Origin: Candidatus Omnitrophota bacterium
GTDB taxonomy: Bacteria > Omnitrophota > Gorgyraeia > Gygaellales > Profunditerraquicolaceae
DNA length: 64,000 bases
Direction: 5' to 3'
Assembly (NCBI GenBank): GCA_041653115.1
Contig: JBAZGA010000004.1
Location: 4,660-68,659 of the forward strand
Below, in pieces: positions 1-64,000 of this stretch; positions within the stretch are counted from its first letter, which is position 1; the number at the start of each line of letters is the position of its first letter. The notes beneath the pieces were generated by a model that saw only the letters and a list, made by a program, of their open reading frames with translations, had not been told where the DNA came from and did no database searches. Both the position numbers and the translations under genes were made by a program.

Positions 1-632
1 ATAAATTCATGTGAAACCTTCCCGCCCATTACCCCGGGGTCGGCCTCAATCGTCAGGAAATCCAGGCCGCACCTCTGGAAAATCCTGCGGTAGGCAGCAA
101 GCATCAGATTATAATTTTTATCCAGGCCCGCTTCATCCCGGTCAAAACTATAGGCGTCCTTCATCACGAACTCACAACCCCTGACCAGGCCGAAACGCGG
201 CCGGAGCTCATCGCGGAATTTTGTCTGTATCTGGTAAAGAATAAAGGGAAGCTGCTTGTAGCTGGAAAGATGATTCTTTACCAGTTCCGTAATTACCTCT
301 TCGTGGGTGGGGCCTAAACAGAGCTTTCGCCCTTTGCGGTCCGTAAATTTAATCATTACCTCACCCATATCTTTATCGCGGCCGCTTTTTACCCACAAAT
401 CTTCGGGCTGCAATGCCGGAAGCAAGAGCTCGCTAGCGCCCGAGGCATCCATTTCCTGGCGGATTATTTTTTCGATGTTTGCCAGCACCTTCCATCCTAA
501 AGGCAAATAAGAATATACGCCGGCCATCAGCATCCGGATTAACCCCGCCCTCAAGAGCAGCTTGTGGCTGGCGGATTCCGCTTCCTGCGGCGTCTCTTTT
601 AAAGTCGGAATAAGAGTTTTTGACCAGAACAT
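1..632 (-). CDS. proS: prolyl-tRNA synthetase, N-terminal ~210 aa (gene continues beyond window start)
   Basis: Manual reverse translation from ATG (complement of 630-632) gives [61 protein letters not shown]...[36 protein letters not shown] and the class II N-terminus are ProS hallmarks. The ORF is truncated by the window edge, so it is absent from the ORF track. Confidence 0.8.
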
Positions 633-635
633 ATT

Positions 636-1895
636 TTAATCCTTAGTGAACATCCCTTGAGGCAAATCTATCCCCGCTTTTTTAAAGAAAGGATAAAACA
701 CAGGCACCGTGCCGCTGGCTTTCCATCTGCCCCGGACCCTGCCTTGCGCGTCAAGGCCTTCCAATTCGTATAGGAATATATCTTCCAGTATTGCCTGATT
801 ATCCCGCAATCCGTTTATCTGCGCGATGTGGGTAATTTTTCTTGAGCCGTCTAAAAGCTGCTCTTGCTGAACAATCAGGTTTACGGTTGCGGCAATCTGG
901 CGGTGTATCGCTTCCAGGCTGATCGGAATGCCTGAGGTTAAAATCATCGTCTCCAGGCGGTAAATTACTTCCTGCGGCGTATTGGCGTGAATTACCGCCA
1001 AAGAACCGCGGTGCCCGGAGCAGATCGCCTGCAGCATATCCAGGGCCTCCCGCCCCCTGATCTCGCCTACGATAATCCTGTCCGGCCGCATGCGCAGGCT
1101 GTTATTAAAAAGGTCCTTGATCGTCACTTCGCCCCTGCCCTCGATGCTCGGCTGCCGGGATTCCAGCCTGACGACATGCTCCTGGGTGAGGCGCAATTCC
1201 GCCGTATCCTCGATAGTAACCACGCGTTCATCGGCGCTGATATAAGAAGAAAATACATTCAGGGTTGTAGTCTTTCCGGCGCCGGTGGCCCCGGAAAAGA
1301 TGATATTCAATTTTGCCTTGATTGCCGCGATTAAAAAATCGGCCATCCGTTTATCCAGGGTCCCTAAATTGATTAAATCTTCGGCGGTTTTGATTTCCTT
1401 TAAGAATTTCCTGATCGTGATTGTCGGACCGTCTAACGCCAGGGGCGGTATAATGATATTCACCCGCGAACCGTCCTTCAAGGAAACCTCGGTGTAAGGA
1501 TAAGCCTCGTCTACATGCCGGCGTGTCGGGGCGAGCATTTTTTCTATTAAATACATCACCTGATTTTCGTCGTCGAATTTTATATTAGTGAGCTCCTGCC
1601 TGCCCTGTCTTTCCGCGTAAATTTTATCCGGGCCGTTAATCATAATCTCGGTTACTTCCGGGTCCCTAAGCAGCCCTTCTATCGGCCCGAAACCGGTAAA
1701 TTCATCGAATATTTCGTTAATTATCCTTTCTTTATCCTGCCGGGATAAATTTGCGTGTTCGCGGCCGGTAATCTTCTCCAAGATAGCGGATATATTTTCT
1801 TTTAATTCCGACGGGCCGAGATTCCCCCGGGAAAATAAATTGCGGTGTTCGGAAATAATCTTCTGCCTGAGTTTGTCTTTTAATACCCTGGACAT
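636..1895 (-). CDS. CpaF/TadA-family secretion ATPase (type II/IV secretion NTPase, Flp-pilus assembly type)
   Basis: 419 aa with Walker A GATGAGKTT, VTIEDTAEL, GEIRG and HxG motifs. The N-terminal block GFGPIEGLLRDPEVTEIMINGPDKIYAER is typical of CpaF. Confidence 0.8.
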   Translation of the reverse strand: MSRVLKDKLRQKIISEHRNLFSRGNLGPSELKENISAILEKITGREHANLSRQDKERIINEIFDEFTGFGPIEGLLRDPEVTEIMINGPDKIYAERQGRQELTNIKFDDENQVMYLIEKMLAPTRRHVDEAYPYTEVSLKDGSRVNIIIPPLALDGPTITIRKFLKEIKTAEDLINLGTLDKRMADFLIAAIKAKLNIIFSGATGAGKTTTLNVFSSYISADERVVTIEDTAELRLTQEHVVRLESRQPSIEGRGEVTIKDLFNNSLRMRPDRIIVGEIRGREALDMLQAICSGHRGSLAVIHANTPQEVIYRLETMILTSGIPISLEAIHRQIAATVNLIVQQEQLLDGSRKITHIAQINGLRDNQAILEDIFLYELEGLDAQGRVRGRWKASGTVPVFYPFFKKAGIDLPQGMFTKD

Positions 1896-2960
1896 CTAAA
1901 TTCTCTCCATTTCTCGCAATACCGCGTCTATGCAGCGGGAATAAGAAACTTTTTTTATCGGCTTGCCATTCTTAAATAATAGAGCCTCGTTCCTGCCAAA
2001 GGCAAGCCCGATATCCGCCTCCCTTGCTTCTCCGGGGCCGTTAACTACGCAGCCCATTACGGCCACTTTCGGCGGCCGGGTTGATAGTCCGTAGTTCATA
2101 GTTGAGAACTTCGCGCCTAATTCTTTGACTATTTTTACCAAGTCCACCTCGCAGCGGCCGCAGGTCGGGCAACTGATAATCTCCGGGCCAAAGCGGCGTA
2201 ACCCCAAAGCCTCTAAGATGAATTTGCCTGCCATCACTTCTTCTTTGGGATTATCGGTAAGCGATACCCTTATTGTATCACCGATCCCCCTTAATAGCAA
2301 AGCGCCAATCGCAATAGCGGACTTTATCGCCCCCTCAAGCGGCAATCCCGTGGCGGTAACCCCCAGATGAAAAGGATACTCGCAGAGCCGCGACATTTTT
2401 TCATAAGCTGCGATGGTATCCTGCGCATTTGAAGCCTTTAGCGAAATCACTATCTCGCGGAATTTTAATTTTTCGACCATCCTGACATAGCTTAAGCCGG
2501 CTGCCACCAGCCGGTCGGGCATACTTAATCTATGGGAATTAAGCGCCTTTAGCGAGCCCGAATTTACTCCGATACGCAGCGGTATCCCGGCAGACTTCAG
2601 GGCGCTGATTATCTCTTTGACCTCGGCCGGCTTGTAAATATTGCCCGGATTCAATCTGATCTTATCCGCGCCGTTATCTATTGCCGCTAAGGCGAGCCTC
2701 CAGTTAAAATGTATATCCGCCACTAACGGCAGCTGCGCCCGGCGCTTGATTTTCTTGAGAGCTATGGCGTCGGCATTATCCTTGATTGCCAGCCGCACGA
2801 TTTCGCAGCCGGCCGCCTCCAAATCCTTTATCTGCCCGAGCGTACTTTCTATATCCGCGGTTTTAGTCTTTGCCATCGATTGGATGGCAACCGGATAATT
2901 GCCGCCGATACGGATATTGCCGATTTTCACGATTCTCGCCTTGCGCCTGGCTATTTTCAT
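1896..2960 (-). CDS. ispG: 4-hydroxy-3-methylbut-2-enyl diphosphate synthase (IspG/GcpE)
   Basis: 354 aa with IGGNYPVAIQSM at the N-terminus and a C-terminal CPTCGRC Fe-S motif. Confidence 0.9.
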   Translation of the reverse strand: MKIARRKARIVKIGNIRIGGNYPVAIQSMAKTKTADIESTLGQIKDLEAAGCEIVRLAIKDNADAIALKKIKRRAQLPLVADIHFNWRLALAAIDNGADKIRLNPGNIYKPAEVKEIISALKSAGIPLRIGVNSGSLKALNSHRLSMPDRLVAAGLSYVRMVEKLKFREIVISLKASNAQDTIAAYEKMSRLCEYPFHLGVTATGLPLEGAIKSAIAIGALLLRGIGDTIRVSLTDNPKEEVMAGKFILEALGLRRFGPEIISCPTCGRCEVDLVKIVKELGAKFSTMNYGLSTRPPKVAVMGCVVNGPGEAREADIGLAFGRNEALLFKNGKPIKKVSYSRCIDAVLREMERI

Positions 2961-2963
2961 TGC

Positions 2964-4046
2964 CTATTTAATCCACTGGGGCAGTTTATCCCCAAAGAAT
3001 CTTAAGATATCGTTATAAGTTACGAATACCGCCAATGACACGATGAGGGTCACTCCGATCTGCGTAATTATCCGTTCGGCCTTGATGCTCAAAGCCCTGC
3101 CCCTGACCTTCTCAATTGCCAATAATACAATATGGCCGCCGTCTAATACCGGCAAAGGCAGAAGGTTAAATATCCCCAGGCTGATGCTTAATATCGCCAT
3201 CAGATGCAAGACCGCGATCATCCCTAACCGCGCTGCGTGAGAAGTAATGTAATAAATCCCCAGCGGCCCGGTAACGGATTCGCTAAACGATAATTTACCG
3301 GTAAGCATCCGCCAAATCGCCTTGGCTGTCAGCCCGGTCATATCCAGCGTCCGCTTTAAACTCAAAATAAATGATTTCCCCGGCCCATACCTTACGTTTA
3401 CCGTCTCGGCGGGAGAAGGCGTAATCCCCAAAAGCCCCACCCTGCGTTGTGCGCCCATCTGGTCGTCTAATTGCCGCTCTTTTAAGGCGACATTTACCTT
3501 GGTTTCTTTATCGCCGCGTAAAAAAGAAATCTCAACCTGCGCCGGGAGCTGTTTATTATAAACCAGCATTTGCAAATCATCCCAGCTCTTGACATTTTTA
3601 CCGTCAACGGCAATGATCTTATCGCCTACCTCAAGGCCCGCCTCTTTTGCGCCGTAACCATCAAGCAGACCGCCGATTCTGGTGGTCAGAGTCGGGTAGC
3701 CGAAGAAAAAAATGACCCAAAAACAAAGGAATCCTAAGATATAATTTAACAAAGGGCCGCAGAAGATAATCGCGGCGCGCTGGCCGGGCGTCTTGGAAAA
3801 ATATTCATCGGGTTTACCCTTGTATTCCTCTAAATTATCGCCGGCAAGCTTCACATAACCTCCCAGGGGGATAGCGTTAATGCTGTATTCCGTGCGGTTT
3901 TTTTTCTTCTTTACCAGCGCCGGGCCGAAGCCGAGGGAAAAACGCTCGACCCTGACACCCTGGAGCTTAGCCAGGGCAAAATGCCCGAATTCGTGCACGA
4001 CGATTAAGATGCCGAAAATAACCAGAAAAACAATCAGAGAAATCAT
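2964..4046 (-). CDS. rseP: RIP site-2 zinc metalloprotease RseP
   Basis: 360 aa. HEFGH zinc motif in TM1, a PDZ region (GLEVGDKIIAVDG), and a C-terminal LDGG motif. Confidence 0.9.
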   Translation of the reverse strand: MISLIVFLVIFGILIVVHEFGHFALAKLQGVRVERFSLGFGPALVKKKKNRTEYSINAIPLGGYVKLAGDNLEEYKGKPDEYFSKTPGQRAAIIFCGPLLNYILGFLCFWVIFFFGYPTLTTRIGGLLDGYGAKEAGLEVGDKIIAVDGKNVKSWDDLQMLVYNKQLPAQVEISFLRGDKETKVNVALKERQLDDQMGAQRRVGLLGITPSPAETVNVRYGPGKSFILSLKRTLDMTGLTAKAIWRMLTGKLSFSESVTGPLGIYYITSHAARLGMIAVLHLMAILSISLGIFNLLPLPVLDGGHIVLLAIEKVRGRALSIKAERIITQIGVTLIVSLAVFVTYNDILRFFGDKLPQWIK

Positions 4047-5209
4047 AAAACCGCCCTTTCTCTTTGAATAACTTTACGCGCCTCTTTCCTTGCCCATTCA
4101 TCCGCAGCCAGAATATCCTCTAAACCGGGGTTCTCGATTTTACGGTGCGCGTCAAGCACCCGCGCGATCACGCCGGGTATGGAAACAAAAGCCAGCCCGC
4201 CCCTTAAAAATCCCTCTACGCTTACTTCATTAGCCGCATTTAAAACGCAAGGCATCGTCCCCGCCTCTCCTGCCGCCCGGTAAGCTAATCCCAGGCAGGG
4301 GAATTTCTTAAAATCGGGCTTTTGAAAATTCAGCGCCTTTAATTTATAAAAATCTATGCTCGGCAGGCTATTGGATAACCTTTCCGGATACGTCAGCGCG
4401 TATTGGATAGGGATGCGCATATCCGTGGCTGATAATTGCGCCATCACCACCCCGTCCATAAATTCAACCATAGAGTGAATGATTGCTTCCGGGTGAATGA
4501 GTACCTTTATTTTATCCGCAGGCAGATTAAATAAATACATCGCCTCCAATACCTCCAGGCCTTTATTCATCAGATTCGCGGAATCCACGCTGATTTTTTT
4601 ACCCATCTTCCAGCGGGGGTGCCGTAAGACCCTGGCTACGGATGCGCCGCGCATCTGTTTTCTATCGCTTTGTAAAAACGGCCCGCCCGAGGCAGTAAGG
4701 TAAACATTTTTTAATCTATCCGGGTTTCGCCCTTCCAGGCACTGCCAGATTGCCGACTGTTCGCTGTCCACCGGCATAATCCTGGCCTTCTTCTGCCTTG
4801 CCCTCTTCATCAGTATCGGCCCGGCCATCACCAGCGCCTCTTTATTCGCCAGGACGATATCGCAGCCGGCTTCAATAGATTTTAATAAAGGCTCAAGCCC
4901 TGCCGAGCCGCTTATCCCCAGGACAATTTTATCGAGCCGCTTATCCCGGATGATTTCCTCTAAGCCGCTCTCTCCCAGAAGAAATTTAGTTTGAGCAGCC
5001 GACTCTGCCTCCAAGGCCCTGCCCGCCTGAACATCCCTGACACAGGCAAACGCCGGATGGAACTCTTTTATTTGCTCGCTTAAAATATCGGTGCGCGAAT
5101 TTGTGCTTAAGGCCAAAACTTTAAATTTAGCGGGGAAGTGCCTGATTACTTCCAGGGCGCTCTGGCCAATGGAGCCCGTAGAGCCTAATACGGCAATCTG
5201 CTGCATCAT
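4043..5209 (-). CDS. dxr: 1-deoxy-D-xylulose 5-phosphate reductoisomerase
   Basis: 388 aa. N-terminal NADPH-binding motif VLGSTGSIGQSAL, and Dxr-typical SGGPF and LNAANE blocks. Confidence 0.9.
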   Translation of the reverse strand: MMQQIAVLGSTGSIGQSALEVIRHFPAKFKVLALSTNSRTDILSEQIKEFHPAFACVRDVQAGRALEAESAAQTKFLLGESGLEEIIRDKRLDKIVLGISGSAGLEPLLKSIEAGCDIVLANKEALVMAGPILMKRARQKKARIMPVDSEQSAIWQCLEGRNPDRLKNVYLTASGGPFLQSDRKQMRGASVARVLRHPRWKMGKKISVDSANLMNKGLEVLEAMYLFNLPADKIKVLIHPEAIIHSMVEFMDGVVMAQLSATDMRIPIQYALTYPERLSNSLPSIDFYKLKALNFQKPDFKKFPCLGLAYRAAGEAGTMPCVLNAANEVSVEGFLRGGLAFVSIPGVIARVLDAHRKIENPGLEDILAADEWARKEARKVIQRERAVL

Positions 5210-6015
5210 AAAACGATACTGATATAAAAATAAAATACCGGCGCGGTAAAAAGCAAACTATCCATGACGTCTAAAACTCCGCCCATCCCCGGCAGGATAA
5301 CCCCCGAATCTTTTACCCCGCAGTCGCGCTTCATCAGGGATTCCGCCAAATCCCCGAGCTGCCCGATGATGCCCAGCGTAATACCCATCAAGATCAGATG
5401 CGTATAAGTCAAAACTTCTGCGCCGAATAAAGGAAAGAACGGCCTGCTGATTAATGCTCCGGCTACGCTAAAGAAGAGCCCGCCGAGCGAGCCTTCCAGC
5501 GACTTATTAGGGCTGATGCGGGGTATGAGCGGGGTTTTCCCGAAACGGCTGCCTACCAGATAAGCGCCGATATCGCCCAACTTGGTAATCAATAGCACTG
5601 CCGCCAAAAGCCCTGTCCCGCCGCTAAACGACCTGATCTTGATTAAAAAACTGAAAAACCAGGAGACGTAAAGTATGCCAAAAATAGTCGTCGAGATGTC
5701 TACGATTACGCCGTAATTTTCCCGGCGTTTGAATAACATCGTAATCAGGAATAAGAGGGTCAAAACGATAAAGAAAAGCTCCCACTTCTTGGTCGGTTCG
5801 AAAGAGAACATTATAGAAACGGGGATAAGCGTGCCCATAAGTATGCCGAAATATTTATAGGCGGTTATCCCTTTGTTTTCCAGCATCGTAAAGAACTCAT
5901 AAAGCCCCGAGATAATAAAAAGCATTACTACAACATTAAAAAACCACTGGCTCAATACTGCCAGCGCCACAATCGGTATGACGACGCAAGCTGTGATTAT
6001 CCTTTTTATCAGCAT
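5206..6015 (-). CDS. cdsA: phosphatidate cytidylyltransferase
   Basis: 269 aa polytopic membrane protein with the C-terminal CDS signature SxxKRDxGxKDxGxxxPGHGG (here SLMKRDCGVKDSGVILPGMGGVLD). Confidence 0.85.
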   Translation of the reverse strand: MLIKRIITACVVIPIVALAVLSQWFFNVVVMLFIISGLYEFFTMLENKGITAYKYFGILMGTLIPVSIMFSFEPTKKWELFFIVLTLLFLITMLFKRRENYGVIVDISTTIFGILYVSWFFSFLIKIRSFSGGTGLLAAVLLITKLGDIGAYLVGSRFGKTPLIPRISPNKSLEGSLGGLFFSVAGALISRPFFPLFGAEVLTYTHLILMGITLGIIGQLGDLAESLMKRDCGVKDSGVILPGMGGVLDVMDSLLFTAPVFYFYISIVL

Positions 6016-6725
6016 TTTACCGCGCCGAACCTGCGCTCCCTCTTTTGATAAACCTCTATCGCCTTTTCCAAATCACCGCGGTCAAAATCCGGCCAGTATT
6101 TCTTGCAAAAATATAATTCCGCGTAAGAAAGCTGCCAGAGCAAGAAATTGCTCAGACGCATCTCCTGGCTCGTGCGGATTAAAAGGTCCGGGTCGGGCAA
6201 GCCGCCGGTATAAAGATAACGGCTGAAATCTTCCGCGCTTAAGCCGGCGACACTCGCTTCGCCTTTTAAAACAGAGGCAGTAAATTTTTTTACGGCATCG
6301 ACTATCTCCTGCCTTGAGCCGTAGTTGAAGGCCAGGATCAACCGCAGGCCGCTGTTATCCCTTGTTTTGTGCTCGGCCTCTTTGATTTTATCCTGCAGGT
6401 ATTTGGGCACCGGCTCGTCCCGGCCGATGACCATCAGCCGGACATTATTCTTATGCAACTGCGCGATTTCCCTGCCTAAAAAATTATCCAGGTAGCGCAT
6501 CAACATATTGATTTCCTGTCTGGGCCTTGTCCAGTTCTCCGTGGAAAAGGCAAAGAGCGTTAAGACCTTCACCTCTAATTCACTGGCTGCCCTGACTATT
6601 TCCTTCACCCGCTTGATGCCCTGACGGTGTCCGACAGTGCGCGGCAGGCCTTTTTCCTTTGCCCAGCGGCCGTTGCCGTCCATAATGATGGCGATATGCC
6701 GGGGAATATTATTCTTATCAAGCAT
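6009..6725 (-). CDS. uppS: ditrans,polycis-undecaprenyl-diphosphate synthase
   Basis: 238 aa. HIAIIMDGNGRWA near the N-terminus and the FSTENW motif. Confidence 0.9.
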   Translation of the reverse strand: MLDKNNIPRHIAIIMDGNGRWAKEKGLPRTVGHRQGIKRVKEIVRAASELEVKVLTLFAFSTENWTRPRQEINMLMRYLDNFLGREIAQLHKNNVRLMVIGRDEPVPKYLQDKIKEAEHKTRDNSGLRLILAFNYGSRQEIVDAVKKFTASVLKGEASVAGLSAEDFSRYLYTGGLPDPDLLIRTSQEMRLSNFLLWQLSYAELYFCKKYWPDFDRGDLEKAIEVYQKRERRFGAVKC

Positions 6726-6734
6726 AATCCCTCT

Positions 6735-8315
6735 TTACTGGTGGACCCTGTAATCTATAGCGGGGAAAAGGTTATCCTTATATTCTATATCTGCCAGCCA
6801 CTTTTCGTCGATAGAGCTGCTTTTAACCTGCTCATATAAATTCGTAAAACGCAGGATGTGCTCTTTAGTGCGCCGCACGGCGTAGGAGCTGTGCGTGCCG
6901 GTGCCCATAATAAAGGCCCAGTCCGAGCTTTGCGCCAAGAGCAATTCCCGCAAGGCCTGGTTTAAAGCGCGCCTGGTTAAACCGTTTATGGAAGTATGTG
7001 AAAAGGTTTTAGCTAACTCGGTCATCCGGCTGCTTGCCTGATGCAGGTGCCGGTAAATCCAGTCGTTTGAACCCTGCAGCCACATCTCGCTATAGCCTTT
7101 CCAGCCCCAGCTGGATACCGAAGGCATAACTACCTGGTTGCGCGGATTCTCCGCCAGATATTCGGAAGGAGTAATCATGCGGATCGTCTTCTGGTCAAAG
7201 TAAATTTTGCGCATCAGGAATTCCAGCCACTGCGGCCCTTCGTACCACCAATGGCCGAATAATTCCGCGTCATAAGGAGAAACAATCATCGGCTTTTTCT
7301 GCATAAAATCATAGAGGTATTCGATTTGCCTTTCGCGGTTAAACATAAAATTACCCGCATGCTCTGCCGCCTTTTCTCTTGCCCAAAGGGAATTATACGG
7401 TTGTTTGTTTTCGCTGCCGGTGATGCGGTAATATTTTATGCCGGTATTTATCCTGATGCCGTCGCGGTGGATATACGGCCGGATATAATCATAATCCAGT
7501 TCAAAGCCGATATCGCGGTAAAATTCGCGGTAGAGATAGTCGCCGGGATAGCCTTCAATGGAAGACCAGACCTGTTTTGACGATTCCAGGTCCCTGGCAA
7601 AACAGGCAATTCCTGATTTACAATATACCGGCGCGAATACGCCGTATTTCGGCCGGGGAGAGCCATGCAATACGCCGTGGGCGTCGGTAAAAAAATAACG
7701 CAGTCCCGCTTCCTTTAAAATCTCGTCGTGGCCTGTCTGATAGCCGCATTCAGGCAGCCAGATCCCCTGGGGTTTCCTGCCGAATACGCTTGCATAGTGG
7801 CTGACCGCTACCTTGACCTGCGCCCGCACGGACTCGCGGCAGACATCCATCAGCGGAAAATAACCGTGAGTCGCCCCGCAGGTAATAATTTCCAGTTTCC
7901 CCGCATCCTGAAAATTTTTAAAAGCGGTGACGAGGTTGCGTCCGTATTTTTCAAAAATATCGCGCGATTTATAAAATTTCTCCAAATACATCAGGGCGAG
8001 GTTCTGAAAATCCGCCTGCCAGCGGGTCCTCTCCGCTTCCTTATGCGCCAGCTCGATCAGCTGGTTGATATGCTTTAAATACCTTTCCTGCAAAAGCCCG
8101 TCGCTGAGCATGGAGATTAAAGTAGGCGTCAGAGACATGGTAATCCGGAAATCCACATTTTCATTTAATAACCGCTGAAAAACGTCAATCAACGGGATGT
8201 AGGTTTCGGTAATCGCTTCATAAAGCCAGTCTTCCTCCAAAAAGTCTTCGTGCTCAGGGTGCCGGACAAAAGGGAGGTGGCTGTGTAAGACTATGCAAAG
8301 ATATCCCTTATTCAT
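6735..8315 (-). CDS. glycoside hydrolase family 57 protein (GH57 1,4-alpha-glucan branching enzyme type, DUF1957-containing)
   Basis: 526 aa. N-terminus YLCIVLHSHLPFVRHPE and an overall GH57 signature; its length matches the GH57 branching-enzyme type. Confidence 0.8.
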   Translation of the reverse strand: MNKGYLCIVLHSHLPFVRHPEHEDFLEEDWLYEAITETYIPLIDVFQRLLNENVDFRITMSLTPTLISMLSDGLLQERYLKHINQLIELAHKEAERTRWQADFQNLALMYLEKFYKSRDIFEKYGRNLVTAFKNFQDAGKLEIITCGATHGYFPLMDVCRESVRAQVKVAVSHYASVFGRKPQGIWLPECGYQTGHDEILKEAGLRYFFTDAHGVLHGSPRPKYGVFAPVYCKSGIACFARDLESSKQVWSSIEGYPGDYLYREFYRDIGFELDYDYIRPYIHRDGIRINTGIKYYRITGSENKQPYNSLWAREKAAEHAGNFMFNRERQIEYLYDFMQKKPMIVSPYDAELFGHWWYEGPQWLEFLMRKIYFDQKTIRMITPSEYLAENPRNQVVMPSVSSWGWKGYSEMWLQGSNDWIYRHLHQASSRMTELAKTFSHTSINGLTRRALNQALRELLLAQSSDWAFIMGTGTHSSYAVRRTKEHILRFTNLYEQVKSSSIDEKWLADIEYKDNLFPAIDYRVHQ

Positions 8316-8351
8316 CTTTATATCGCTTCCTTGGCTGGTTATTCCGGAATT

Positions 8352-9335
8352 TTATTTTGTCTCTTTGGTTACTACCGGCGTGATCGTTATTTTATCGATA
8401 CCGTCCCTGGATACCCCTTCCACGGGTATTGCCTGCTTTCCGTCGGGAAGGGCGAAACGCAGGCTGAATGTACCGTCGGACCGCAGAGCCACGGGCTTAC
8501 CCTGAACGGCTACTTTGGCATCGGCTTCTGTCGCGCCATAAACGATTAATTCCGTATTTACATTGAGCCAGAATTTTCTCGCTTGCTGTTTCTTTACCGG
8601 GCTGGCAACGGAAGTAATGCCCGGCGAAGCCAGGACTCCGGAAAAAAGGGCGCGCTTAACCCTTTCCTGCCAGGCCTTGCCTACGGGCGAGCTCTTTCCA
8701 AACCCAAAGCCCATGCCATACAACCGCGCAAACATGTCCTCCGGGACCATCCACTCTTCATCGGTAATCCAGGAAGGACCTTCTATAGGTGTGTAGACGG
8801 TATTGGAACGCGCAATCATGATAAATTCACCCGACGCTAACCTCAAACCGATATCCACGCACCAGGACCTGCCCGGCCCGTTGGTATCGACATACCAGTT
8901 ACTGGCGTCGTTTCCGACTTCAATGTCAAAAAAACGGTGGGCATTTTTTCCGTCAAAAATAATCTGGCTGACGTCATAAACTCTCAAGACCCTCTTTGCC
9001 CCGTGGAAAGCGCCTGTCAAACGCTCTTTTAGGCTGTCCAGGGTCTTCTGGGTAATTTCCCAGTAGGCGTGTATCCAGCGGGTATCCCTTACCTGCAGGA
9101 CTATTTTGTCCGCGCCATAGCCCCAGGGCAGCTCCTCTAACATCCGGGGGCTGATCCTGGGAGTTTCCGGAGTAGAAAATTTTGTCTTTTCTACTGCCGT
9201 TTCCCGTACGCCCAAGGCCTCCTTCGGTTTTTCTTTCGGAGTCTCTTTGAGCGCGGCCTTTTTGGCTGTTTTAAACTTTTTTTCTTTCCGGCCTAACTTT
9301 CTGAATTTCTCTTTTATTTTCCGCAATAACGCCAT
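8352..9335 (-). CDS. hypothetical protein with a lysine-rich N-terminus (possibly DUF4912-like; unverified recollection)
   Basis: 327 aa. About 60 residues of K/E-rich low complexity followed by a globular domain (WGYGADKIVLQVRDTRWIHAYWEI). Strong RBS AAAGGGGGGTGG 6 nt upstream of the ATG. Sits immediately downstream of GH57. Confidence 0.55.
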   Translation of the reverse strand: MALLRKIKEKFRKLGRKEKKFKTAKKAALKETPKEKPKEALGVRETAVEKTKFSTPETPRISPRMLEELPWGYGADKIVLQVRDTRWIHAYWEITQKTLDSLKERLTGAFHGAKRVLRVYDVSQIIFDGKNAHRFFDIEVGNDASNWYVDTNGPGRSWCVDIGLRLASGEFIMIARSNTVYTPIEGPSWITDEEWMVPEDMFARLYGMGFGFGKSSPVGKAWQERVKRALFSGVLASPGITSVASPVKKQQARKFWLNVNTELIVYGATEADAKVAVQGKPVALRSDGTFSLRFALPDGKQAIPVEGVSRDGIDKITITPVVTKETK

Positions 9336-9357
9336 TAAACCACCCCCCTTTCTTTCT

Positions 9358-9386
9358 AATAAAAAAGGGGATAGCTATCCCCTTTT
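9358..9386 (-). terminator. intrinsic terminator hairpin (GGGGATAGCTATCCCC plus a U-run) downstream of the coiled-coil gene
   Basis: Perfect 8-bp GC-rich stem with a 0-nt loop gap, GGGGATAG/CTATCCCC. On the minus-strand transcript it is followed by UUUUUUAUU. Confidence 0.7.
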
Positions 9387-9426
9387 AGAACAAGAACTGC
9401 TCTCCTGCCCTTCTCCCCCTTCTATT

Positions 9427-9816
9427 TCATTTTTTAACCCTTGAGTTTTTATCTTTGATTAAGGCGTCTTTGAGGTCTTCTTCCAGCGCCTCTTTGAGTT
9501 TACTTAACTTCTGCAGCTCTTCCTTCAAGCTCTGATTGACCAATTGCTCCTGCAGTAAGGCCTTTTTCGTCGCCTGGTGCGCCGCCTTTTCTTCTTCCAG
9601 GGCGCTGGTTGCGCTTTTCAGTTCATTATCGCTGACCATCTTTTCCTGGGCAAAGCTGCTCGCCTTTTCCTCCAAATCCATTCTTCTGCCCATTTCTTTA
9701 TCGCGGGCAAGCCTCTCGCGCCTGGCGCTGTCGCAGGACTTTAGCGTCCCGAGGAAAAAGATGGCGCTCAATATCGTCAAAATGATAATCAGCCGGTTTT
9801 TTAAGCTTTCTTCCAT
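9427..9816 (-). CDS. membrane-anchored coiled-coil protein (hypothetical)
   Basis: 129 aa. N-terminal TM helix LIIILTILSAIFFLGTL, then a heptad-rich charged region (EEKAAHQATKKALLQEQLVNQSLKEELQKLSKLKEALEE). Its ATG directly abuts the stop of the upstream OmpA-like gene. Confidence 0.55.
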   Translation of the reverse strand: MEESLKNRLIIILTILSAIFFLGTLKSCDSARRERLARDKEMGRRMDLEEKASSFAQEKMVSDNELKSATSALEEEKAAHQATKKALLQEQLVNQSLKEELQKLSKLKEALEEDLKDALIKDKNSRVKK

Positions 9817-10458
9817 TTATTTCAGGTTTTCCCTCGGTTCTTTCAAGGGCGGTTCTGCCGGCGCCATTTCTTTTGCTTTGGTCAATTTGGGTAAAATTAT
9901 AATTTCCACGCGGCGGTTTAACTGCCTGCCTTCTCTGGTATCGTTCAATGCCACCGGATGATATTCGCCGTAACCTATCGCGGAAACGCGCTCGGGGGAC
10001 AGCCCTTGCTGATCGACGAGATAATGCAGGACGCTTAAGGCGCGCGCAGTAGACAATTCCCAGTTTGATTTCCATCCGGAAAACCTGATCGGCTGGTTAT
10101 CGGTATGGCCTTCGATGCCGATATTTAAATCCGGCACGTTCTCCTGTAATACCCTTGCTACCTTATCCAGAGTGGGATAAGCCGCGGGCTTCAGCTTGGC
10201 TTTTCCGGAATCAAACAAAACATCGGCGACAAAAGTAATCACCAGCCCCTTGTCCATCATCTCTAATCTTACCTGCCTGTCTCCGATTTCCCCGCTTAAC
10301 CTTTCCTCAAGAAGCCTTCTGGCTTGAGCCAATTCGCTGGAGAGTTCTTCGATTTTCTGCGTATCCGAACGCCTTCCGGTTTGAAAAATAAAGGTGCACC
10401 CGGCAAGAGAAACGGCTAAAAATACGCTGAGCATAACTCTAAATGACGCGGCTCTCAT
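9817..10458 (-). CDS. OmpA/MotB-family lipoprotein (peptidoglycan-binding OmpA C-terminal domain)
   Basis: 213 aa. Lipobox signal MLSVFLAVSLAGC, then the OmpA_C signature (GHTDNQPI...NWELSTARALSV...NRRVEI). Confidence 0.8.
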   Translation of the reverse strand: MRAASFRVMLSVFLAVSLAGCTFIFQTGRRSDTQKIEELSSELAQARRLLEERLSGEIGDRQVRLEMMDKGLVITFVADVLFDSGKAKLKPAAYPTLDKVARVLQENVPDLNIGIEGHTDNQPIRFSGWKSNWELSTARALSVLHYLVDQQGLSPERVSAIGYGEYHPVALNDTREGRQLNRRVEIIILPKLTKAKEMAPAEPPLKEPRENLK

Positions 10459-10535
10459 AGCTCATACCTCCTATTTTTGGGGTTTTGTAAATGGAACTTA
10501 ATTATAACGCAATCAATAAGTTTAGTCAAGAGGTT

Positions 10536-11525
10536 TTATGGCCCTCTCTTTTTTTGGTTTTCTATAAATGGCCTTAATTTGGGCAGCATAAAAGAGGCTA
10601 AATATTTATGCCCTAATTCATTTAAGTGCGGGTCATTTATCCGGAAGCGAATATCTCCCGGGTCCAGGTTATGGTTTCTGAAATCCGGCAGCAGGTCATA
10701 GCAAATAACGCCATTATTTAAAAGATTGCTTCTTATATAATCGTGTATCCGGCTATACTGGTAATTTTGAAAGTTTTCGATTTCAGGTAAAATAAAAACG
10801 AGCAACTGAACATCCCGGCCTTCAAGGTAGCGGGAAAACCCTGTAATTTGATTTACGCATCCGGAGTAACTTGATTCCGGGATAAACCGGGGGGATTGTT
10901 TAAGATGCGTGCCTGTCAAAAATTTTAAAATTAACTTTTTAAGGTATGTTATGGCGTAGATATTTCTTCCCAGCATTTTCCTGATATTTAAAATGTGGTA
11001 TTTTTGTAATAGCCTGATCCTGGGGATATCCACGCTGACAGGCCCATTATCGCTTAGATTAAAGGTTAAAATAATTAAATCGGGATTGTATTTAAAGCCC
11101 TCTATTTTAAAAAAATTGATTTCTTGCGATGTATTATACCCCCCAACCCCGAGGTTAATTACCTCTACGGGATATCCGGCATTTAATAACGAATCCTCGA
11201 TTATTTTAGGGTAAGTATCCCTGTAATCCTTAACTCCCAGTCCAAATGTAAATGAATCGCCCAATACTACTATGCGGGTAAAAGGGTATTCTTTGCTATA
11301 GCTATATTCGCGGTCCCTGATGCCCTTTGAGTTGATCTTCATTATATAGCCGGAAAACTTACCGACAGAATTAGGAACTAACCGATAACCAAGAAATGGG
11401 TCCAGCTCATGGAGGGTCGGGGAGGGGTCCAGCAAGAATCTGGAAATTATCTCTAAGGCGATAAAAGAAACGCAAAGGCCGAAAATAATCAATAATATCT
11501 TGTGCCTAAAGAAAGGTTTAGCCAC
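10536..11525 (-). CDS. SGNH/GDSL-family hydrolase (lipase/esterase-like), membrane-anchored
   Basis: 329 aa. N-terminal TM helix, a block-I VVLGDSFTFG (GDS(L) motif), and a later GxND-like block. The gene is AT-rich. Confidence 0.7.
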   Translation of the reverse strand: MAKPFFRHKILLIIFGLCVSFIALEIISRFLLDPSPTLHELDPFLGYRLVPNSVGKFSGYIMKINSKGIRDREYSYSKEYPFTRIVVLGDSFTFGLGVKDYRDTYPKIIEDSLLNAGYPVEVINLGVGGYNTSQEINFFKIEGFKYNPDLIILTFNLSDNGPVSVDIPRIRLLQKYHILNIRKMLGRNIYAITYLKKLILKFLTGTHLKQSPRFIPESSYSGCVNQITGFSRYLEGRDVQLLVFILPEIENFQNYQYSRIHDYIRSNLLNNGVICYDLLPDFRNHNLDPGDIRFRINDPHLNELGHKYLASFMLPKLRPFIENQKKRGP

Positions 11526-11572
11526 AATTAAACAGAATAATTTGACTTAACGGTTTATATAAACTTTACAGA

Positions 11573-12292
11573 TTAATCATTTAATCCGTTGCTAACTATC
11601 AATCTTAGGTAATTACGCATTACCCCTAGACAGGTTGATATAAAACCGTATTTGCTTTTACCGAAACAGCGCGGGTGATGTTCTATCTTAACCTCCGCCA
11701 TTTTATCGGTATGCTTTGAAAAGATAAGCGGCAAAAAAAAGATATCGTATCTATTCTGAAAAGTGATGCCCTTGACGATAGTTTTCCTATATACCTTCAA
11801 CGGACAGCTGATATCATGTAGGTTGATTTTTGTTATACGCCTTTGCACATAATTACCCATTTGGGACTTTAAAACTTTATGCCACGGGTCGCGCCTGCGC
11901 CACCGCCATCCGCACACTAGATCAAAACCATCGTTCAATTTTAAAACTAATCTAAGAATGTCCTGCGGATCAGTTTGTAAGTCGGCATCTATTTGGGCAA
12001 TAATCTCTCCCCGCGCTTCACGAAACCCCTTCTCAAGCGCCTTGCATTGCCCCTCGTTTGAATTAAATCTAAAAACCCTGACCCTTTTATCTGCGCCTGC
12101 CAAGCCTTTTAATATATCATAAGAGCCATCGCAAGAACCGTCGTCAATAAATATCAGTTCGCTTTCCCCGCTAAAGGCCTCTAACATCTTCTTTATTCTG
12201 ACGTATAAAATTTGCAGCGTTTTCTCTTCGTTAAATACAGGTAAAACTATAGAAAGTTTAATACGCGAATTGTTCATCCCTGCATACGTCAT
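11573..12292 (-). CDS. family 2 glycosyltransferase (polyprenol-phosphate / DPM1-ArnC-like)
   Basis: 239 aa. LSIVLPVFNEE...IFIDDGSCDGS...QIDADLQ (DxD) pattern of GT2. AT-rich. Confidence 0.75.
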   Translation of the reverse strand: MTYAGMNNSRIKLSIVLPVFNEEKTLQILYVRIKKMLEAFSGESELIFIDDGSCDGSYDILKGLAGADKRVRVFRFNSNEGQCKALEKGFREARGEIIAQIDADLQTDPQDILRLVLKLNDGFDLVCGWRWRRRDPWHKVLKSQMGNYVQRRITKINLHDISCPLKVYRKTIVKGITFQNRYDIFFLPLIFSKHTDKMAEVKIEHHPRCFGKSKYGFISTCLGVMRNYLRLIVSNGLND

Positions 12293-12382
12293 CTTTTGAT
12301 TTTAGAAAAGTAAATTGAGCGCTCATTCCTCTTTGTTACAATTAGATTTAATATAAAGTCCGGATAGGGATTTTTAAAATGC

Positions 12383-14891
<2,509 letters not shown>

Positions 14892-14904
14892 TTTTACCTC
14901 TCTC

Positions 14905-16641
14905 TTATTTTTTAAATATATTTTTAAAGTGTTCTTTTGCCGGCGCTCCCTCAATACCGAATATTTCCTGATTATCCCAAAGATAGGTCGGCCCGAACAT
15001 CACCTCTAATTCCTTATTCAGGCCGATATTCTTCCTTAAAAGGCTCCTGCCTTCCTCGGACCTGGCGCAGGTTTTTATCTTCTGGCTGTCAGGGCCGCCC
15101 AAACAATCCTCCCACCAGGAAGTATTGATATGCTCTGCCCGGCAAGTGATATAATCCCAGAATTGCCCGGGATAATATTGCCGGACGCAGACTGCGCGTA
15201 AATATTCCTCTGCCTCAAGGTTACCCCTGGCAGCAGTAAAGTTACTGCCTTGCTCCGTAGCCAAAAAATGTATGTCGGGATGGAAATCCCTGATTGACTC
15301 TAATAACGGGGCAGAAGCCCCTTCATATAAACTCAGGAATAAATCCAGCTTTCCTTTTATCTTTTCCCTCCCCGGGAAATACGAGATGCCGCTGAACTCG
15401 GGTTTAATCAGATAGAAATTTCCTCTCATCTCCAGCCTCTCTTTTAGCTTTTCAAAACTTTTTTCTTTTTCTATTTTCCGGCTAAAAAGGTAAGCCGGCA
15501 ACCCCCGGACACCTAATTCCCTGACCATTTTTTTGGACTTCGGGTCGGGATAATATAGGTAAGAAATACTGATGCCCGGCAATACTGCTTTTAATTGCTG
15601 AACCATATTCTTTGTATCGCAGGACATGCACTCCCGGGGCGTAATCACGAGCAGCCCGGCTTTAATTTTAGGCAAAGGCTTAAACTGGCAGCGCGCGTCT
15701 GGGCTCGCCGGTTTCACGCATTTTCCCTCCGCGTCTTTCTTCCGGCAATCGCCGTCGCTAAAACAACGCGGCAGGATAGAAACTATTGCCGGGTCATCGC
15801 CGACTTTGTCGGACAAGCGCAACTCTTCTATTTTCGGGTTGATGATTTTACCGTCTTTAAATTCAAAAGTAAGCTTTCCCAGCCGGCGCCCCTGCCAGGA
15901 AGGCCTTAAGAGCAGGGTAGGGCCGATTTGGGCTGAAGCCCCTTCATTGGCATAGACATGCCCGGTAATCAGGATATCTATGCCGCCGACATCCCGGATT
16001 AATTTTAAATCGTCGCTCTCGCCCTGATGGCTTAAAAGCACGATGATTTTTGCCCCTCTTTGTTTTAATTCCTCTATTGCCTGCTTAAGCGCCGTTCTTG
16101 GTTCGTTAAATTCAACGCCTACCGCCTTGTTTCTTACTGCCGGATTGGCTAATCCGGTAATGCCGATTTTAATTCCGGCAATTTCTTTGATAATGTAAGG
16201 GGAGAATTTATCCGACTTCAGATTGCAGGCTAAAAAGGCCGGTTTTGTTTTAACGATATTGTCTTCCAGAAATTCTTTGCCGAAATTGAACTCGTCATCT
16301 CCCACTGCCAGCGCGTCATATCCCATCAATTCCATCGCCTTGAGGTTCAACAATGTGCGCCGCATATCAAAGTCGGTATTCTGGGCATATTCGTCCATCA
16401 GTCCGCCGGCAAAAAAATCCCCCGAATCCAAAAGCAGCAGTTCAGGATAGTCTTTTCTTAACTGCCGGATTAAGCTCGCCCTGCGGCTGACGCCGCCATC
16501 CGGCTCGAGCGGGCAATGACAGGGGTAAAGCATAGCATGCGTTGAGCCGGTATAAACAACCGTAATTTCTTTGGCAAATACGGCGGAAGGCAAGAACAAA
16601 AATATAAAACCAAAAAACGCGAGCTTTTGAATCCCGCTCAT
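14905..16641 (-). CDS. secreted 5'-nucleotidase-like metallophosphoesterase fused to a C-terminal CxxC thioredoxin/DsbA-like region
   Basis: 578 aa. Signal peptide, then the 5'-NT N-domain pattern (ITVVYTGSTHAML, LLLDSGDFFAGG, GYDALAVGDDEFNFG, LSHQG...ITGHVY). The C-terminal ~270 aa carry CMSC and further Cys pairs and lack the usual 5'-NT C-terminal domain. Confidence 0.6.
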   Translation of the reverse strand: MSGIQKLAFFGFIFLFLPSAVFAKEITVVYTGSTHAMLYPCHCPLEPDGGVSRRASLIRQLRKDYPELLLLDSGDFFAGGLMDEYAQNTDFDMRRTLLNLKAMELMGYDALAVGDDEFNFGKEFLEDNIVKTKPAFLACNLKSDKFSPYIIKEIAGIKIGITGLANPAVRNKAVGVEFNEPRTALKQAIEELKQRGAKIIVLLSHQGESDDLKLIRDVGGIDILITGHVYANEGASAQIGPTLLLRPSWQGRRLGKLTFEFKDGKIINPKIEELRLSDKVGDDPAIVSILPRCFSDGDCRKKDAEGKCVKPASPDARCQFKPLPKIKAGLLVITPRECMSCDTKNMVQQLKAVLPGISISYLYYPDPKSKKMVRELGVRGLPAYLFSRKIEKEKSFEKLKERLEMRGNFYLIKPEFSGISYFPGREKIKGKLDLFLSLYEGASAPLLESIRDFHPDIHFLATEQGSNFTAARGNLEAEEYLRAVCVRQYYPGQFWDYITCRAEHINTSWWEDCLGGPDSQKIKTCARSEEGRSLLRKNIGLNKELEVMFGPTYLWDNQEIFGIEGAPAKEHFKNIFKK

Positions 16642-18224
16642 ATCTTAATCACCTTTACCGTCAAAATATTCTCCAGCTTCCTGATTTTCTCTAAAACTTC
16701 CGCCGAGACCGGGCTGTCAACATTCAATACCGTAATCGCTTTTCCGCCCGGCTTTTCGCGGCCGAAAGTCATCGCGGCGATATTGATACTGTGCTTGCCT
16801 AAAAGCGTGCCGAGGTTGCCGATAATCCCGGGCTGGTCCTGGTTATTGATGACCACCATTTCACCGACCGGAGAAACTTCGGCATAATAACCGTTAATCT
16901 TGACAATCCTGGGCTGTTTATTCGGAGAAAGAGCGCCGTTAACAGACTTTGTTTCTTTATCGGTCTTTATCTCCAACTGGATGGTATTGACAAATTCTTC
17001 CTCCTTGGAAGATTTGACCTCCCTGATCTCAATCCCTCTTTCCTTGGCTAAACTGGTGGCGTTAATAAAGTTTACCGTCTCTTGCAAAATCGGGGAAAGC
17101 AGCCCTTTAACCAAGGCCATAGTCAATGGCCCGACGTCGTATTTAATTAATTCTCCGCTATAAGTTATCTTCAGCTCTTTACACCTTCCTTCTACTAACT
17201 GGCCGGCGAAGGAGCCTAATTTTTCCGATAAGTTTATATACGGCTCTAGGACCCTGTAAACTTCCATTTCCACAGAAGGGTAATTGGCGGCATTGCGGAT
17301 ACCCCTGCCTAAGAGCGCGTCGCGCACGATTTCCGCGACCTCAATCGCCACGTTAACCTGCGCTTCTTCCGTAGATGCCCCTAAATGCGGGGTAGTAATC
17401 ACGCAGTCCAGTTTCAAAAGTTCGTTTTCGCTCGCCGGAGGCTCTTTTTCAAAAACATCGATGGCGGCACCCGCGACTTTACCCTCTTTGACCGCCTTAG
17501 CCAGCGCTGTTTCATCGATAATCCCGCCGCGCGCGCAGTTAATCAGGCGCACGCCTTTTTTCATCAGGGCAAATTCCTTTGAAGAAAGCATATGCTTTGT
17601 CTCTTCGGTAAGCGGGGTATGCACGGTGATATAGTCGGCCTGCCCCAATAGCTCTTTTAACTCCACGACTTCTATGCCCAGCCGCTCTGCTACTTCGCGC
17701 GATAAAAACGGGTCGTAAGCCAACACCTTCATTCCGAAAGAAAGCGCGCGCTTGGCCACTTCTTTCCCAATCCTGCCGAAACCGACGATACCTAAGGACT
17801 TGCCATAAAGCTCGGTACCCATAAATTTCGAGCGCTTCCATTCCCCGGATTTCAATGAGGAATGAGCCTGAGGGATGCAGCGTGATAAAGCTAAAATCAT
17901 GCTCATTGTATGCTCGGCAGTGGAAATCGTGTTCCCGCCGGGCGTATTCATCACGATAATGCCTTTTTGCGTGGCTGCCTCTAAATCAACGTTATCCAGG
18001 CCCACGCCGGCGCGGCCGATGACCCTTAATTTCTGCGCCGCTGCGATGATATCTTTGGTTACCTTGGTGGCGCTCCTGACAATCAGCGCGTCATAATTCT
18101 TGATAATTTCTTTGAGCGCTTCGGGTTTTAGTTCGGTCTTTACGTCTACCTGAAATTCTTTAACCGCTTTAAGGATCTTTAGGCCTTCTTCAGATAACGG
18201 GTCGCTGACTAATATCTTTATCAT
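16638..18224 (-). CDS. serA: D-3-phosphoglycerate dehydrogenase with C-terminal ACT domain
   Basis: 528 aa. 2-hydroxyacid dehydrogenase motifs (GIVGFGRIGKEVAKRA, CARGGIIDE), plus ASB and ACT C-terminal regions. Confidence 0.9.
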   Translation of the reverse strand: MIKILVSDPLSEEGLKILKAVKEFQVDVKTELKPEALKEIIKNYDALIVRSATKVTKDIIAAAQKLRVIGRAGVGLDNVDLEAATQKGIIVMNTPGGNTISTAEHTMSMILALSRCIPQAHSSLKSGEWKRSKFMGTELYGKSLGIVGFGRIGKEVAKRALSFGMKVLAYDPFLSREVAERLGIEVVELKELLGQADYITVHTPLTEETKHMLSSKEFALMKKGVRLINCARGGIIDETALAKAVKEGKVAGAAIDVFEKEPPASENELLKLDCVITTPHLGASTEEAQVNVAIEVAEIVRDALLGRGIRNAANYPSVEMEVYRVLEPYINLSEKLGSFAGQLVEGRCKELKITYSGELIKYDVGPLTMALVKGLLSPILQETVNFINATSLAKERGIEIREVKSSKEEEFVNTIQLEIKTDKETKSVNGALSPNKQPRIVKINGYYAEVSPVGEMVVINNQDQPGIIGNLGTLLGKHSINIAAMTFGREKPGGKAITVLNVDSPVSAEVLEKIRKLENILTVKVIKI

Positions 18225-18239
18225 TCCTCACCCTCCATA

Positions 18240-19385
18240 TCAAGCGCGGGTCTTGTTAAATATCTCTTCGGCTGCTTTAATCCCTGAACCTAAATTAAAT
18301 CTATGCCCCATTTGCGCCAGGACTTTTTCCAAACAGGAAATGCCGGCGATAATATCGAATTCCTCGATAAAGCCCATATGGGCAATGCGGAAAACCTTGC
18401 CTTTCAATTCTGCCTGGCCTCCGGCGATAGTGACGCCGTAGGTATCGCGCATGGTCTTGACTAATTTTTCTCCGTCCAGACCTCCGGGCACCTTTACCGC
18501 AGTCACTACATCAGAGCCGGCAGCGGGAGCAAATAATTCTAACCCCAGCTCCTTTACCGCGGCCCTTGTCGCCTCTGCCATTTTTTTATGGCGCAGGAAA
18601 ATATTCTCCAGGCCGTCCTGCTTCATCATCCTTAACGCCTCGTTTAAAGCGATAATCAAGGTTATCGCCGGCGTAAAGGGAGTATCGGTTTTATCCAGGG
18701 CTTTTTTTGCCCGCTTTAAATCGAAATAGTATCTGCCGCTTTTTGCGCCTTCTATCAATTTCCATGCTTTTGGGCTGACTGAAATGAATCCCAGGCCAGG
18801 CGGGAGCATCAGTCCTTTTTGCGAGCCGGATACTACCATATCGCATGACCAGGCATCGGTCTTTAAGTCTATCGCACCCAGGCCGCTGATGGCGTCCACG
18901 ACCAGTGCTGCCGGCGTATCTTTAACCACCCTGCCGATTGCCTGAATATCATTTACTACGCCGGTAGAGGTCTCGCACAAAGTAGTAAACACTGCTTTTA
19001 TTTTTGGGTTGGCCTTTAATCTTTTCGCTATCTCCTGCGGCTCTACCGCCTTCCCCCATTCGACATCGAGTACTTCGGCATTTATGGCGTATGCCCGGCA
19101 AAGCTCGGTCCATCTTTCCCCGAATTTACCGCCCTGCACGGCTAATGCCGTATCACCCGGCGATAAAAGGTTTACTACTGCCGCCTCCATCGCGCCTGTT
19201 CCTGATGAAGCTAAGATAAAAACGTCATTTACCGTCTGAAAAACATGCTTCAGGCCTTCGTTAGCTTCTTTTAATATCGCCTGAAACTGGGGGGTGCGGT
19301 GGTGGATAATCGGCCGCGCCATTGCTTCGCAAACTTGCGGAGGCAGGGGCGTTGGCCCGGGCGTTAAAAGATAATTCTTGCGCAT
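18240..19385 (-). CDS. class V aminotransferase (AGXT family; probable phosphoserine/serine-pyruvate aminotransferase)
   Basis: 381 aa. N-terminus LLTPGPTPLP typical of the AGXT/SerC-like class V fold; PLP-lysine region SGSQKGLMLPPGLG. Adjacent to serA. Confidence 0.75.
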   Translation of the reverse strand: MRKNYLLTPGPTPLPPQVCEAMARPIIHHRTPQFQAILKEANEGLKHVFQTVNDVFILASSGTGAMEAAVVNLLSPGDTALAVQGGKFGERWTELCRAYAINAEVLDVEWGKAVEPQEIAKRLKANPKIKAVFTTLCETSTGVVNDIQAIGRVVKDTPAALVVDAISGLGAIDLKTDAWSCDMVVSGSQKGLMLPPGLGFISVSPKAWKLIEGAKSGRYYFDLKRAKKALDKTDTPFTPAITLIIALNEALRMMKQDGLENIFLRHKKMAEATRAAVKELGLELFAPAAGSDVVTAVKVPGGLDGEKLVKTMRDTYGVTIAGGQAELKGKVFRIAHMGFIEEFDIIAGISCLEKVLAQMGHRFNLGSGIKAAEEIFNKTRA

Positions 19386-19414
19386 GGCTCTTTCCTTTTG
19401 TTATAGGTTAATGG

Positions 19415-20023
19415 TTATTTTTTCTTAGTGTGGATGATTACTTCGTCAATCAAGCCGTAATCTTTGGCTTCCTGCGCGGACATAAAATAATCGCGGTCAG
19501 TGTCCTTCTGGATTTTCTCCAAAGACTGGTTTGTATGCTGGGCCAAAATTTCATTAATCCGGTCGCGCAGCTTAAGGATTTCCTTGGCGTGGCGCGAGAT
19601 ATCCTCGGCCGCCCCCTGGATTCCTCCCCAGGGCTGGTGAATCATCACCCGCGAATTCGGCAGGGTAAAGCGTTTTCCTTTGGTGCCGGCGGTCAATAAA
19701 AGCGCGCCCATGCTCGTTGCCTGGCCGACGCAGTAAGTCGCCACGTCGCATTTTACGAACTGCATCGTATCGTAGATAGCCAAGCCCGAAGTTACCGAGC
19801 CGCCCGGAGAATTGATATAAATATTGATGTCCTTATTGACGTCCTCCATCTGCAGAAAAAGCATCTGGGCGATAATCAGGTTGGCGACGACGTCGTCGAT
19901 AGCCGTGCCGATAAAGATAATCCTGTCTTTCAAAAGCCGCGAATAAATATCGTAAGCCCGCTCATAACCCCGCGATGTCTGTTCGATTACCATCGGTACC
20001 AAGGTTTGCCCTCTTGCGCTCAT
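19415..20023 (-). CDS. clpP: ATP-dependent Clp protease proteolytic subunit
   Basis: 202 aa. [23 protein letters not shown], catalytic GQATSMGA, and MIHQP. Confidence 0.95.
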
Positions 20024-20039
20024 CTTGACTTCTCCTTTT

Positions 20040-20921
20040 TTAACTAGCCTCCCGCTGCCAGGACGCCTCTGTTAACAATAACTCTATTACCCTGCGCGGC
20101 ATATGGTCGTCCAGGGGTATATTTTCTTTCTTGGCTATCTCGGCCAAAACCAGGTAAATCTTGACCTGTTTCTTTGCCTCGGGCTCTAATTTTTCCTTTA
20201 ATTCTTTTTCCTGTTCCTCGATTTTCCCCCGCTCCATGCCTTTTAACGCCAAATCCACCTTTGCCTGCCGGAGTAATTCCTCTAATTGCCGGCTGACTAA
20301 AGAAGCAGGCACTTTAAAATCCAAATCGCCGCTAATCTTTTCGATAATTCCCTCTTCGATTTTATGCCTCTGGAGGCTCTCCTTCTCGATAAAAATCTGC
20401 CTTTCTATTACCTTCTCCAATTCGGCTAAATCGGGGAACCCCTGGCTTTTGGCAAAGTTATCGTCCAGGGCATCAAGCTTCCTTGATTCTTTCAGGGAAT
20501 CAAGGTTGCGCTTTAACTCGTCGGGGTTTACCTCTATTTTCTTGTAATTTACCTTGAGCCCTTTGTAGTCTTTAAGTTTGATTTCGGGGCTGACCTCAAC
20601 CGTTGCCGTGAAAGCCAGGCTGGTCCGGTCTAACTTAACCTCGGATATTTCCGGCAGACCCAGGACATCCAAACCTTCCTTTTGGACCGCCTCCTGATAT
20701 AACCCGGGGATTAATTCCTTCAAAACCTGCTCCTGCGCGTGGCTGGAAAAATTCTTTTCCAGGATATCGCGCGGGGCGTGCCCCGGCCGAAAACCCGGAA
20801 TCTTTGCTTCCTGCGCTATTTTTTTAAAGACGTCTTCAAATTTATCCTTTACCACATCGCCGGTCACTGCGATAGTGAGCTGCCGCTTCGTGCTGTCGAT
20901 TTTTTTGACTTCTGTTTTCAT
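20040..20921 (-). CDS. tig: trigger factor, short form lacking the central PPIase domain
   Basis: 293 aa. N-terminal ribosome-binding signature GFRPGHAPR, and the tig-clpP order is conserved. At 293 aa against ~430 aa for the canonical protein, the FKBP domain is absent. Confidence 0.7.
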
Positions 20922-20942
20922 CTGTCCCCCGCTTAGCTTGCC

Positions 20943-21665
20943 TCACATGCTGAACTTCTCACCCAGATAAATCTCCCGCGCCTTGGGGTTATTGATTAAT
21001 TCTCCGGCAGTACCGGTAATCAGGATTTTCCCCTCGGCAATCAAATAAGCCCGGTCGGTGATAGAGAGCGTCTCCCGGACATTATGGTCGGTAAGTAGAA
21101 TCCCCAGCCCCCTATCCCTTAATTCCTTGATAATCTCCTGCGCCTCGTTGACCACAATCGGGTCAATGCCGGAAAAGGGCTCGTCCAAAAGAATAAAAGA
21201 AGGGTTGGTAACCAGCGCACGGGTGATTTCCAGGCGCCTTCTTTCTCCGCCCGATAAAGTATAAGCCTTATTCTTGGCTAAATGCGCGATATTCAACTCT
21301 TCCAGCAGGTTTTTCAGCCGCTGTTTCCTTTGGCTCTTGCCCAGCGGCAGCGTTTCCAGTATCGCCATAATATTTTCTTCTACGGTCAGTTTCCTGAAAA
21401 TTGAAGCTTCCTGCGCCAGATAACCGATCCCGAAACGCACCCGCCCATGAATCGGCAAAGAGGTGATATCGCGGTTATCGAAGGTAATTGTCCCGCGGTT
21501 AGGCGTGATTACGCCGACAATCATATAAAAAGTGGTGGTCTTGCCTGCGCCGTTAGGGCCTAAGAGCCCGACTATTTCGCCGCGCTTGACCAGAATATCT
21601 ACGCCCTTGACGACTTCTCTGCCGTCGTAAGACTTGGACAATTCTTTAATTTCCAAAAGCCGCAT
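20943..21665 (-). CDS. lptB: LPS export ABC transporter ATP-binding protein
   Basis: 240 aa. Walker A GPNGAGKTT, LSGGERRRLEI signature, Walker B LLDEP; adjacent to the lptC/A-like gene. Confidence 0.88.
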   Translation of the reverse strand: MRLLEIKELSKSYDGREVVKGVDILVKRGEIVGLLGPNGAGKTTTFYMIVGVITPNRGTITFDNRDITSLPIHGRVRFGIGYLAQEASIFRKLTVEENIMAILETLPLGKSQRKQRLKNLLEELNIAHLAKNKAYTLSGGERRRLEITRALVTNPSFILLDEPFSGIDPIVVNEAQEIIKELRDRGLGILLTDHNVRETLSITDRAYLIAEGKILITGTAGELINNPKAREIYLGEKFSM

Positions 21666-21678
21666 TAAACCCTTCCCG

Positions 21679-22602
21679 CTAATTGCTCATTAGGTCGTTA
21701 AAATCTTCGCTGGAATAGATAATCAACCTCGGCCTGCCTATGAGCGTGACCTTTTTTTCCAGCGCCGTATAAACTGCTTCGTCGCTATAAGTAATATTCT
21801 CGCCGCGCACGGTTTTCACATTGCCGCGGGCAATAATCCTGTCAATGCTGGTGCCCATCAAAAGCGGGTCTTTCCCGTCTTTGCCTGCTGCGCCTGAATT
21901 ATCTTTTTTGGCGGCGAAATAAACGTCCATCGTATCGCTGTAAATCTGGGAATCCACTCTCTCCACCTTGACATTATTCTTAAAGGTAGCGATATTCTTT
22001 TCGTAATCTATTTCTAACGGCCCGTCGCAGGTAATGATGGTGGCGTTCTCGGCGCTGGCAAGCTCTTCTTTTTCAGGCGCCTGAGGGCTGATCTTCACCG
22101 TTACCTCTTTCTCCAGGGCCATTTTATTCAGATTAGGCCTGCCCAGGGCGCCGCGGGCAGTCGTCTCCATCGTCTCTTTTTTTATATTCACGACGTCTTT
22201 GGTCGAAACAACTTCATTCGCCCTGTCCCAATCCAGGGAATCGGTGAGCAGCCTCCCTCCGGATGAGGTGGTAATCACTACGTTCTGCTCTACGTGTATC
22301 TTGCCGCTTTCTTTATCAAAATCACCCTTATCCGCCGTAAGCTTAACGTCCTCTTTTTCTCCGTACATATTACCGACGATATCCTTGAGCTTGATGATAT
22401 TGTCAAAGATATCCGCGGATTTACCTGAAAGATCCCAGGACTTTTTTCCTTTTTCTCCGAAGCCCGATAAGGAAAACTCGCTGATCTGCTGGTCGGCGTC
22501 GGCGGTATTTTCTGCCTGCTTCGGGGTTTTTTGTTCCCGGGCATAGACAAGAGAAGCAAAAAGGAAGACGAAAATAAAAGCAGTTATAAACCTCTTAGGC
22601 AT
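21679..22602 (-). CDS. LptC/LptA-family (OstA-like) LPS transport periplasmic protein
   Basis: 307 aa. N-terminal anchor/signal, then beta-jellyroll OstA-like repeats. Its position between kdsC and lptB matches the yrbK-yhbN arrangement. Confidence 0.6.
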   Translation of the reverse strand: MPKRFITAFIFVFLFASLVYAREQKTPKQAENTADADQQISEFSLSGFGEKGKKSWDLSGKSADIFDNIIKLKDIVGNMYGEKEDVKLTADKGDFDKESGKIHVEQNVVITTSSGGRLLTDSLDWDRANEVVSTKDVVNIKKETMETTARGALGRPNLNKMALEKEVTVKISPQAPEKEELASAENATIITCDGPLEIDYEKNIATFKNNVKVERVDSQIYSDTMDVYFAAKKDNSGAAGKDGKDPLLMGTSIDRIIARGNVKTVRGENITYSDEAVYTALEKKVTLIGRPRLIIYSSEDFNDLMSN

Positions 22603-23122
22603 CGTAAAGCCCTATGCACTCCTGCCATTTCCCCTGTGACTTCAGGATTAACTCAGCTACCTCGCGCACCGCGCCCCGGCCGCCGAGTTTCAAGGTGATG
22701 TAGGCGGCGGCTTGCTTGATTTCCGGGCAGGCGTTAAATACCGCGATGGGCAAACCCACCCTTTTCATCAGGCATAAATCCACTAAGTCATCCCCGACAA
22801 AACAGATTTCCTCGCGGCTGACCTTATACTTCTTCAATATTCTATCCAGGACGCTGCTTTTAGGGGAAACATCGGCAAAGACTTCCTCTACGCGCATATC
22901 TCTGGCGCGCGGTTTGAGCGTGCGCGAGCCCTTGGCGGTAATCAGCAGAGTCGGAATGCCGGATTTTTTCAGCAAATAAACCCCTAAGCCGTCATGCACG
23001 TCAAAGAACTTGGAATCCCGGCCGCGGGAATCATAGATGATCCGGCCGTCAGTAAGAACGCCGTCTACGTCCAAGAGCAGTAATTTGATTTTTTTCGCTT
23101 TCTCTAAGATACCTGCTTCCAT
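22595..23122 (-). CDS. kdsC: 3-deoxy-D-manno-octulosonate 8-phosphate phosphatase (HAD)
   Basis: 175 aa. LLLLDVDGVLTDGRIIY...FVGDDLVD motifs of KdsC. Confidence 0.88.
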   Translation of the reverse strand: MEAGILEKAKKIKLLLLDVDGVLTDGRIIYDSRGRDSKFFDVHDGLGVYLLKKSGIPTLLITAKGSRTLKPRARDMRVEEVFADVSPKSSVLDRILKKYKVSREEICFVGDDLVDLCLMKRVGLPIAVFNACPEIKQAAAYITLKLGGRGAVREVAELILKSQGKWQECIGLYDA

Positions 23123-23149
23123 AATTTTAGCCTAAAAGCCCAAAGAAAA

Positions 23150-23177
23150 ATAATACCATAACTACGGGGAAAATCAA
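23150..23177 (-). promoter_or_regulatory. sigma70-like promoter (-35 TTGATT, 16-nt spacer, -10 TATTAT) about 30 nt upstream of kdsC
   Basis: On the minus strand it reads TTGATT-N16-TATTAT. The same roughly 40-nt element recurs at 25712-25739 upstream of the 812-aa pilin-like gene. Confidence 0.5.
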
Positions 23178-23252
23178 GGGAATGTTTTCTAATTCTACGG
23201 GGGGGGCACTTACGGGATTGAGCGGTATAGGGTACGGGATTAAGCTGAAAAC

Positions 23253-25691
23253 TTAAAGAGGGCCGATAATATCTTCTCGGATATTCGGCGTAACGCCATT
23301 ATAATCATCATCAAAGCCGGAGGTTTTAGCGTCTGCATCGCCCCTGAAACCCATAGGATTAGCTGCTCTCGGCCCGCCGTAGGCGCCCATATCGCTGCGG
23401 GAGCTATCCGGATCCAAAATAGTAGGATTGCCGCCGTCAATGATGTATTCATTACCGGTTACTGCCAGATGATAAGCGGCATCTGCGTATACCGGGGCCT
23501 TCCTGATATTTCCCGGCGGCGTTGGCGGGTCGGGTGGCACTACTGGATAAGCCAAATCTCCTACGTCTGAGTAAGTAACCGTGGTATCGCTGCTCTTATC
23601 CAGGTTAGTAGTACTTGCCGGGGTAGGATTACCGTAACATATCGTATTGATGATATTAATTTTTCCGCTGGCATATGTTTGAGTATCTATCCCATCGCCG
23701 CTGCCGGAAACAGTATTTTGCGTAATTGTATTGTTAATAACGTTAAGCACCCCTGAACTGTAAACGCTGGCGTATATTCCGCCGGCGGAATTACTCGTAA
23801 TAATATTGTTAGAAACCATACTAGATGCGCCGCTGCCTGAACATCCGATAACGATTCCGGTCCATTGATTTTGGGTAATAATGTTATTGAACAAATCAAG
23901 AGAACCGTTATTTACAGTGTAAACCGCTGTGCCCGGGTTCATGCTGGTTACGGTATTATTGTAAAACCTGACTACGCCACCGCTATCATTATTCTGCACG
24001 CGTATCCCGCCTGTAGCCCCTTCAGTACCGCTGGTCTGGCCGTTATCTTTTAAAAAATTATTGGAAATATCGCAGCTGGAATCGCTGTCGATAGCGGTAT
24101 AGATTCCGCCGCCGTGTGAGCCAGAACTATTCCCGCTAATAATATTACTGGCAAGAGCGGCCTGACTTTCATTATTAAACATGGCAAGAATCCCGCCGCC
24201 TTCAGCGCTGGCGTTATTTTCTGCGATGATATTATTGAAAATGTCAACAACGGAGGAATCGCCGTAGGTATAAACGGCTATTCCGCCGCCCCTATAGCTT
24301 GTGCTGTTCCCGCTAATGAGGTTGTTGGCAATGTTAAGGTGGGAGTTATCGCGTACCTCGGCAGCACAGATCCCCCCGCCGCCCTCCTCTCCGCTAGTTG
24401 CTTCATTGCCGATAATGGAATTGTTGGTAATATTAATGCTAGAAGTATCTGACAGTTCGAGAGAAAGGCCGCCGCCGAGATAGGCGGAGTTTTTTTCTGC
24501 GGGAGTACTGCTTCCTATGCTATTCCCGGAAATGGTCAGGTTGGCGTCATTGCTGGCGATAGCGGTTATCGCGCCGCCATCGTATGCGGAGTTCCCTAAA
24601 AAGGTATTGCCGCTGATGACAAAACCAGATCCCTCGTAGGCGATAGCAAATATTCCGCCGCCCCGCTCAGAAAAATTTCCTGTAATAATATTATTGGAAA
24701 TGGTAAGGACCAGACCTGGAGAAAAAGCCCAGATTCCGCCGCCGATTCCGCCGCCAACACCCGAGGTATTATCTTTTATGCTATTATTGATAATGGTAAT
24801 AGGGCCTTGCATGGCCTGGGCAAAGATTCCGGCGCCGTTAGCTGACATACCGTTTTGTATGGTAAAGCCGTCTATAGCAGTATTACCGGTATAATTGTGG
24901 CTGGAAGTAATTACACTTCCTTGCCGGTTACCGTCAATAATCGTCTCATAATTAGAGTCGCCCAGATGCCTTGACCAGGTGATGTTGTCATAAGCGCCTT
25001 CCAGGGTCAGAGATTTATTGATGACAATACTCTCAACATAGGGTTGCTTATCGTTGGAAGAAACCTGGACGATATCGCTATTCGAGGCAGCGTCAATTGC
25101 TTCCTGAATGCCTGCGTAATAAGCCTTGATTGTCGTCCTTGAGGCATCTACTACTCTTACCAAACCGGCGCCCTTTGGGATACGGCAGAAGGCTAAGCTC
25201 TGCAGATAAGAGGACTTGTCAGCACGCTTATTGGGGTCTTGGGCTTCCAGGGTAATCCTGATGCCGCGGAAAATCTCAGCTGCGCCCAGACTTTCCAAGC
25301 CTTCCAGATTAAAGGTCTGGACATAGGGCAGGATAAGTTGAAAGTCGGCGGGCTGAGTAATATCCGGCCGGTAGCATAATTTTTTGTTTAAAGGATCAAT
25401 GGAATCCAGGTAATACTCGCTGGTGACTTCTGAGCCGGTAGGCGGCTTTTTAAAGAGCCGGAAAGAAGTGCCCGCTGCAGGGACAATTACGGAATTGGAT
25501 TCCTCGACCTCCCTGACCATCAGCTCCATCGCGTAAGAGGTACTCTGAAAGAGGAGAGCGCGGTAAATGCCCTTGTTGAACATCTGCAGCAAGCCGATCT
25601 GCATGGCATTTACACCCAGGACAATGGTGGCGATGATGGAGGTGGCGATCAGTAATTCGACGAGGGTAAGGGATTGCTTGGGCCTCTTCAT
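23253..25691 (-). CDS. type IV pilin-like (class III signal peptide) protein fused to a right-handed parallel beta-helix domain, paralog 1
   Basis: 812 aa. N-terminus MKRPKQS|LTLVELLIATSIIATIVLG (prepilin-type cleavage/methylation region, E at +5). The body is rich in NNIIxGN / GGGI beta-helix repeats. The C-terminal ~70 aa are shared with paralog 2. Confidence 0.75.
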   Translation of the reverse strand: MKRPKQSLTLVELLIATSIIATIVLGVNAMQIGLLQMFNKGIYRALLFQSTSYAMELMVREVEESNSVIVPAAGTSFRLFKKPPTGSEVTSEYYLDSIDPLNKKLCYRPDITQPADFQLILPYVQTFNLEGLESLGAAEIFRGIRITLEAQDPNKRADKSSYLQSLAFCRIPKGAGLVRVVDASRTTIKAYYAGIQEAIDAASNSDIVQVSSNDKQPYVESIVINKSLTLEGAYDNITWSRHLGDSNYETIIDGNRQGSVITSSHNYTGNTAIDGFTIQNGMSANGAGIFAQAMQGPITIINNSIKDNTSGVGGGIGGGIWAFSPGLVLTISNNIITGNFSERGGGIFAIAYEGSGFVISGNTFLGNSAYDGGAITAIASNDANLTISGNSIGSSTPAEKNSAYLGGGLSLELSDTSSINITNNSIIGNEATSGEEGGGGICAAEVRDNSHLNIANNLISGNSTSYRGGGIAVYTYGDSSVVDIFNNIIAENNASAEGGGILAMFNNESQAALASNIISGNSSGSHGGGIYTAIDSDSSCDISNNFLKDNGQTSGTEGATGGIRVQNNDSGGVVRFYNNTVTSMNPGTAVYTVNNGSLDLFNNIITQNQWTGIVIGCSGSGASSMVSNNIITSNSAGGIYASVYSSGVLNVINNTITQNTVSGSGDGIDTQTYASGKINIINTICYGNPTPASTTNLDKSSDTTVTYSDVGDLAYPVVPPDPPTPPGNIRKAPVYADAAYHLAVTGNEYIIDGGNPTILDPDSSRSDMGAYGGPRAANPMGFRGDADAKTSGFDDDYNGVTPNIREDIIGPL

Positions 25692-25711
25692 TTATCCCCT
25701 TTCCAACAAAA

Positions 25712-25739
25712 ATAATACCATAGCTATAGTGGAAATCAA
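25712..25739 (-). promoter_or_regulatory. sigma70-like promoter copy (-35 TTGATT, 16 nt, -10 TATTAT) upstream of pilin-like paralog 1
   Basis: Near-identical to the element at 23150-23177. Followed by the RBS AAAGGGGA and the ATG at 25691. Confidence 0.5.
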
Positions 25740-25780
25740 GGAATGTTTTGATTGACTGATGAACGGCAGGAAAGAATCTT

Positions 25781-27871
25781 TTAAAACGTACCGATGATAT
25801 CTTCCCGGTATGGCGTAGAGCCATCATCGGGGACGCCGGAATTAGGCAGGGTGCCTGTAAAACCTATGGTAGAAGTTGCTCCTGGCCCGCCATAGGCGCC
25901 CATGTCGCTACGGGAGCCGCCCGGGTCCAGGATAGCAGGATCGCCGCCGTCAATAATATATTCGTTACCGGTTGCTGCAAGATGATAAGCTGCATCTGCA
26001 TACACAGGAGCCTTATCAATATTTGTTTCCGGAGATACCGGCGGCACCGGATAACCTGTACCGCCGATGTCTGAATAGTTCTGAGAAAACACGCCTGAAC
26101 CTGTCGTAGAGATGCTATTAGCGGTATTATTATAATATATTGAATTGACTAAGGAAAAAGTGCTGCCGCTGCCAAGAGAAAGGTCTATTGCCGCTCCGCT
26201 ACCCGCTGAGTTTCCGGTAATGGTATTATTCGCCAGAAAAATAACAGCGTCATAGATATCGGCCTGAATTCCGCCAAACATACCCATGGAGACAGAATTG
26301 CTGGCGATAATGTTGTTGGTTATATGCATAGTATGTCCACTATAGTAAACGTAAGCCTTGATTCCGCCGGCCCTGCCAAAAGTACTATCAGAATGATTCT
26401 GGCTTATATCATTGTTGGCGATGTAGAAGGCAGTGCCTTGGCTGCGGGCATATATTCCGCCGCCGCCATCCCGGTTATTGCTATTTCCTCTTATACTATT
26501 GCTGGTGATGTAAAAAATGCCGTAGCTACAGGCAGCATATATTCCGCCGCCAGAGCCGGCATAAGAAATATTTTCTGTGATAAGATTGTTATTGATGCGA
26601 AAGTTACGAGTAGATCCGAAGGTGGTAGCGTATATTCCCCCGCCGCCAATATCGCTAGACTGAACATTATTTCTTATGGAATTATTGCTGATAACAACTT
26701 CAGCGCCGGAAGCCCGTATTCCGCCGCCAACATAACCTCTATTATCGTCTATAATATTATTGGTAATAAGCGCGGAAGAATCCGGCTCGAGACCAATACC
26801 TATTCCGCCGCCCTCAATATAATTATAAAAGATACCGCTCTTCTTCCCGTTCCCCGTTATGCTGTTGTTGGCGACTGTTAGGGTGACTGGCCCCTGGTCG
26901 GAATAATCAGCAAGATGAATTCCGCCGCCGGGATTTGCGGTAATAGTATTGTTGATGATGTTGAAAGAACCGCCTCCTCTGGGCGCAATACGGATTCCGC
27001 CATCACCGCTATTGACAGAGCTGAGGGACATCCCCCCATTTGTAATGATAAAGCTGTCTATGCTCACAGTTAAACCGGAGCCCTGGCAGTTAATTACAGT
27101 TCCGTCATCCTGGCCGTCGACGGTAGTATAAGTATTCACGCGGTCTTGAATATTAAAATTCGTATCGTAGCCTCCTTTGAGGGTAAGGGATTTGTTAACC
27201 GTAACGTTTTCCCTGAAAGTCCCGTCAAAGATACCGGAATTATTGCCCATACAGCGCACTTCATCGCCGGAAGACGCAGCGTCCACGGCATCCTGGATAG
27301 TACTGTAATAAGCCTTGATGGTGCCGCCGGAATCCCGTAATTGCACGAGATTACCGGCATTCTTGGGGATCCGGCAGAAAGCCAGGCTCTGCAGGTAAGA
27401 AGATTTATCCGTGCGTTTGTTAGGGTCTTCTGCTTCCAGGGTAATCCTGATGCCGCGGAAGGTATTAGGCGTGCCTAAGGCTTCTAGGCCCTCCGGCGTA
27501 AAGGCCTTGACATAGGGAAGGATGACTTGGAAATCGGCAGGTTGAGTAATATCTGCTCGGTAGCATAACTTCTTGTTCAAAGGGTCTGTGGAATCCAGGT
27601 AATACTCGCTGGTTTTTCCGGAATCGGTATTGACCAACTGGAAATAAGTTGCTCCTGTAGTGATGATTACGGAATTAGACTCCTCAACCTCTCTGACCAT
27701 CAGCTCCATCGCGTAAGAGGTGCTCTGGAAGAGGAGAGCGCGGTAAATGCCCTTGTTGAACATCTGCAGCAAGCCGATCTGCATGGCATTTACACCCAGG
27801 ACAATGGTGGCGATGATGGAGATGGCGATCAGTAATTCGACGAGGGTAAGGGATTGCTTGGTGGGTTTCAT
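25781..27871 (-). CDS. type IV pilin-like protein fused to a parallel beta-helix domain, paralog 2
   Basis: 696 aa. First ~230 aa about 85% identical to paralog 1 (MKPTKQSLTLVELLIAISIIATIVLG...). Divergent beta-helix repeat body; shared C-terminus KAPVYADAAYHLAATGNEYIIDGG...SRSDMGAYGGP. Confidence 0.75.
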   Translation of the reverse strand: MKPTKQSLTLVELLIAISIIATIVLGVNAMQIGLLQMFNKGIYRALLFQSTSYAMELMVREVEESNSVIITTGATYFQLVNTDSGKTSEYYLDSTDPLNKKLCYRADITQPADFQVILPYVKAFTPEGLEALGTPNTFRGIRITLEAEDPNKRTDKSSYLQSLAFCRIPKNAGNLVQLRDSGGTIKAYYSTIQDAVDAASSGDEVRCMGNNSGIFDGTFRENVTVNKSLTLKGGYDTNFNIQDRVNTYTTVDGQDDGTVINCQGSGLTVSIDSFIITNGGMSLSSVNSGDGGIRIAPRGGGSFNIINNTITANPGGGIHLADYSDQGPVTLTVANNSITGNGKKSGIFYNYIEGGGIGIGLEPDSSALITNNIIDDNRGYVGGGIRASGAEVVISNNSIRNNVQSSDIGGGGIYATTFGSTRNFRINNNLITENISYAGSGGGIYAACSYGIFYITSNSIRGNSNNRDGGGGIYARSQGTAFYIANNDISQNHSDSTFGRAGGIKAYVYYSGHTMHITNNIIASNSVSMGMFGGIQADIYDAVIFLANNTITGNSAGSGAAIDLSLGSGSTFSLVNSIYYNNTANSISTTGSGVFSQNYSDIGGTGYPVPPVSPETNIDKAPVYADAAYHLAATGNEYIIDGGDPAILDPGGSRSDMGAYGGPGATSTIGFTGTLPNSGVPDDGSTPYREDIIGTF

Positions 27872-28272
27872 GGCTGGATAACCAGGCCGAACAGCTGCTC
27901 CTGCTCTGCTCTTCCGTTACTCTCGGTCCAGCCGGTAGTAACGGTTATCTTTTTCCCTTCTGTAATTTGCTCTACGGTATATGAACGGCTGGCGCCGAAA
28001 ATATCTTTCAAATCGCAACTTGGCAGCGGAGAAATAGACTCTGCGGAATAAGGACCTCCCACATTCAATAAGGCATCGTCATAAGGCGTAATCAAAAGCG
28101 TCTCTAAGATTTCGCGGTCAAAACTCTGCGCCTGTAAACGGCGATGCGTAGTTTCGTTCCTGTTCTTGACATAAATAAAGCCGGCGGATAAAGCCAATAC
28201 GCCGACAGCGACAATGCTCACCGCGACGATTACCTCCAAGATGGTAAATGCTTTTAATTTATGTATACCCAT
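27868..28272 (-). CDS. type IV pilin/pseudopilin-like minor pilin
   Basis: 134 aa. LKAFTILEVIVAVSIVAVGVLAL N-terminal methylation-type helix; ATGA overlap with the downstream gene. Confidence 0.75.
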   Translation of the reverse strand: MGIHKLKAFTILEVIVAVSIVAVGVLALSAGFIYVKNRNETTHRRLQAQSFDREILETLLITPYDDALLNVGGPYSAESISPLPSCDLKDIFGASRSYTVEQITEGKKITVTTGWTESNGRAEQEQLFGLVIQP

Positions 28273-28646
28273 TCTATGATTTGGGCTGTGGAGCCGGCTT
28301 TCCTGACTGTCGCCTGAATTTTTTTATCCGCGGCTTCGTAAGTGCACACGGAAAGCACGCTGTATTCATCGGCGGCAACGGAAGAGATGGTAATCGCTAT
28401 ATTCTCCCCTTCTCCGGCGAGGATCCAGCCTGTCTCGCTGTCAAAATTATCATTCTTTATTTTATATACCCCCTTCTGTATCCCGGCTTCGGCAAAATAA
28501 AAGGCCTTCGTGCGATTGAGAGTATAATAACTTAAAAAGGTATTGCTAAGTGTAAATTTTATCCCGATAGCGATTAAAACAATCAAAAGCAGGATTATCG
28601 CCAGCACAATCATTAACGCAACTGCCTTAGAATTTAAACGCGTCAT
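28254..28646 (-). CDS. PilX-N-like minor pilin/pilus assembly protein
   Basis: 130 aa. TM helix followed by KAFYFAEAGIQ, resembling the PilX N-terminal domain motif. Overlaps kdsD by 4 nt. Confidence 0.6.
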   Translation of the reverse strand: MTRLNSKAVALMIVLAIILLLIVLIAIGIKFTLSNTFLSYYTLNRTKAFYFAEAGIQKGVYKIKNDNFDSETGWILAGEGENIAITISSVAADEYSVLSVCTYEAADKKIQATVRKAGSTAQIIEWVYIN

Positions 28647-29608
28647 ACCAACCCTGCCTTTAATAAATCCTGCACATCCAAAAGCCCGACCGGCCGCCTC
28701 TTTTTATCCACCACCGGCAATTCATCGATTTTCTTTTCGCGTAAAATCCTTAAGGCTTCTGCCGCCAGCATCTCCTCCCCGACTACAGTTGGCCGATACG
28801 TCATTGCCAGCTTTACCTTACGCTGGGAAAGGTTAGGGTCGCTTTCCAGGTGCCGGCGCAGGTCACCGTCGGTAAAAATCCCCACTAATTTGCCTTTCCT
28901 GTCCACTACCGAGGCGCTGCCGCAGCGCGCTTGGGTAATTTTTACCAATACCTCGGAAATTTTTTTATTCTCTCCCACTACCGGATTGTTTGCGCCGCTG
29001 CGCATAATATCCTTAACCTTTAAAAGCAGCCTTTTTCCCAGCAATCCGCCGGGATGATAAAAAGCGAAGTCTTTTTCCTTAAATCCCTTCGATTCCAGCA
29101 GGCAGACTGCCAGCGCGTCGGCCATCGCCAGGGTAGCTGTGGTGGAAGCGGTAGGAGCCAGTCCCAGAGGGCAAGCTTCTTTTTTTACTGAAACATCCAA
29201 CGCCACATCGCTATATTTGGCTAAAAGCGAATTTAAACTGCCGGTAAGGGCGATAATTTTTGCGCCGATTTTCTTTAAGAGCGGCAGGAGCTCTTTCATC
29301 TCCTGGTTTGCGCCGCTATTGGAAAGAATAATCACCGTGTCATCTGCGGTAACCTTGCCCAAATCCCCGTGGATTGCCTCAGCCGTATGCAGGAAGAGGC
29401 TCGGCGTGCCGGTGGAAGCAAGTGTCGCGGAGAACTTCTGGGCGATAATCCCGGTCTTGCCCATGCCGCTGACTACCACCCTGCCCTTGGTCTTTAGAAT
29501 TATGTCCAGGGCCTTTTGAAAACTCTTTCCCAGGCGCGGCTTTAAACCTCTGATTGCTTCCGATTCAATATCCAAAACCTCTTTTGCGCGTTTAAGCGTA
29601 TTCATCAT
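28643..29608 (-). CDS. kdsD: arabinose-5-phosphate isomerase (SIS plus tandem CBS)
   Basis: 321 aa. SIS motif VVVSGMGKTGIIAQK, followed by a CBS pair. Confidence 0.88.
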   Translation of the reverse strand: MMNTLKRAKEVLDIESEAIRGLKPRLGKSFQKALDIILKTKGRVVVSGMGKTGIIAQKFSATLASTGTPSLFLHTAEAIHGDLGKVTADDTVIILSNSGANQEMKELLPLLKKIGAKIIALTGSLNSLLAKYSDVALDVSVKKEACPLGLAPTASTTATLAMADALAVCLLESKGFKEKDFAFYHPGGLLGKRLLLKVKDIMRSGANNPVVGENKKISEVLVKITQARCGSASVVDRKGKLVGIFTDGDLRRHLESDPNLSQRKVKLAMTYRPTVVGEEMLAAEALRILREKKIDELPVVDKKRRPVGLLDVQDLLKAGLV

Positions 29609-30411
29609 CGTGCCATCTCTATTTTTTTAACCTGCTTTAAAAGCTTTTCTAATTCTTCCAGGCTAATCATATTCATGGCATCGCAGAGCGCCTTATCGGG
29701 CGCAGGATGCACTTCTAAAAAGAGCCCGTCGCAGCCAAAGGCGACTGCGGCGCGCGAAAGCCCGGAAACAAATTCGCGCTGGCCTCCGGAACTGGCGCCT
29801 TTTCCTCCGGGAAGCTGCACGCTGTGCGTGGCATCGTAAATTACCGGATACCCGGAGTCGCGCATAATCTTCAGGCTGCGGAAATCAGAAACCAGGTTAT
29901 TATAGCCGAAACATACCCCGCGCTCGGTAAGCAGGATTTTCTTGTTACCCGCGGATTCAATCTTGCGGATAATCGGCAGAATATCCCAGGGCGCCAGGAA
30001 CTGCCCTTTCTTAATGTTGATTACGCGGCCGGTTCTGGCAGCCGCCACCACAATATCGGTCTGCCGGCACAAAAATGCCGGGATTTGGATAATATCCAAA
30101 ACTTCAGCCGCCGGCTGGATTTCCCGCTGGCAGTGGATATCGCTTAAAATCGGGATTTTCAACTCTTTTTTTATCCGCTTTAATACCGCCAAGCCCTTTT
30201 TTAATCCGGGGCCGCGGAAAGAATCAACAGAAAGGCGGTTAGCCTTGTCAAAACTGGCCTTAAAAATAAAGGGGATGTTTAATTTTTGCGCAATTGCCTT
30301 AAGCCTCTTTGCCGCTTCAAAACAGGCCTTCTCGGATTCGATTACGCAGGGCCCGGCAATCAAGACCAGCTTATTACCGCCGCCTATTTTAATCTTACCT
30401 ACTCTTACCAT
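29605..30411 (-). CDS. kdsA: 2-dehydro-3-deoxyphosphooctonate aldolase (Kdo8P synthase)
   Basis: 268 aa with IAGPCVIES, FKASFDKANR and PAFLCRQTD motifs. Confidence 0.92.
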   Translation of the reverse strand: MVRVGKIKIGGGNKLVLIAGPCVIESEKACFEAAKRLKAIAQKLNIPFIFKASFDKANRLSVDSFRGPGLKKGLAVLKRIKKELKIPILSDIHCQREIQPAAEVLDIIQIPAFLCRQTDIVVAAARTGRVINIKKGQFLAPWDILPIIRKIESAGNKKILLTERGVCFGYNNLVSDFRSLKIMRDSGYPVIYDATHSVQLPGGKGASSGGQREFVSGLSRAAVAFGCDGLFLEVHPAPDKALCDAMNMISLEELEKLLKQVKKIEMAR

Positions 30412-30430
30412 CTTTTGCGCCTTTCGCAGG

Positions 30431-31168
30431 TTATTTTTGCTGTTGCAGGTAATTTTTTACTTTTTCCAAATCCTCAGGCGTATCTACGCCGATTGTATCG
30501 TATTTTGTTTCAATCGCCTTAATCTTGAAGCCTCCCTCCAAAACGCGTAATTGCTCTAAGCGCTCTATCCTTTCCAAACGCGAAGCCGGTAAATTCTTAT
30601 AGACGAAGAGAAAATCCTTGGTATATCCGTATAACCCGATATGCTTATAATAAACCGGTTCTTTCTCCTCGGAATTACGCGCGTGGTGCGGGATAGGCGC
30701 GCGGGAAAAATATAAGGCGAAATTGTTTTTATCAACCACCAATTTAACTATATTGGGATCGTTTAAATCCCGGGGATCCTCTATCCTTTTCATCGCGGTA
30801 GCCATGGAAACATTTTTATCGTCTAACAATTCCCGCGCCACCGCGTCAATCATCGTGGGATGGACTAACGGCTCATCTGCCTGGATATTGACCACGATCC
30901 TTACCTCTAAAGGATTAACCACTTCGCTGATCCTGTCGGTACCCGAAGCGTGCCCTTTGGCAGTCAAGACTGCCTTGGCGCCGAATTTTTTAGCCGCGGA
31001 AGCAACCCGCTCGTCATCGCAGGCAATAATCAAATCATCCAAAAGCTGCGCCTCTTTTGCCCGCTCATACACGTGCCGGAGCATAGGCTTGCCTAATATA
31101 TCCGCCAGGACTTTGCCCTCAAACCTCGTAGAAGAATATCTGGCCGGTATGACGCCGATGACATTCAT
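30431..31168 (-). CDS. kdsB: 3-deoxy-manno-octulosonate cytidylyltransferase (CMP-Kdo synthetase)
   Basis: 245 aa with N-terminus VIPARYSSTRFEGK and NIQADEPL. Confidence 0.9.
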   Translation of the reverse strand: MNVIGVIPARYSSTRFEGKVLADILGKPMLRHVYERAKEAQLLDDLIIACDDERVASAAKKFGAKAVLTAKGHASGTDRISEVVNPLEVRIVVNIQADEPLVHPTMIDAVARELLDDKNVSMATAMKRIEDPRDLNDPNIVKLVVDKNNFALYFSRAPIPHHARNSEEKEPVYYKHIGLYGYTKDFLFVYKNLPASRLERIERLEQLRVLEGGFKIKAIETKYDTIGVDTPEDLEKVKNYLQQQK

Positions 31169-32182
31169 TTATTTTATTCTTTCCCGCAATTCCTGCCGGC
31201 TGGTGACTGCCGTGCCTAATTTTCCAACGACAATTCCCGCGGCAAAATTAGCCAGGTGAGCCGCCTCTATCTTTTTTGCCTGGCAGGAAAGAGCCAGGGT
31301 AAAGGTGGCGATAACCGTATCCCCGGCGCCGGAGACATCAAAAACCTCCTGGGCCACGGTAGGGATGTGGGTGATACGCCCGCTCCTGTCAAACAGGCGC
31401 ATCCCTTGCTCGCCCAGAGTGACTAAAAGCGAATCTAAATTCAGGTACTGCATAATTTCTTTAGCGGCTAAGTCAATATCGCTGTCCGTAAATAAACGGT
31501 CGGTATTGACTTTAAAGGAATTCGTGCAGTCTTTTATCTTTAAATTCCGCACGGCATTTTCCAGCTCGCGGCGGTTAGGAGTAATCGCGGTCACCCCGCG
31601 GTAAAATTGGAAATGTTCTTCCTTGGGGTCGACGGTAATGATTTTTCTGCTTTTTCGGGCCAGCTTAATAAGTTCCCCCAAAAGATGCGCATTAATTACG
31701 CCTTTGCCGTAGTCTTCAATAATGATGCCGTCAAAATCCTCAATATTTTTCCGGATAAACTTAATGATTCTTTCGTTCAGTTCCCGGGAAAGCGAATCGG
31801 TATGCTCCCAATCAAGCCTCACTACCTGCTGATGGCCGGCAACAATCCGGCTCTTGACCGTAGTGTGCCTTTTTGCTTCGACAAATATACCTTCGGCGTT
31901 TATCTTTCTTTTTTTTAACTCCGTTAATAAAATATCCCTATTTTCATCCTTGCCGATCACGCCCACCAGCGAGACCTTGGCGTCAAGGGCACGGATATTA
32001 TGCGCCACGTTAGCCGCTCCTCCCGGCACATAAGTCCTTTTCTTTGCCCAGACTACCGGGACCGGCGCCTCCGGGGAAATCCTCTCGACATCGCCCCAGA
32101 TGTATTCGTCTAAAATCAAGTCGCCGATTACCAGAATCTTGGCCTTAGGGAATTTATTGACGATATTTTTCAGGTCTTTCAT
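31169..32182 (-). CDS. D-glycero-beta-D-manno-heptose-7-phosphate kinase (HldE/RfaE domain I, PfkB family), stand-alone
   Basis: 337 aa. KILVIGDLILDEYIWGDVERISPEAPVPV (RfaE kinase N-terminus) and the PfkB GAGDT motif; no adenylyltransferase domain. Confidence 0.8.
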   Translation of the reverse strand: MKDLKNIVNKFPKAKILVIGDLILDEYIWGDVERISPEAPVPVVWAKKRTYVPGGAANVAHNIRALDAKVSLVGVIGKDENRDILLTELKKRKINAEGIFVEAKRHTTVKSRIVAGHQQVVRLDWEHTDSLSRELNERIIKFIRKNIEDFDGIIIEDYGKGVINAHLLGELIKLARKSRKIITVDPKEEHFQFYRGVTAITPNRRELENAVRNLKIKDCTNSFKVNTDRLFTDSDIDLAAKEIMQYLNLDSLLVTLGEQGMRLFDRSGRITHIPTVAQEVFDVSGAGDTVIATFTLALSCQAKKIEAAHLANFAAGIVVGKLGTAVTSRQELRERIK

Positions 32183-33108
32183 ATCTTATCAATGACTGCC
32201 TGGGCTAATAAGGGAAGCATTATCTCATGATGCCCGACGATATAATAACCTTTACCCCCGGGCTCTACCGGACGGGCAACCACATTCTGCGCCGGACGGT
32301 AATGATGGATCATGTCGAAATTGGCAGTGGTAAAATTTTTTACCCGGTTGCCGAGGTTACGCGCTAAGTTGAGGGCTTTTAAAAATACTTCGGGCAATAT
32401 CACTGCCGAGCCGAAATTTAAGGCTGCGCCCCCCTGATTTAACCGGCAAACTTCTTCTACAAGCTGGTGAAAATCCCGCAAACTCCCTTCCGCAGTCAGG
32501 CCGGCATCAAAAGAAGGGTGCTGATGGATAATATCCGTGCCGATGGCTGTAAACACGCAAACCGGCACCTTGTATTTAGCGGCATTATAAAGCAGGCTTA
32601 AATGCTTATAGCGTAATTTTGCGGCGCTGATTTTAGCGGCGACAGCCTCCCCTAATCCCGAACCCTCTGACACACCTTCACTTACAGCTCTGTTAAGAAA
32701 ATCTGCGGTCTCCCTCCCCATCCCGAATCTGCCGGTTTTTAAATTCTCGCCTACGTCTTCGGAGGTTTTCCCCTGAAAGGCAACCTCAAAATCGTGGATG
32801 ATCCCTGCTCCGTTTAAGCAAACGCAGGTGATTACCTTCTTTTTTAAGAGCTCGATTACTACCGGATTAAGGCCGCACTTAATCACGTGCGCCCCGGCCA
32901 TAAAAATCACGGCTTTCTTCTTTTTGCGGGCCTTGACTATTGCCTGGCTGATATTGTGTAAATCTCTGGCTTTTAAGATACCGGGAAGTGAATGATAGAA
33001 CGCGGAAAAACTCTTTGCTTTGGCCGGCGGCTTGGCAAAATCGCCGAGCTTGACCTTGCTGTACCTTGTCCTTACCGAATACGTCTTTACTTTTTTTATA
33101 TTAATCAT
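32179..33108 (-). CDS. deoxyhypusine synthase (DHS)-family protein
   Basis: 309 aa. Blocks align with DHS by eye: AVIFMAGAHVIKCGL...VITCVCLNGAGIIHDFE against CTIFLGYTSNLISSGIRE...VLVTTAGGVEED, and FTTANFD against NTAQEFD. ATGA-coupled to the hldE kinase gene. Confidence 0.45.
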   Translation of the reverse strand: MINIKKVKTYSVRTRYSKVKLGDFAKPPAKAKSFSAFYHSLPGILKARDLHNISQAIVKARKKKKAVIFMAGAHVIKCGLNPVVIELLKKKVITCVCLNGAGIIHDFEVAFQGKTSEDVGENLKTGRFGMGRETADFLNRAVSEGVSEGSGLGEAVAAKISAAKLRYKHLSLLYNAAKYKVPVCVFTAIGTDIIHQHPSFDAGLTAEGSLRDFHQLVEEVCRLNQGGAALNFGSAVILPEVFLKALNLARNLGNRVKNFTTANFDMIHHYRPAQNVVARPVEPGGKGYYIVGHHEIMLPLLAQAVIDKI

Positions 33109-33194
33109 CTAAATTTTAATCTTATCACAAATCTCCGCTAAATCAACCTTAAAATTAGTGTTTTTAGCGTGCGAGCAAAGCCCGCAGCAAAATA

Positions 33195-35219
33195 TCAAGT
33201 CTTCAAAACTTCATCCGCCACGTCAACGACGTCATTGACCGTAATCGCCTTCAGGCAGGCGAATTCTTTAACGCAGTCATGCGCCAGGCACTGGATGCAG
33301 CCGACTTCCTTATGGAGAAACCTGTCCTTCCCTCCCAGCGGCCCCCAACGCTTGGGGCTTAAGCCTTGCTGGTTCCTGCCAAAGATAGAAATTACCGGCG
33401 TGCCGACCGCGGAAGCGATATGCACCGGCCCGGAATCATTGGAGATAAACAACGCGCATCTTTTCAAGACGCTGGCTAATTGGCTGACCGATGTCTTGCC
33501 GGCAAGATTAACCGCGTAATGATGCATGTTTTTCTGCATATCCTGCGCTAATTTTATGTCTTTGGGCCCGGCAATCACTAAAACCTTGAAAGCGTATTTT
33601 TCAATTAACCGGTCGGCGACCTGGGCAAACCTCTCTTTTGGCCAGATCTTGGACGGGCAGCTGGCGCCCGGATGGACCGCTAATAATTTATCCGCCCTGG
33701 CAATCCCCTCTTTTTCCAAAAGCTGCTCTACCCAGGCTTCTGATTCCGGCTTTATCGGCATCAGCGGCTTTTTCTCCTGCGGCTCAATGCCTAAATATCT
33801 TAATAAATCCAGACTATATTCCAATTCATGTTTCTCCCCGGTTTGTTTGCTGTGTTTTATTCTATCGGTAAGCAGAAACCCCAGCTTGCGGTCATAACCT
33901 ATTCTTCTGGGTATGCCGGCGAGAAATGCGACTAAATGCGCGCGGTTTGTCGGATGCAGGATGACCGCCAGGTCAAATTTCTTTTTCTTCAGTCTCGCGG
34001 CAAACTTTAGGGACCCGGCCCAACTGCGCTGCTTTCCCTCTTTATCATAAATGATTACGTCGTCCAGGTAAGGATTGCCGTCCACGATATCCTTGGCATA
34101 CGGGGAAACCATCATCGCCAGGTAGGCATAGGGATACTCGTCCCTTAAGACCTTGATTACCGGCGTTGACAAAAGCACGTCTCCGATTCTATCCGTACGG
34201 ATAACCAATATGCGTTTGTATATATCTTCGTCGCTTTGAAATGTGAAATTTGAGCGATGAATTAATATGTTCCTTATTTCTCTCAACGCATCCTCAACCC
34301 TTACCATCTTCATGCACTGTAAGTCTCCGAACCGGCATTGCGCCTTCTGGCAGGGCCGGCAAAAAATTTCTTTTTTTAGCAGCGCGGAAGTTTCCGACCA
34401 GGGGCCGTATTTTACTGCGCTGGTAGGGCCGAATATCGCCACGACAGGTATATTCAAATAGCTGGCTAAATGCAGCAGCGCGCTATCGTTAGTTAAACAT
34501 AGCCTCGCGCCCTTCAATAAACAAGCGAGTTCCGGGATACTGGTTTTTCCGGCCAAATCCACTACCGGATAGCGGGAATGTTCGGCGATATACTTAGTCA
34601 AGGGGGCATCGTCTTTATCCCCTGCCAAAATTACTTTTAACTTAAACTCCCCTACAAGAGCCGGGATTAACTCTAAGAATCTATCGGCGGGCCAACGCTT
34701 GATGTGGCTGCGCGCCCCGGGAGATATAACTATTACTTTATCCTTTTCGCTAATGCCGTTTTCCCGCAGCAGCCCCCGGATATATTCCTTGTCCTCCGGC
34801 TTGATATATAAAGAGCTGTGCGGCAATCCTTCTGTTTTTAATTTTAAATTCCGGATTTTATAGAGGTGCCTTTCCTTCATGTGCCTGATCTTTCCCATAA
34901 TCCGCAAGAGAGACGCAGTCCGGTATTTACTGGGAAGAAGCCAGCCAAAAAGGCTGTTACGTAAATCAACCACGAGGTCGAATTTATCTTTTTTTAATTC
35001 CCCGAATAATCCTATCTTTTCTCTAAGCTTTGCCCGTTTATCATAAATAATCAACCGTTTTATACAGGGATTGTTTTCAAAAATTTCTTTCGGCCGGGGC
35101 CCGGTCATCACCGTGATTTTTGCCTCGGGAAAATTTTCCCTTAAGGCGTCCAGGACCGGTAAGGTCAGGATACAATCGCCGATATTGCTTAAGGTAATGA
35201 ATAAAATCTTATTAATCAT
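33195..35219 (-). CDS. tandem double GT9 (ADP-heptose:LPS heptosyltransferase) fusion protein
   Basis: Two complete GT9 units (KILFITLSNIGDCIL... and ILVIRTDRIGDVLL...), each ending in a CxxC-containing tail. I prefer the start at the ATG 35217-35219 (MINKIL), which gives an ATGA overlap with the upstream gene; the ORF track extends to 35267. Confidence 0.8.
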   Translation of the reverse strand: MINKILFITLSNIGDCILTLPVLDALRENFPEAKITVMTGPRPKEIFENNPCIKRLIIYDKRAKLREKIGLFGELKKDKFDLVVDLRNSLFGWLLPSKYRTASLLRIMGKIRHMKERHLYKIRNLKLKTEGLPHSSLYIKPEDKEYIRGLLRENGISEKDKVIVISPGARSHIKRWPADRFLELIPALVGEFKLKVILAGDKDDAPLTKYIAEHSRYPVVDLAGKTSIPELACLLKGARLCLTNDSALLHLASYLNIPVVAIFGPTSAVKYGPWSETSALLKKEIFCRPCQKAQCRFGDLQCMKMVRVEDALREIRNILIHRSNFTFQSDEDIYKRILVIRTDRIGDVLLSTPVIKVLRDEYPYAYLAMMVSPYAKDIVDGNPYLDDVIIYDKEGKQRSWAGSLKFAARLKKKKFDLAVILHPTNRAHLVAFLAGIPRRIGYDRKLGFLLTDRIKHSKQTGEKHELEYSLDLLRYLGIEPQEKKPLMPIKPESEAWVEQLLEKEGIARADKLLAVHPGASCPSKIWPKERFAQVADRLIEKYAFKVLVIAGPKDIKLAQDMQKNMHHYAVNLAGKTSVSQLASVLKRCALFISNDSGPVHIASAVGTPVISIFGRNQQGLSPKRWGPLGGKDRFLHKEVGCIQCLAHDCVKEFACLKAITVNDVVDVADEVLKT

Positions 35220-36229
35220 AATTTTATTTTCTCGAATACTTCTTCCGGGGTAATTGCCTTCATGCAATGGTTATTTTTGCAATCTATCGCATAACAGGGG
35301 ATGCGGCAGCCTACTTTTTTCTGGATGACGATCACGTTAGCCGACGGGTAAGGCCCGGTTACCGCCGGGGAGGTGGGGCCAAAAAGCGCGATGATTTTTT
35401 TTGCCCCGACTGCATTGGCGATATGCAGCGGCCCGGTGTCCGCGGTAATAAATAAATCCGCCTTCTTTGCCAGCGCCCCCAGCTGCTTGAGGTTAAATAC
35501 GCCGCAGGCCAATAGGGGCTTGTCTTTCATTAAATTTTTAATTTCCTGTGCCAGGGGTATATCGGAAACGCTGCCGCTAACGATTACCTTGGCATTTAAT
35601 TTATGGATTAATTTATCCGCCAGGAGCGCCCAGTATTCCTTTGGCCAGCGCTTGGGAAGCCAGTTGCCCCCGGGGTTAATTACCGCCAGAAAATCACCCT
35701 TGCCGACTGAGTTTTTGCTTAAAAAGCTGTCTACCGACGCCGTATCTTCATCACCCGTAAAAAAGTCCAGATACCTGTCTTCAAGCCGCAAGCCGGCCTT
35801 CTCAAGGATATTCAGGTAATAATCGATGCGGTGCAGTGAATCTTTAGCCGGCGGCAGGATACCCTGGGTTAAGAGAAAAGCCCGCTTCCTGGTATAGTAA
35901 CCTATCCTGCTGGGTATCCCTGCCAGGCGACAGAGCAGCGCGCGGGTAAAAGAACGGTGCAATAAAAATGCGGTATCGAAGTTTTTCCCTTTCAAGAATT
36001 TTACAAAATTTAATTTCGCGACAATCCCTTTATGCCGGTCATCGTCGTCAAAGATAATGATTTCATCCAGATGGGGATTGCCTTTTAAAACCGGGTAACA
36101 GCGGCTGGGGATGACGCAGGCGAGAAAGCTCTGCGGAAAATTCCGCCGGATATTCCTGATCGCGGCGGTAGAAAATAATACGTCTCCCAGCCAGTTCACG
36201 TTAAAAATAAGTATGCGTTTATTCTCCAT
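35216..36229 (-). CDS. GT9 lipopolysaccharide heptosyltransferase
   Basis: 337 aa. ILIFNVNWLGDVLFSTAAIRNI and GPLHIANAVG motifs. Confidence 0.8.
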   Translation of the reverse strand: MENKRILIFNVNWLGDVLFSTAAIRNIRRNFPQSFLACVIPSRCYPVLKGNPHLDEIIIFDDDDRHKGIVAKLNFVKFLKGKNFDTAFLLHRSFTRALLCRLAGIPSRIGYYTRKRAFLLTQGILPPAKDSLHRIDYYLNILEKAGLRLEDRYLDFFTGDEDTASVDSFLSKNSVGKGDFLAVINPGGNWLPKRWPKEYWALLADKLIHKLNAKVIVSGSVSDIPLAQEIKNLMKDKPLLACGVFNLKQLGALAKKADLFITADTGPLHIANAVGAKKIIALFGPTSPAVTGPYPSANVIVIQKKVGCRIPCYAIDCKNNHCMKAITPEEVFEKIKL

Positions 36230-36234
36230 CTTAT

Positions 36235-37023
36235 TTAGTCGTCACGGCGCTCTTTGATAAAGGTATAAAAACCCGAGGTCTCAATCCAGAAAACAAACAT
36301 ATTCCTGGAGGTCTCCGAAATCCTCAATCGTTTCAAAGCAAAGATATCGCTATCGGAGTATTGTCTTCCCGGGCTCGTTGCTACCGCAGCTTCATATCCG
36401 GCGGCAATCACCAGCCCTCTTATTTTATCATTAAACCTGCCTTCGGGATAACTAAATGTTGTGACTTCGCGGCCTAAATTTTTTTCCAGTATTTTTTTGG
36501 AAGCAAATATCTCTCTTCTTAAATCCTCTTCCGATTTAATATTTGTCAAAGGCTCTGGTCCCAGGCAATGGCTGCCAAAACTAACCAGGCCCGAATCCCG
36601 CATCTGCCGGATCTCTTTCCAGCTTAAACGGTCAGGACCATTCACTTCATTCACGATAATAAAGATTGTCGCCGGCAAATTGTATTTCTTAAGTATCGGA
36701 AAAGCCAACGCATAATTATCTTTATAACCGTCATCAAAGGTTATCGCCATGGTGCGCGGGGGGATTTTCTTTTTTTCTTTGAGCAGAGTCGCTATTTCCT
36801 CCAAAGGCAACACGTTATACCGGTTATTTTTTAGAAAACGTATCTGCCTTTCAAAAGTCTGCGGCGAAACAATTAATCTCGCCATATAAGGGTTCTTTTC
36901 GGTATTAATGGAGTGGTACATCAATACCGGCACTACATATTTCTGGCGCAAGAAACCTGCCAGCAAAAAGACGGCTAATAATACTCCGGCTAAAATGGAA
37001 ACTATTATTCTTTGCCTGCGCAC
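36235..37023 (-). CDS. polysaccharide deacetylase (NodB-homology, CE4)
   Basis: 262 aa. TM anchor and the TFDDGY motif. Confidence 0.8.
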   Translation of the reverse strand: MRRQRIIVSILAGVLLAVFLLAGFLRQKYVVPVLMYHSINTEKNPYMARLIVSPQTFERQIRFLKNNRYNVLPLEEIATLLKEKKKIPPRTMAITFDDGYKDNYALAFPILKKYNLPATIFIIVNEVNGPDRLSWKEIRQMRDSGLVSFGSHCLGPEPLTNIKSEEDLRREIFASKKILEKNLGREVTTFSYPEGRFNDKIRGLVIAAGYEAAVATSPGRQYSDSDIFALKRLRISETSRNMFVFWIETSGFYTFIKERRDD

Positions 37024-38105
37024 TCCAGATACACCCCTTCCGTCTCTTTAATCATTTCTTCCTGCGAAAAACTTTCCCTGATAAAATTTCTCGCGTCAAC
37101 TCCCAGGTCCGCTCTTTTTTTTGCGTCATTAAGCAATCTTAATATTGCTTCGGATAGCCCGGCAACATCTGCCGGTTCGACTAATATGCCGTTTTTGCCG
37201 TCCTGAATCAAGCTTTTGATGCCGCCGACCCGCGAGCCAACCACTGCCAGCCCTTGCGCCATTGCCTCCATTAAAGCCAGGCCCAGCCCTTCTTTAAGAG
37301 AAGGCATCACGAATACGTCCATCACCGGGAGGATTTCTGCCGTATCCAAAACCGGCGGGATAAAAAAGACACTTCTCTTTATCCCGAGCTGCCGGCTTAA
37401 GCCGGCTAATTCCCTCTGCATCCTGCCTTTGCCGACAATCAATAACTGCGCCTGCGGCATATTTTCTAAAACACTTTTCATCGCTTCCAGCAGGTAAACG
37501 TGCCCCTTGACATCGGATAGCCGCGCGATGATCCCGATTACCGGAGCGCTGCTTAAACCCAGCTCTTTCCTTTTTTGTATTGAGTATCGGGCATCGTGTT
37601 TTGTGTACCTTTCGATATCTATCCCATTATGGATTATCTTTATTTTTTCTTCCTCCACGCCAAAATCCTTCACCAGGTGCTCTTTAACCTGCCCGCTTAT
37701 AGCAATCACCTTCTTGCCCCAGCAGGGAAAAATCCTGCGCGATAGCCTTCTTTTAAAGAATCCGTGGCAGGTGGAAATAAAGGGCTTTCCTGAATAACGG
37801 CTGAGTAAACAGGCCAATACCTGCGTGACGCGCGTATGCGCATGGATTATATCAATGTTCTTTTCTTTCGTAACTTTGAGCAATTTTACCAGGCTGATGA
37901 AGACCTTCGGGCTAAGCTCGGATTTTGTCTTGATGGGGATAGGGATATAAGTCACGCCTTCCTCCCGTAATCGGCCAAGCAGTTCTCCCGAGCTTGTAGC
38001 GACATAAAGATTGTGGCCCCTTTTTTTAAGGCCCTTGCCCAAGGTTAAAACATAGCTGGAAATACCGCCGATATCTAAATGACTGGTAAGCTGTATGATA
38101 TTCAT
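37005..38105 (-). CDS. GT4 glycosyltransferase (RfaG-like)
   Basis: 366 aa. GT-B GT4 pattern with the C-terminal EGLGLALMEAMAQGLAVVGSRVGG motif. Confidence 0.8.
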   Translation of the reverse strand: MNIIQLTSHLDIGGISSYVLTLGKGLKKRGHNLYVATSSGELLGRLREEGVTYIPIPIKTKSELSPKVFISLVKLLKVTKEKNIDIIHAHTRVTQVLACLLSRYSGKPFISTCHGFFKRRLSRRIFPCWGKKVIAISGQVKEHLVKDFGVEEEKIKIIHNGIDIERYTKHDARYSIQKRKELGLSSAPVIGIIARLSDVKGHVYLLEAMKSVLENMPQAQLLIVGKGRMQRELAGLSRQLGIKRSVFFIPPVLDTAEILPVMDVFVMPSLKEGLGLALMEAMAQGLAVVGSRVGGIKSLIQDGKNGILVEPADVAGLSEAILRLLNDAKKRADLGVDARNFIRESFSQEEMIKETEGVYLECAGKE

Positions 38106-40192
38106 GGCTTCAATAACCGATCAATCGCCTCTGATACTTCTTCCGGTCTGATGAGTTCCATGCATTTTTTATTTTTACACTTTGTTTTATAGCAGGGGCT
38201 GCAGTCCAGGTCTTTCTTGAGCAAAATATAATTTCCCGCCGGCACCAGGTGCCGTTTGGGGTCCGTAGGTCCAAAAAACGCGATAAACGGCGTATTCATT
38301 GCCGCGGCAATATGCAGAGGGGCTGAATCCGGTGAAATATAGACGGCACATTTCCTGATTAAGCAGGCAAGCTGATTAACCGTGGTCTTTGCGCAGGCAT
38401 TGATTAATTTGGTGTTTTTCACCGCCTTGATTAAAAGCTCTGCCTGGGGCAGGTCTTTCTCCGTACCGGTAATCACAATCCGCATTTCCTTACGGCCTAA
38501 ATTTTCGCAAAGCTCGATAATCTGCCGCAGGGACCAGTTTTTAGTCGGCCACCTAAGGCTGGCGCTGATATTTATCCCGACCAGCTTCTGGTTGGCGCTT
38601 ACCCATTCCGACTCCAGGAGTTCTTCTATATAATGCTCGTCTTCTTTACTCGGCCAAAGCTCCAGGCGCGGGTTCTTTAGATCTATGCCTAACAGCTTTA
38701 AGGCGCGGAATTGATGCGTCAGGGGATCCAGGGGTGCTTTATCGTCTTTGATGCCGTGGTTAAGCAGAAAGCCGAATTTCTTATTATTATACCCATAGCG
38801 GTTTAAGGCTAAACTGAAAGCGGCCAAAAGATGGCTCTTGCGGTTATTCTGCAAATCAATCACCAGGTCAAAATTCTTCTTTCTTAAAACCCTGGCTAAT
38901 TTCCAGAGGCCGGCTATTCCCTTGTCCTTGTTTTTGAAATCGCAGACCAGTAATTCATCGATATGGGGAGAACGCAAAACGACGTCCTTGGCTTCTTCGC
39001 TTACCAGAAAAGTAATTTTATGGCCGGGGAATTTTTCCCTGATTGCCCTGAGTGCCGCCGTGGAAAGTATCACGTCGCCGACGGAACTGAATTTAATCAC
39101 CAGGATATTCAGGCTGGAGAACGCGTCCTGATAGACCTTAAGGGTATTTTCTACCATCAACTCTATATTGTATTTTTCCTTTACTTTTTTATAGGCATTT
39201 TCCGCTAAATTATGCGCCAGTTGTTTATCTCTAAATATCCTGGCTATCGCCTCGCTCATGCCTTGCGGGTCGGAAGGGGCGACTAATAACCCGTTTATCC
39301 CGTCTTGAATAATATCGACAACCCCTCCTACTTTCGTCGCCACTACCGGCACGCCCGCTGCCTGCGCTTCGATAATTACCCTGCCGAAGGCCTCCTGGGT
39401 AGTTGTCGCCAGCACCAGGCAATCCAGATTTACCAGTATCGCCGGTATATCTCTCTGGTTGCCTAAAAATTCCGTGCAGTGCCACAGCCCCAGCCTCCTG
39501 ACTAAAACCTGCACCTGTTCTTTATACGCCTGCTTGGATAGAGGCGCCTCCCCGACAATCCAGATCTTAAGCCGGGGGATGGTCCTGGCCACCTTAGCCA
39601 TGGCTTTAATAAAATCCAAATGGCCCTTTATCGGCGTGATTCTTCCGATAATACCGACATTGAACTCATCGCTTCTTTTTACGTCGGGTTTTAAGAATTT
39701 GAATCTTTCCAGAGAGACGCTGCGCGGTATTAATTTGATGCGTTCGTAGGGAACCGAAAAATCATCGAGCATGTGCCTGGCAACCGCGTTACTTAAAACG
39801 ATTACCCTTTTCGCCCAGCCCATTACATAACTAAAAGGGTGTCTGCGGTAATAACCGTGGCAGGTCGTAATAAATACTTTTCCGGTTTTACGCGCCGCCA
39901 GATACGCGCTCCAGGCAGGTACCCGGGAACGCGCGTGGATAATATCTATATTTTCCTTATTGATAATCTCGACTAATTTAGGCACCATCTTGATTACCGT
40001 GAACAGCGACTTCTTATGTACCGGCAGTTGATAATGGATGGCGCCGTAAGATTCAAGTTCGCCGACCAGCTCTCCGCCGGCGGAAACTACTACCGCTTTA
40101 TGCCCTGACTTGACCAGGTATCTGGCTAAATCCAGAGTTCCCGTCTCAACCCCGCCCACATTCAGCTCAGGCAATACCTGAAGTATGTTCAT
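38102..40192 (-). CDS. GT4 glycosyltransferase fused to a GT9 heptosyltransferase domain
   Basis: 696 aa. The N-terminal ~350 aa are GT4 (EAFGRVIIEAQAAGVPVVATKVGG); the C-terminal half is GT9 (ILVIKFSSVGDVILSTAALRAI...APLHIAAAM). Confidence 0.8.
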   Translation of the reverse strand: MNILQVLPELNVGGVETGTLDLARYLVKSGHKAVVVSAGGELVGELESYGAIHYQLPVHKKSLFTVIKMVPKLVEIINKENIDIIHARSRVPAWSAYLAARKTGKVFITTCHGYYRRHPFSYVMGWAKRVIVLSNAVARHMLDDFSVPYERIKLIPRSVSLERFKFLKPDVKRSDEFNVGIIGRITPIKGHLDFIKAMAKVARTIPRLKIWIVGEAPLSKQAYKEQVQVLVRRLGLWHCTEFLGNQRDIPAILVNLDCLVLATTTQEAFGRVIIEAQAAGVPVVATKVGGVVDIIQDGINGLLVAPSDPQGMSEAIARIFRDKQLAHNLAENAYKKVKEKYNIELMVENTLKVYQDAFSSLNILVIKFSSVGDVILSTAALRAIREKFPGHKITFLVSEEAKDVVLRSPHIDELLVCDFKNKDKGIAGLWKLARVLRKKNFDLVIDLQNNRKSHLLAAFSLALNRYGYNNKKFGFLLNHGIKDDKAPLDPLTHQFRALKLLGIDLKNPRLELWPSKEDEHYIEELLESEWVSANQKLVGINISASLRWPTKNWSLRQIIELCENLGRKEMRIVITGTEKDLPQAELLIKAVKNTKLINACAKTTVNQLACLIRKCAVYISPDSAPLHIAAAMNTPFIAFFGPTDPKRHLVPAGNYILLKKDLDCSPCYKTKCKNKKCMELIRPEEVSEAIDRLLKP

Positions 40193-42138
40193 AATAATCT
40201 CTCTACTGCCTCGGCAATTATAAAGTTATCCTTTAAGGTATTCATCTCTGGCTTATCCCGCCAGATATCTGCGATAGTGCCGCCTAAATCGCCGGGGCCT
40301 ACAAGATGTATATATTTGTTTTTCGCGAAATGACGGATGAACCTTTGGTGCCTCCCGGGTAAGCCTGTGCCGGCGAATACCAATACATATTTTTTGCTGT
40401 TTACCGCTTCGGAAATCATGGAAATACTTTCCGGAGAAGTAACGATAATCTGGCTTAAACCCAATATCCCGCCTACTGCCTCGGGGATATTCTTTTCATT
40501 GGCGATAACCAGCAGTTTACAGCGGCTGTATTCCCGAAATTCTCTTTTTACCAGTTCCTCAACCTCTTTTGAGGTCCGGCGCGAAGTAGTGATTAAAAGA
40601 ACCGCATTCATTTTTTCCGCGGCCTGCTTTAGCTGCCGGATAACTTCCAGGACCATTTCTTGACTAAGCAAAAATTCCTTTGTATTGCCGCCGAGTAACA
40701 GGCCGATATGGGCAGCCGCCGGGTCGCGGCCGCCGGCTGTCAGCCGGCTTAATTTTTCCCTCTCGGTTTTGAGATATTCGTCATTGATTAAATTCAAAGC
40801 GCCCTCGGTAATCGCGATATTTTTCCTGCGCGGCGGATTATCGTGCCGCGGCATGATTACCAAATCAAAGCGCTTCGTGCTTAAAAACCCCGGGCGCAGG
40901 ATTACCACGGATTTAGCGGCGTTCTCCCGGGAGAGGACAAAATTTATCGGCGCGAGCGCTGAACCGCAGGAGATAATTATATCGGGCTTGGCGCTGATTA
41001 AAGACCGGTAGGTATCCGCGGCCAAAGAATTCCTCAAGCACCAGAGGCACCCCTGACAGCTATACCTGCCGGATAAAAGGCTGCTCAATGCCAGCGAGGA
41101 TGGAGCAAATTTATTTTTAAATCCTACTGCAACCGTGGTAATATGCGTATCTATGCCTTTATCCTTAAGATAGCCGGCGATAATATTCAGGGCGGCTTCT
41201 GACTGGCGCAGGTGCCCGGCTTTTTGGTCGCTTAAGATTAAGATATTTTTCTCTTTGGCGTATTTCCATATTTTATAAGTCCAGAGGTAATCCTTAGGGT
41301 ACCTGAGAATAAGTTTTTCAAATATAGCGACCAGCGACTGTAAATTATCGCGGATATCCTTCTCGGCATCTCCGGTCCTTTTAAGCTCAAGCGGCGGCTC
41401 AACAATCAGTTTATGGTAGGGGCCGTTTCTGCGCGTATAAAAAACCGGCAGGATTACCGCGTCATACTTCAGGGCGAGCCTGATTGCGCCGGTAGGCATT
41501 GAGGCATCCTGGCCAAAGAATTTAACCAGCGTGCCGGCCCTGCCTCCCTGATCAACGGTCATGCCAAAGGCTTCGTTATTTTTGAGCACCTGGATCAGCG
41601 CACGGGCCTGGTTTTCCCGCTGGATTATTTTACAGCCCCTCTCCTGTCTGTAAGCATTAAGTAATTTTTCCAGGCGCGGGTATCTCTGTCCGCGGACAAA
41701 CAAACTAAAAGGGTACCCTAAGTTAGCCGAAATAATGCTGGAGAGCTCCCAGCTGCCGGCATGCATGCCGGTAAAAATAATTCCCTTGCCTCTTTTAAAA
41801 GCCTCATCTACATAAGGCCTGCCTTCTATGGAAATATATTTATTGATGTATTTCTTATCAATCTTGGGAATAAGGAATATCTCGATAATGCTCTGGCCGA
41901 AATTCTCATAGAATTCTTTGCTGAGCCGCGATAATTGCCGCGCAGATAACTTGCCGCCAAGCGCCTTTTTTATGTTCGCATAGGCAACCGCCTTATGCTT
42001 GAGGTCAAAATAATAAAATAAGCTGCCGATTACCCTGCCCAGGAATAGGCTAAAGCCCAAAGGCAGCAAGCGGATTAGCGGGCCGACAACCTTAAGCGCG
42101 GCGTAACCCCAGTAATCGACGACGGAATTCTTCCTCAT
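40189..42138 (-). CDS. lipid A biosynthesis lauroyl/myristoyl acyltransferase (LpxL/HtrB) fused to an ELM1/DUF1022-like domain
   Basis: 649 aa. The N-terminal ~290 aa match the LpxL family (TM, then HAGSWEL). The C-terminal ~350 aa resemble the ELM1-like domain often encoded near lpxK/waaA. Overlaps lpxK by 47 nt. Confidence 0.7.
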   Translation of the reverse strand: MRKNSVVDYWGYAALKVVGPLIRLLPLGFSLFLGRVIGSLFYYFDLKHKAVAYANIKKALGGKLSARQLSRLSKEFYENFGQSIIEIFLIPKIDKKYINKYISIEGRPYVDEAFKRGKGIIFTGMHAGSWELSSIISANLGYPFSLFVRGQRYPRLEKLLNAYRQERGCKIIQRENQARALIQVLKNNEAFGMTVDQGGRAGTLVKFFGQDASMPTGAIRLALKYDAVILPVFYTRRNGPYHKLIVEPPLELKRTGDAEKDIRDNLQSLVAIFEKLILRYPKDYLWTYKIWKYAKEKNILILSDQKAGHLRQSEAALNIIAGYLKDKGIDTHITTVAVGFKNKFAPSSLALSSLLSGRYSCQGCLWCLRNSLAADTYRSLISAKPDIIISCGSALAPINFVLSRENAAKSVVILRPGFLSTKRFDLVIMPRHDNPPRRKNIAITEGALNLINDEYLKTEREKLSRLTAGGRDPAAAHIGLLLGGNTKEFLLSQEMVLEVIRQLKQAAEKMNAVLLITTSRRTSKEVEELVKREFREYSRCKLLVIANEKNIPEAVGGILGLSQIIVTSPESISMISEAVNSKKYVLVFAGTGLPGRHQRFIRHFAKNKYIHLVGPGDLGGTIADIWRDKPEMNTLKDNFIIAEAVERLL

Positions 42139-43135
42139 TTCTGGTAATTTTCAATTCGATGCGTAAAACAAAAACGGACGCCCGGCCATGGACGGGAGAC
42201 GATGCCAAAAGCCTTGCCGCGTCCTTTTCGGTAGTAATAACAGTATCGATATTTTTCTTCTCTGACTCCCGAATAATATTATCTAAATCTTTTTCTGAAT
42301 AATTATGGTGGTCGGGGAAGCGAAAAGACAGGCCGATCCCTATCCCCATCCGTTTAATTAAGCTCTCAAATGAATCCGGGTCGCCGATGCCGGAAAATAA
42401 AGCGGCAATCTTTCCTTTTAAGGCATCCGCGTTTAAGGTCTCTTCGGACTCGCCTAATTTATAGAAGCCTGCGGTGCTGTGTACGGATTCCACGATTAAC
42501 GCCGGAGGGTTAATCCGCTTCAAAAAATCTTTTATCTCCTGCGTATCGGGATTTAAATCAGTCTTGGTTAAGACAAAGACGTCCGCGCGCTTCAAACTGG
42601 AGAGCGGCTCGCGCATTACCCCCCGCGGGATAACGCGGCGGTTGCCGAAGGCTTGGGTGGCACTGATAGTTACTATCTCCAGGTCTTTTTTGATGCGCCA
42701 TTGTTGAAACCCGTCATCCAAGATGAGATTATCGGCACGATGAATTTCTATCGCCTGCTTTGCCCCCCTGATCCTGTCGGCACCGACGATCACCGGGACA
42801 TCGCCTAAATTCTTAGAGAGCATATACGGCTCATCGCCCATGCTTGGCTTCATCCTTTTATAGCCCCTGCTCAATATCGCTACTCTCAGGCCCTTTTCTT
42901 TCAGGCAGCGGGCAATATACTCAACTAAGGCGGTCTTTCCCGTGCCTCCCAGCGTAATATTGCCCACGCTGATTACCCTGCAATCCAGATAAGACAACTT
43001 AAGGCGGCAGAGAAACGCCAGGAACCCGATGATTAAGCCGTAAACCAGCGAGAGAATCAGCAGAAAAAATTTAAGGAATCCCGGGATAACGCCTTTTTCC
43101 CGGTCAGTTGCCAACCTGTATAAGTATTCGCGCAT
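42092..43135 (-). CDS. lpxK: tetraacyldisaccharide 4'-kinase
   Basis: 347 aa. N-terminal TM and VISVGNITLGGTGKT P-loop. Confidence 0.88.
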   Translation of the reverse strand: MREYLYRLATDREKGVIPGFLKFFLLILSLVYGLIIGFLAFLCRLKLSYLDCRVISVGNITLGGTGKTALVEYIARCLKEKGLRVAILSRGYKRMKPSMGDEPYMLSKNLGDVPVIVGADRIRGAKQAIEIHRADNLILDDGFQQWRIKKDLEIVTISATQAFGNRRVIPRGVMREPLSSLKRADVFVLTKTDLNPDTQEIKDFLKRINPPALIVESVHSTAGFYKLGESEETLNADALKGKIAALFSGIGDPDSFESLIKRMGIGIGLSFRFPDHHNYSEKDLDNIIRESEKKNIDTVITTEKDAARLLASSPVHGRASVFVLRIELKITRNEEEFRRRLLGLRRA

Positions 43136-43143
43136 TTTAGGCT

Positions 43144-43560
43144 TCAGCCTCTTATAGAGCTTATATTATAGCAGTATTTGCACATAACCGCAGCATTTTC
43201 AGTGATTTTTATCTCTGATTTAGCGCCCAGGGTTATAACGCCATGCCAGATGCCTTTATCAAGGATGACCGGCTTATCCAGAAGAAAACATTCTATTTTG
43301 GCGGGATTCTTTGCCGGCGCTACATAAAGCAGGGTTTTGCCGGAGATAGGCTCAAAGCTTTCGAAACTGTCAGGATGCTGCTCCAGTTTAGTCAACTCTT
43401 TTTCTCCGAGGACTAAATAGGCTATCCGCCAGCCGGTCTTTCTTCTCTCGCGCAAGACAATCGAAAACAGACTCCTGCCCTTAGGGATATTTTTCTTACC
43501 CGGGCAATCGATTATCCAGCCGTATGGCTTAAAATTCCTGCGGTTTAATTTCTTTCCCAT
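43144..43560 (-). CDS. small cupin-fold protein, ureidoglycolate-lyase-like
   Basis: 138 aa. LEQHPDSFESFEPISG resembles the AllA-family ERHPLGTQAFIPMKG block. Overlaps the waaA 3' end by 32 nt. Confidence 0.4.
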   Translation of the reverse strand: MGKKLNRRNFKPYGWIIDCPGKKNIPKGRSLFSIVLRERRKTGWRIAYLVLGEKELTKLEQHPDSFESFEPISGKTLLYVAPAKNPAKIECFLLDKPVILDKGIWHGVITLGAKSEIKITENAAVMCKYCYNISSIRG

Positions 43561-44863
43561 TTCCTTTTACTACATCGGCAATTAAAGAAAGCGTGCGCCG
43601 GGTAGCGCCCTGGTTATCTAAAATTAATTCTCTGGCCTTTTTGCCCAAGGCCTCGGCGTCCTTAGGCTTAGCCAATAGATATTTTACGGCATTGAGCAGC
43701 TCATCTTCGCTGCGCGCCAGGATAGAGGCATGACCCCTCAGATATAACTCGGCGATATCATTAAAATTAAACATATGCGGGCCAAAGATAATCGGCTTGG
43801 CCAGCGTCGCCGGCTCAAGGATATTCTGCCCGCCCTTTTTAATTAAGCTCCCCCCCACAAAAACTATATCGGCGATGGCGTAAAAATCCATCAGCCTGCC
43901 GATTACATCCACGATAAATACGGGGAACGGAATACAGCCGGCGCATCCGGGCCGGTCCTGCGAAATAAAAACCGGCCGGAAGCCAAACCTAGAGGCGATA
44001 CCGGCTACTTCTTTTGCCCGCTCAGGATGCCGGGGCGCTACAATCAACTTTAAATCCTTAAACTCCTTTAATAATTCCCGGTACACCTTGATAATAATTG
44101 CCTCTTCCGGCGCGTGCGTTGAGCCTGCGACGAATATTTTATCTTCGGGTGAAAGGCGTAAATCCTCCTTAAGGCGCGCTTTCGCCTTTTCCGGCTCCGC
44201 TAAATCCTTTTGCAGGTCAAATTTCAAATTGCCGGTAACCTTTACCTTATCCTTTTTAGCCCCGAGAAGAATTAATTTTTCTTTGTCGCCTTCTGTCTGG
44301 GCGCAAAAGAGGCTGACTTTATTTAAAGTTTTCCCGATAAGAAACTTTATCGCGGCATAACCCTTAAATGAACGCTGGGAAATCCTGGCATTTACAACCA
44401 CGACAGGGATATTCCTCTGCTTAAGGCAGGTTAATAAGTTCGGCCAGATTTCTGTTTCGGCAAGAATAAATAACGCGGGGTTAATCTTTTCTATAACGGC
44501 TTTAACGATAAAGCTGAAATCCAGCGGCAGGTAAGTGACGAAATCATTTTCTCCGGCAAAACTCTGGACTACTTTATTACCGGTTGCCGTAACCGTAGAG
44601 ATGACGAATTTTTTCTTGGGGAATTCGCTTTTTAAGCCGCTCAACAAATTCCTCACTGCTTTTGCCTCGCCCACGCTCACCGCGTGAATCCAGACAGGAT
44701 TACCCAGATTTAAACCTTTGGGCAGGAACCCTAAGCGCGCTAAAAATCCTTTATGGAATTTACGCTTAAAAAGGTATACCGGAAAATAAACCAGCGTAAA
44801 AATCAGGAATATCAAATCGTAAATTATAAACATATCTGACAACTGATAGCTAACAACCGACAA
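43529..44863 (-). CDS. waaA: 3-deoxy-D-manno-octulosonic acid (Kdo) transferase
   Basis: WIHAVSVGEAKA motif and an N-terminal TM helix. The ORF-track start is a TTG; an in-frame ATG at 44833 (MFIIYDLIFLIF) is a plausible alternative start. Confidence 0.88.
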   Translation of the reverse strand: MSVVSYQLSDMFIIYDLIFLIFTLVYFPVYLFKRKFHKGFLARLGFLPKGLNLGNPVWIHAVSVGEAKAVRNLLSGLKSEFPKKKFVISTVTATGNKVVQSFAGENDFVTYLPLDFSFIVKAVIEKINPALFILAETEIWPNLLTCLKQRNIPVVVVNARISQRSFKGYAAIKFLIGKTLNKVSLFCAQTEGDKEKLILLGAKKDKVKVTGNLKFDLQKDLAEPEKAKARLKEDLRLSPEDKIFVAGSTHAPEEAIIIKVYRELLKEFKDLKLIVAPRHPERAKEVAGIASRFGFRPVFISQDRPGCAGCIPFPVFIVDVIGRLMDFYAIADIVFVGGSLIKKGGQNILEPATLAKPIIFGPHMFNFNDIAELYLRGHASILARSEDELLNAVKYLLAKPKDAEALGKKARELILDNQGATRRTLSLIADVVKGNGKEIKPQEF

Positions 44864-44868
44864 CTAAA

Positions 44869-45738
44869 TTAAGCCCGGGGATGCGCTTTCTGATACACGC
44901 TTTTTAACTTCTCGGTGCTCAGGTGAGTATAAATCTGGGTAGTGGAAAGATTAGCGTGGCCTAAAAGCTCCTGCACGCTCCTTAAATCCGCCCCGCGGTT
45001 TAAAAGGTGCGTGGCGAAAGAGTGACGCAGGGTATGCGCCGAAATACCCTGCCTGATGCTTGCCAGGCCAAGATACTTCCTGACGATATTGCGCACCCCT
45101 CTGTCGGTGATGCGCTTGTCGTTCTTATTCAAAAACAAAGCCTCTGCCTGCCTCTTACGCCTATCCAGGTAGGTCTTTAATGCCCCCAGGGCGCACTCGC
45201 CGATCGGCACCAGGCGCTCTTTTTTGCCTTTGCCCATGACCTTGACCGTGCCGCTGATAAAATCTATGTCGGAGATATTTAACCCGACTACTTCCGAAAT
45301 ACGCATCCCGGTAGAGTAAAATGTTTCCAGTATCGCCCGGTCGCGCAAAGCGCGTTCGTTTTTTTCCGCCTTTGGCATCGCAGCGGCAATTAATTTAGCC
45401 ACCTCCTCCTCGGTCAAAAACTGCGGAAGGTGCTTATCCTGCTTGGGGCTGGAAAGGATAAGGATAGGGTTGGTCTTCAGCAACCCCTCGCGGGTTAAGA
45501 ATTTAAAGAAGGAACGCAGCGTAGAAAGATGACGCCCCACTGTCCTCGTGCCCAGATCTTTCTCTTTCAACACAGCTAAATACTTCCTTAGGGCCAGGTA
45601 ATCAATGTTCTCTATTGCCGTCTCTCCTAAAAATTTGCTGAAATCCTCTAAATCAAGGCGGTAATTCAGGATAGTATGCTGCGAATAATTTTTTTCGATT
45701 TCCAGGTAGCGCATAAATTTTTCGATATAACGTTCCAT
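44869..45738 (-). CDS. xerC: tyrosine site-specific recombinase XerC/XerD family
   Basis: 289 aa. N-terminal SAM-like core-binding domain; C-terminal catalytic motifs (ARLSEV-like RISEVVGL, HTLRHSFATHLL, LGHANLSTTQIYTH). Confidence 0.85.
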   Translation of the reverse strand: MERYIEKFMRYLEIEKNYSQHTILNYRLDLEDFSKFLGETAIENIDYLALRKYLAVLKEKDLGTRTVGRHLSTLRSFFKFLTREGLLKTNPILILSSPKQDKHLPQFLTEEEVAKLIAAAMPKAEKNERALRDRAILETFYSTGMRISEVVGLNISDIDFISGTVKVMGKGKKERLVPIGECALGALKTYLDRRKRQAEALFLNKNDKRITDRGVRNIVRKYLGLASIRQGISAHTLRHSFATHLLNRGADLRSVQELLGHANLSTTQIYTHLSTEKLKSVYQKAHPRA

Positions 45739-45756
45739 AATTAATTACTGAGAGGC

Positions 45757-45810
45757 ACCTTTACGCTTGATTTTAAAAACGTTTTACGCTTAAATTAAAA
45801 ACGTTTTATG
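45757..45810. repeat. 54-nt intergenic motif, copy 1 (contains palindrome AAAACGTTTT twice and TTTACGCTT direct repeats); overlaps the topA stop codon and lies 19-73 nt upstream of the xerC start
   Basis: cacctttacgcttgattttaaaaacgttttacgcttaaattaaaaacgttttatg; a second copy at 59311-59364 is about 90% identical. Confidence 0.7.
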
Positions 45811-47764
45811 ATTTAGGTTCCTCGGGCAATGTCCGCGAAGTAAACTTGCAGTTCGGGTAATTAGAACAGCCGTAAAAGAAACCCCGGTGCGAGCGGCGCT
45901 CAATCAATTCTCCGCCGCAATTGGGCTCGGGGCATTTCACGCCGGTTGTGATAGACTTAGAAAACTTGCATTCGGGAAAACCCGAACAGCTCAGGAACTT
46001 GCCTTTCCGGCCCCATTTGATAATCATCGGCCGGCCGCACTTTTCACAAACTTCCCCGGAAAAAATAATTTCTTTTTTGATATTATTCTGCGCAAAATCC
46101 AGGCTTTCCTTGAAAGACACGTAAAAATCCTGCAGCACCTTAACCTTGTCGTACTTTCCCTCTTCGATTTCATCAAGCTCTTCTTCCATTTGCGCGGTGA
46201 AATTTATATCCATAATCTTAGGGAAATATTCTACGAGCATTTCGCAGACTTTAAAACCCAGCTCTGTCGGCTGAAAATAACCTTTTATCCGGCGCACATA
46301 ATCCCGCAAAACCAGCGTGTGAATTATCGGCGCGTAAGTAGAAGGCCTGCCGATACCGCCTTCCTCCAGCGCCTTGACCAGCGAGCTGTCCGAGAACCTC
46401 GGCGGCGGCTTGGTAAAGTGCTGCGAAGGGGTAAGCCTGGCGAGATTTAAAATTTCCCCTTTTTCTAAATGGGGAATCGGGTTCTTCTTTTTTTCTTCTT
46501 CATTATGGTTATAAACCGCAAGAAAGCCGTCAAAAACCAGTTCGCTGCCGGAAGCGGTAAATAAATACTTCTCCGCCTCTATATTAACCGTAGTTGCCGA
46601 ATATTCAGCCGGCGTCATCTGGCTGGCAAGGAAACGGTTATAGATAAGCGCGTAGAGCTTGTATTGCTCGGGGGTTAAAAATTTTTCTAAGCTTTCCGCC
46701 GGCCGGGCAATCAGCGTCGGCCGGATTGCCTCATGCGCCTCCTGGGCGAGCTTCTTTACCTTATAGACATTCGGCGCTTCAGGCAGGTATTTTTTCCCGA
46801 AATGTTTGGCGATGTGCGCCCTGACCTCTTGTATCGCCTCTGCGGCAACATGGAAAGAATCGGTGCGCATATAGGTAACCAGGCCAACCGGGCTATCCTC
46901 GCCGATATCAATGCCTTCGTAAAGCTGTTGCGCCACAATCATCGTCTTGGTAGCATTGAACCTTAATTTATTGAAGGCGTCCTGCTGTAAGGTGCTGGTG
47001 ATAAAGGGCGGGGCCGGGTAACGTTTCTTTTGCGTCTTTTTTATATCCGCTACAATAAAAGTTTTATCCTTTATCTCGCCGATAAGCCTGTCTACCTCTG
47101 TTTTATTTTTTATCTCTGCTTTTTTATCTTCTATCTTTTCCAGTTTTGCCGAAAATAAAGCCTGGGCTTTTTTCAATTCCGCCTCAATCTCCCAATACTC
47201 CTGGGGGACAAATTTTTCGATTTCTCTTTCTCTTTCTACGATTAACCTCAAGGCCACGGATTGCACCCGGCCGGCGCTTAAGCCGCGCACAATCTTCTTC
47301 CAGAGCAAGGGGCTTAAAAAATAGCCGACGATTCTATCGAGTATCCTCCTGCCAGCCTGGGCCTCGACCATATTCGGGTCAAAATCCCGCGCGTTCTCAA
47401 AGGCATGCTTAATCGCGGAGGCGGTAATCTCATGGAAGACCACGCGAAAGACTTTTTTGCCTTTTAAAAGGCGGTCTTTAATCTGCCAGCCGATGGCTTC
47501 CCCTTCCCTGTCGGGATCGGTGGCCACAAATACCTTATCTTTGCCTTTGAATTCTTTTTTTAAAGCAGCCACTGTCTTCTGCCTTCCGGGAATGATTACA
47601 TAATCGGGCTCGAAATCTTTATCGATATCTACGCCGAGCTTTTTCGCGGGCAGGTCAATCAGGTGCCCCATCGAGGAAACAACGCTGAATTCCTTGCCTA
47701 AGATTTTACTGATCGTCTTGGCTTTGGTCGGAGACTCTACGATGACCAGGCTTTTCTTTTTCAT
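45806..47764 (-). CDS. topA: DNA topoisomerase I with C-terminal zinc-ribbon repeats
   Basis: 652 aa. TOPRIM N-terminus (LVIVESPTKAKTI), active-site Tyr region, C-terminal C4 zinc fingers (CEKCGRPM..., CPEPNCGG...). Confidence 0.92.
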   Translation of the reverse strand: MKKKSLVIVESPTKAKTISKILGKEFSVVSSMGHLIDLPAKKLGVDIDKDFEPDYVIIPGRQKTVAALKKEFKGKDKVFVATDPDREGEAIGWQIKDRLLKGKKVFRVVFHEITASAIKHAFENARDFDPNMVEAQAGRRILDRIVGYFLSPLLWKKIVRGLSAGRVQSVALRLIVEREREIEKFVPQEYWEIEAELKKAQALFSAKLEKIEDKKAEIKNKTEVDRLIGEIKDKTFIVADIKKTQKKRYPAPPFITSTLQQDAFNKLRFNATKTMIVAQQLYEGIDIGEDSPVGLVTYMRTDSFHVAAEAIQEVRAHIAKHFGKKYLPEAPNVYKVKKLAQEAHEAIRPTLIARPAESLEKFLTPEQYKLYALIYNRFLASQMTPAEYSATTVNIEAEKYLFTASGSELVFDGFLAVYNHNEEEKKKNPIPHLEKGEILNLARLTPSQHFTKPPPRFSDSSLVKALEEGGIGRPSTYAPIIHTLVLRDYVRRIKGYFQPTELGFKVCEMLVEYFPKIMDINFTAQMEEELDEIEEGKYDKVKVLQDFYVSFKESLDFAQNNIKKEIIFSGEVCEKCGRPMIIKWGRKGKFLSCSGFPECKFSKSITTGVKCPEPNCGGELIERRSHRGFFYGCSNYPNCKFTSRTLPEEPKS

Positions 47765-48864
47765 TAGCTGCTCCTGATAAATTGTTTTCCGGGAAGTTGT
47801 CTGATTAATTTTCTTATCTCTAGATTTAAAAGTATCTGCGAAACTTGAGAGATATTAAGAGCTGCCTTCTCAAGAATGGCATCTAAGTGTAAAGGCTGAT
47901 TGTGGATGAGATTGTATAAGAGCGATTCTTCGCCGGCTAAATCCTTGCTGGTGATACTTTTGTTTGCCATTTCTATCTTTATCCCCTCTTTCTTTATAGA
48001 GAAATTAAATTCCTCCGCTATATCCTCAACGCAAGAAACCAGTTTTGCTCCCTGCTTAATCAGTTCGTTTGTGCCAAAAGAAGTATTTGCATCGACTTTT
48101 CCGGGAAGCGCGAACACATCCCTGCCCTGCTCTAAGGCAAAATCCGCGGTAATCAAAGCCCCGCTGTTTTTGGCGGCCTCAACTACTAATACGCCTAAAC
48201 TCAGGCCGCTGATAACGCGGTTACGCCGGGGAAAATTCTGCGGCAAGGGCTTCATATCGCAGGGGAATTCGGAAAGCACGGCGCCCTTGGCGGCAATCTC
48301 TTCGGCTAATTTTTTATTCTCCGGAGGGTAAATATGCTGAAAACCGCTGCCCATTACGGCAATCGTGCGGCCTCCGGCTTTTAACGCCCCGCGATGGCTA
48401 GAAGTATCAATGCCGCGCGCCATCCCCGAGACAATCGTAAAGCTGTTTTCGCAAAGCCCGTAAGCAAATTTCTCGGCAGAATTTAAGCCATAATAAGAAG
48501 CGCGGCGCGAGCCCACGATGCCCAGGCTAAACTTATCTTCTCTTTTTAATTCCCCTTTTACATAAAGCACAATTGGAGGATCATAAATACTTTTTAAATT
48601 TTCCGGATAATCTATATCGCCTTGGGTAATAATTTTTAATCCCAGCTTTTTTACCGACGCTAACTCTTTATCTAAATCTTCTTTCTTAAAAGACGCTATT
48701 TCCTGCGCGGTCTTTTCTCCTATCCCTGAAACTGCGCTTAATTTTTCTGCGCTGGCTTTCAGGATGTTTCCCGGGCTGCCGAAATATTCCAATAGCTTTT
48801 TTAGCCGGATACTGCCGATTTCACCAACCATATTTAGGCTAATTAACGCTTCAAGCTGTGTCAC
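47764..48864 (-). CDS. dprA: DNA processing protein A (DprA/Smf)
   Basis: SAM-like N-domain, then the Rossmann-like DprA core (GIVGSRRASYYG, GMARGIDTSSHRGAL). The ORF track starts at a GTG at 48909. I prefer the GTG at 48864-48862, which has GGGGGAG 4 nt upstream and a GTGA overlap with the upstream small ORF. Confidence 0.8.
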   Translation of the reverse strand: MTQLEALISLNMVGEIGSIRLKKLLEYFGSPGNILKASAEKLSAVSGIGEKTAQEIASFKKEDLDKELASVKKLGLKIITQGDIDYPENLKSIYDPPIVLYVKGELKREDKFSLGIVGSRRASYYGLNSAEKFAYGLCENSFTIVSGMARGIDTSSHRGALKAGGRTIAVMGSGFQHIYPPENKKLAEEIAAKGAVLSEFPCDMKPLPQNFPRRNRVISGLSLGVLVVEAAKNSGALITADFALEQGRDVFALPGKVDANTSFGTNELIKQGAKLVSCVEDIAEEFNFSIKKEGIKIEMANKSITSKDLAGEESLLYNLIHNQPLHLDAILEKAALNISQVSQILLNLEIRKLIRQLPGKQFIRSS

Positions 48865-49124
48865 TTCTCCCCCGGCATCCTTTTTGATTTTCTCTTTTCG
48901 CAATAACACAAGAGGATCGCCAATATGGTCGGGACAGGCAAAATCAGGGCTAAATCAAATTCATTCCTCATTTTCAATACATAAGCGCTGATTGCCAGCA
49001 ATACAATAAACCAAACAAGCTTCCTGGAGGTGCGCAGTTTAAATCCGTCGCAGAAACAGAATCCCGTAAACGAAACATATAAACTTAACGCTATAAATTG
49101 TATCAATAATATCCGTGCCGTCAT
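48861..49124 (-). CDS. small hypothetical membrane protein (two TM helices)
   Basis: 87 aa. Two hydrophobic helices. Its stop overlaps the proposed dprA start as GTGA and it lies directly downstream of aroK; weak support otherwise. Confidence 0.35.
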   Translation of the reverse strand: MTARILLIQFIALSLYVSFTGFCFCDGFKLRTSRKLVWFIVLLAISAYVLKMRNEFDLALILPVPTILAILLCYCEKRKSKRMPGEK

Positions 49125-49660
49125 CCCCGTCTTCCTGCTTTTTTCATTTTGACTTTAGGCTTCAGGCTGATAGTTTTTACTATATTCTGCACCACCTGCC
49201 CTATGGATAGCCTTGAAGTATCTATCGTCTTGTCTGCCTGGGCATAATAAGGCGCGCGTAGTTTAAATAAGAGCTCGATCTGTTTTTTCGGGTCTTTCAC
49301 GTTTAAGAGCGGGCGGTGCGTTTGGCCGGATGTCCTCTGCAGGATTACCTCCGGCGTTGCCGTCAGGCAAATCAGCGTGCCGGACGCTTTCATAATCTTG
49401 ATGTTCTCCGGATCAATGACTATGCCTCCGCCGCAGCCCACGATAAATTTCTTTTCCTTTGCCACCTCTTTTAAAACCTGTTTTTCTGCCCTGCGGAAAT
49501 ACGGCTCGCCGTTTTTGGCAAAGATATCGGCAATCGTCATCTTCTCGCGCAGCTCGATTAAATCATCCAGGTCAATAAACTGCCATTTCTTCTTTTTGGC
49601 CAGCTCCCTGCCGACTGAGGTTTTACCGGCAGCCATAAAACCGACTAAGTAAATATTCAT
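49121..49660 (-). CDS. aroK: shikimate kinase
   Basis: 179 aa. IYLVGFMAAGKTSVGR P-loop and AroK fold. Confidence 0.88.
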   Translation of the reverse strand: MNIYLVGFMAAGKTSVGRELAKKKKWQFIDLDDLIELREKMTIADIFAKNGEPYFRRAEKQVLKEVAKEKKFIVGCGGGIVIDPENIKIMKASGTLICLTATPEVILQRTSGQTHRPLLNVKDPKKQIELLFKLRAPYYAQADKTIDTSRLSIGQVVQNIVKTISLKPKVKMKKAGRRG

Positions 49661-49695
49661 ATCCGCAATTCTAACATAGACTTAAAACACTGTCA

Positions 49696-49740
49696 AACTA
49701 TAAAAGCCCGCCATTTATGCTGAAATGGCGGGCTTTTACG
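49696..49740 (-). terminator. intrinsic terminator downstream of spoVG
   Basis: GCCCGCCATTT-loop-AAATGGCGGGC hairpin, followed on the minus transcript by UUUUAUAGUUU. Confidence 0.65.
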
Positions 49741-49747
49741 ACAAACG

Positions 49748-50005
49748 CTATTCCTGATAGGCGGTTAAGACTATATCCGCCAGGTTCTGGCGCGCTTCCT
49801 TGGTCGCGGGATAAAAGGCATTATACCACTTGCCGTCTTTAGCCTTTTGCTGCGGCATGGCTAAAAACAAACCTTTTTGCCCTGCTACTACGCGTAATCC
49901 CTTGACTACGAAATCGCCGATGGCTACATCTACGAAAGCCTTGGTCTTTGAGCCGCCATCAAGGCGATAGATGCGCACTACTTCTAAATCCCGGACTCCT
50001 TCCAT
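49748..50005 (-). CDS. spoVG: SpoVG-family nucleic-acid-binding protein
   Basis: MEGVRDLEVVRIYRL...AFVDVAIGDFVVKGLRVVAGQKGLFLAMP matches the SpoVG fold. I start at the ATG preceded by GAGGGGGTGA rather than at the upstream GTG used by the ORF track. Confidence 0.8.
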   Translation of the reverse strand: MEGVRDLEVVRIYRLDGGSKTKAFVDVAIGDFVVKGLRVVAGQKGLFLAMPQQKAKDGKWYNAFYPATKEARQNLADIVLTAYQE

Positions 50006-50111
50006 CGCAATCACCCCCTCTCGCCTACAAAGGCGACACTGGCGTAATACCGATAAGCGCCAGGTGCCTACCTTAATAGACGCAAAGGGAGTGATTTTCT
50101 CACATATATTT

Positions 50112-51155
50112 TTACTTAATCCTCTTCAAATACTCTTGAAAGGTCTTTTTTATATCAGCCAGGTTATCGCTGCCAAACTTTTCCAAAAGCACATCCGCCA
50201 GGACAAAGGCGGCCGCGGATTCGGCGATTACTGCGGCTGCCTCCACTACGCAAGTGTCTGAACGCTCAATGGCGGCCTTAGCGCGCTTCTTAGTGATGAT
50301 ATTCACCGAATCCAGAGGCTTCATTAAAGTAGCAATCGGCTTCATGCAGGCATGGATGATAATCTCCTCGCCGTTAGAGACGCCGCCTTCAATACCGCCG
50401 GCGTTATCGGTCTTACGGAAATATCCTTTATTCTTAGAATAATAAATCGCATCGTGGCAAAGAGAACCAAAACGGTGCGCATATCCAAAACCTAAGCCGA
50501 AGCCAATGGCTTTAATTCCCGGTATAGAGATAATACTCTGGGCCAAGCGGCCATCCAAACGCCTGTCCGCGCTCACATAGCTGCCCAGGCCTGCCGGAAC
50601 GCCGGAAGCAGTAACTTCAAAAATACCGCCTACCGTATCCCGGTTATTCTGCGCCTGAATAATTTTTTTCATCATCGCCTGGGGCGAACATTCTCCGCCG
50701 ATTAATAAAACTTTGCTCGCTATATTTATCCTGAATTCCGCCAGAAAAAGCCTGCATAGCGCGCCTACGGCTACCCTGGCAGCGGTTTCCCGGGCTGAGG
50801 CGCGCTCTAATACGTTACGGACGTCTTTAAATCCGTATTTCAGAGCTCCTGCCAAGTCCGCATGGCCCGGCCGGGGCGAGGTAACGGCAGCTAATTTATC
50901 AATACTAAAATCCTTATTTTCAATTAATAAGCTAACCGGGCTGCCTAAAGTCAGGCCTTTTCTGATGCCGGAAAGTATGCGCACGCTGTCCTTTTCAATC
51001 TGCATCCGCTTGCCGCGGCCATAGCCGGATTGCCGGCGTTTCAATTCATAATTTATTTTCTGGGTATCCAGCTTCAGCCCTGCGGGCAGACCTTCTAAAA
51101 TTGCATTTAAGGCCTCGCCGTGCGATTCCCCTGCTGTCAGATATTTTAACATCAT
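50112..51155 (-). CDS. aroC: chorismate synthase
   Basis: 347 aa. N-terminus LTAGESHGEAL and the chorismate synthase signatures. Confidence 0.92.
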   Translation of the reverse strand: MMLKYLTAGESHGEALNAILEGLPAGLKLDTQKINYELKRRQSGYGRGKRMQIEKDSVRILSGIRKGLTLGSPVSLLIENKDFSIDKLAAVTSPRPGHADLAGALKYGFKDVRNVLERASARETAARVAVGALCRLFLAEFRINIASKVLLIGGECSPQAMMKKIIQAQNNRDTVGGIFEVTASGVPAGLGSYVSADRRLDGRLAQSIISIPGIKAIGFGLGFGYAHRFGSLCHDAIYYSKNKGYFRKTDNAGGIEGGVSNGEEIIIHACMKPIATLMKPLDSVNIITKKRAKAAIERSDTCVVEAAAVIAESAAAFVLADVLLEKFGSDNLADIKKTFQEYLKRIK

Positions 51156-51194
51156 AACCTCCTTAATTTCTTGCGGCGCCTTATGATTTTATGA

Positions 51195-52064
51195 TTACGT
51201 GATGTTTTTTTGTAAAAAGGGAACTAAGACTATCCTGTCTTCTCTGCTGATAAACCCGAAATACCCGGCTATCTCGTAAAGCTTGCGCGCTTTCCCTTGC
51301 TTCTCCTTAGTTTGAACCCGCAGGATATTCACTACTACATTAATTGGAGGCCCATCCTTTTCTAAATAAACCTTACAGGCAAGGTTTGTATCCAGGGGCA
51401 TAAAGGTCTCAGAGGTAAAAGACACGCCTCCGTAACTGATGTCCTTTATCTTGCCCCAGACTTCCTTGCCCTGATAATAAAATGAAATATCCAGTTCTTT
51501 GCTTACTCTGGCATATTCCCGGCGTTCGCGTCCGGAATAGCCCGCGGTTTGGATGAATTCAATTGCCGTCTTGATTTTGCCCAGGTCTTGGGCGTCAAGA
51601 TAACCCTCCCTTAAATCCTTTAATTTTTCGCCGTAATATTTATTGATCGCATCGTCTATCTCGCTATAAGTGCTGATAAAAACCTGGATCTCGCAGCTAG
51701 TAATCTGCTGCAGCATCTGGATTACCCCTTCGTTTAAGGGATCTGCCATGGCCACGGATAAAATATTCCCCGTCTTATTTACCGGAATAAGCGTATATAT
51801 CTTAATCCATTTCAGGGGTATGCTGCCCAGTATTTCGGCGGAAATAGTATAGTTTTTTAAGGACAGGTAGGGAAAGTTATATTGTTCAGACAGGCACATG
51901 GCAACGTCTACGTCTGTGACTACTCCCATATTAATCAGATACTGGCTGATATAGCCGCCTTTCTTTTTTTGTTCCGCTAAAACCAACTTAAGCTGTTCCG
52001 GAGTAATCAGCCCGCGCTCTATCAGGAGCTCTCCGATTTTCTTTTTTGCGTTCCTGGAAAGCAT
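51195..52064 (-). CDS. MshEN (T2SSE N-terminal)-domain plus PilZ-domain protein; putative c-di-GMP receptor
   Basis: 289 aa. N-terminus LGELLIERGLITPEQLKLVLAEQKK (GspE_N/MshEN motif). The C-terminal beta-barrel has PilZ-like RxxxR (RERREYAR) and DxSxxG (DISYGG) motifs. Confidence 0.65.
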   Translation of the reverse strand: MLSRNAKKKIGELLIERGLITPEQLKLVLAEQKKKGGYISQYLINMGVVTDVDVAMCLSEQYNFPYLSLKNYTISAEILGSIPLKWIKIYTLIPVNKTGNILSVAMADPLNEGVIQMLQQITSCEIQVFISTYSEIDDAINKYYGEKLKDLREGYLDAQDLGKIKTAIEFIQTAGYSGRERREYARVSKELDISFYYQGKEVWGKIKDISYGGVSFTSETFMPLDTNLACKVYLEKDGPPINVVVNILRVQTKEKQGKARKLYEIAGYFGFISREDRIVLVPFLQKNIT

Positions 52065-52068
52065 TGTC

Positions 52069-52638
52069 TTATTCCCCCCAAAGGCCTCTCTTGTTTAAAC
52101 GCGCCTCTTGATAAAGCTGCAAAAATAAATCCGCGTATTTTACGTTCGGCGGGATAGTCAACAAAGAGGCGTATCCCTGCTTTACGATTTCGGCATTGAC
52201 GAATGTGCCGTCTTTCAGATAAACATAAGCAAGCAGGCGGCCGTACCTATCGTATTTTTCCACATCAAATTCCAATGAAACACGCTTGCCCTCGACTAAA
52301 TTCCTGGTAAATTCCCAGGCGCGCCGGCCTAACTTTTTAATTGTGTTTTTGTCCTGTTGGGTGCGCCGGCTGTCACGGGAGAGCTTATTCGACTCGTGCA
52401 CCTCGGGCGTATCTATGCCGATCAAACGGACCCTTTCTCCGCTCTCGAGCTGTAGAGTATCTCCGTCAACCGAGCGCTTAACATAAATATTTGTATAATC
52501 ATAGCGCCTGCCGAAGGGAAGGTTGAATATCCCCTTTTCGGAATCGTAAGTTACATTAACTTCATCGGCCTGCAGGCAGGCTCCGGCTGCCAATAACAAT
52601 AATACGCTAAAAAAGGCCGCCCTGCCCGGCTTTTTCAA
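52069..52638 (-). CDS. secreted thermonuclease (staphylococcal nuclease/SNase-like)
   Basis: 189 aa. Signal peptide and the SNase motif VDGDTLQL...RVRLIGIDTPE...YGRLLAYV. Confidence 0.8.
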   Translation of the reverse strand: MKKPGRAAFFSVLLLLAAGACLQADEVNVTYDSEKGIFNLPFGRRYDYTNIYVKRSVDGDTLQLESGERVRLIGIDTPEVHESNKLSRDSRRTQQDKNTIKKLGRRAWEFTRNLVEGKRVSLEFDVEKYDRYGRLLAYVYLKDGTFVNAEIVKQGYASLLTIPPNVKYADLFLQLYQEARLNKRGLWGE

Positions 52639-52652
52639 CCCCTAATCTCCTT

Positions 52653-53207
52653 TTATACCTGAGAAGCAATAATCCCTGCCAGGACTACGATATCTTCGGT
52701 GCAGAATATAGCGGTAATGCTTTTATCAAAAAATACATTCGCCTCCGGCCCGAATTCGGCATCGGCGCGCCAAAGGCTGATTAATACCGGCACGCCTGCA
52801 AACGCTTCTAAAATAATCCCGATATCGCCCTGGCCGGCTCTTTTTCCCGGCAGCCTCTCCAGGGCCTCCAAAATTCCTTCGGGATGGCTGCCGTATTTAC
52901 GGATTATCGGCTCAATTGCCCTTTTCCTAAAAGCAGGCTCATATCCTTCTATGCCGGATAATTCCCTGAAAGTAAGCCATTCTCCGGTTACCTCGGGCAG
53001 GCCTCTTGTTTTTCGCGCCAGATAATAATGCAGGAGTAAAATTGCCGTGAAGTCCTTTGCCGGCACATTACAGGCCAAAGATAACACCTGTTTTTTAGCT
53101 ATGTCGATGGTATATTCGTCAGCTAAGAATTTAACGCTGAATTTTTCATCCGTCTTTAATTTGGCCGACTCATCCCAGGCATTGCCTATCGCTGCCTCGT
53201 AACCCAT
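52653..53207 (-). CDS. hypothetical protein
   Basis: 184 aa with no recognisable motif. Diverges from the helicase gene across a 22-bp gap. Confidence 0.5.
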   Translation of the reverse strand: MGYEAAIGNAWDESAKLKTDEKFSVKFLADEYTIDIAKKQVLSLACNVPAKDFTAILLLHYYLARKTRGLPEVTGEWLTFRELSGIEGYEPAFRKRAIEPIIRKYGSHPEGILEALERLPGKRAGQGDIGIILEAFAGVPVLISLWRADAEFGPEANVFFDKSITAIFCTEDIVVLAGIIASQV

Positions 53208-53229
53208 AGTATTATTTTACTCTTTTTAA

Positions 53230-55146
53230 TTGGATAAATCAATGATTTTAGCTTATAATAACCCTATGTTATACGACCGGTTCCAGCAGGAAGCAATAGA
53301 TTATATAAACCAGGGCAATTCTGTAATCGTCTCTGCGCCCACCGGCAGCGGCAAGACCGCGATTGCCGAATATATTATCAACAATACCCTCCAGGACAAA
53401 CAATGCGGCGTAATTTATACCGCGCCCATCAAAGCCCTCTCTAACCAGAAATTCCGCGATTTCCAGGGCCAGTTCGGCGGGAATATCGGGATACTCACCG
53501 GGGACGTGTCGATTAATCCGGATGCCTGCGTCTTGATTATGACTACCGAAATATTCCGCAACAAGGTCCTGGATGAGCCGGAAAGCCTGAAAAGATATGC
53601 CTGGGTTATTTTTGACGAAATCCATTACCTGGATAATCCCGAGCGCGGCACGGTCTGGGAGGAATCTTTAATCTTTCTGCCTCCCCATATGAAGGTGCTG
53701 GGGTTGTCCGCCACTATCCCCAATATTAAACAATTGAGCGCCTGGATTGCCTCCATCCATCATCAGCCGGTAAAAATAGTGATTGAAGAAAAAAGGCCGG
53801 TACCCCTGCATTTCTTCTATCAGTGCGGCAATGAAATTATGGAGAACCCGGGGAATTTAAAACGCCTGAAATCCGGCCGGCCGAATAAATTAAATACCTT
53901 GATAAATTACCTGCGCCAGAAAGATGGGCTTCCCGCGATATATTTTGTCTTCGGCCGCAGGCGCGCCGAAGACCTCGCCTTTGAACTCTACGGCTATAAT
54001 TTCTTAACCGCCGCGGAAAGACAGCAAATATCGGAATTATACAATAATCTCCTGGAGCGTTTTGCCCTCAAACAGGAAAGGTCGGCGCAGGAATTGTATC
54101 CGCTCATCCAGAGGGGGGTCGCTTTTCATCATGCCGGAATGCTGCCGACGCTGAAAGAAACCATAGAAAGGCTTTTTACCAGCCGCTTATTAAAAGTTAT
54201 CTTTACCACGGAAACCTTTGCCCTGGGGATTAATATGCCCAGCCGCTCGGTCGTCTTTGATGAATTAAGAAAATTCTACGGCCGCTATGTGCGCAATTTA
54301 AAGACCCGCGATTTTTACCAGATGGCCGGCCGCGCCGGGAGGCGGGGCATAGATAACGAAGGGTTTGTCTATTGCCGGATAAACCCGCACCGTATCCATC
54401 CCGAAGAAGTAAAACGCGTTATCTTCGGCAAGCCCGAAGAGGTAAAAAGCCAGTTGAATACCTCTTACGCGACCATCCTTAACCTCTATGAAAAGCATAA
54501 AGAAGGGCTTTTCGAAATCTACCCCCTTTCCCTGCATTGCTTCCAATCCCGTAAACACGAGCAAAAAGAAGCGCTCCGGTTAATTGAGACAAAGCTGAAA
54601 CTCCTGAAAGAATTAGGTTATATCGATAGGGGCGCCTTAACGCAAAAAGGACAGTTCGCCAAAGCGGTTTACGGTTATGAATTAATCTTATCCGAGCTCT
54701 ACGCGCAAAATATCCTCGAGCAGCTGGATGAATTCGGCTTAGGCATCCTTGCCGCGGCAGTCGTCTTTGAGCCGAGGAAAAACCAGCGGATGAGCATCCT
54801 CTCCAAAGCCACGCGCAGGATAAAAGCGCCCTGCGAAGAAATATACGATAGCATAAGACAAAAAGAGCGCAGATACCGCATATACCCCTTCAGCAAACCC
54901 CTTTATTTTCATTTAAGCTCCTGCATGGAAGGGTGGCTGCGCGGCACGAATTTCAGCAAAATTTTACAGCTTACCGATACCGACGAAGGCGAGGTAGTGC
55001 GTTATTTCCGGATGGCGATACAGATTTTAAGGGAAATCAACGACGCTAAAGTATCTTCGCATATCCTGCGGGAAAAAATCAGAGAAACTATCCGGGTGCT
55101 GAAGCGCGATATTGTGGATGCGGAAAAACAGCTGCGGGAAGGTTAA
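53230..55146 (+). CDS. Ski2-like superfamily 2 DEAD/DEAH-box helicase
   Basis: 638 aa. Motif [33 protein letters not shown]; C-terminal winged-helix/ratchet-like region. The only plus-strand gene in the window. Confidence 0.8.
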
Positions 55147-56087
55147 AAACCACGAGCCGATCTTGATTTTAAATAATCTTTCAATATTTTCTTGTGGTCA
55201 AAGGCAAAATTTAATTTCTCTATCTCTTCTAACTTTACAATTCTTAAAGCCTGCGCATCGTCTCCTGCCTCGGGCTTTCCTTTTCCCTTTGCCGTAAACA
55301 CGGTAGCGACAGTATGAAAACGCGGGTCGCGGCCGGGCTGGGAATAGGTATGAAACTGCTTTAGCTCAATTAAATCCAGGCCCGTCTCCTCCTTCATTTC
55401 CCTGATACAGGCATCCTCCAGGCTTTCATTGTAATCGACAAATCCTCCGGGAAGCGCCAGGCCGAAAGGCGGGTTGCTCCTTTCGATTAAAACTACGCCG
55501 CCGTCAATCTCGATAATCGCGTCCACCGTAATAAAAGGGCCGAGGCCGAGCTTATGCAAAACATATTCCAGGTAGCTGGCTACGCCTTTATTGAATATTG
55601 CGTATGCCTCTTTGTCATAAAGGCAGAAAATAATTTCTTTAAGCGTGGTTTTTTCTTCGCGCGTATGCCTTAGAACTTCCTGGGCCATAATTTTAGCCGA
55701 CGCCAGTAAAGGAAAACCGCCCACTCCGCAGCCTAAGGCGGGAAAAACAATAGAACTGATCTTTAATTTATCGGCGAGCTTCAGGGTATTGGCGCAGGAA
55801 CTCCTGATCTTTAATTCATCGGTCTGAAAATCCATCCCCATGGTCGCGGCGTGAATTACATATTTAGCCGATAGGCTGCCGGCGCCGGTTTCTATTGCCC
55901 CGCCGATTTCTATCGGCCCTTTCTTTACTGCTTCCTCTTCAATAATTTTTCCGCCTTTTTTCTTAATCGCGCCCGCCACTCCGCCGCCCATCGCTAATTT
56001 ATTATTGGCGGCATTGACGATGGCATCGACTTTCAGGCCGGTGATATCTCCCTGGATAATTCTTACCTCGGTATCTTTTATTTTCAT
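55143..56087 (-). CDS. Macro domain (ADP-ribose binding/deacylase) fused to a NUDIX hydrolase domain
   Basis: 314 aa. The N-terminus [18 protein letters not shown]...GGGVAGAI is Macro (YmdB-like). The C-terminal [29 protein letters not shown] is the Nudix box GX5EX7REUXEEXGU. Confidence 0.75.
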
Positions 56088-56107
56088 CGCCTGATTAGCC
56101 GCTTTGC

Positions 56108-56866
56108 CTATCTTAATCTCCTTAAGATTAACTTCTCGTTTTTATGGTCCACCGTGAAATTAAAGCGGCTTAAAAACGACATCCCGAGCAGCCCGTCTTT
56201 GAAGCTAGGGTCTTTCGGAGTATCCCATAAAATAGCCGCCCCTACACTCTCCGCTTCCACGCCCTCAATTTTCACGCTTTCTAAAATTACGTACTGGGCC
56301 TTAGTCTTGCTGCCGTCCGCCATTTGCAATTCTACGGACCTGGCCTTTTCATCCATAGCAATGCCTAAGGCCCGGGCAATATTCTTGGTCAATAAAATCA
56401 ACGACGCGCCGGTATCTAAGACCAGCGACGCCCGGGCTTTTCCGTTTAAAAGGGCATTGACGACGATCTGGCCCTGTTCTTTGTCGACAGAAACTTGCCT
56501 GGGCAGGGCTTCTATCCTCTGTCTTTCCTCTTCAGCCCGCTTCTCTTCCCATTCCGCCGCCAGCCTTTCTCTTTCCAATTTCATCTGGACATTTTTTACT
56601 TCCGACTCTGCTTTATCTTTCTGCCATTGCTCACGTAAGAGCGCTGATTCCCGGGAAGTAGATCTCTCTATCCTTTCTATCTCGCGCTTTTGGAAAGTAA
56701 CCGTGCCGCAACCGACGTCGAAGATGACGGCGTTATTTTCTTCTTTCTGGATGAAGCCTTCGATACTGCGGCCGTTCTTAAGATAAAGGGTATCGGCGCG
56801 CAATTCCCCGGAGGAAATTAATAAAAACACCAGAGCTATAAGCAATAACCTCGTCTTCATAATCAA
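56108..56866 (-). CDS. secreted retropepsin-like (clan AA) aspartic protease
   Basis: 252 aa. Signal peptide, a charged coiled segment, then [12 protein letters not shown] (DTGA catalytic motif) of the TIGR02281-type retropepsin fold. Confidence 0.7.
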
Positions 56867-57378
56867 GCCTTCTCTTGATAAACCCCTCGATACCCGAAGC
56901 TCGTTTCCGTCATCCCGATAAAAACTAACTGGGCGATACGCGCGTTCTGCTTTAAGGTTATCCCGTGAGGATTTTCCACCGCTAAAATAAATTCTCCCCT
57001 GCCATGAAAACCCGCGTCCCAGACCCCGTGCTGCGTAAAAGCGCCCATCCTCAATAAGGAAGTGCGCGAAAAAGCCAGGGCGAATAAATCATTGGGCAGG
57101 TTTACCGTTTCATTGGTCTTTATCTTATAGGCGCCTTTAGCAAGATGCCACCAGCCGAATTTATCCTGCGGGCTTTGCTTCTTCGCTAAAATCTCTTTTC
57201 CTCCCGGGACCTTTCTTTCCTTATTGGAGAAATCCAGCGCCCCTGCCGTATCAAACTCAAAAACACTCCCCACCGTCAAATCAAATCCGTTGGGCGTAAG
57301 CTGGACATCTAGGTCAATATAGCCTTCAATCAGTTTTTTTCCGGTAATCAGCTTTTCTAATTCCTCGCGGTTAAGCAT
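56863..57378 (-). CDS. dcd: dCTP deaminase/dUTPase-family protein
   Basis: 171 aa. Beta-clip dUTPase-fold motifs (VWDAGFHGR, IAQLVF); housekeeping length. Confidence 0.7.
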   Translation of the reverse strand: MLNREELEKLITGKKLIEGYIDLDVQLTPNGFDLTVGSVFEFDTAGALDFSNKERKVPGGKEILAKKQSPQDKFGWWHLAKGAYKIKTNETVNLPNDLFALAFSRTSLLRMGAFTQHGVWDAGFHGRGEFILAVENPHGITLKQNARIAQLVFIGMTETSFGYRGVYQEKA

Positions 57379-57389
57379 AATTATATCTA

Positions 57390-57419
57390 ATGCCTGCCTG
57401 CCGGCAAGCAGGCAGGCAT
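57390..57419. promoter_or_regulatory. perfect 12-bp-stem GC-rich palindrome (ATGCCTGCCTGC-cggcaa-GCAGGCAGGCAT) ending 12 nt upstream of the dcd start
   Basis: Inverted repeat read directly from the sequence. There is no strong U-tract after it on the minus strand, so it is not a canonical terminator. Confidence 0.5.
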
Positions 57420-57431
57420 CTTTGAATTAAA

Positions 57432-57842
57432 CTATTTTTTAAACGCCACTAACGCCTTGGCGTTGTCAGTTGTAGAGAGGACTATCCTTGCCGGGCATCC
57501 TCCCGGGCAGGTTGTCCCGTAAACCTGTTTAATATCAATCCCTGCTGCGGCCAGCTTTTCGGTAACGAGTTTCAAGGCGCCGGTTTTGTTCTCCAACTCG
57601 ACGATTACTGCTTCTCTTTCCGTGATAGAGTTGTAACCTGCCTTTTTCAAGGCATCCCCTGCCCTTAAATTGTCGTCGCTGATGAACATTATCTTCGCGT
57701 TCTTATCCTCAAGCGCGTAGCCTGCCACTGTCTCGATATTTATCCCTGACTGCGCCAATATCCTGGACATATCCGCCAATACTCCGATTTTGTTCACTAC
57801 CGTCACCACGATTTCCTTCCCTAGATGCGCGTTTTTAATCAT
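57432..57842 (-). CDS. tandem ACT-domain protein
   Basis: 136 aa. Two ~65-aa ACT-like beta-alpha-beta-beta-alpha-beta units (VVTVVNKIGVLADMSRILAQ... and AVIVELENKTGALKLVTEKLAAA...). Overlaps the cca 3' end by 4 nt. Confidence 0.6.
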   Translation of the reverse strand: MIKNAHLGKEIVVTVVNKIGVLADMSRILAQSGINIETVAGYALEDKNAKIMFISDDNLRAGDALKKAGYNSITEREAVIVELENKTGALKLVTEKLAAAGIDIKQVYGTTCPGGCPARIVLSTTDNAKALVAFKK

Positions 57843-59287
57843 CTGCCTCCTCCTTTCAATTTTCCGGCCCTTTCCAGCGCCTGCTTCTTGGTTTTGATTT
57901 TGCCGATTGCCTGTAATTCCTCTATTTCGGAAAGAATTTTTCCGATTAAAGGCGAGGGCTGCAATTTGAATTTTCGGATCAGGTCATCGCCTGTAATTAA
58001 ACGGGGCAGCTTCCTTTTTTTCTTCTCGCGGAAATATTCTTTAATCAAAGTCAAAACTATCTTTTCGTGGCGCAGGCGCGAGGCTTTCGTGGTTAGCGGC
58101 CCCTTAGTGGAGCGCTGGTCAGCCAGGGAAATTAAAAGAGTGCTGACTGCTTCGCCTGCGGTATCGCGGAAATACCTGAATTTAGCCCGGGGAGTGACCT
58201 CCTCAACATCGGCCAAATATCCCGGCCTTAAATGCCAGAAGACCATCTTTCCTAACGTCTTAGACTCGTCGTTAGAAAGCCTAAGGCGCCTGGCAATATT
58301 ATCCGCAAGCTCTGCGCCTATCCTTTCGTGGCCGTGGAAAATAGTCTTGCCGGCCTTACGGCGCAGGGCGCGCGGCTTTCCGATATCGTGTAAAAACGCG
58401 CCTAATTTCATCAGGCTGCGGCGCTTTCTTTCTCCGGAGATGATTTCATTCAGGTAAGCGTGGATTTCCCTGTTCTTCTTAAAGCCTTCGATGATCAGCT
58501 CTATTTGCCTGACTGTTTCCAGGCTGTGCTTTAAGACATCCAGGTGGTGGTAAGGCCCCTGGTTTACGCCGCGCATCGGTTCGGCTTCCGGAATAATTAT
58601 TTTTAAGATTTTTAATTTATCCAGGGCGGCTAAATACTCATATGCGCAGGACGAGTCTAAAATCTTAAATAGCTCGTCGCGGATACGCTCAAAAGATACG
58701 CCGGATAACTTTTTTTTCTTCAGCCTGATTAATTTCATGGTTTCTTTATCTATTTTAAAAGCAAAAATCGCCGCTAAGCTGAAGGCGCGCAATATGCGCA
58801 GCGGGTCATCATCAAAGCTTTTTTTATTCGTGATACGGATTAAGCCAGATTTTAAGTCTTTTCTTGCTCGATAGGGGTCAATGAGTGAATGGTTTAAGTT
58901 AGGGCGGGTAAATATTTTTTCTAATTCCAGGGCCAGGGCGTTGATGGTAAAATCGCGGTATTTCAGGTCCTCCTCCAGAGTCTTCCCGCGGAAATCGGTA
59001 AAGTCCAGGGTATAGACCCTGCCATCCATCCTTTTTACCAGGCGGCAGCAGCCATGTTCTTTATCCAGGACGACAAAGCCGGCGCCGATTCTCTTTTGCA
59101 GCTTGCGGCCGAAATTTATCGCCTCTTTTTTAATGCAAAAATCGATATCGGGGTTGGTTTTTTTTCTTTCCAGGATGCTGTCGCGTAGATACCCGCCGAC
59201 CAGGTAGAGTTTGATTTTCTTGTTTTTGGCAAAAGAGGAGATATCTTTGAGCAGTTTTTTTTCCTGCGGCTTTAAGGCTAGGGTCAT
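57839..59287 (-). CDS. cca: CCA tRNA nucleotidyltransferase / poly(A) polymerase family with HD domain
   Basis: 482 aa. LYLVGGYLRDSIL...DIDF pol-beta NT motif, central HD region (HDIGK), and a tRNA-NT C-terminal domain. Confidence 0.85.
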   Translation of the reverse strand: MTLALKPQEKKLLKDISSFAKNKKIKLYLVGGYLRDSILERKKTNPDIDFCIKKEAINFGRKLQKRIGAGFVVLDKEHGCCRLVKRMDGRVYTLDFTDFRGKTLEEDLKYRDFTINALALELEKIFTRPNLNHSLIDPYRARKDLKSGLIRITNKKSFDDDPLRILRAFSLAAIFAFKIDKETMKLIRLKKKKLSGVSFERIRDELFKILDSSCAYEYLAALDKLKILKIIIPEAEPMRGVNQGPYHHLDVLKHSLETVRQIELIIEGFKKNREIHAYLNEIISGERKRRSLMKLGAFLHDIGKPRALRRKAGKTIFHGHERIGAELADNIARRLRLSNDESKTLGKMVFWHLRPGYLADVEEVTPRAKFRYFRDTAGEAVSTLLISLADQRSTKGPLTTKASRLRHEKIVLTLIKEYFREKKKRKLPRLITGDDLIRKFKLQPSPLIGKILSEIEELQAIGKIKTKKQALERAGKLKGGGR

Positions 59288-59310
59288 TAAGAATTTTGCT
59301 ATTCTGGGGA

Positions 59311-59364
59311 CACCTTTACGCTTGGTTTTAAAAACGTTTTACGCTTAATTTTAAAAACGGTTTA
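59311..59364. repeat. 54-nt intergenic motif, copy 2; overlaps the stop codon of the bifunctional-nuclease gene and lies 24-77 nt upstream of the cca start
   Basis: cacctttacgcttggttttaaaaacgttttacgcttaattttaaaaacggtttat; compare copy 1 at 45757-45810. Confidence 0.7.
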
Positions 59365-59778
59365 TTTTTCTTTGTTAAATATCTCGGACTGCTTGACTAC
59401 TTCGTCTTCCACGAATATCGGCGCGTGCGCCCGCACGGCCAAGGCGATACTGTCCGAAGGCCGGGCATCGATAATCCTGGTCTCGCCCAGCTTGGTCTTC
59501 AGGCACAATTTGGCGTGAAAAGTGCTTTCTTCCAATTTATCGATGATGATTTTTTCCACGTTGGCCTGCAGGTTTTCAATCGTCAGGTGCAATAAATCGT
59601 GGGTTAACGGCCGGGGCGGCTGGAAACCGCTGAGTTTTAACTTGATGGCCGAGGCCTCGCTTAAGCCGATGACAATCGGCAAAATCCGTTCGCCGTTTTT
59701 TTCTTTAAGCACAATCAACTGATCATGCCTTTTCTCGTCAATCACAATCTTGTTCAATTCCATCTCAATCATCGCCAT
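59362..59778 (-). CDS. bifunctional nuclease family protein (DUF151/BFN)
   Basis: 138 aa. PIVIGLSEASAI...RPLTHDL...ARPSDSIALA pattern of BFN domain proteins. Confidence 0.7.
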   Translation of the reverse strand: MAMIEMELNKIVIDEKRHDQLIVLKEKNGERILPIVIGLSEASAIKLKLSGFQPPRPLTHDLLHLTIENLQANVEKIIIDKLEESTFHAKLCLKTKLGETRIIDARPSDSIALAVRAHAPIFVEDEVVKQSEIFNKEK

Positions 59779-59789
59779 AAGCTCCCGCG

Positions 59790-60263
59790 TTATTTTTTCG
59801 CTTTAATCTTCTCTTTGCCCAATATATCCTTCAATTCTATCATGAATTGCCCGACGTCCTTGAATTGCCTGTATACCGAGGCGAACCTCACGTAGGCAAC
59901 ATCATCGAGCGCCTTTAATTTTTCCATCACCAGCTCGCCGATGCGGCTGGAAGGGATTTCCCGGTCCGATTTTTTCTGAATCGCCCGTTCTACCTGAAGC
60001 ACGATTCCCTCCATTTTTTCCATGCTCACCGGCCGCTTTTCGCAGGCCTTGATAATCCCGGAGAGGACCTTTTTGCGGTCAAACGGCTCGCGCCGGCCGT
60101 CTTTCTTGATTACCATCAGGGAAATTTCTTCCACGTATTCATAAGTCGTAAAGCGCTTGCCGCATTTCAGGCATTCCCTGCGCCGCCTCACTGCCGACTC
60201 CTCCTGCGTGGCGCGCGAGTCCACTACCTTATCTTCTTTATACCCGCAATAAGGGCATCTCAT
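59790..60263 (-). CDS. nrdR: transcriptional repressor NrdR
   Basis: 157 aa. MRCPYCG...[16 protein letters not shown] zinc ribbon plus ATP-cone. Confidence 0.92.
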
Positions 60264-60721
60264 TTCGGCTTTCTTACTTTAATCCCGGCTTCCCTTAAGA
60301 ATTTCTTCGCTAATTTATCGGGATAACCGTCGGCAATGACGATTTCCCTGACCCCGGCATTTATCAGCATCTTGGCGCAAATTACGCAGGGCTGGTTTGT
60401 GGCGTAAAGCGTGCTTCCTTTGGTGCTTACGCCGTACACTGACGCCTGAATCAGCGCGTTCTGTTCGGCATGCAGCGCCCGGCAGAGTTCCTGCCGCTGT
60501 CCCGAAGGGATTTTTAGTTTTTCGCGCAGGCACCCGGTATCAATACAATGCCTAAGCCCGGAAGGGGCGCCGTTATAACCGGTGGCTAAAATCCTTTTGT
60601 CCTTTACCAGGACCGCTCCCACCATCCTCCTCAAGCAGGTGGCTCTTTTGGAAACTAATCTTGCCACTTCCAAAAAATATTCATCCCAGCTCGGCCGCTG
60701 AAGGGTATTTTTTCTTTTCAC
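60260..60721 (-). CDS. dCMP deaminase (cytidine/deoxycytidylate deaminase family, ComEB-like)
   Basis: 153 aa. HAEQNAL and PCVICAKML zinc-binding motifs. Confidence 0.85.
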
Positions 60722-61974
60722 TTTAATAACTCCGGATATAAAGGAAATCTCTTGGTTAAAGTTAAAACCCCGGTCTTAATTTTAGCCAGCGCCTTGGGAT
60801 TGTCGCTGGCCTCAATTGCCTGATTGATAAACTGGGCGATCTGGCGCATCTGGAATTCTTTCATCCTGCGCGTAGTCACCGCGGCAGTGCCCAGGCGGAT
60901 GCCGCTGGTAGTCGCCGGGCTCTTATGGTCAAAAGGAATCAGATTCTTATTCACGGTGATTCCCGCCTGCCCCAAAGCCAAAGAGGCATCGCGGCCGGTA
61001 AGGCCCTTTTCCGTCAGGTCAACGAGCAATAAATGCGTGTCTGTGCCCCCGGAAACAATCCGAAAACCCTTCTTCGCCAAAGTGCGGGCGAGTTCCCGCG
61101 CGTTCTTCACAATCTGGCGCTGGTAAGCCCGGAATTTTGCTGTTTTGGCCTCGTGAAAGGCAATTGCCTTGGCGGCAATCACATGCATCAGCGGCCCGCC
61201 CTGGATACCGGGGAATATCCGGCTGTCGATTTTTCTGGCAAATTCTTTTTTACAGATGACAAAGCCGCCGCGCGGCCCGCGCAGGGTTTTATGCGTGGTG
61301 GAAGTGACAAAATCCGCATAAGGGACCGGCGAAGGATGGACGCCGGCAGCGACGAGCCCGGCGATATGCGCCATATCCACAAAAAGGTATGCCCCTACCT
61401 TATCGCAGATTTTACGGAAGGCTTTAAAATCTATCCTTCTCGGGTAAGCCGAAGCCCCGGCTAAAATCAGCCTGGGACGATGCTTCTTTGCCAAATCCAT
61501 AATCTTATCATAATCCAAAACTTCGTTCTCTCTATCCACCCCGTAAGTAAATACCTGATAAAACATCCCCGAGAAGTTGTGCGGGTGGCCGTGGGTTAAA
61601 TGTCCGCCGCAGGCGAGGTCCATCGCCAGGATTTTATCCCCGGGTTTTAAGGCGGCGAAATAAACCGCCATATTTGCCTGCGTGCCGGAATGCGCTTGGA
61701 CATTGATGTGCTCGCAGCCGAATAATTCCTTGCCCCGCTCAATCGCTAACGCTTCGGCCTCATCCACATACTCGCATCCGCCGTACCAGCGCGCCTTAGG
61801 ATAGCCTTCGGCGTATTTGTTGGTCAGGACCGACCCTTGCGCCTCCAGCACTGCCAGGGAAGTAAAATTCTCCGAGGCAATCAACTCCAGGTTCTCATCC
61901 TGCCTTTTAATTTCATTTTTGATTATCGCGTAAATCTCCGGGTCAAGCTTCCTGACGTGTTTTAAGGTCTCCAT
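60718..61974 (-). CDS. glyA: serine hydroxymethyltransferase
   Basis: 418 aa. SHMT signatures ([21 protein letters not shown]). Confidence 0.95.
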
Positions 61975-62420
61975 CGCTTTATGTCCTTTTCTATGCTTTG
62001 TATCTGCTTCAGGCGCCTTTGGTATCTTCCGCCTTTAAATTTTGTCTTCAGCCAGGTGTTGGCGATTCTTTTGGCTAGCGCCGCGCTTGTAAATACCGAG
62101 GCCAGGACCAGGACATTGCTGTTATTGTGCTCGCGGGAAAGCTTAGCCGCCTTGAGGTTATAGCAGAGGGCGGCGTGCACGCCAGGCAATCTGTTCGCCA
62201 CGATAGAATTGCCGATGCCGCTCTTACAGACGAGGATTCCGCGTTTATATTTTCCCGCGGAGACTTGCCTGGCCAGGCGATAGGCAAATTCGGGGTAATC
62301 GCAGCGCTCCTTTGAATAGGCGCCCAAATCTTTTACCTTCAAGCCCAGCTTTTTTAAGTAAGGCTTTATTTGTTCCTTTAACTGGAAACCGGCGTGGTCA
62401 GACGCAATAAGTATGGTCAT
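61962..62420 (-). CDS. rpiB: ribose-5-phosphate isomerase B
   Basis: 152 aa. N-terminus IASDHAGF and CGSGIG-like (CKSGIGNSI) motif. Confidence 0.88.
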
Positions 62421-63478
62421 ATGAGCTTGCTTATCCTTTCTACCGTCTCCTTGATTACTGCCAGGGTCATTTGGTAAAATTCCAACGGTTTGCCAATCGG
62501 GTCTTGTATACTAAGGTTATTATCTTTTATTTTAGCAAATTCTTTTAATAAAAACACTCTGTTTTTTATTTCCGGAGCCAGGCGTAACACTTCCAGCTCA
62601 TGCCTTTTTTCCATCAATAAGATAATATCCGCCTGCTTAAGCATTTCTTTAGTCACCTGCTGCGAGCGGTGAGCCGAGACATCTATTCCCTCCTGCTCCA
62701 GGGCTCTTTCGGTCAGCTGCGTTGCCCCTGTGCCCTTAAGCATCAGGATGCCTGCGGATAAGACCTTTATATTAGTACGGTTGTCTTCTCTCAGCTTTTT
62801 CTCCAGGAGCGCTTTGGCCATTACCGAGCGGCAGGAATTCCCGGTGCAGATAAAGAGCACGGTTTTTTTCGCCGCTAATTCCTCGAGCTTTTCTTTTTTG
62901 ATTGCCCCTTCTCTTAAGACCGCGAAAGGCGTAACGCTCAAATCCACAACCGTGGATTCAACTCCCAATTCGGTATCTCCCGCGTCAATGGCAAAGTCCA
63001 CCTTGCCTTCCAGACCCCTTATTGCCTCAGTGAATGTCATTGGCGCCGGGGCACCGGAAAGATTCGCCGAAGGGCAAACTACAGGCACTTCCGCTAATTC
63101 AATTATCCTTAAAGCAATTTGGTTATCCGGCACGCGTATACCGATCGTGCCGTGGTTATTTGATTTTAAAATCATGGTCAAAGGCCCGGGCCAAAACTCA
63201 TCCGCAAACTTATAAGCCAGCACGGGTATATTTTTGGCAAATTCCTCCATCCTCTCTTTTCTCTCTATATGCAGAGAGAAAAGTTTCTCCTTTGGGCGGT
63301 TCTTGACTTCATAGAGCCGGTTGATGGTCTCCCGGTTGAGCATATTGGCGGCAATCCCGTAAACCGTTTCAGTGGGGATAATCGCCAGGCCGCCGTTTTT
63401 GATAATCTCGGCTGCTTCCTCAAGATAATCTTCCTGCGGGTTTTGTGGGTCTAATTTTACAATCTTGGTAGAAGGCAT
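62417..63478 (-). CDS. L-threonylcarbamoyladenylate synthase (TsaC/YrdC domain) fused to a low-molecular-weight protein phosphatase domain
   Basis: 353 aa. N-terminal YrdC fold (IPTETVYGIAAN...GPLTMIL...SANLSG). The C-terminal LMW-PTP has a CTGNSCRS P-loop and a DP motif. Confidence 0.8.
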   Translation of the reverse strand: MPSTKIVKLDPQNPQEDYLEEAAEIIKNGGLAIIPTETVYGIAANMLNRETINRLYEVKNRPKEKLFSLHIERKERMEEFAKNIPVLAYKFADEFWPGPLTMILKSNNHGTIGIRVPDNQIALRIIELAEVPVVCPSANLSGAPAPMTFTEAIRGLEGKVDFAIDAGDTELGVESTVVDLSVTPFAVLREGAIKKEKLEELAAKKTVLFICTGNSCRSVMAKALLEKKLREDNRTNIKVLSAGILMLKGTGATQLTERALEQEGIDVSAHRSQQVTKEMLKQADIILLMEKRHELEVLRLAPEIKNRVFLLKEFAKIKDNNLSIQDPIGKPLEFYQMTLAVIKETVERISKLI

Positions 63479-63485
63479 ATTTTAG

Positions 63486-63968
63486 TTATACCTTAATCCT
63501 GATTTGCTTTATCTTTGCCGCCATCTTTTTTTTATAAGTTAAAAGCTTCTTTGCTGTCTTTTTATCGCTAATGCCTAAAATCTCCAAGGCAAAAATCGCG
63601 GCATTCTTTGCCCCGGCTCTTCCAATCGCCATCGAGGCAACCGGGATTCCCGCCGGCATCTGCAGCGTTGATAATAAGGAATCCAGGCCTTTTAAGCTTT
63701 TTGTCTCCATGGGGATCCCGATAACCGGTAAGGTAGTGAGGCTGGCGATTACTCCGGCTAAAGCTGCGGCTCCTCCGGCAGCGGCAATAAAAACCCTGAC
63801 TCCCCTTTTTGGCGCAGCCTCCACATAGGCGGCCAATTCCTTAGGCGTCCTGTGTGCGGACAAAACCCTCACTTCAAATCCGGCTTTGAATTCTTTAAGC
63901 AGGTTGATTGCCTCCTGTACGGTTTCCAAATCCGACTGGCTGCCCATAATCATACTGATTTTAGCCAT
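63486..63968 (-). CDS. purE: N5-carboxyaminoimidazole ribonucleotide mutase
   Basis: 160 aa. IMGSQSDL and AGGAAALAGV PurE motifs. Confidence 0.92.
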   Translation of the reverse strand: MAKISMIMGSQSDLETVQEAINLLKEFKAGFEVRVLSAHRTPKELAAYVEAAPKRGVRVFIAAAGGAAALAGVIASLTTLPVIGIPMETKSLKGLDSLLSTLQMPAGIPVASMAIGRAGAKNAAIFALEILGISDKKTAKKLLTYKKKMAAKIKQIRIKV

Positions 63969-64000
63969 AATGCCTCCGGTGAAATTTTGTTTTTAGCGGG

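What the first reader, a model, noticed from the sequence alone, without database searches (positions are those of the whole stretch)
22595..29608. Pilin-like cassette inserted inside the conserved kdsD-kdsC-lptC-lptA-lptB arrangement
In many Gram-negatives kdsD, kdsC, lptC, lptA and lptB are contiguous. Here kdsD (28643-29608) and kdsC (22595-23122) are separated by about 5.4 kb. The insert encodes four proteins whose N-termini are all type IV pilin-like (hydrophobic helix with Glu at +5). They are a PilX-N-like protein, a 134-aa pseudopilin, and two large proteins of 696 and 812 aa in which a pilin N-helix is fused to a right-handed parallel beta-helix body. Gene overlaps (ATGA, 4-nt) suggest co-transcription with kdsD and the upstream LPS genes. 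The architecture resembles a minor-pilin/tip-adhesin set (PilV/PilX plus a PilY1-like adhesin replaced by pilin-fused beta-helix proteins). The cleavage site has S or A at -1 instead of the canonical G, which is atypical. This is the strongest candidate in the window for an undescribed surface or secretion module, physically wired into LPS biogenesis genes.
Basis: partly seen in the sequence, partly recalled or inferred. Interest (0 to 1): 0.72.

Follow-up and report, generated by a model that had tools for sequence, protein, structure and literature searches.

The report
Pilus-tip pilins carrying beta-helix modules
Four genes lying between two lipopolysaccharide genes of an uncultured Omnitrophota bacterium most likely encode a type IV pilus tip complex: two small minor pilins and two large pilins that each carry a variable beta-helix, probably for binding or cutting surface sugars. 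This is an unstudied variant of the known "modular pilin" design, not a new LPS-linked machine.

Summary
On the minus strand, kdsD (28643-29608) and kdsC (22595-23122) are 5.5 kb apart. Between them lie four genes for pilin-like proteins of 130, 134, 696 and 812 aa. Three of them have a class III signal with Glu5. The 130-aa protein lacks Glu5, as K/PilX-type cap subunits do.

The two large proteins are tandem paralogs. Each has a GspJ/XcpW-like pilin domain, a pectin-lyase-fold right-handed beta-helix and a conserved C-terminal tail.

The unit of two small pilins plus a pilin::beta-helix protein recurs in rare metagenomic relatives in at least seven genomic settings:
- A sister Omnitrophota contig has it at the same kdsD/kdsC site, with five paralogs.
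- One close relative has it directly upstream of pilM-pilO-pilQ.
- The other settings have no link to LPS.

The best reading is therefore a type IV filament tip complex that displays interchangeable beta-helix effectors (adhesin or glycan enzyme). Its position in the LPS cluster is specific to this lineage.

The design belongs to the known class of modular pilins. The pilin plus right-handed beta-helix architecture was already listed in a 2021 survey but never studied. I rate it a new variant of a known kind, of moderate interest.

The parts
28643..29608 (-). kdsD (arabinose-5-phosphate isomerase, SIS + 2 CBS). It is the upstream neighbour, and its stop codon overlaps the start of the first pilin gene (ATGA).
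   Evidence: TIGR00393 313 bits; NF008141 323 bits; overlap read
28254..28646 (-). 130-aa PilX/K-like minor pilin. Leader MTRLNSKA, mature VALMIVLAI..., no Glu5. Proposed cap subunit of the tip complex.
   Evidence: No Pfam hit. AF2 model pLDDT 86: helix 6-64 plus a 5-strand sheet, the pilin lollipop. Best Foldseek hit is the S. sanguinis minor pilin PilA 7o5y (prob 0.95, TM 0.44-0.47, E 0.14). JGI names it and three relatives 'Tfp pilus assembly protein PilX'. Only 12 clusters in 5.8 billion proteins.
27868..28272 (-). 134-aa PilV/GspI-like minor pilin. Leader MGIHKLKA, mature FTILEVIVA... with Glu5.
   Evidence: N_methyl 21.2 bits (equal to the cut-off). TIGR02532 17.8 bits, above 16.3. PilV TIGR02523 E 1e-4 and GspI TIGR01707 E 1.6e-3, both below cut-off. 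The family profile hits true pilins in the PDB. Orthologs are present in every related cassette.
27356..27871 (-). 696-aa protein, residues 1-172: class III signal (MKPTKQS|LTLVELLIA, Glu5) plus a GspJ/XcpW-like pilin domain, the 'carrier' module.
   Evidence: AF2: helix 10-64 and sheet 67-165. Foldseek XcpW 3nje_A prob 1.00, TMt 0.51, E 0.018. The domain profile finds stand-alone 150-200-aa N_methyl pilins over its whole length and pilins in the PDB.
25781..27355 (-). 696-aa protein, residues 173-696: right-handed parallel beta-helix (about 175-600), a generic beta-helix cap (DYHL...DMGAYGGP) and a conserved tail (...YREDIIGTF).
25712..25739 (-). Promoter-like element TTGATT-16-TGgTATTAT in the 89-nt gap before the 812-aa gene.
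   Evidence: It is 86% identical over 43 nt to the element before kdsC, so the duplication unit was the gene plus its downstream spacer.
23253..25691 (-). 812-aa tandem paralog: the same class III signal and J-like pilin domain, a divergent and longer beta-helix body, and the same C-terminal tail (...IREDIIGPL).
   Evidence: Against the 696-aa protein: N-domain 81% identical, body 34%, C-terminus 70%. The first 180 nt of DNA are 95% identical. PF13229 54.9 bits.
23150..23177 (-). The same promoter-like element before kdsC.
22595..23122 (-). kdsC (Kdo-8-phosphate phosphatase), the downstream neighbour. It overlaps the lptC-lptA fusion gene by 8 nt.
   Evidence: TIGR01670 153 bits, above the 107 cut-off
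20943..22602 (-). Context: a 307-aa LptC-LptA fusion (21679-22602) and lptB (20943-21665).
   Evidence: PF06835 + PF03968; TIGR04406 365 bits

Best explanation
The four genes encode the priming/tip complex of a type IV filament, most likely the type IVa pilus that nearly all Omnitrophota encode.

Proposed mechanism (inferred):
1. All four proteins enter the inner membrane through their class III signal, and a prepilin peptidase removes the 7-8-residue leader after a small residue (A or S here).
2. The 130-aa subunit lacks Glu5 and sits on top, like K/PilX or S. sanguinis PilA.
3. The 134-aa I/PilV-like subunit and one J/XcpW-like subunit pack beneath it through their alpha1 helices and nucleate the fibre.
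4. The J-like subunit is a modular pilin. Its pilin domain is the carrier. A 430-600-residue right-handed beta-helix fused to its C-terminus is the effector displayed at the pilus tip.
5. The beta-helix binds, or possibly cleaves, a glycan on a partner or prey cell or on a surface.
6. Tandem paralogs (2 here, 5 in the sister genome) keep the carrier and swap the body, giving alternative specificities.

Shown: the sequence motifs, the predicted folds, conservation of the three-gene unit, its adjacency to pilMOQ in a relative, and the pattern of divergence.

Inferred: processing of the proteins, tip location, stoichiometry, and the ligand or activity.

The position between kdsD and kdsC belongs to one lineage. 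It probably gives only co-expression with envelope genes, with extra promoters before the 812-aa gene and kdsC.
For: - Class III motifs occur on three adjacent genes and nowhere else among 1,295 ORF candidates.
- N_methyl/TIGR02532 hits, and the family profiles hit bona fide pilins in the PDB.
- AF2 lollipop folds for the 130-aa protein (pLDDT 86) and for residues 1-165 of the 696-aa protein.
- The N-domain matches the T2SS minor pseudopilin XcpW/GspJ (prob 1.00, TMt 0.51).
- The 130-aa model is closest to the tip minor pilin PilA of S. sanguinis. JGI calls it and three relatives PilX.
- The triad is conserved in every related locus: L001, L002-L004, L005, L007-L010, L011 and L013. L012 is cut off upstream and shows only a partial small ORF before the large gene.
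- In L011 the triad is followed by HTH-PilM(N)-PilO-x-PilQ.
- The N-domain profile merges into stand-alone 150-200-aa N_methyl pilins. The large proteins are therefore a minor pilin plus an added module.
- Cassette proteins are 28-44% identical between the window and L001, against 54-87% for the flanking proteins. Paralog carrier domains are 42-81% identical and bodies 23-38%. This is the pattern expected of an exposed, diversifying effector.
- The beta-helix resembles glycan-active enzymes, phage receptor-binding proteins and adhesins.
- T4aP genes are present in nearly all Omnitrophota (PMC10066038).
- Precedents exist: modular pilins displayed at the tip with a Glu5-less partner (PMC8179133, PMC9934059) and ComZ (PMC6561018).
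Against: - The window has no prepilin peptidase, major pilin or PilB/C/M-Q genes. It holds only a TadA/CpaF-like ATPase (636-1895) and an MshEN-PilZ protein.
- The 696- and 812-aa proteins score below the Pfam N_methyl cut-off, and the 130-aa protein has no HMM hit at all.
- The I-, J- and K-like assignments rest on sub-threshold HMM hits and weak Foldseek E-values (0.018 and 0.14).
- There is no H-like fourth subunit, and the K-like subunit lacks the alpha-domain of GspK.
- Ser at -1 is not a documented substrate residue for bacterial prepilin peptidases (from my own knowledge).
- Adjacency to pilMOQ was seen in one locus only.
- Whether a beta-helix of this size can pass the secretin was not tested.
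Confidence: 0.62

Rival explanations
1. Envelope glycan-modifying enzymes. The beta-helix proteins are periplasmic or surface polysaccharide epimerases, lyases or hydrolases that act on the cell's own LPS or exopolysaccharide. The pilin-like helix only anchors them in the membrane. The two small proteins are accessory anchors. The position in the kds/lpt cluster reflects function.
Against: The same triad occurs in at least five settings unrelated to LPS and next to pilMOQ. Fold similarity across the pectin-lyase superfamily is generic, at 9-20% identity. The DPH epimerase motif is absent. Housekeeping glycan enzymes are not expected to diverge to 23-38% identity between tandem copies while the flanks stay at 54-87%. 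Two dedicated Glu5/no-Glu5 pilin partners are unnecessary for a simple anchor.
Confidence: 0.1
2. The triad belongs to another type IV filament and not to a pilus. It could be the tip of a T2SS-type pseudopilus. It could instead be a bindosome-like surface assembly, in which class III signals serve only to export proteins and tether them at the surface (as for the archaeal sugar-binding proteins of Sulfolobus).
For: The N-domain's best structural match is a T2SS pseudopilin, XcpW. GspI, GspH and XpsI models give weak hits. The -1 residues A and S are typical of archaeal class III signals (my own knowledge). There is no pilus machinery in the window.
Against: The only machinery seen next to a triad is PilM/PilO/PilQ of T4aP type. 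T2SS minor pseudopilins normally lie within gsp operons, and none is seen in any of the 13 loci. Omnitrophota commonly have T4aP.
Confidence: 0.15
3. A tip-located DNA receptor for natural transformation, analogous to ComZ/PilA2 of Thermus.
For: ComZ is a pilin with a large beta-solenoid that binds DNA at the pilus tip with a small partner pilin. The window also encodes DprA (47764-48909).
Against: The beta-helix here is a C-terminal fusion of the pectin-lyase type. It is not an ice-binding-like triangular solenoid inserted into the pilin sheet. The proteins are acidic overall (D+E 60/74 against K+R 41/43). Multiple hypervariable paralogs do not suit a DNA receptor. DprA lies 20 kb away and is unlinked.
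Confidence: 0.05

Closest known systems
Modular type IV pilins (S. sanguinis PilB and PilC with their Glu5-less partner PilA; Raynaud et al. 2021 PMC8179133, Shahin et al. 2023 PMC9934059)
   Same: An N-terminal pilin module carries a C-terminal effector module on a short linker. It is encoded in an operon with a small pilin that lacks Glu5. The proposed location is the pilus tip, and the role is ligand or glycan binding. The architecture IPR012902-IPR039448 (pilin + right-handed beta-helix) is already listed in their Dataset S1 with 3 proteins.
   Different: The module here is a 430-600-residue pectin-lyase-fold beta-helix, not a vWA or lectin domain. The carrier is J/XcpW-like. The organism is a diderm of the Omnitrophota. 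The effector genes are tandemly amplified (2-5 copies) with hypervariable bodies and a conserved C-terminal tail. There is no detectable sequence homology to PilA, PilB or PilC.
GspI-GspJ-GspK / PilV-PilW-PilX tip complex of T2SS and T4aP (HIJK minor pilins)
   Same: The small pilins are encoded together. One subunit lacks Glu5. One is structurally like GspJ/XcpW. One gives weak PilV/GspI HMM hits.
   Different: There are only three subunit types and no H/FimU-like gene. The K-like subunit is a minimal 130-aa lollipop without the GspK alpha-domain. The J-like subunit carries the bulky domain. No PilY1 is present.
ComZ-PilA2 of Thermus thermophilus (PMC6561018)
   Same: A pilin with a large beta-solenoid, too bulky for the fibre body and so placed at the tip, paired with an adjacent small minor pilin.
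   Different: In ComZ the solenoid is inserted into the pilin beta-sheet. It is triangular and like an ice-binding protein, and it binds DNA. Here the beta-helix is fused C-terminally, is right-handed and of the pectin-lyase type, and is multi-copy.
PilY1/PilC tip adhesins of T4aP
   Same: The role is functionally analogous: a large effector presented by the minor-pilin complex at the tip.
   Different: PilY1 is not a pilin and has a C-terminal beta-propeller. No such domain was detected here. Here the effector is fused covalently to a pilin.
Phage tailspikes/depolymerases and beta-helix adhesins (Vag8, PfbA, Chlamydia Pmp)
   Different: No PHROG hit and no autotransporter barrel. Attachment is through a pilin helix rather than a phage adaptor or an outer-membrane barrel.

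Membership tests
Type IV pilin / class III signal peptide proteins (PF07963, TIGR02532) | A short, basic leader ending in a small residue (Gly, less often Ala) | tested here: inconclusive
   The leaders are 7-8 residues long and contain K/R. The -1 residue is A (130, 134 aa) or S (696, 812 aa). Relatives use G, A or S: A24/G14/S12 in the large members. Ala is accepted (PMC8179133). Ser is not documented for bacterial peptidases (my own knowledge).
Type IV pilin / class III signal peptide proteins (PF07963, TIGR02532) | About 21 hydrophobic residues with Glu at +5 | tested here: met
   FTILE, LTLVE and LTLVE in the 134-, 696- and 812-aa proteins. The 130-aa protein lacks Glu5, as K-type subunits do.
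Type IV pilin / class III signal peptide proteins (PF07963, TIGR02532) | HMM score above the curated cut-off | tested here: inconclusive
   134 aa: PF07963 21.2 bits (equal to the cut-off) and TIGR02532 17.8, above 16.3. 696 aa: 19.3, and 812 aa: 17.3, both below 21.2. 130 aa: no hit.
Type IV pilin / class III signal peptide proteins (PF07963, TIGR02532) | Lollipop fold: a long alpha1 helix plus an antiparallel beta-sheet | tested here: met
   AF2: the 130-aa protein has helix 6-64 and 5 strands (pLDDT 86). The 696-aa protein has helix 10-64 and a sheet at 67-165.
Type IV pilin / class III signal peptide proteins (PF07963, TIGR02532) | Cleavage and N-methylation by a prepilin peptidase, and incorporation into a filament | not testable with these tools
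   No PilD in the 64-kb window.
HIJK minor-pilin tip complex (GspHIJK / FimU-PilVWX) | Four subunit types (H, I, J, K) encoded together | tested here: not met
   Only three types appear in every complete cassette examined. There is no H/FimU-like gene.
HIJK minor-pilin tip complex (GspHIJK / FimU-PilVWX) | A K subunit that lacks Glu5 and carries a large inserted alpha-domain | tested here: inconclusive
   No Glu5: met. The alpha-domain is absent, since the model is a plain 130-aa lollipop. PilX_N (PF14341) does not hit at E<=0.1. JGI names the protein PilX.
HIJK minor-pilin tip complex (GspHIJK / FimU-PilVWX) | J-like and I-like folds or HMM matches | tested here: inconclusive
   J: Foldseek XcpW 3nje_A prob 1.00, TMt 0.51, but E 0.018. 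I: PilV E 1e-4 and GspI E 1.6e-3, far below the cut-offs.
Modular pilins (Raynaud et al. 2021) | [quoted passage not shown] | tested here: met
   Pilin domain at 1-172 and PF13229 beta-helix at 175-600. The same InterPro architecture is listed in their Dataset S1.
ComZ-type competence pilin | A beta-solenoid inserted within the pilin beta-sheet, with DNA binding | tested here: not met
PilY1/PilC adhesins | A C-terminal PilY1 beta-propeller domain | tested here: not met
   No such Pfam or NCBIfam hit in either large protein.
Alginate C5-epimerase-like beta-helix enzymes (AlgG/AlgE) | Right-handed beta-helix fold together with the catalytic DPH(D/E) motif | tested here: not met
Kdo/LPS biosynthesis and Lpt transport genes | Homology to a known LPS gene, and conserved linkage with kds/lpt genes | tested here: not met
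   No LPS-family HMM hit. Linkage appears only in the window and L001. The other loci lie elsewhere.

The most novel reading that the evidence does not exclude
Ultra-small, probably host-dependent Omnitrophota arm their type IV pili with a swappable set of tailspike-like glycan-recognising or glycan-degrading beta-helices, each fused to the J-type tip pilin. In effect this would be a phage-style receptor-binding arsenal mounted on a retractable fibre. It would determine which partner or prey cells are grabbed. In this lineage it would be transcribed with the cell's own Kdo/LPS genes. The conserved ...IREDIIGT(F/Y) C-terminal tail would be a new docking or maturation signal.
Probability: 0.15. 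Interest if true: 0.75.

Novelty: new variant of a known kind. Interest (0 to 1): 0.42.

Why it matters
If the reading is right, the cassette is a compact, easily recognised marker of how Omnitrophota and related uncultured bacteria adapt pili to particular surfaces. The marker is two small pilins plus one or more pilin::beta-helix genes.

The carrier module is conserved and the effector is hypervariable and multi-copy. This parallels phage tailspikes. It offers a testable route to the ligands, and so to the hosts or substrates, of an uncultured phylum thought to be predatory or symbiotic.

The finding also extends the HIJK and modular-pilin picture in two ways. The tip complex is a minimal three-subunit version in which the J subunit carries the effector. 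The family also favours Ala or Ser at the cleavage site.

The finding does not point to a new secretion machine or to a functional link between pili and LPS.

Tried and rejected
- Four look-ups for the window's own contig by exact protein found nothing. The contig is not indexed.
- The genome-contig scan with the N-domain alignment first failed for lack of conserved columns. With seven close sequences it returned one locus, L005.
- The metagenome-contig scan with the PilX-like alignment returned only the L001 contig again. As a result the ancestral kdsD-kdsC spacing in other Omnitrophota could not be surveyed.
- The word-indexed profile search with the N-domain returned only two unrelated small pilins and missed even the query proteins. 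I treat it as uninformative.
- The AFDB Foldseek library was unavailable.
- PHROGs gave no hit for the beta-helix proteins, so a direct phage tailspike origin is not supported.
- The PDB profile search for the PilX-like family returned nothing.
- I considered and rejected a recent horizontal insertion. GC content is the same as the flanks, the unit is translationally coupled to kdsD, and the same site is occupied in a genome whose flanking proteins are only 54-87% identical. The weaker GC and AT skew in the cassette is explained by the low Lys/Glu and high Ser/Thr/Asn/Gly content of secreted proteins.
- I rejected an autotransporter or Pmp reading. There is no barrel domain, and only faint Chlam_PMP hits in relatives.

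Full report
**1. What is there**

Every gene in the region is on the minus strand. In the direction of transcription the order is:
- a deoxyhypusine-synthase-like gene (32179-33108)
- a PfkB/RfaE-like kinase (31169-32182)
- kdsB, kdsA and kdsD (28643-29608)
- four ORFs of 130, 134, 696 and 812 aa
- kdsC (22595-23122)
- a 307-aa LptC-LptA fusion, lptB, a short trigger factor and clpP

Upstream lies the rest of a large LPS cluster: waaA, lpxK, an lpxL-Elm1 fusion, GT4 and GT9 glycosyltransferases and a deacetylase.

The gene junctions are as follows:
- kdsD/130-aa and 134-aa/696-aa overlap as ATGA.
- 130-aa/134-aa overlap by 19 nt.
- The 812-aa gene and kdsC each follow a spacer that carries the same promoter-like element, TTGATT-16-TGgTATTAT.

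The source is a Candidatus Omnitrophota MAG (locus tags WC321_01650/01665, 69-kb contig).

**2. Are they pilins?**

Three of the four proteins have a textbook class III motif apart from the -1 residue: KLKA|FTILEVIVA, TKQS|LTLVELLIA and PKQS|LTLVELLIA. Among 1,295 start-resolved ORF candidates in the window, only these three match a relaxed motif.

HMM scores are mixed:
- N_methyl: 21.2 bits (134 aa, equal to the cut-off), 19.3 bits (696 aa) and 17.3 bits (812 aa). TIGR02532: 17.8 bits, above its 16.3 cut-off, for the 134-aa protein.
- Family profiles hit true pilins in the PDB: geopilin, PilE1, MshA and PilA.

The 130-aa protein (NSKA|VALMIVLAI...) has no Glu5 and no HMM hit. Its AF2 model (pLDDT 86) is nonetheless a pilin lollipop. 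Its closest solved structure, though only weakly, is the S. sanguinis tip minor pilin PilA, which also lacks Glu5. JGI annotates the protein and three relatives as PilX.

**3. The large proteins**

AF2 (pLDDT 75) gives helix 10-64, a sheet at 67-165, a right-handed beta-helix at about 175-600, and a low-confidence C-terminus.

The N-domain matches the T2SS minor pseudopilin XcpW/GspJ (prob 1.00, TMt 0.51, E 0.018). A profile of this domain was searched against 1.84 billion representatives. It found 134 proteins at E<=1e-10. About 50 are large proteins (500-1,300 aa), mostly N_methyl + Beta_helix. The rest are stand-alone 150-200-aa N_methyl pilins matched over their whole length. The large proteins are thus a minor pilin with an added module.

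**4. Paralogy**

The 696- and 812-aa proteins are 81% identical in the carrier domain (the first 180 nt of DNA are 95% identical). They are 34% identical in the body and 70% in the last ~85 residues. The downstream spacer with the promoter-like element is also duplicated. The unit of duplication was therefore the gene plus its 3' spacer, so the element before the 812-aa gene is probably a copy of the kdsC promoter.

**5. Related loci**

The family is rare. The PilX-like protein has 12 clusters among 5.8 billion sequences.

| Locus | Source | Arrangement |
|---|---|---|
| L001 | JGI, 378-kb contig | Fully syntenic: rfaE-kdsB-kdsA-kdsD, 123 aa, 133 aa, five beta-helix pilins (756-874 aa), kdsC-lptCA-lptB-tig-clpP |
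| L005 | GTDB species representative | After a MiaB-like gene; Gly at -1 |
| L004, L007-L010 | ENA metagenome assemblies | Between ApbE and an H+-PPase |
| L002, L003 | JGI metagenomes | Between DsbD and radical-SAM genes |
| L013 | ENA metagenome assembly | Alone, between divergent genes |
| L012 | NCBI Omnitrophota MAG | Before radical-SAM/Memo genes |
| L011 | Logan; close to the window's clade and with the same C-terminal tail | Directly upstream of HTH, PilM(N), PilO, a PilP-like ORF and PilQ |

Between the window and L001, flanking proteins are 54-87% identical while cassette proteins are 28-44% identical.

The LPS position is therefore old within one lineage but is not a property of the module. 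The only machinery ever seen next to the module is T4aP.

**6. The -1 residue**

In the N-domain family the large members have A (24), G (14) or S (12) at -1. The small stand-alone pilins have G (74), A (8) or S (8). These counts are not phylogenetically independent. Ala is an accepted class III residue. Ser is unusual for bacteria (my own knowledge). This is a family trait, not an error.

**7. Mechanism**

The best explanation is a minimal tip or priming complex of a type IV filament. It consists of a Glu5-less cap (130 aa), an I/PilV-like subunit (134 aa) and a J-like modular pilin whose beta-helix is displayed at the tip. Alternative paralogs would give different specificities.

This fits published models for HIJK, for S. 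sanguinis PilABC and for ComZ-PilA2. It also fits the near-universal presence of T4aP in Omnitrophota. Processing, location and ligand are all inferred.

The rivals are less well supported, for the reasons given in their entries:
- self-LPS/EPS-modifying enzymes anchored by a pilin helix
- a T2SS pseudopilus or bindosome-like assembly
- a DNA receptor

**8. Known or new?**

Modular pilins are a described class. The InterPro architecture IPR012902-IPR039448 (pilin + right-handed beta-helix) appears in Dataset S1 of Raynaud et al. with three proteins, but nothing has been done with it. The papers I checked (the two Omnitrophota studies and the three pilin papers) describe none of the following:
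- the conserved three-gene unit
- the J-like nature of the carrier
- the tandem hypervariable paralogs
- the conserved ...IREDIIGT(F/Y) tail
- the A/S bias at the cleavage site
- the residence inside kds-lpt in one lineage

I rate it a new variant of a known kind, with interest 0.42. It is real and coherent and is a useful handle on Omnitrophota cell-cell interaction. It is not the LPS-wired novel secretion module that was proposed.

Noticed in passing
window 25781-25830 and 23253-23300; L001 756-aa and 786-aa paralogs; L011 1217-3748; P0004; P0013: The large pilin::beta-helix proteins share a conserved extreme C-terminal tail after the generic beta-helix cap, ...TP.IREDIIGT(F/Y). AF2 models it with pLDDT below 50. 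It is absent from the L002/L004-type members and from 3 of the 5 L001 paralogs. It might be a docking, sorting or maturation signal.
   Followed up: partly
window 25712-25739 and 23150-23177 (minus strand): The same extended -10 promoter-like element (TTGATT-16-TGgTATTAT) lies before the 812-aa gene and before kdsC. It was copied along with the gene duplication, so kdsC-lptCAB may have its own promoter.
   Followed up: partly
window 21679-22602; L001 18086-18997: LptC and LptA domains are fused in a single 303-307-aa ORF with one N-terminal anchor, in both Omnitrophota genomes. No separate lptA lies between it and lptB.
   Followed up: no
window 40189-42138, 38102-40192, 33195-35267: There are unusual fusions in the LPS cluster: lipid A acyltransferase (LpxL-like) fused to an ELM1/DUF1022-like domain, GT4 fused to GT9 heptosyltransferase, and a 690-aa GT9 protein with two Glyco_transf_9 matches.
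   Followed up: no
window 636-1895: A TadA/CpaF-like secretion ATPase (TIGR03819, 297 bits, below its cut-off) lies at the edge of the window. A Tad-type locus may continue beyond coordinate 1.
   Followed up: partly
window 51195-52064: A stand-alone 289-aa MshEN + PilZ protein carries two c-di-GMP-binding domains and no ATPase domain. It is next to a staphylococcal-nuclease-like gene (52069-52638) and about 3 kb from DprA (47764-48909).
   Followed up: no
window 20040-20921; L001 19714-20589: Trigger factor is only 291-293 aa. It has the Trigger_N and Trigger_C domains and apparently lacks the central PPIase domain, in both genomes.
   Followed up: no
P0076 / L004 (ENA k141_577771): NCBI labels the same PilX-like protein as coming from a 'Dehalococcoidia bacterium' MAG (D4S01_04835). 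L005 is labelled 'uncultured Planctomycetales'. The triad may be wider than Omnitrophota, or these contigs may be mis-binned.
   Followed up: no
window 23000-28000: GC skew and AT skew on the plus strand rise to about 0 across the cassette, against -0.1 to -0.2 in the flanks, while GC content is unchanged. This fits the low Lys/Glu and high Ser/Thr/Asn/Gly composition of secreted proteins better than foreign origin.
   Followed up: partly

Follow-up and report, generated by a model that had tools for sequence, protein, structure and literature searches.

Gene content of the locus

The window, a 64-kb stretch of DNA from a Candidatus Omnitrophota metagenome-assembled genome, carries two neighboring genes on the minus strand, here termed A (23253..25691, 812 aa) and B (25781..27871, 696 aa). 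Both open reading frames were confirmed at these coordinates in the ORF list of the window, and each gene is complete with its own translation start. The product of gene A (P0001) is labelled in the database as a hypothetical protein. Three modules can be distinguished in each gene, which are as follows: (i) a pilin module (A: codons 1-175, 25167-25691; B: codons 1-176, 27344-27871), (ii) a beta-helix cap and core, A-type in gene A (codons 176-730, 23502-25166) and B-type in gene B (codons 177 to ~620, 26012-27343), and (iii) a C-terminal module with tail (A: codons 731-812, 23256-23501; B: codons ~621-696, 25784-26011), all on the minus strand.

Two small genes on the same strand complete a conserved trio with the large genes. 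A PilV/GspI-like minor pilin (27868..28272, 134 aa) shows the prepilin motif KAFTILEVIVA with Glu at +5, and its stop codon shares an ATGA with the start codon of gene B. It scored 17.8 bits for the prepilin N-terminal domain TIGR02532, over the cut-off of 16.3, and matched PilV (E 1e-4), GspI (E 1.6e-3) and, at the gathering score, N_methyl. The first gene of the trio (28254..28646, 130 aa), whose start overlaps the kdsD stop, is a PilX/GspK-like minor pilin candidate. Its product has a hydrophobic N-terminus with the motif AFYFAEAGIQ, lacks Glu at +5, and has conserved homologues in loci L001, L002, L005, L007 and L009 of other genomes. One of these homologues is matched by PilX_N (E 0.0015), a ComZ match was weak, and the GspK sequence model found no match in the cluster; from these sequence features we provisionally infer the PilX/GspK-like assignment. 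The overlaps within the trio suggest translational coupling.

This pilin island sits inside an LPS operon, between kdsD upstream (SIS + CBS arabinose-5-phosphate isomerase; 28643..29608, minus strand; 76-79% identical to relatives) and kdsC downstream (KDO-8-phosphate phosphatase family; 22595..23122, minus strand; 75-79%). A FimU/GspH-like fourth minor pilin and a major pilin are absent from the cluster. Those window ORFs that were scanned contained no type IVa assembly gene; the only matches were a TadA/CpaF-like ATPase and an MshEN-PilZ protein.

Domain architecture and predicted structure

According to our analysis, A and B are modular minor pilins, in which a prepilin N-terminus with a GspJ/PilW-like fold is followed by a right-handed beta-helix and a family-specific C-terminal tail. 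The analysis demonstrates this architecture, its predicted fold and the conserved three-gene module. The N-terminal module of ~175 aa comprises a class III (prepilin) signal, an alpha-1 helix of ~55 residues and a GspJ/PilW-like beta-sheet, and the beta-helix of ~400-550 aa is grafted C-terminally onto it. Beta_helix (Pfam) matches A and B with E-values of 1e-14 and 7e-11. N_methyl (Pfam) scored 17.3 and 19.3 bits, under its gathering score of 21.2, and in both proteins the residue preceding the predicted cleavage site is Ser, the canonical one being Gly. Glu at +5 is invariant across the N-terminal modules of the family, and a profile of 26 such modules matched solved type IV pilins in their alpha-1 helices (E 1e-5 to 2e-4). 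The curated GspJ and PilW sequence models did not match A or B.

The AF2 model of full-length B (pLDDT 84.9) shows a helix at residues 10-64, a sheet at 67-165 and a beta-helix at 176-600; modeled alone (pLDDT 91.1), the N-terminal module likewise forms a helix at 10-64 followed by a beta-sheet. Its best Foldseek matches are two minor pseudopilins, XcpW/GspJ (3nje) and EpsJ (2ret_H), each with probability 1.00, with E-values that are marginal (1e-3 and 1e-2; TM 0.45-0.50) and with a predicted model as query. The core, also searched as a predicted model, matched beta-helix proteins, among them Rhombotarget A, AlgG, AlgE4 and RbmB; both enzymes and binding proteins are represented in its structural neighbourhood.

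Distribution of the family

About 40 relatives of A and B were found, none of which carries a pilin annotation; the named members are all from Omnitrophota and are labelled only as hypothetical or beta-helix proteins. The trio of two small genes and one large gene recurs in L001, L002, L005, L007/L012, L009 and L013. At the kdsD-kdsC site the copy number of the large gene is one in L001, two in the window and five in L012, where the five-gene array has alike 5' ends in the same pattern as A and B. Between these genomes, identity is 75-82% for flanking housekeeping proteins and 29-50% for pilin-island proteins.

The kdsD-kdsC setting of the island, found in three genomes, and the lptF/G genes adjoining the L002 trio would also fit beta-helix polysaccharide-active enzymes or envelope proteins that are fixed to the inner membrane through a pilin-like signal anchor and tied to LPS, KDO and Lpt functions, outside any filament. 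The structural neighbours of the core point the same way, as they include the periplasmic alginate epimerase AlgG, AlgE4, polygalacturonases and the lyase RbmB. We regard this reading as unlikely, however, since the invariant Glu at +5, the GspJ-like fold of the N-terminal module and the constant PilV/GspI-like and PilX/GspK-like partners are hallmarks of a filament tip. Moreover, the trio adjoins PilM/N/O genes in L005 and lies in unrelated contexts in some other genomes, and no catalytic motif was identified in the beta-helix.

Similarity between genes A and B

As the initial annotation had described, A and B are tandem genes with alike ends and divergent cores: blastn returned three matching blocks, and the cores are ~38% identical with numerous indels. 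Family cores from other genomes are at least as near to the A core as the B core is. The 5' block covers 511 nt at 83% identity (25681-25173 against 27861-27362, E 1e-132). The 3' coding block, located in the C-terminal module, covers 138 nt at 83% (23364..23501 in A, 25877..26014 in B, minus strand), and the block in the 3' flank, estimated earlier at ~40 nt, spans 43 nt at 86% (23188-23146 against 25749-25708). Within the 5' block lies a near-identical tract of 195 nt (25487..25681 in A, 27667..27861 in B, minus strand), with 188 of the positions (96%) identical and one 133-nt run containing a single mismatch; the tract encodes the prepilin motif together with the greater part of helix alpha-1. 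The near-identity over ~190 nt reported for this stretch stands, but the coordinate pair given for it (25501-25690/27661-27850) is shifted by 20 nt, the A-B offset in the tract being 2180 nt.

On the amino-acid level, residues 1-66 are 95% identical; identity falls to 83% for 1-175 and to 75% for 1-230, the last value replacing the previous figure of ~85% over ~230 residues. The conserved C-terminus, originally put at ~70 aa, is a module of ~75 aa with 72% identity across the last ~80 aa. The unevenness of similarity along the genes is statistically real, because a maximum chi-square test places a breakpoint at nt 206, with 12/206 mismatches before and 87/325 after it (permutation p <= 0.0005). 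Uniform similarity, which the initial annotation had set against its own reading, was not seen.

Each of the shared 3' flanks (25708..25749 behind B, 23146..23188 behind A, minus strand) holds the same promoter-like site, TTGATT, 16 nt, TGgTATTAT. One copy (25739-25712) is located just upstream of A, the other (23177-23150) upstream of kdsC. Because the motif also precedes kdsC in L012, the copy before kdsC probably represents the ancestral promoter of this gene, and the copy before A a duplicate.

Divergence and probable recombination history

Synonymous divergence between A and B is 0.20 over codons 1-66, 1.42 over codons 91-175 and 2.3 over codons 176-260, and the core is saturated; the difference between the first tract and the remaining pilin module is significant (Fisher p 1.4e-6). 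In the C-terminal block, dS is 0.84 and dN 0.06. Judged from these values, the duplication is not recent, contrary to what had been proposed, because dS outside the 5' tract is 0.8-2.3 or saturated and the caps are of two ancient types, each common to other genomes.

These values might also be expected from a simple old tandem duplication without recombination, in which the ends stayed alike under stronger purifying selection than the core. The high dS of 0.8-1.4 in most of the conserved regions fits such a history, as do the low dN/dS of the pilin module (0.07) and C-terminal block (0.08) next to a core that tolerates change. Selection on the protein does not, however, explain the seven-fold drop of dS in codons 1-66 or the 133-nt run with its one mismatch. 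The N-terminal segment is not intrinsically invariant either, as that of A or B shares only ~34% identity with P0003, a syntenic single-copy protein that is among the nearest to A in the cap. Given in addition the conflict between segment trees described below, we consider this history quite improbable. Gene conversion, as suggested initially, is the best explanation of the first ~200 nt of sequence, with the 195-nt tract as putative conversion tract, although selection on mRNA or codon use in the membrane-targeting segment could account for the low dS in part.

In the tree of the pilin module, A and B are sisters in 200/200 bootstraps, and in 196/200 when the recent tract is left out. In the cap tree they are sisters in 0/200, and the split between A-type and B-type caps is recovered in 194/200. 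The A cap is nearest to P0125, P0123, L004 and P0003 (53-58%) and the B cap to P0126 and P0128 (50-51%), whereas the two caps share 41%. Over the C-terminal 95 aa, A and B are again mutual nearest relatives (68%). The conflict between segment trees supports an exchange, over evolutionary time, of the beta-helix core between conserved ends. The cassette-like exchange envisaged earlier holds in this sense, but not as a recent A-B event, because synonymous sites in the cores are saturated.

Search for a variation system

A variable core bounded by conserved 5' and 3' ends, a demonstrable conversion tract, a copy number that varies among relatives and surface-exposed products of a probably host-associated lineage (PMC10066038) are what one might expect if the ends served as handles by which beta-helix cassettes are swapped often within the population, as in Neisseria pilE/pilS. 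Such programmed variation, the antigenic or adhesin variation system of the initial annotation, is nevertheless very unlikely. No silent or partial cassettes and no extra copy of either end or core were found within the 64-kb window, and both existing copies are translatable genes. At the locus there was no G4 motif, no SSR and no adjoining recombinase, and inverted repeats of at least 11 nt were lacking within 400 nt of either intergenic region; a broader repeat scan returned only short imperfect pairs inside repeat regions. Conversion has homogenised the conserved module and left the variable one untouched. In addition, L007/L008 and L009/L010/L011, which are orthologous or related loci, are 100% identical across different samples. 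What keeps the ends of A and B alike is recombination between old copies of the gene; neither a recent duplication nor a switchable antigen system accounts for them.

A second copy of the A/B locus was not found in any collection searched, and only one assembly is known to contain the contig. As the 133-nt repeat is long enough to mislead short-read assemblers, near-identical 5' tracts could in principle have produced a chimeric or mis-joined contig with a false tandem or false pairing of ends and cores. Both ORFs are, however, uninterrupted and of family-typical architecture from end to end, synteny is kept on both sides, and like tandem arrays occur in an independent 378-kb contig and its second sample, so that we consider an artefact extremely doubtful.

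Comparison with known systems

In the following, we take IPR039448 to be the right-handed beta-helix domain. Modular pilins are widespread (PMC8179133), and those of Streptococcus sanguinis, PilB with a vWA and PilC with a lectin module (Raynaud et al. 2021, PMC8179133), resemble A and B in combining an N-terminal pilin module with class III signal, a short linker and a bulky functional module presumed to lie at the filament tip. Dataset S1 of that study contains the architecture IPR012902 - IPR039448 in 3 proteins. A and B differ in their GspJ/PilW-like pilin module, in the long G-rich right-handed beta-helix with conserved C-terminal tail, and in their copy-number-variable tandem arrays of mosaic ancestry; no member of their family has been studied before. 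Beta-solenoid pilins at pilus tips are known from Thermus thermophilus ComZ (PDB 6QVI; PMC6561018) and cyanobacterial PilX (bioRxiv 10.64898/2026.02.12.705559), where the solenoid is likewise part of a minor pilin belonging to the tip or priming complex and is proposed to take the place of PilY1 by serving as a tip plug, as an adhesin or as a receptor for ligands. In A and B, by contrast, the beta-helix is located C-terminally on a GspJ/PilW-type subunit that retains Glu5, and their PilX-like partner has only 130 aa.

The trio of a Glu5-less, a GspI/PilV-like and a GspJ-fold subunit recalls GspK-GspI-GspJ of the T2SS and PilX-PilV-PilW(-FimU) of T4aP, and XcpW and EpsJ are the best structural matches of the N-terminal module. 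Unlike these complexes, the A/B cluster has no GspH/FimU-like fourth member and no match to the GspJ, PilW or GspK sequence models, the beta-helix makes its J-type subunit 4-5 times larger, and it is located in an LPS operon instead of a pilus or secretion operon. Gene conversion among pilin-family paralogues with conserved segments is shared with Neisseria pilE/pilS, yet here silent partial cassettes (within the window) and a G4 initiator are missing, conversion hits the constant N-terminal part, and relatives show no population heterogeneity. With chlamydial Pmp and other paralogous beta-helix adhesins, A and B have in common that they form a paralogous family of G-rich parallel beta-helix surface proteins in a PVC-related lineage, and many distant homologues of the A/B core carry PF02415 (Chlam_PMP), which did not match A or B themselves. 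Pmp belong to the autotransporters, with a beta-barrel at the C-terminus and a Sec signal; both features are missing from A and B, which are anchored by the pilin module.

Proposed role of A and B

We consider it probable that A and B represent paralogous minor pilins of modular build with alternative beta-helix heads, shaped by mosaic evolution. The two cores would descend from two ancient beta-helix types, and the pilin and C-terminal modules would have been kept alike within the genome by recombination, because both must fit the same partners and machinery. The ~200-nt gene-conversion tract at the 5' end would be the latest event. The array may grow and shrink by unequal crossing-over at its fixed site between kdsD and kdsC, and one such event may also have placed the kdsC promoter copy before A.

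Nearly all Omnitrophota have type IVa pili, which have been tied to host attachment (PMC10066038). We posit that A and B act in a type IV, most likely a type IVa pilus, presumably using type IVa machinery, and that together with the PilX/GspK-like and PilV/GspI-like proteins they may form a GspK-I-J-type tip or priming complex which presents the beta-helix head. The heads of A and B might then differ in binding or, possibly, in glycan-processing specificity, and we infer that the two proteins likely function as alternative pilus-tip adhesins or glycan-binding heads.

Architecture of the two paralogs

Genes A (23253-25691, minus strand, 812 aa) and B (25781-27871, minus strand, 696 aa) each encode a pilin module, a beta-helix made up of a cap and a core (residues 176-730 of A and 177-620 of B), and a C-terminal module. 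Both N-termini read MK(R/P)(P/T)KQS↓LTLVELLIA (arrow, putative cleavage site), which corresponds to a basic leader and a hydrophobic stretch with Glu at +5. This Glu is invariant among 26 family members, while residue -1 is Ser in A and B and Gly, Ala or Ser across the family. When the N-terminal 175 residues are used as a profile, the alpha-1 helices of type IV pilins of known structure are matched (E 1e-5 to 2e-4), and Pfam N_methyl is matched by A and B at E-values of 8e-4 and 3e-3, under its gathering score. Directly after the pilin module (residues 1-175), both proteins match the Pfam domain Beta_helix (PF13229). For B, AlphaFold2 predicts (pLDDT 84.9) a 55-residue helix (10-64), an antiparallel sheet (67-165) and a right-handed beta-helix (176-600) that starts at ~176, beyond the final strand of the pilin sheet and a conserved C-R motif; the C-terminus is a module of ~75 aa, of which the last 20 residues are predicted to be disordered.

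Modelled alone, the N-terminal module (AlphaFold2, pLDDT 91.1) is predicted to form a long alpha-helix on an antiparallel beta-sheet, as in the lollipop fold. Its best Foldseek match in the PDB is XcpW/GspJ (3nje; prob 1.00, E 1.2e-3, TM 0.45/0.50), followed by EpsJ (2ret_H; prob 1.00, E 1.2e-2) and then by matches of at most 0.18, a likeness to GspJ that is drawn from predicted structures at marginal Foldseek E-values. Among the NCBIfam models, neither GspJ nor PilW was matched by A or B, and B matched PilV weakly (E 0.011, 16 bits vs a cut-off of 52). The Foldseek neighbours of the beta-helix core include the beta-helix proteins Rhombotarget A, AlgG, AlgE4 and RbmB.

A and B fall under the definition of modular pilins. 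With InterPro entries mapped to Pfam, the architecture 'pilin motif + right-handed beta-helix' is already listed, unstudied, in the catalogue of such proteins by Raynaud et al. (PMC8179133). In ComZ and the cyanobacterial PilX proteins, the beta-solenoid is an insert in the beta-sheet of a PilX-type pilin that lacks Glu5, whereas the carrier in A and B is J-type with Glu5 and the beta-helix is a C-terminal fusion.

Similarity between A and B

In a pairwise blastn comparison, A and B share exactly three blocks and none besides: 511 nt at the 5' ends (83% identity), 138 nt near the 3' ends (83%) and 43 nt 3' of each stop codon (86%), the last agreeing with the ~40 nt of common flank described in the initial annotation. 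The near-identical 5' ends of ~190 nt reported there were also recovered, with 188 of 195 nt identical and a 133-nt run containing one mismatch. The true pair is 25487-25681 in A and 27667-27861 in B, the pairing first given (25501-25690 with 27661-27850) being 20 nt out of register. Protein identity is 95% over residues 1-66, 83% over 1-175 and 75% over 1-230, lower than the ~85% first estimated for the latter stretch. It amounts to 47% over residues 176-260 and to 38%, with numerous indels, in the core; over the final ~80 residues it is 72%, in line with the proposed conserved C-terminus of ~70 aa. The uneven similarity and divergent central region seen at first reading were thereby borne out, with blastn blocks at the ends only.

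A maximum chi-square test placed a breakpoint at nt 206, with mismatches at 12/206 positions before and 87/325 after it (permutation p ≤ 0.0005), and the uneven similarity along the genes is therefore real and non-random. The sole source of the contig is one Candidatus Omnitrophota MAG assembly. Two further ORFs, at 25450-25827 (minus strand, 125 aa) and 26324-26881 (plus strand, 185 aa), overlap A and B in another frame or on the other strand. As both fall in repeat-rich coding sequence, they were treated as frame shadows and are very probably no real genes.

Mosaic ancestry

Nei-Gojobori estimates for A vs B gave a dS of 0.20 (dN 0.027) over codons 1-66 and 0.09 (dN 0.063) over codons 1-30, compared with 1.42 (dN 0.10) over codons 91-175 and 2.3 (dN 0.64) over codons 176-260. 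In the core dS is saturated (dN 0.66), and in the C-terminal block it is 0.84 (dN 0.06). Within the pilin module, A/B divergence differs significantly between the first part and the second (Fisher p 1.4e-6). The low 5' divergence does not stem from an intrinsically invariant segment, because A or B is only ~34% identical there to P0003, the single large protein at the corresponding kdsD|kdsC site of a relative (L001); selection on the mRNA could account for part of the low 5' dS. The conversion proposed in the initial annotation is supported by the step in dS from 0.20 to 1.42, and the recent date of the duplication is contradicted by the high or saturated dS outside the 5' tract.

The segment trees conflict, which supports the proposed exchange of the variable beta-helix core on an evolutionary timescale. 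The tree of the pilin module joins A with B as sisters in 200/200 bootstraps, and in 196/200 when the recent tract is left out. In the cap tree they are never sisters, and an A-type/B-type split is found in 194/200 bootstraps: the A cap is closest to those of P0125, P0123, locus L004 and P0003 (53-58%), the B cap to those of P0126 and P0128 (50-51%), and the two caps are 41% identical to each other. The rest of the A core resembles B no more than it resembles members of the family in other genomes, and at the C-terminus A and B are nearest neighbours again (68%). Deeper in the tree, both clades of the pilin module contain both cap types. The same pattern of common 5' ends is seen in the five-gene array of a relative (L012), with 70-90% identity over 200-650 nt and none beyond.

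Judging from these alignments and trees, we consider A and B to be an old pair with two ancient core types, the docking modules of which are probably kept alike by recombination; the latest such event would be the conversion tract of ~200 nt.

The common 3' flank holds a promoter-like site (TTGATT, 16 nt, TGgTATTAT), one copy of which precedes kdsC and a duplicate gene A; the motif also precedes kdsC in L012. The kdsC promoter was therefore carried along when the tandem pair was created or re-joined, and gene A has consequently a promoter-like site and a Shine-Dalgarno sequence of its own, in contrast to B, which is translationally coupled to the small PilV/GspI-like (V-like) gene upstream of it. 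The sole homopolymer of at least 8 nt in the locus is a run of G8 at 23199-23206 (C8 in coding orientation), in the intergenic region of gene A and kdsC. It lies ~20 nt upstream of the -35-like hexamer and leaves the promoter spacing unaffected.

Search for a programmed variation system

A and B had also been likened to antigenic or adhesin variation systems. Variation of the pilE/pilS type combines one expression locus with silent, promoterless partial copies; in contrast, A and B are both full-length, and blastn and tblastn found no further copy of them, full or partial, in the 64-kb window. The tracts of such systems replace the variable region, whereas the recent tract between A and B covers the conserved 5' 200 nt, that is, the constant part. 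The interval 22000-29600 lacks G4 motifs, and inverted repeats of at least 11 nt are missing up to 400 nt from both intergenic regions; a broader repeat scan returned just short imperfect pairs inside repeat regions. The locus contains no SSR; the G/C runs present measure 6-8 nt, and the longest (8 nt) lies outside genes. No recombinase is encoded next to A and B; a XerC/D-like gene (44869-45738) adjoins topA and dprA, 19 kb off. With silent cassettes missing from the window, G4 motifs, such inverted repeats and SSRs missing from the locus and the recent tract in the constant part, we consider a programmed variation system very unlikely.

Related loci do not differ between samples (100% identity over 6-8 kb). 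No second instance of the A/B locus was found in the collections searched, the exact-protein look-up for B being without record and the 90% clusters of A and B single-member, and two metagenome scans (peptide patterns; a degenerate 54-nt pattern) yielded no strain variant.

For a target of a diversity-generating retroelement (DGR), which would come with a template/variable repeat pair, the window offered no additional repeat of any part of A or B and no reverse transcriptase among the ORFs scanned, those at 11.5-18.2 kb being identified by synteny with L012 only. As candidate autotransporters or Pmp proteins, A and B contain no autotransporter or Chlam_PMP domain (Pfam), no C-terminal beta-barrel translocator and no Sec signal peptide. 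The DGR, autotransporter/Pmp and T9SS-sorted adhesin readings were rejected because their defining parts are absent.

A family of pilin::beta-helix proteins

With the N-terminal 265 residues as query, an exhaustive HMM search identified ~40 proteins of 480-950 aa that match across this entire region. All members of the family that bear a name come from Omnitrophota, where their annotation is 'hypothetical' or 'beta-helix (repeat)' protein. Common to all is one plan, consisting of the pilin module up to C-R, an N-cap, a variable helix, the motif 'DMGAYGGPGA' and usually a tail. The A-type cap reads 'D(I/V)VQVSSN(D/N)K.PY.E ... W.RH..D..YETIIDG' and the B-type cap 'DE(I/V)RCMG...FDG.F.EN ... T.QD...NTP.TIDG'.

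The acidic tail 'DD..T..IRED(I/V)IGT(Y/F)' is located at the C-terminus or within ~12 residues of it. It is encoded at 23256-23300 in A and 25784-25830 in B, is also present in P0013, P0122, P0126-P0130, P0135, P0137, P0139 and others, and is confined to the pilin::beta-helix family among 265 beta-helix proteins compared. AlphaFold2 predicts it to be disordered. We know of no sorting signal that it resembles, and it may be a docking peptide. In some members the tail reads '...STGYIG.KLPGL.AG.DYIE' instead, and '(L/I)GPQ' forms the end of several.

Outside the window, giant proteins of 2,000-5,900 aa (P0136, P0138, P0140-P0146 and others) contain 5-9 copies of a segment like the N-cap (profile positions ~186-264). 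In very long proteins, the cap thus acts as the start of a module that can be used repeatedly. A contig scan with a generic prepilin motif turned up 599 candidates, all of them false, and no relative; a second scan retrieved only L003, on the same contig as L001, and L004. The TPA assemblies of L001/L003 and L004 bear the label 'uncultured Planctomycetales bacterium', which is probably coarse or mistaken, as their kds/lpt genes share 75-82% identity with the ones in the Omnitrophota window.

A conserved trio and its genomic context

Upstream of B lie the V-like gene (27868-28272), which passes the curated prepilin-domain cut-off and resembles PilV/GspI, and an X-like gene (28254-28646), which lacks Glu5 and has a PilX_N-like 'AFYFAEAG' motif with weak PilX_N and ComZ signals. 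The latter is a weak candidate for a PilX/GspK-like partner. Sequence-profile searches of both proteins against the PDB returned weak N-terminal pilin matches only. The four island genes (X-like, V-like, B, A) overlap or abut. The co-encoding of a large gene of the A/B kind with GspI/PilV-like and GspK/PilX-like partners is conserved as a trio in six other loci and occurs in every locus of sufficient length.

The island lies between kdsD and kdsC inside a long LPS operon (lpxK, waaA, lpxL, heptosyltransferases, kdsB/A/D/C, lptC-A/B). The trio sits exactly between kdsD and kdsC in three related genomes (window 22595-29608, L001 and L012), a position that may reflect co-regulation with outer-membrane biogenesis or mere chance. 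L001 has the order kdsB-kdsA-kdsD-[128][115][576]-kdsC-lptC, and L007/L012, at the site identical to that of the window, kdsD-[123][133]-[756][786][806][874][798]-kdsC-lptC/A-lptB-tig-clpP. By synteny, the copy number at one chromosomal site is therefore 1, 2 or 5 large genes. In the genomes sharing this site, flanking housekeeping proteins are 75-82% identical and the pilin-island proteins merely 29-50%. GC content is flat across the island (0.45-0.51) and gives no signal of horizontal transfer.

In other relatives the trio adjoins lptF/G (L002) or PilM/N and PilO (L005), follows a CHASE2-GGDEF gene (L013) or lies near one together with a ShlB-type transporter (L009). The CHASE2-GGDEF diguanylate cyclase is directly beside the trio in these last two, unrelated contexts (L009 4809-6494; L013 7266-9005), hinting that the trio may be under c-di-GMP control.

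The window itself encodes, at its edge, a TadA/CpaF-like secretion ATPase of the T2SSE family (636-1895, minus strand; best NCBIfam model TIGR03819, below cut-off) and, elsewhere, a protein with MshEN (c-di-GMP-binding) and PilZ domains (51195-52064, minus strand); it thus holds filament-related genes, but none for type IVa assembly among the ORFs scanned.

Three minus-strand genes of the window are fusions: LptC with an LptA/OstA-like domain (21679-22602, 307 aa), conserved in L001 and L012; GT4 with a GT9 heptosyltransferase (38102-40192, 696 aa); and a lipid A acyltransferase with an ELM1-like domain (40189-42138, 649 aa). In L002 (1-3392), the large subunit of a ribonucleotide reductase is split by two inteins (Intein_splicing + LAGLIDADG, twice).

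A possible tip-head system

GspK-I-J and PilX-V-W are tip complexes. Both are summarised in PMC8179133 and bioRxiv 10.64898/2026.02.12.705559. By analogy, we infer that the Glu5-less X-like protein would cap a short bundle with the V-like and J-like subunits, that this bundle would prime a type IV filament, and that the J-like subunit would display a beta-helix of roughly 400-550 residues, with A and B as alternative heads. The beta-helix may stand in for a missing PilY1-type tip protein, as has already been proposed for ComZ and the cyanobacterial PilX solenoids, and it may bind or cleave a glycan.

Omnitrophota are ultra-small, uncultured bacteria thought to be attached to, or predators of, other cells. 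Type IVa pili are near-universal among them, are considered attachment devices for a host-dependent life, and rank among their most conserved 'symbiosis' traits (PMC10066038). We tentatively put forward, as a rather unlikely reading, a combinatorial tip-head system of Omnitrophota in which one X-V-J priming complex accepts interchangeable beta-helix heads that conversion keeps compatible. If so, the C-terminal docking tail and conversion of the pilin module would preserve head compatibility, and the surface glycans of host or prey that are bound would depend on a repertoire of 1 to 5 or more heads, which recombination reshuffles between lineages. In a bolder version, the heads could recognise LPS or polysaccharide or act on it, and their conserved place inside the KDO/Lpt operon would be accounted for.

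What appears to be new is the family with its C-terminal tail, its fixed position in the KDO/Lpt operon of one lineage, its arrangement in tandem arrays with 1 to 5 genes, and clear evidence of module swapping and gene conversion. The locus defines an unannotated family of ~40 large minor pilins, which would place a beta-helix head at the filament tip, and members now called 'hypothetical' or 'beta-helix repeat' could be re-annotated as pilin-like. It is a natural example of modular-pilin diversification, by module swapping and by gene conversion of the docking module. The beta-helix heads are the fast-evolving part, swapped between conserved pilin and C-terminal modules, and offer concrete candidates for determinants of host specificity.
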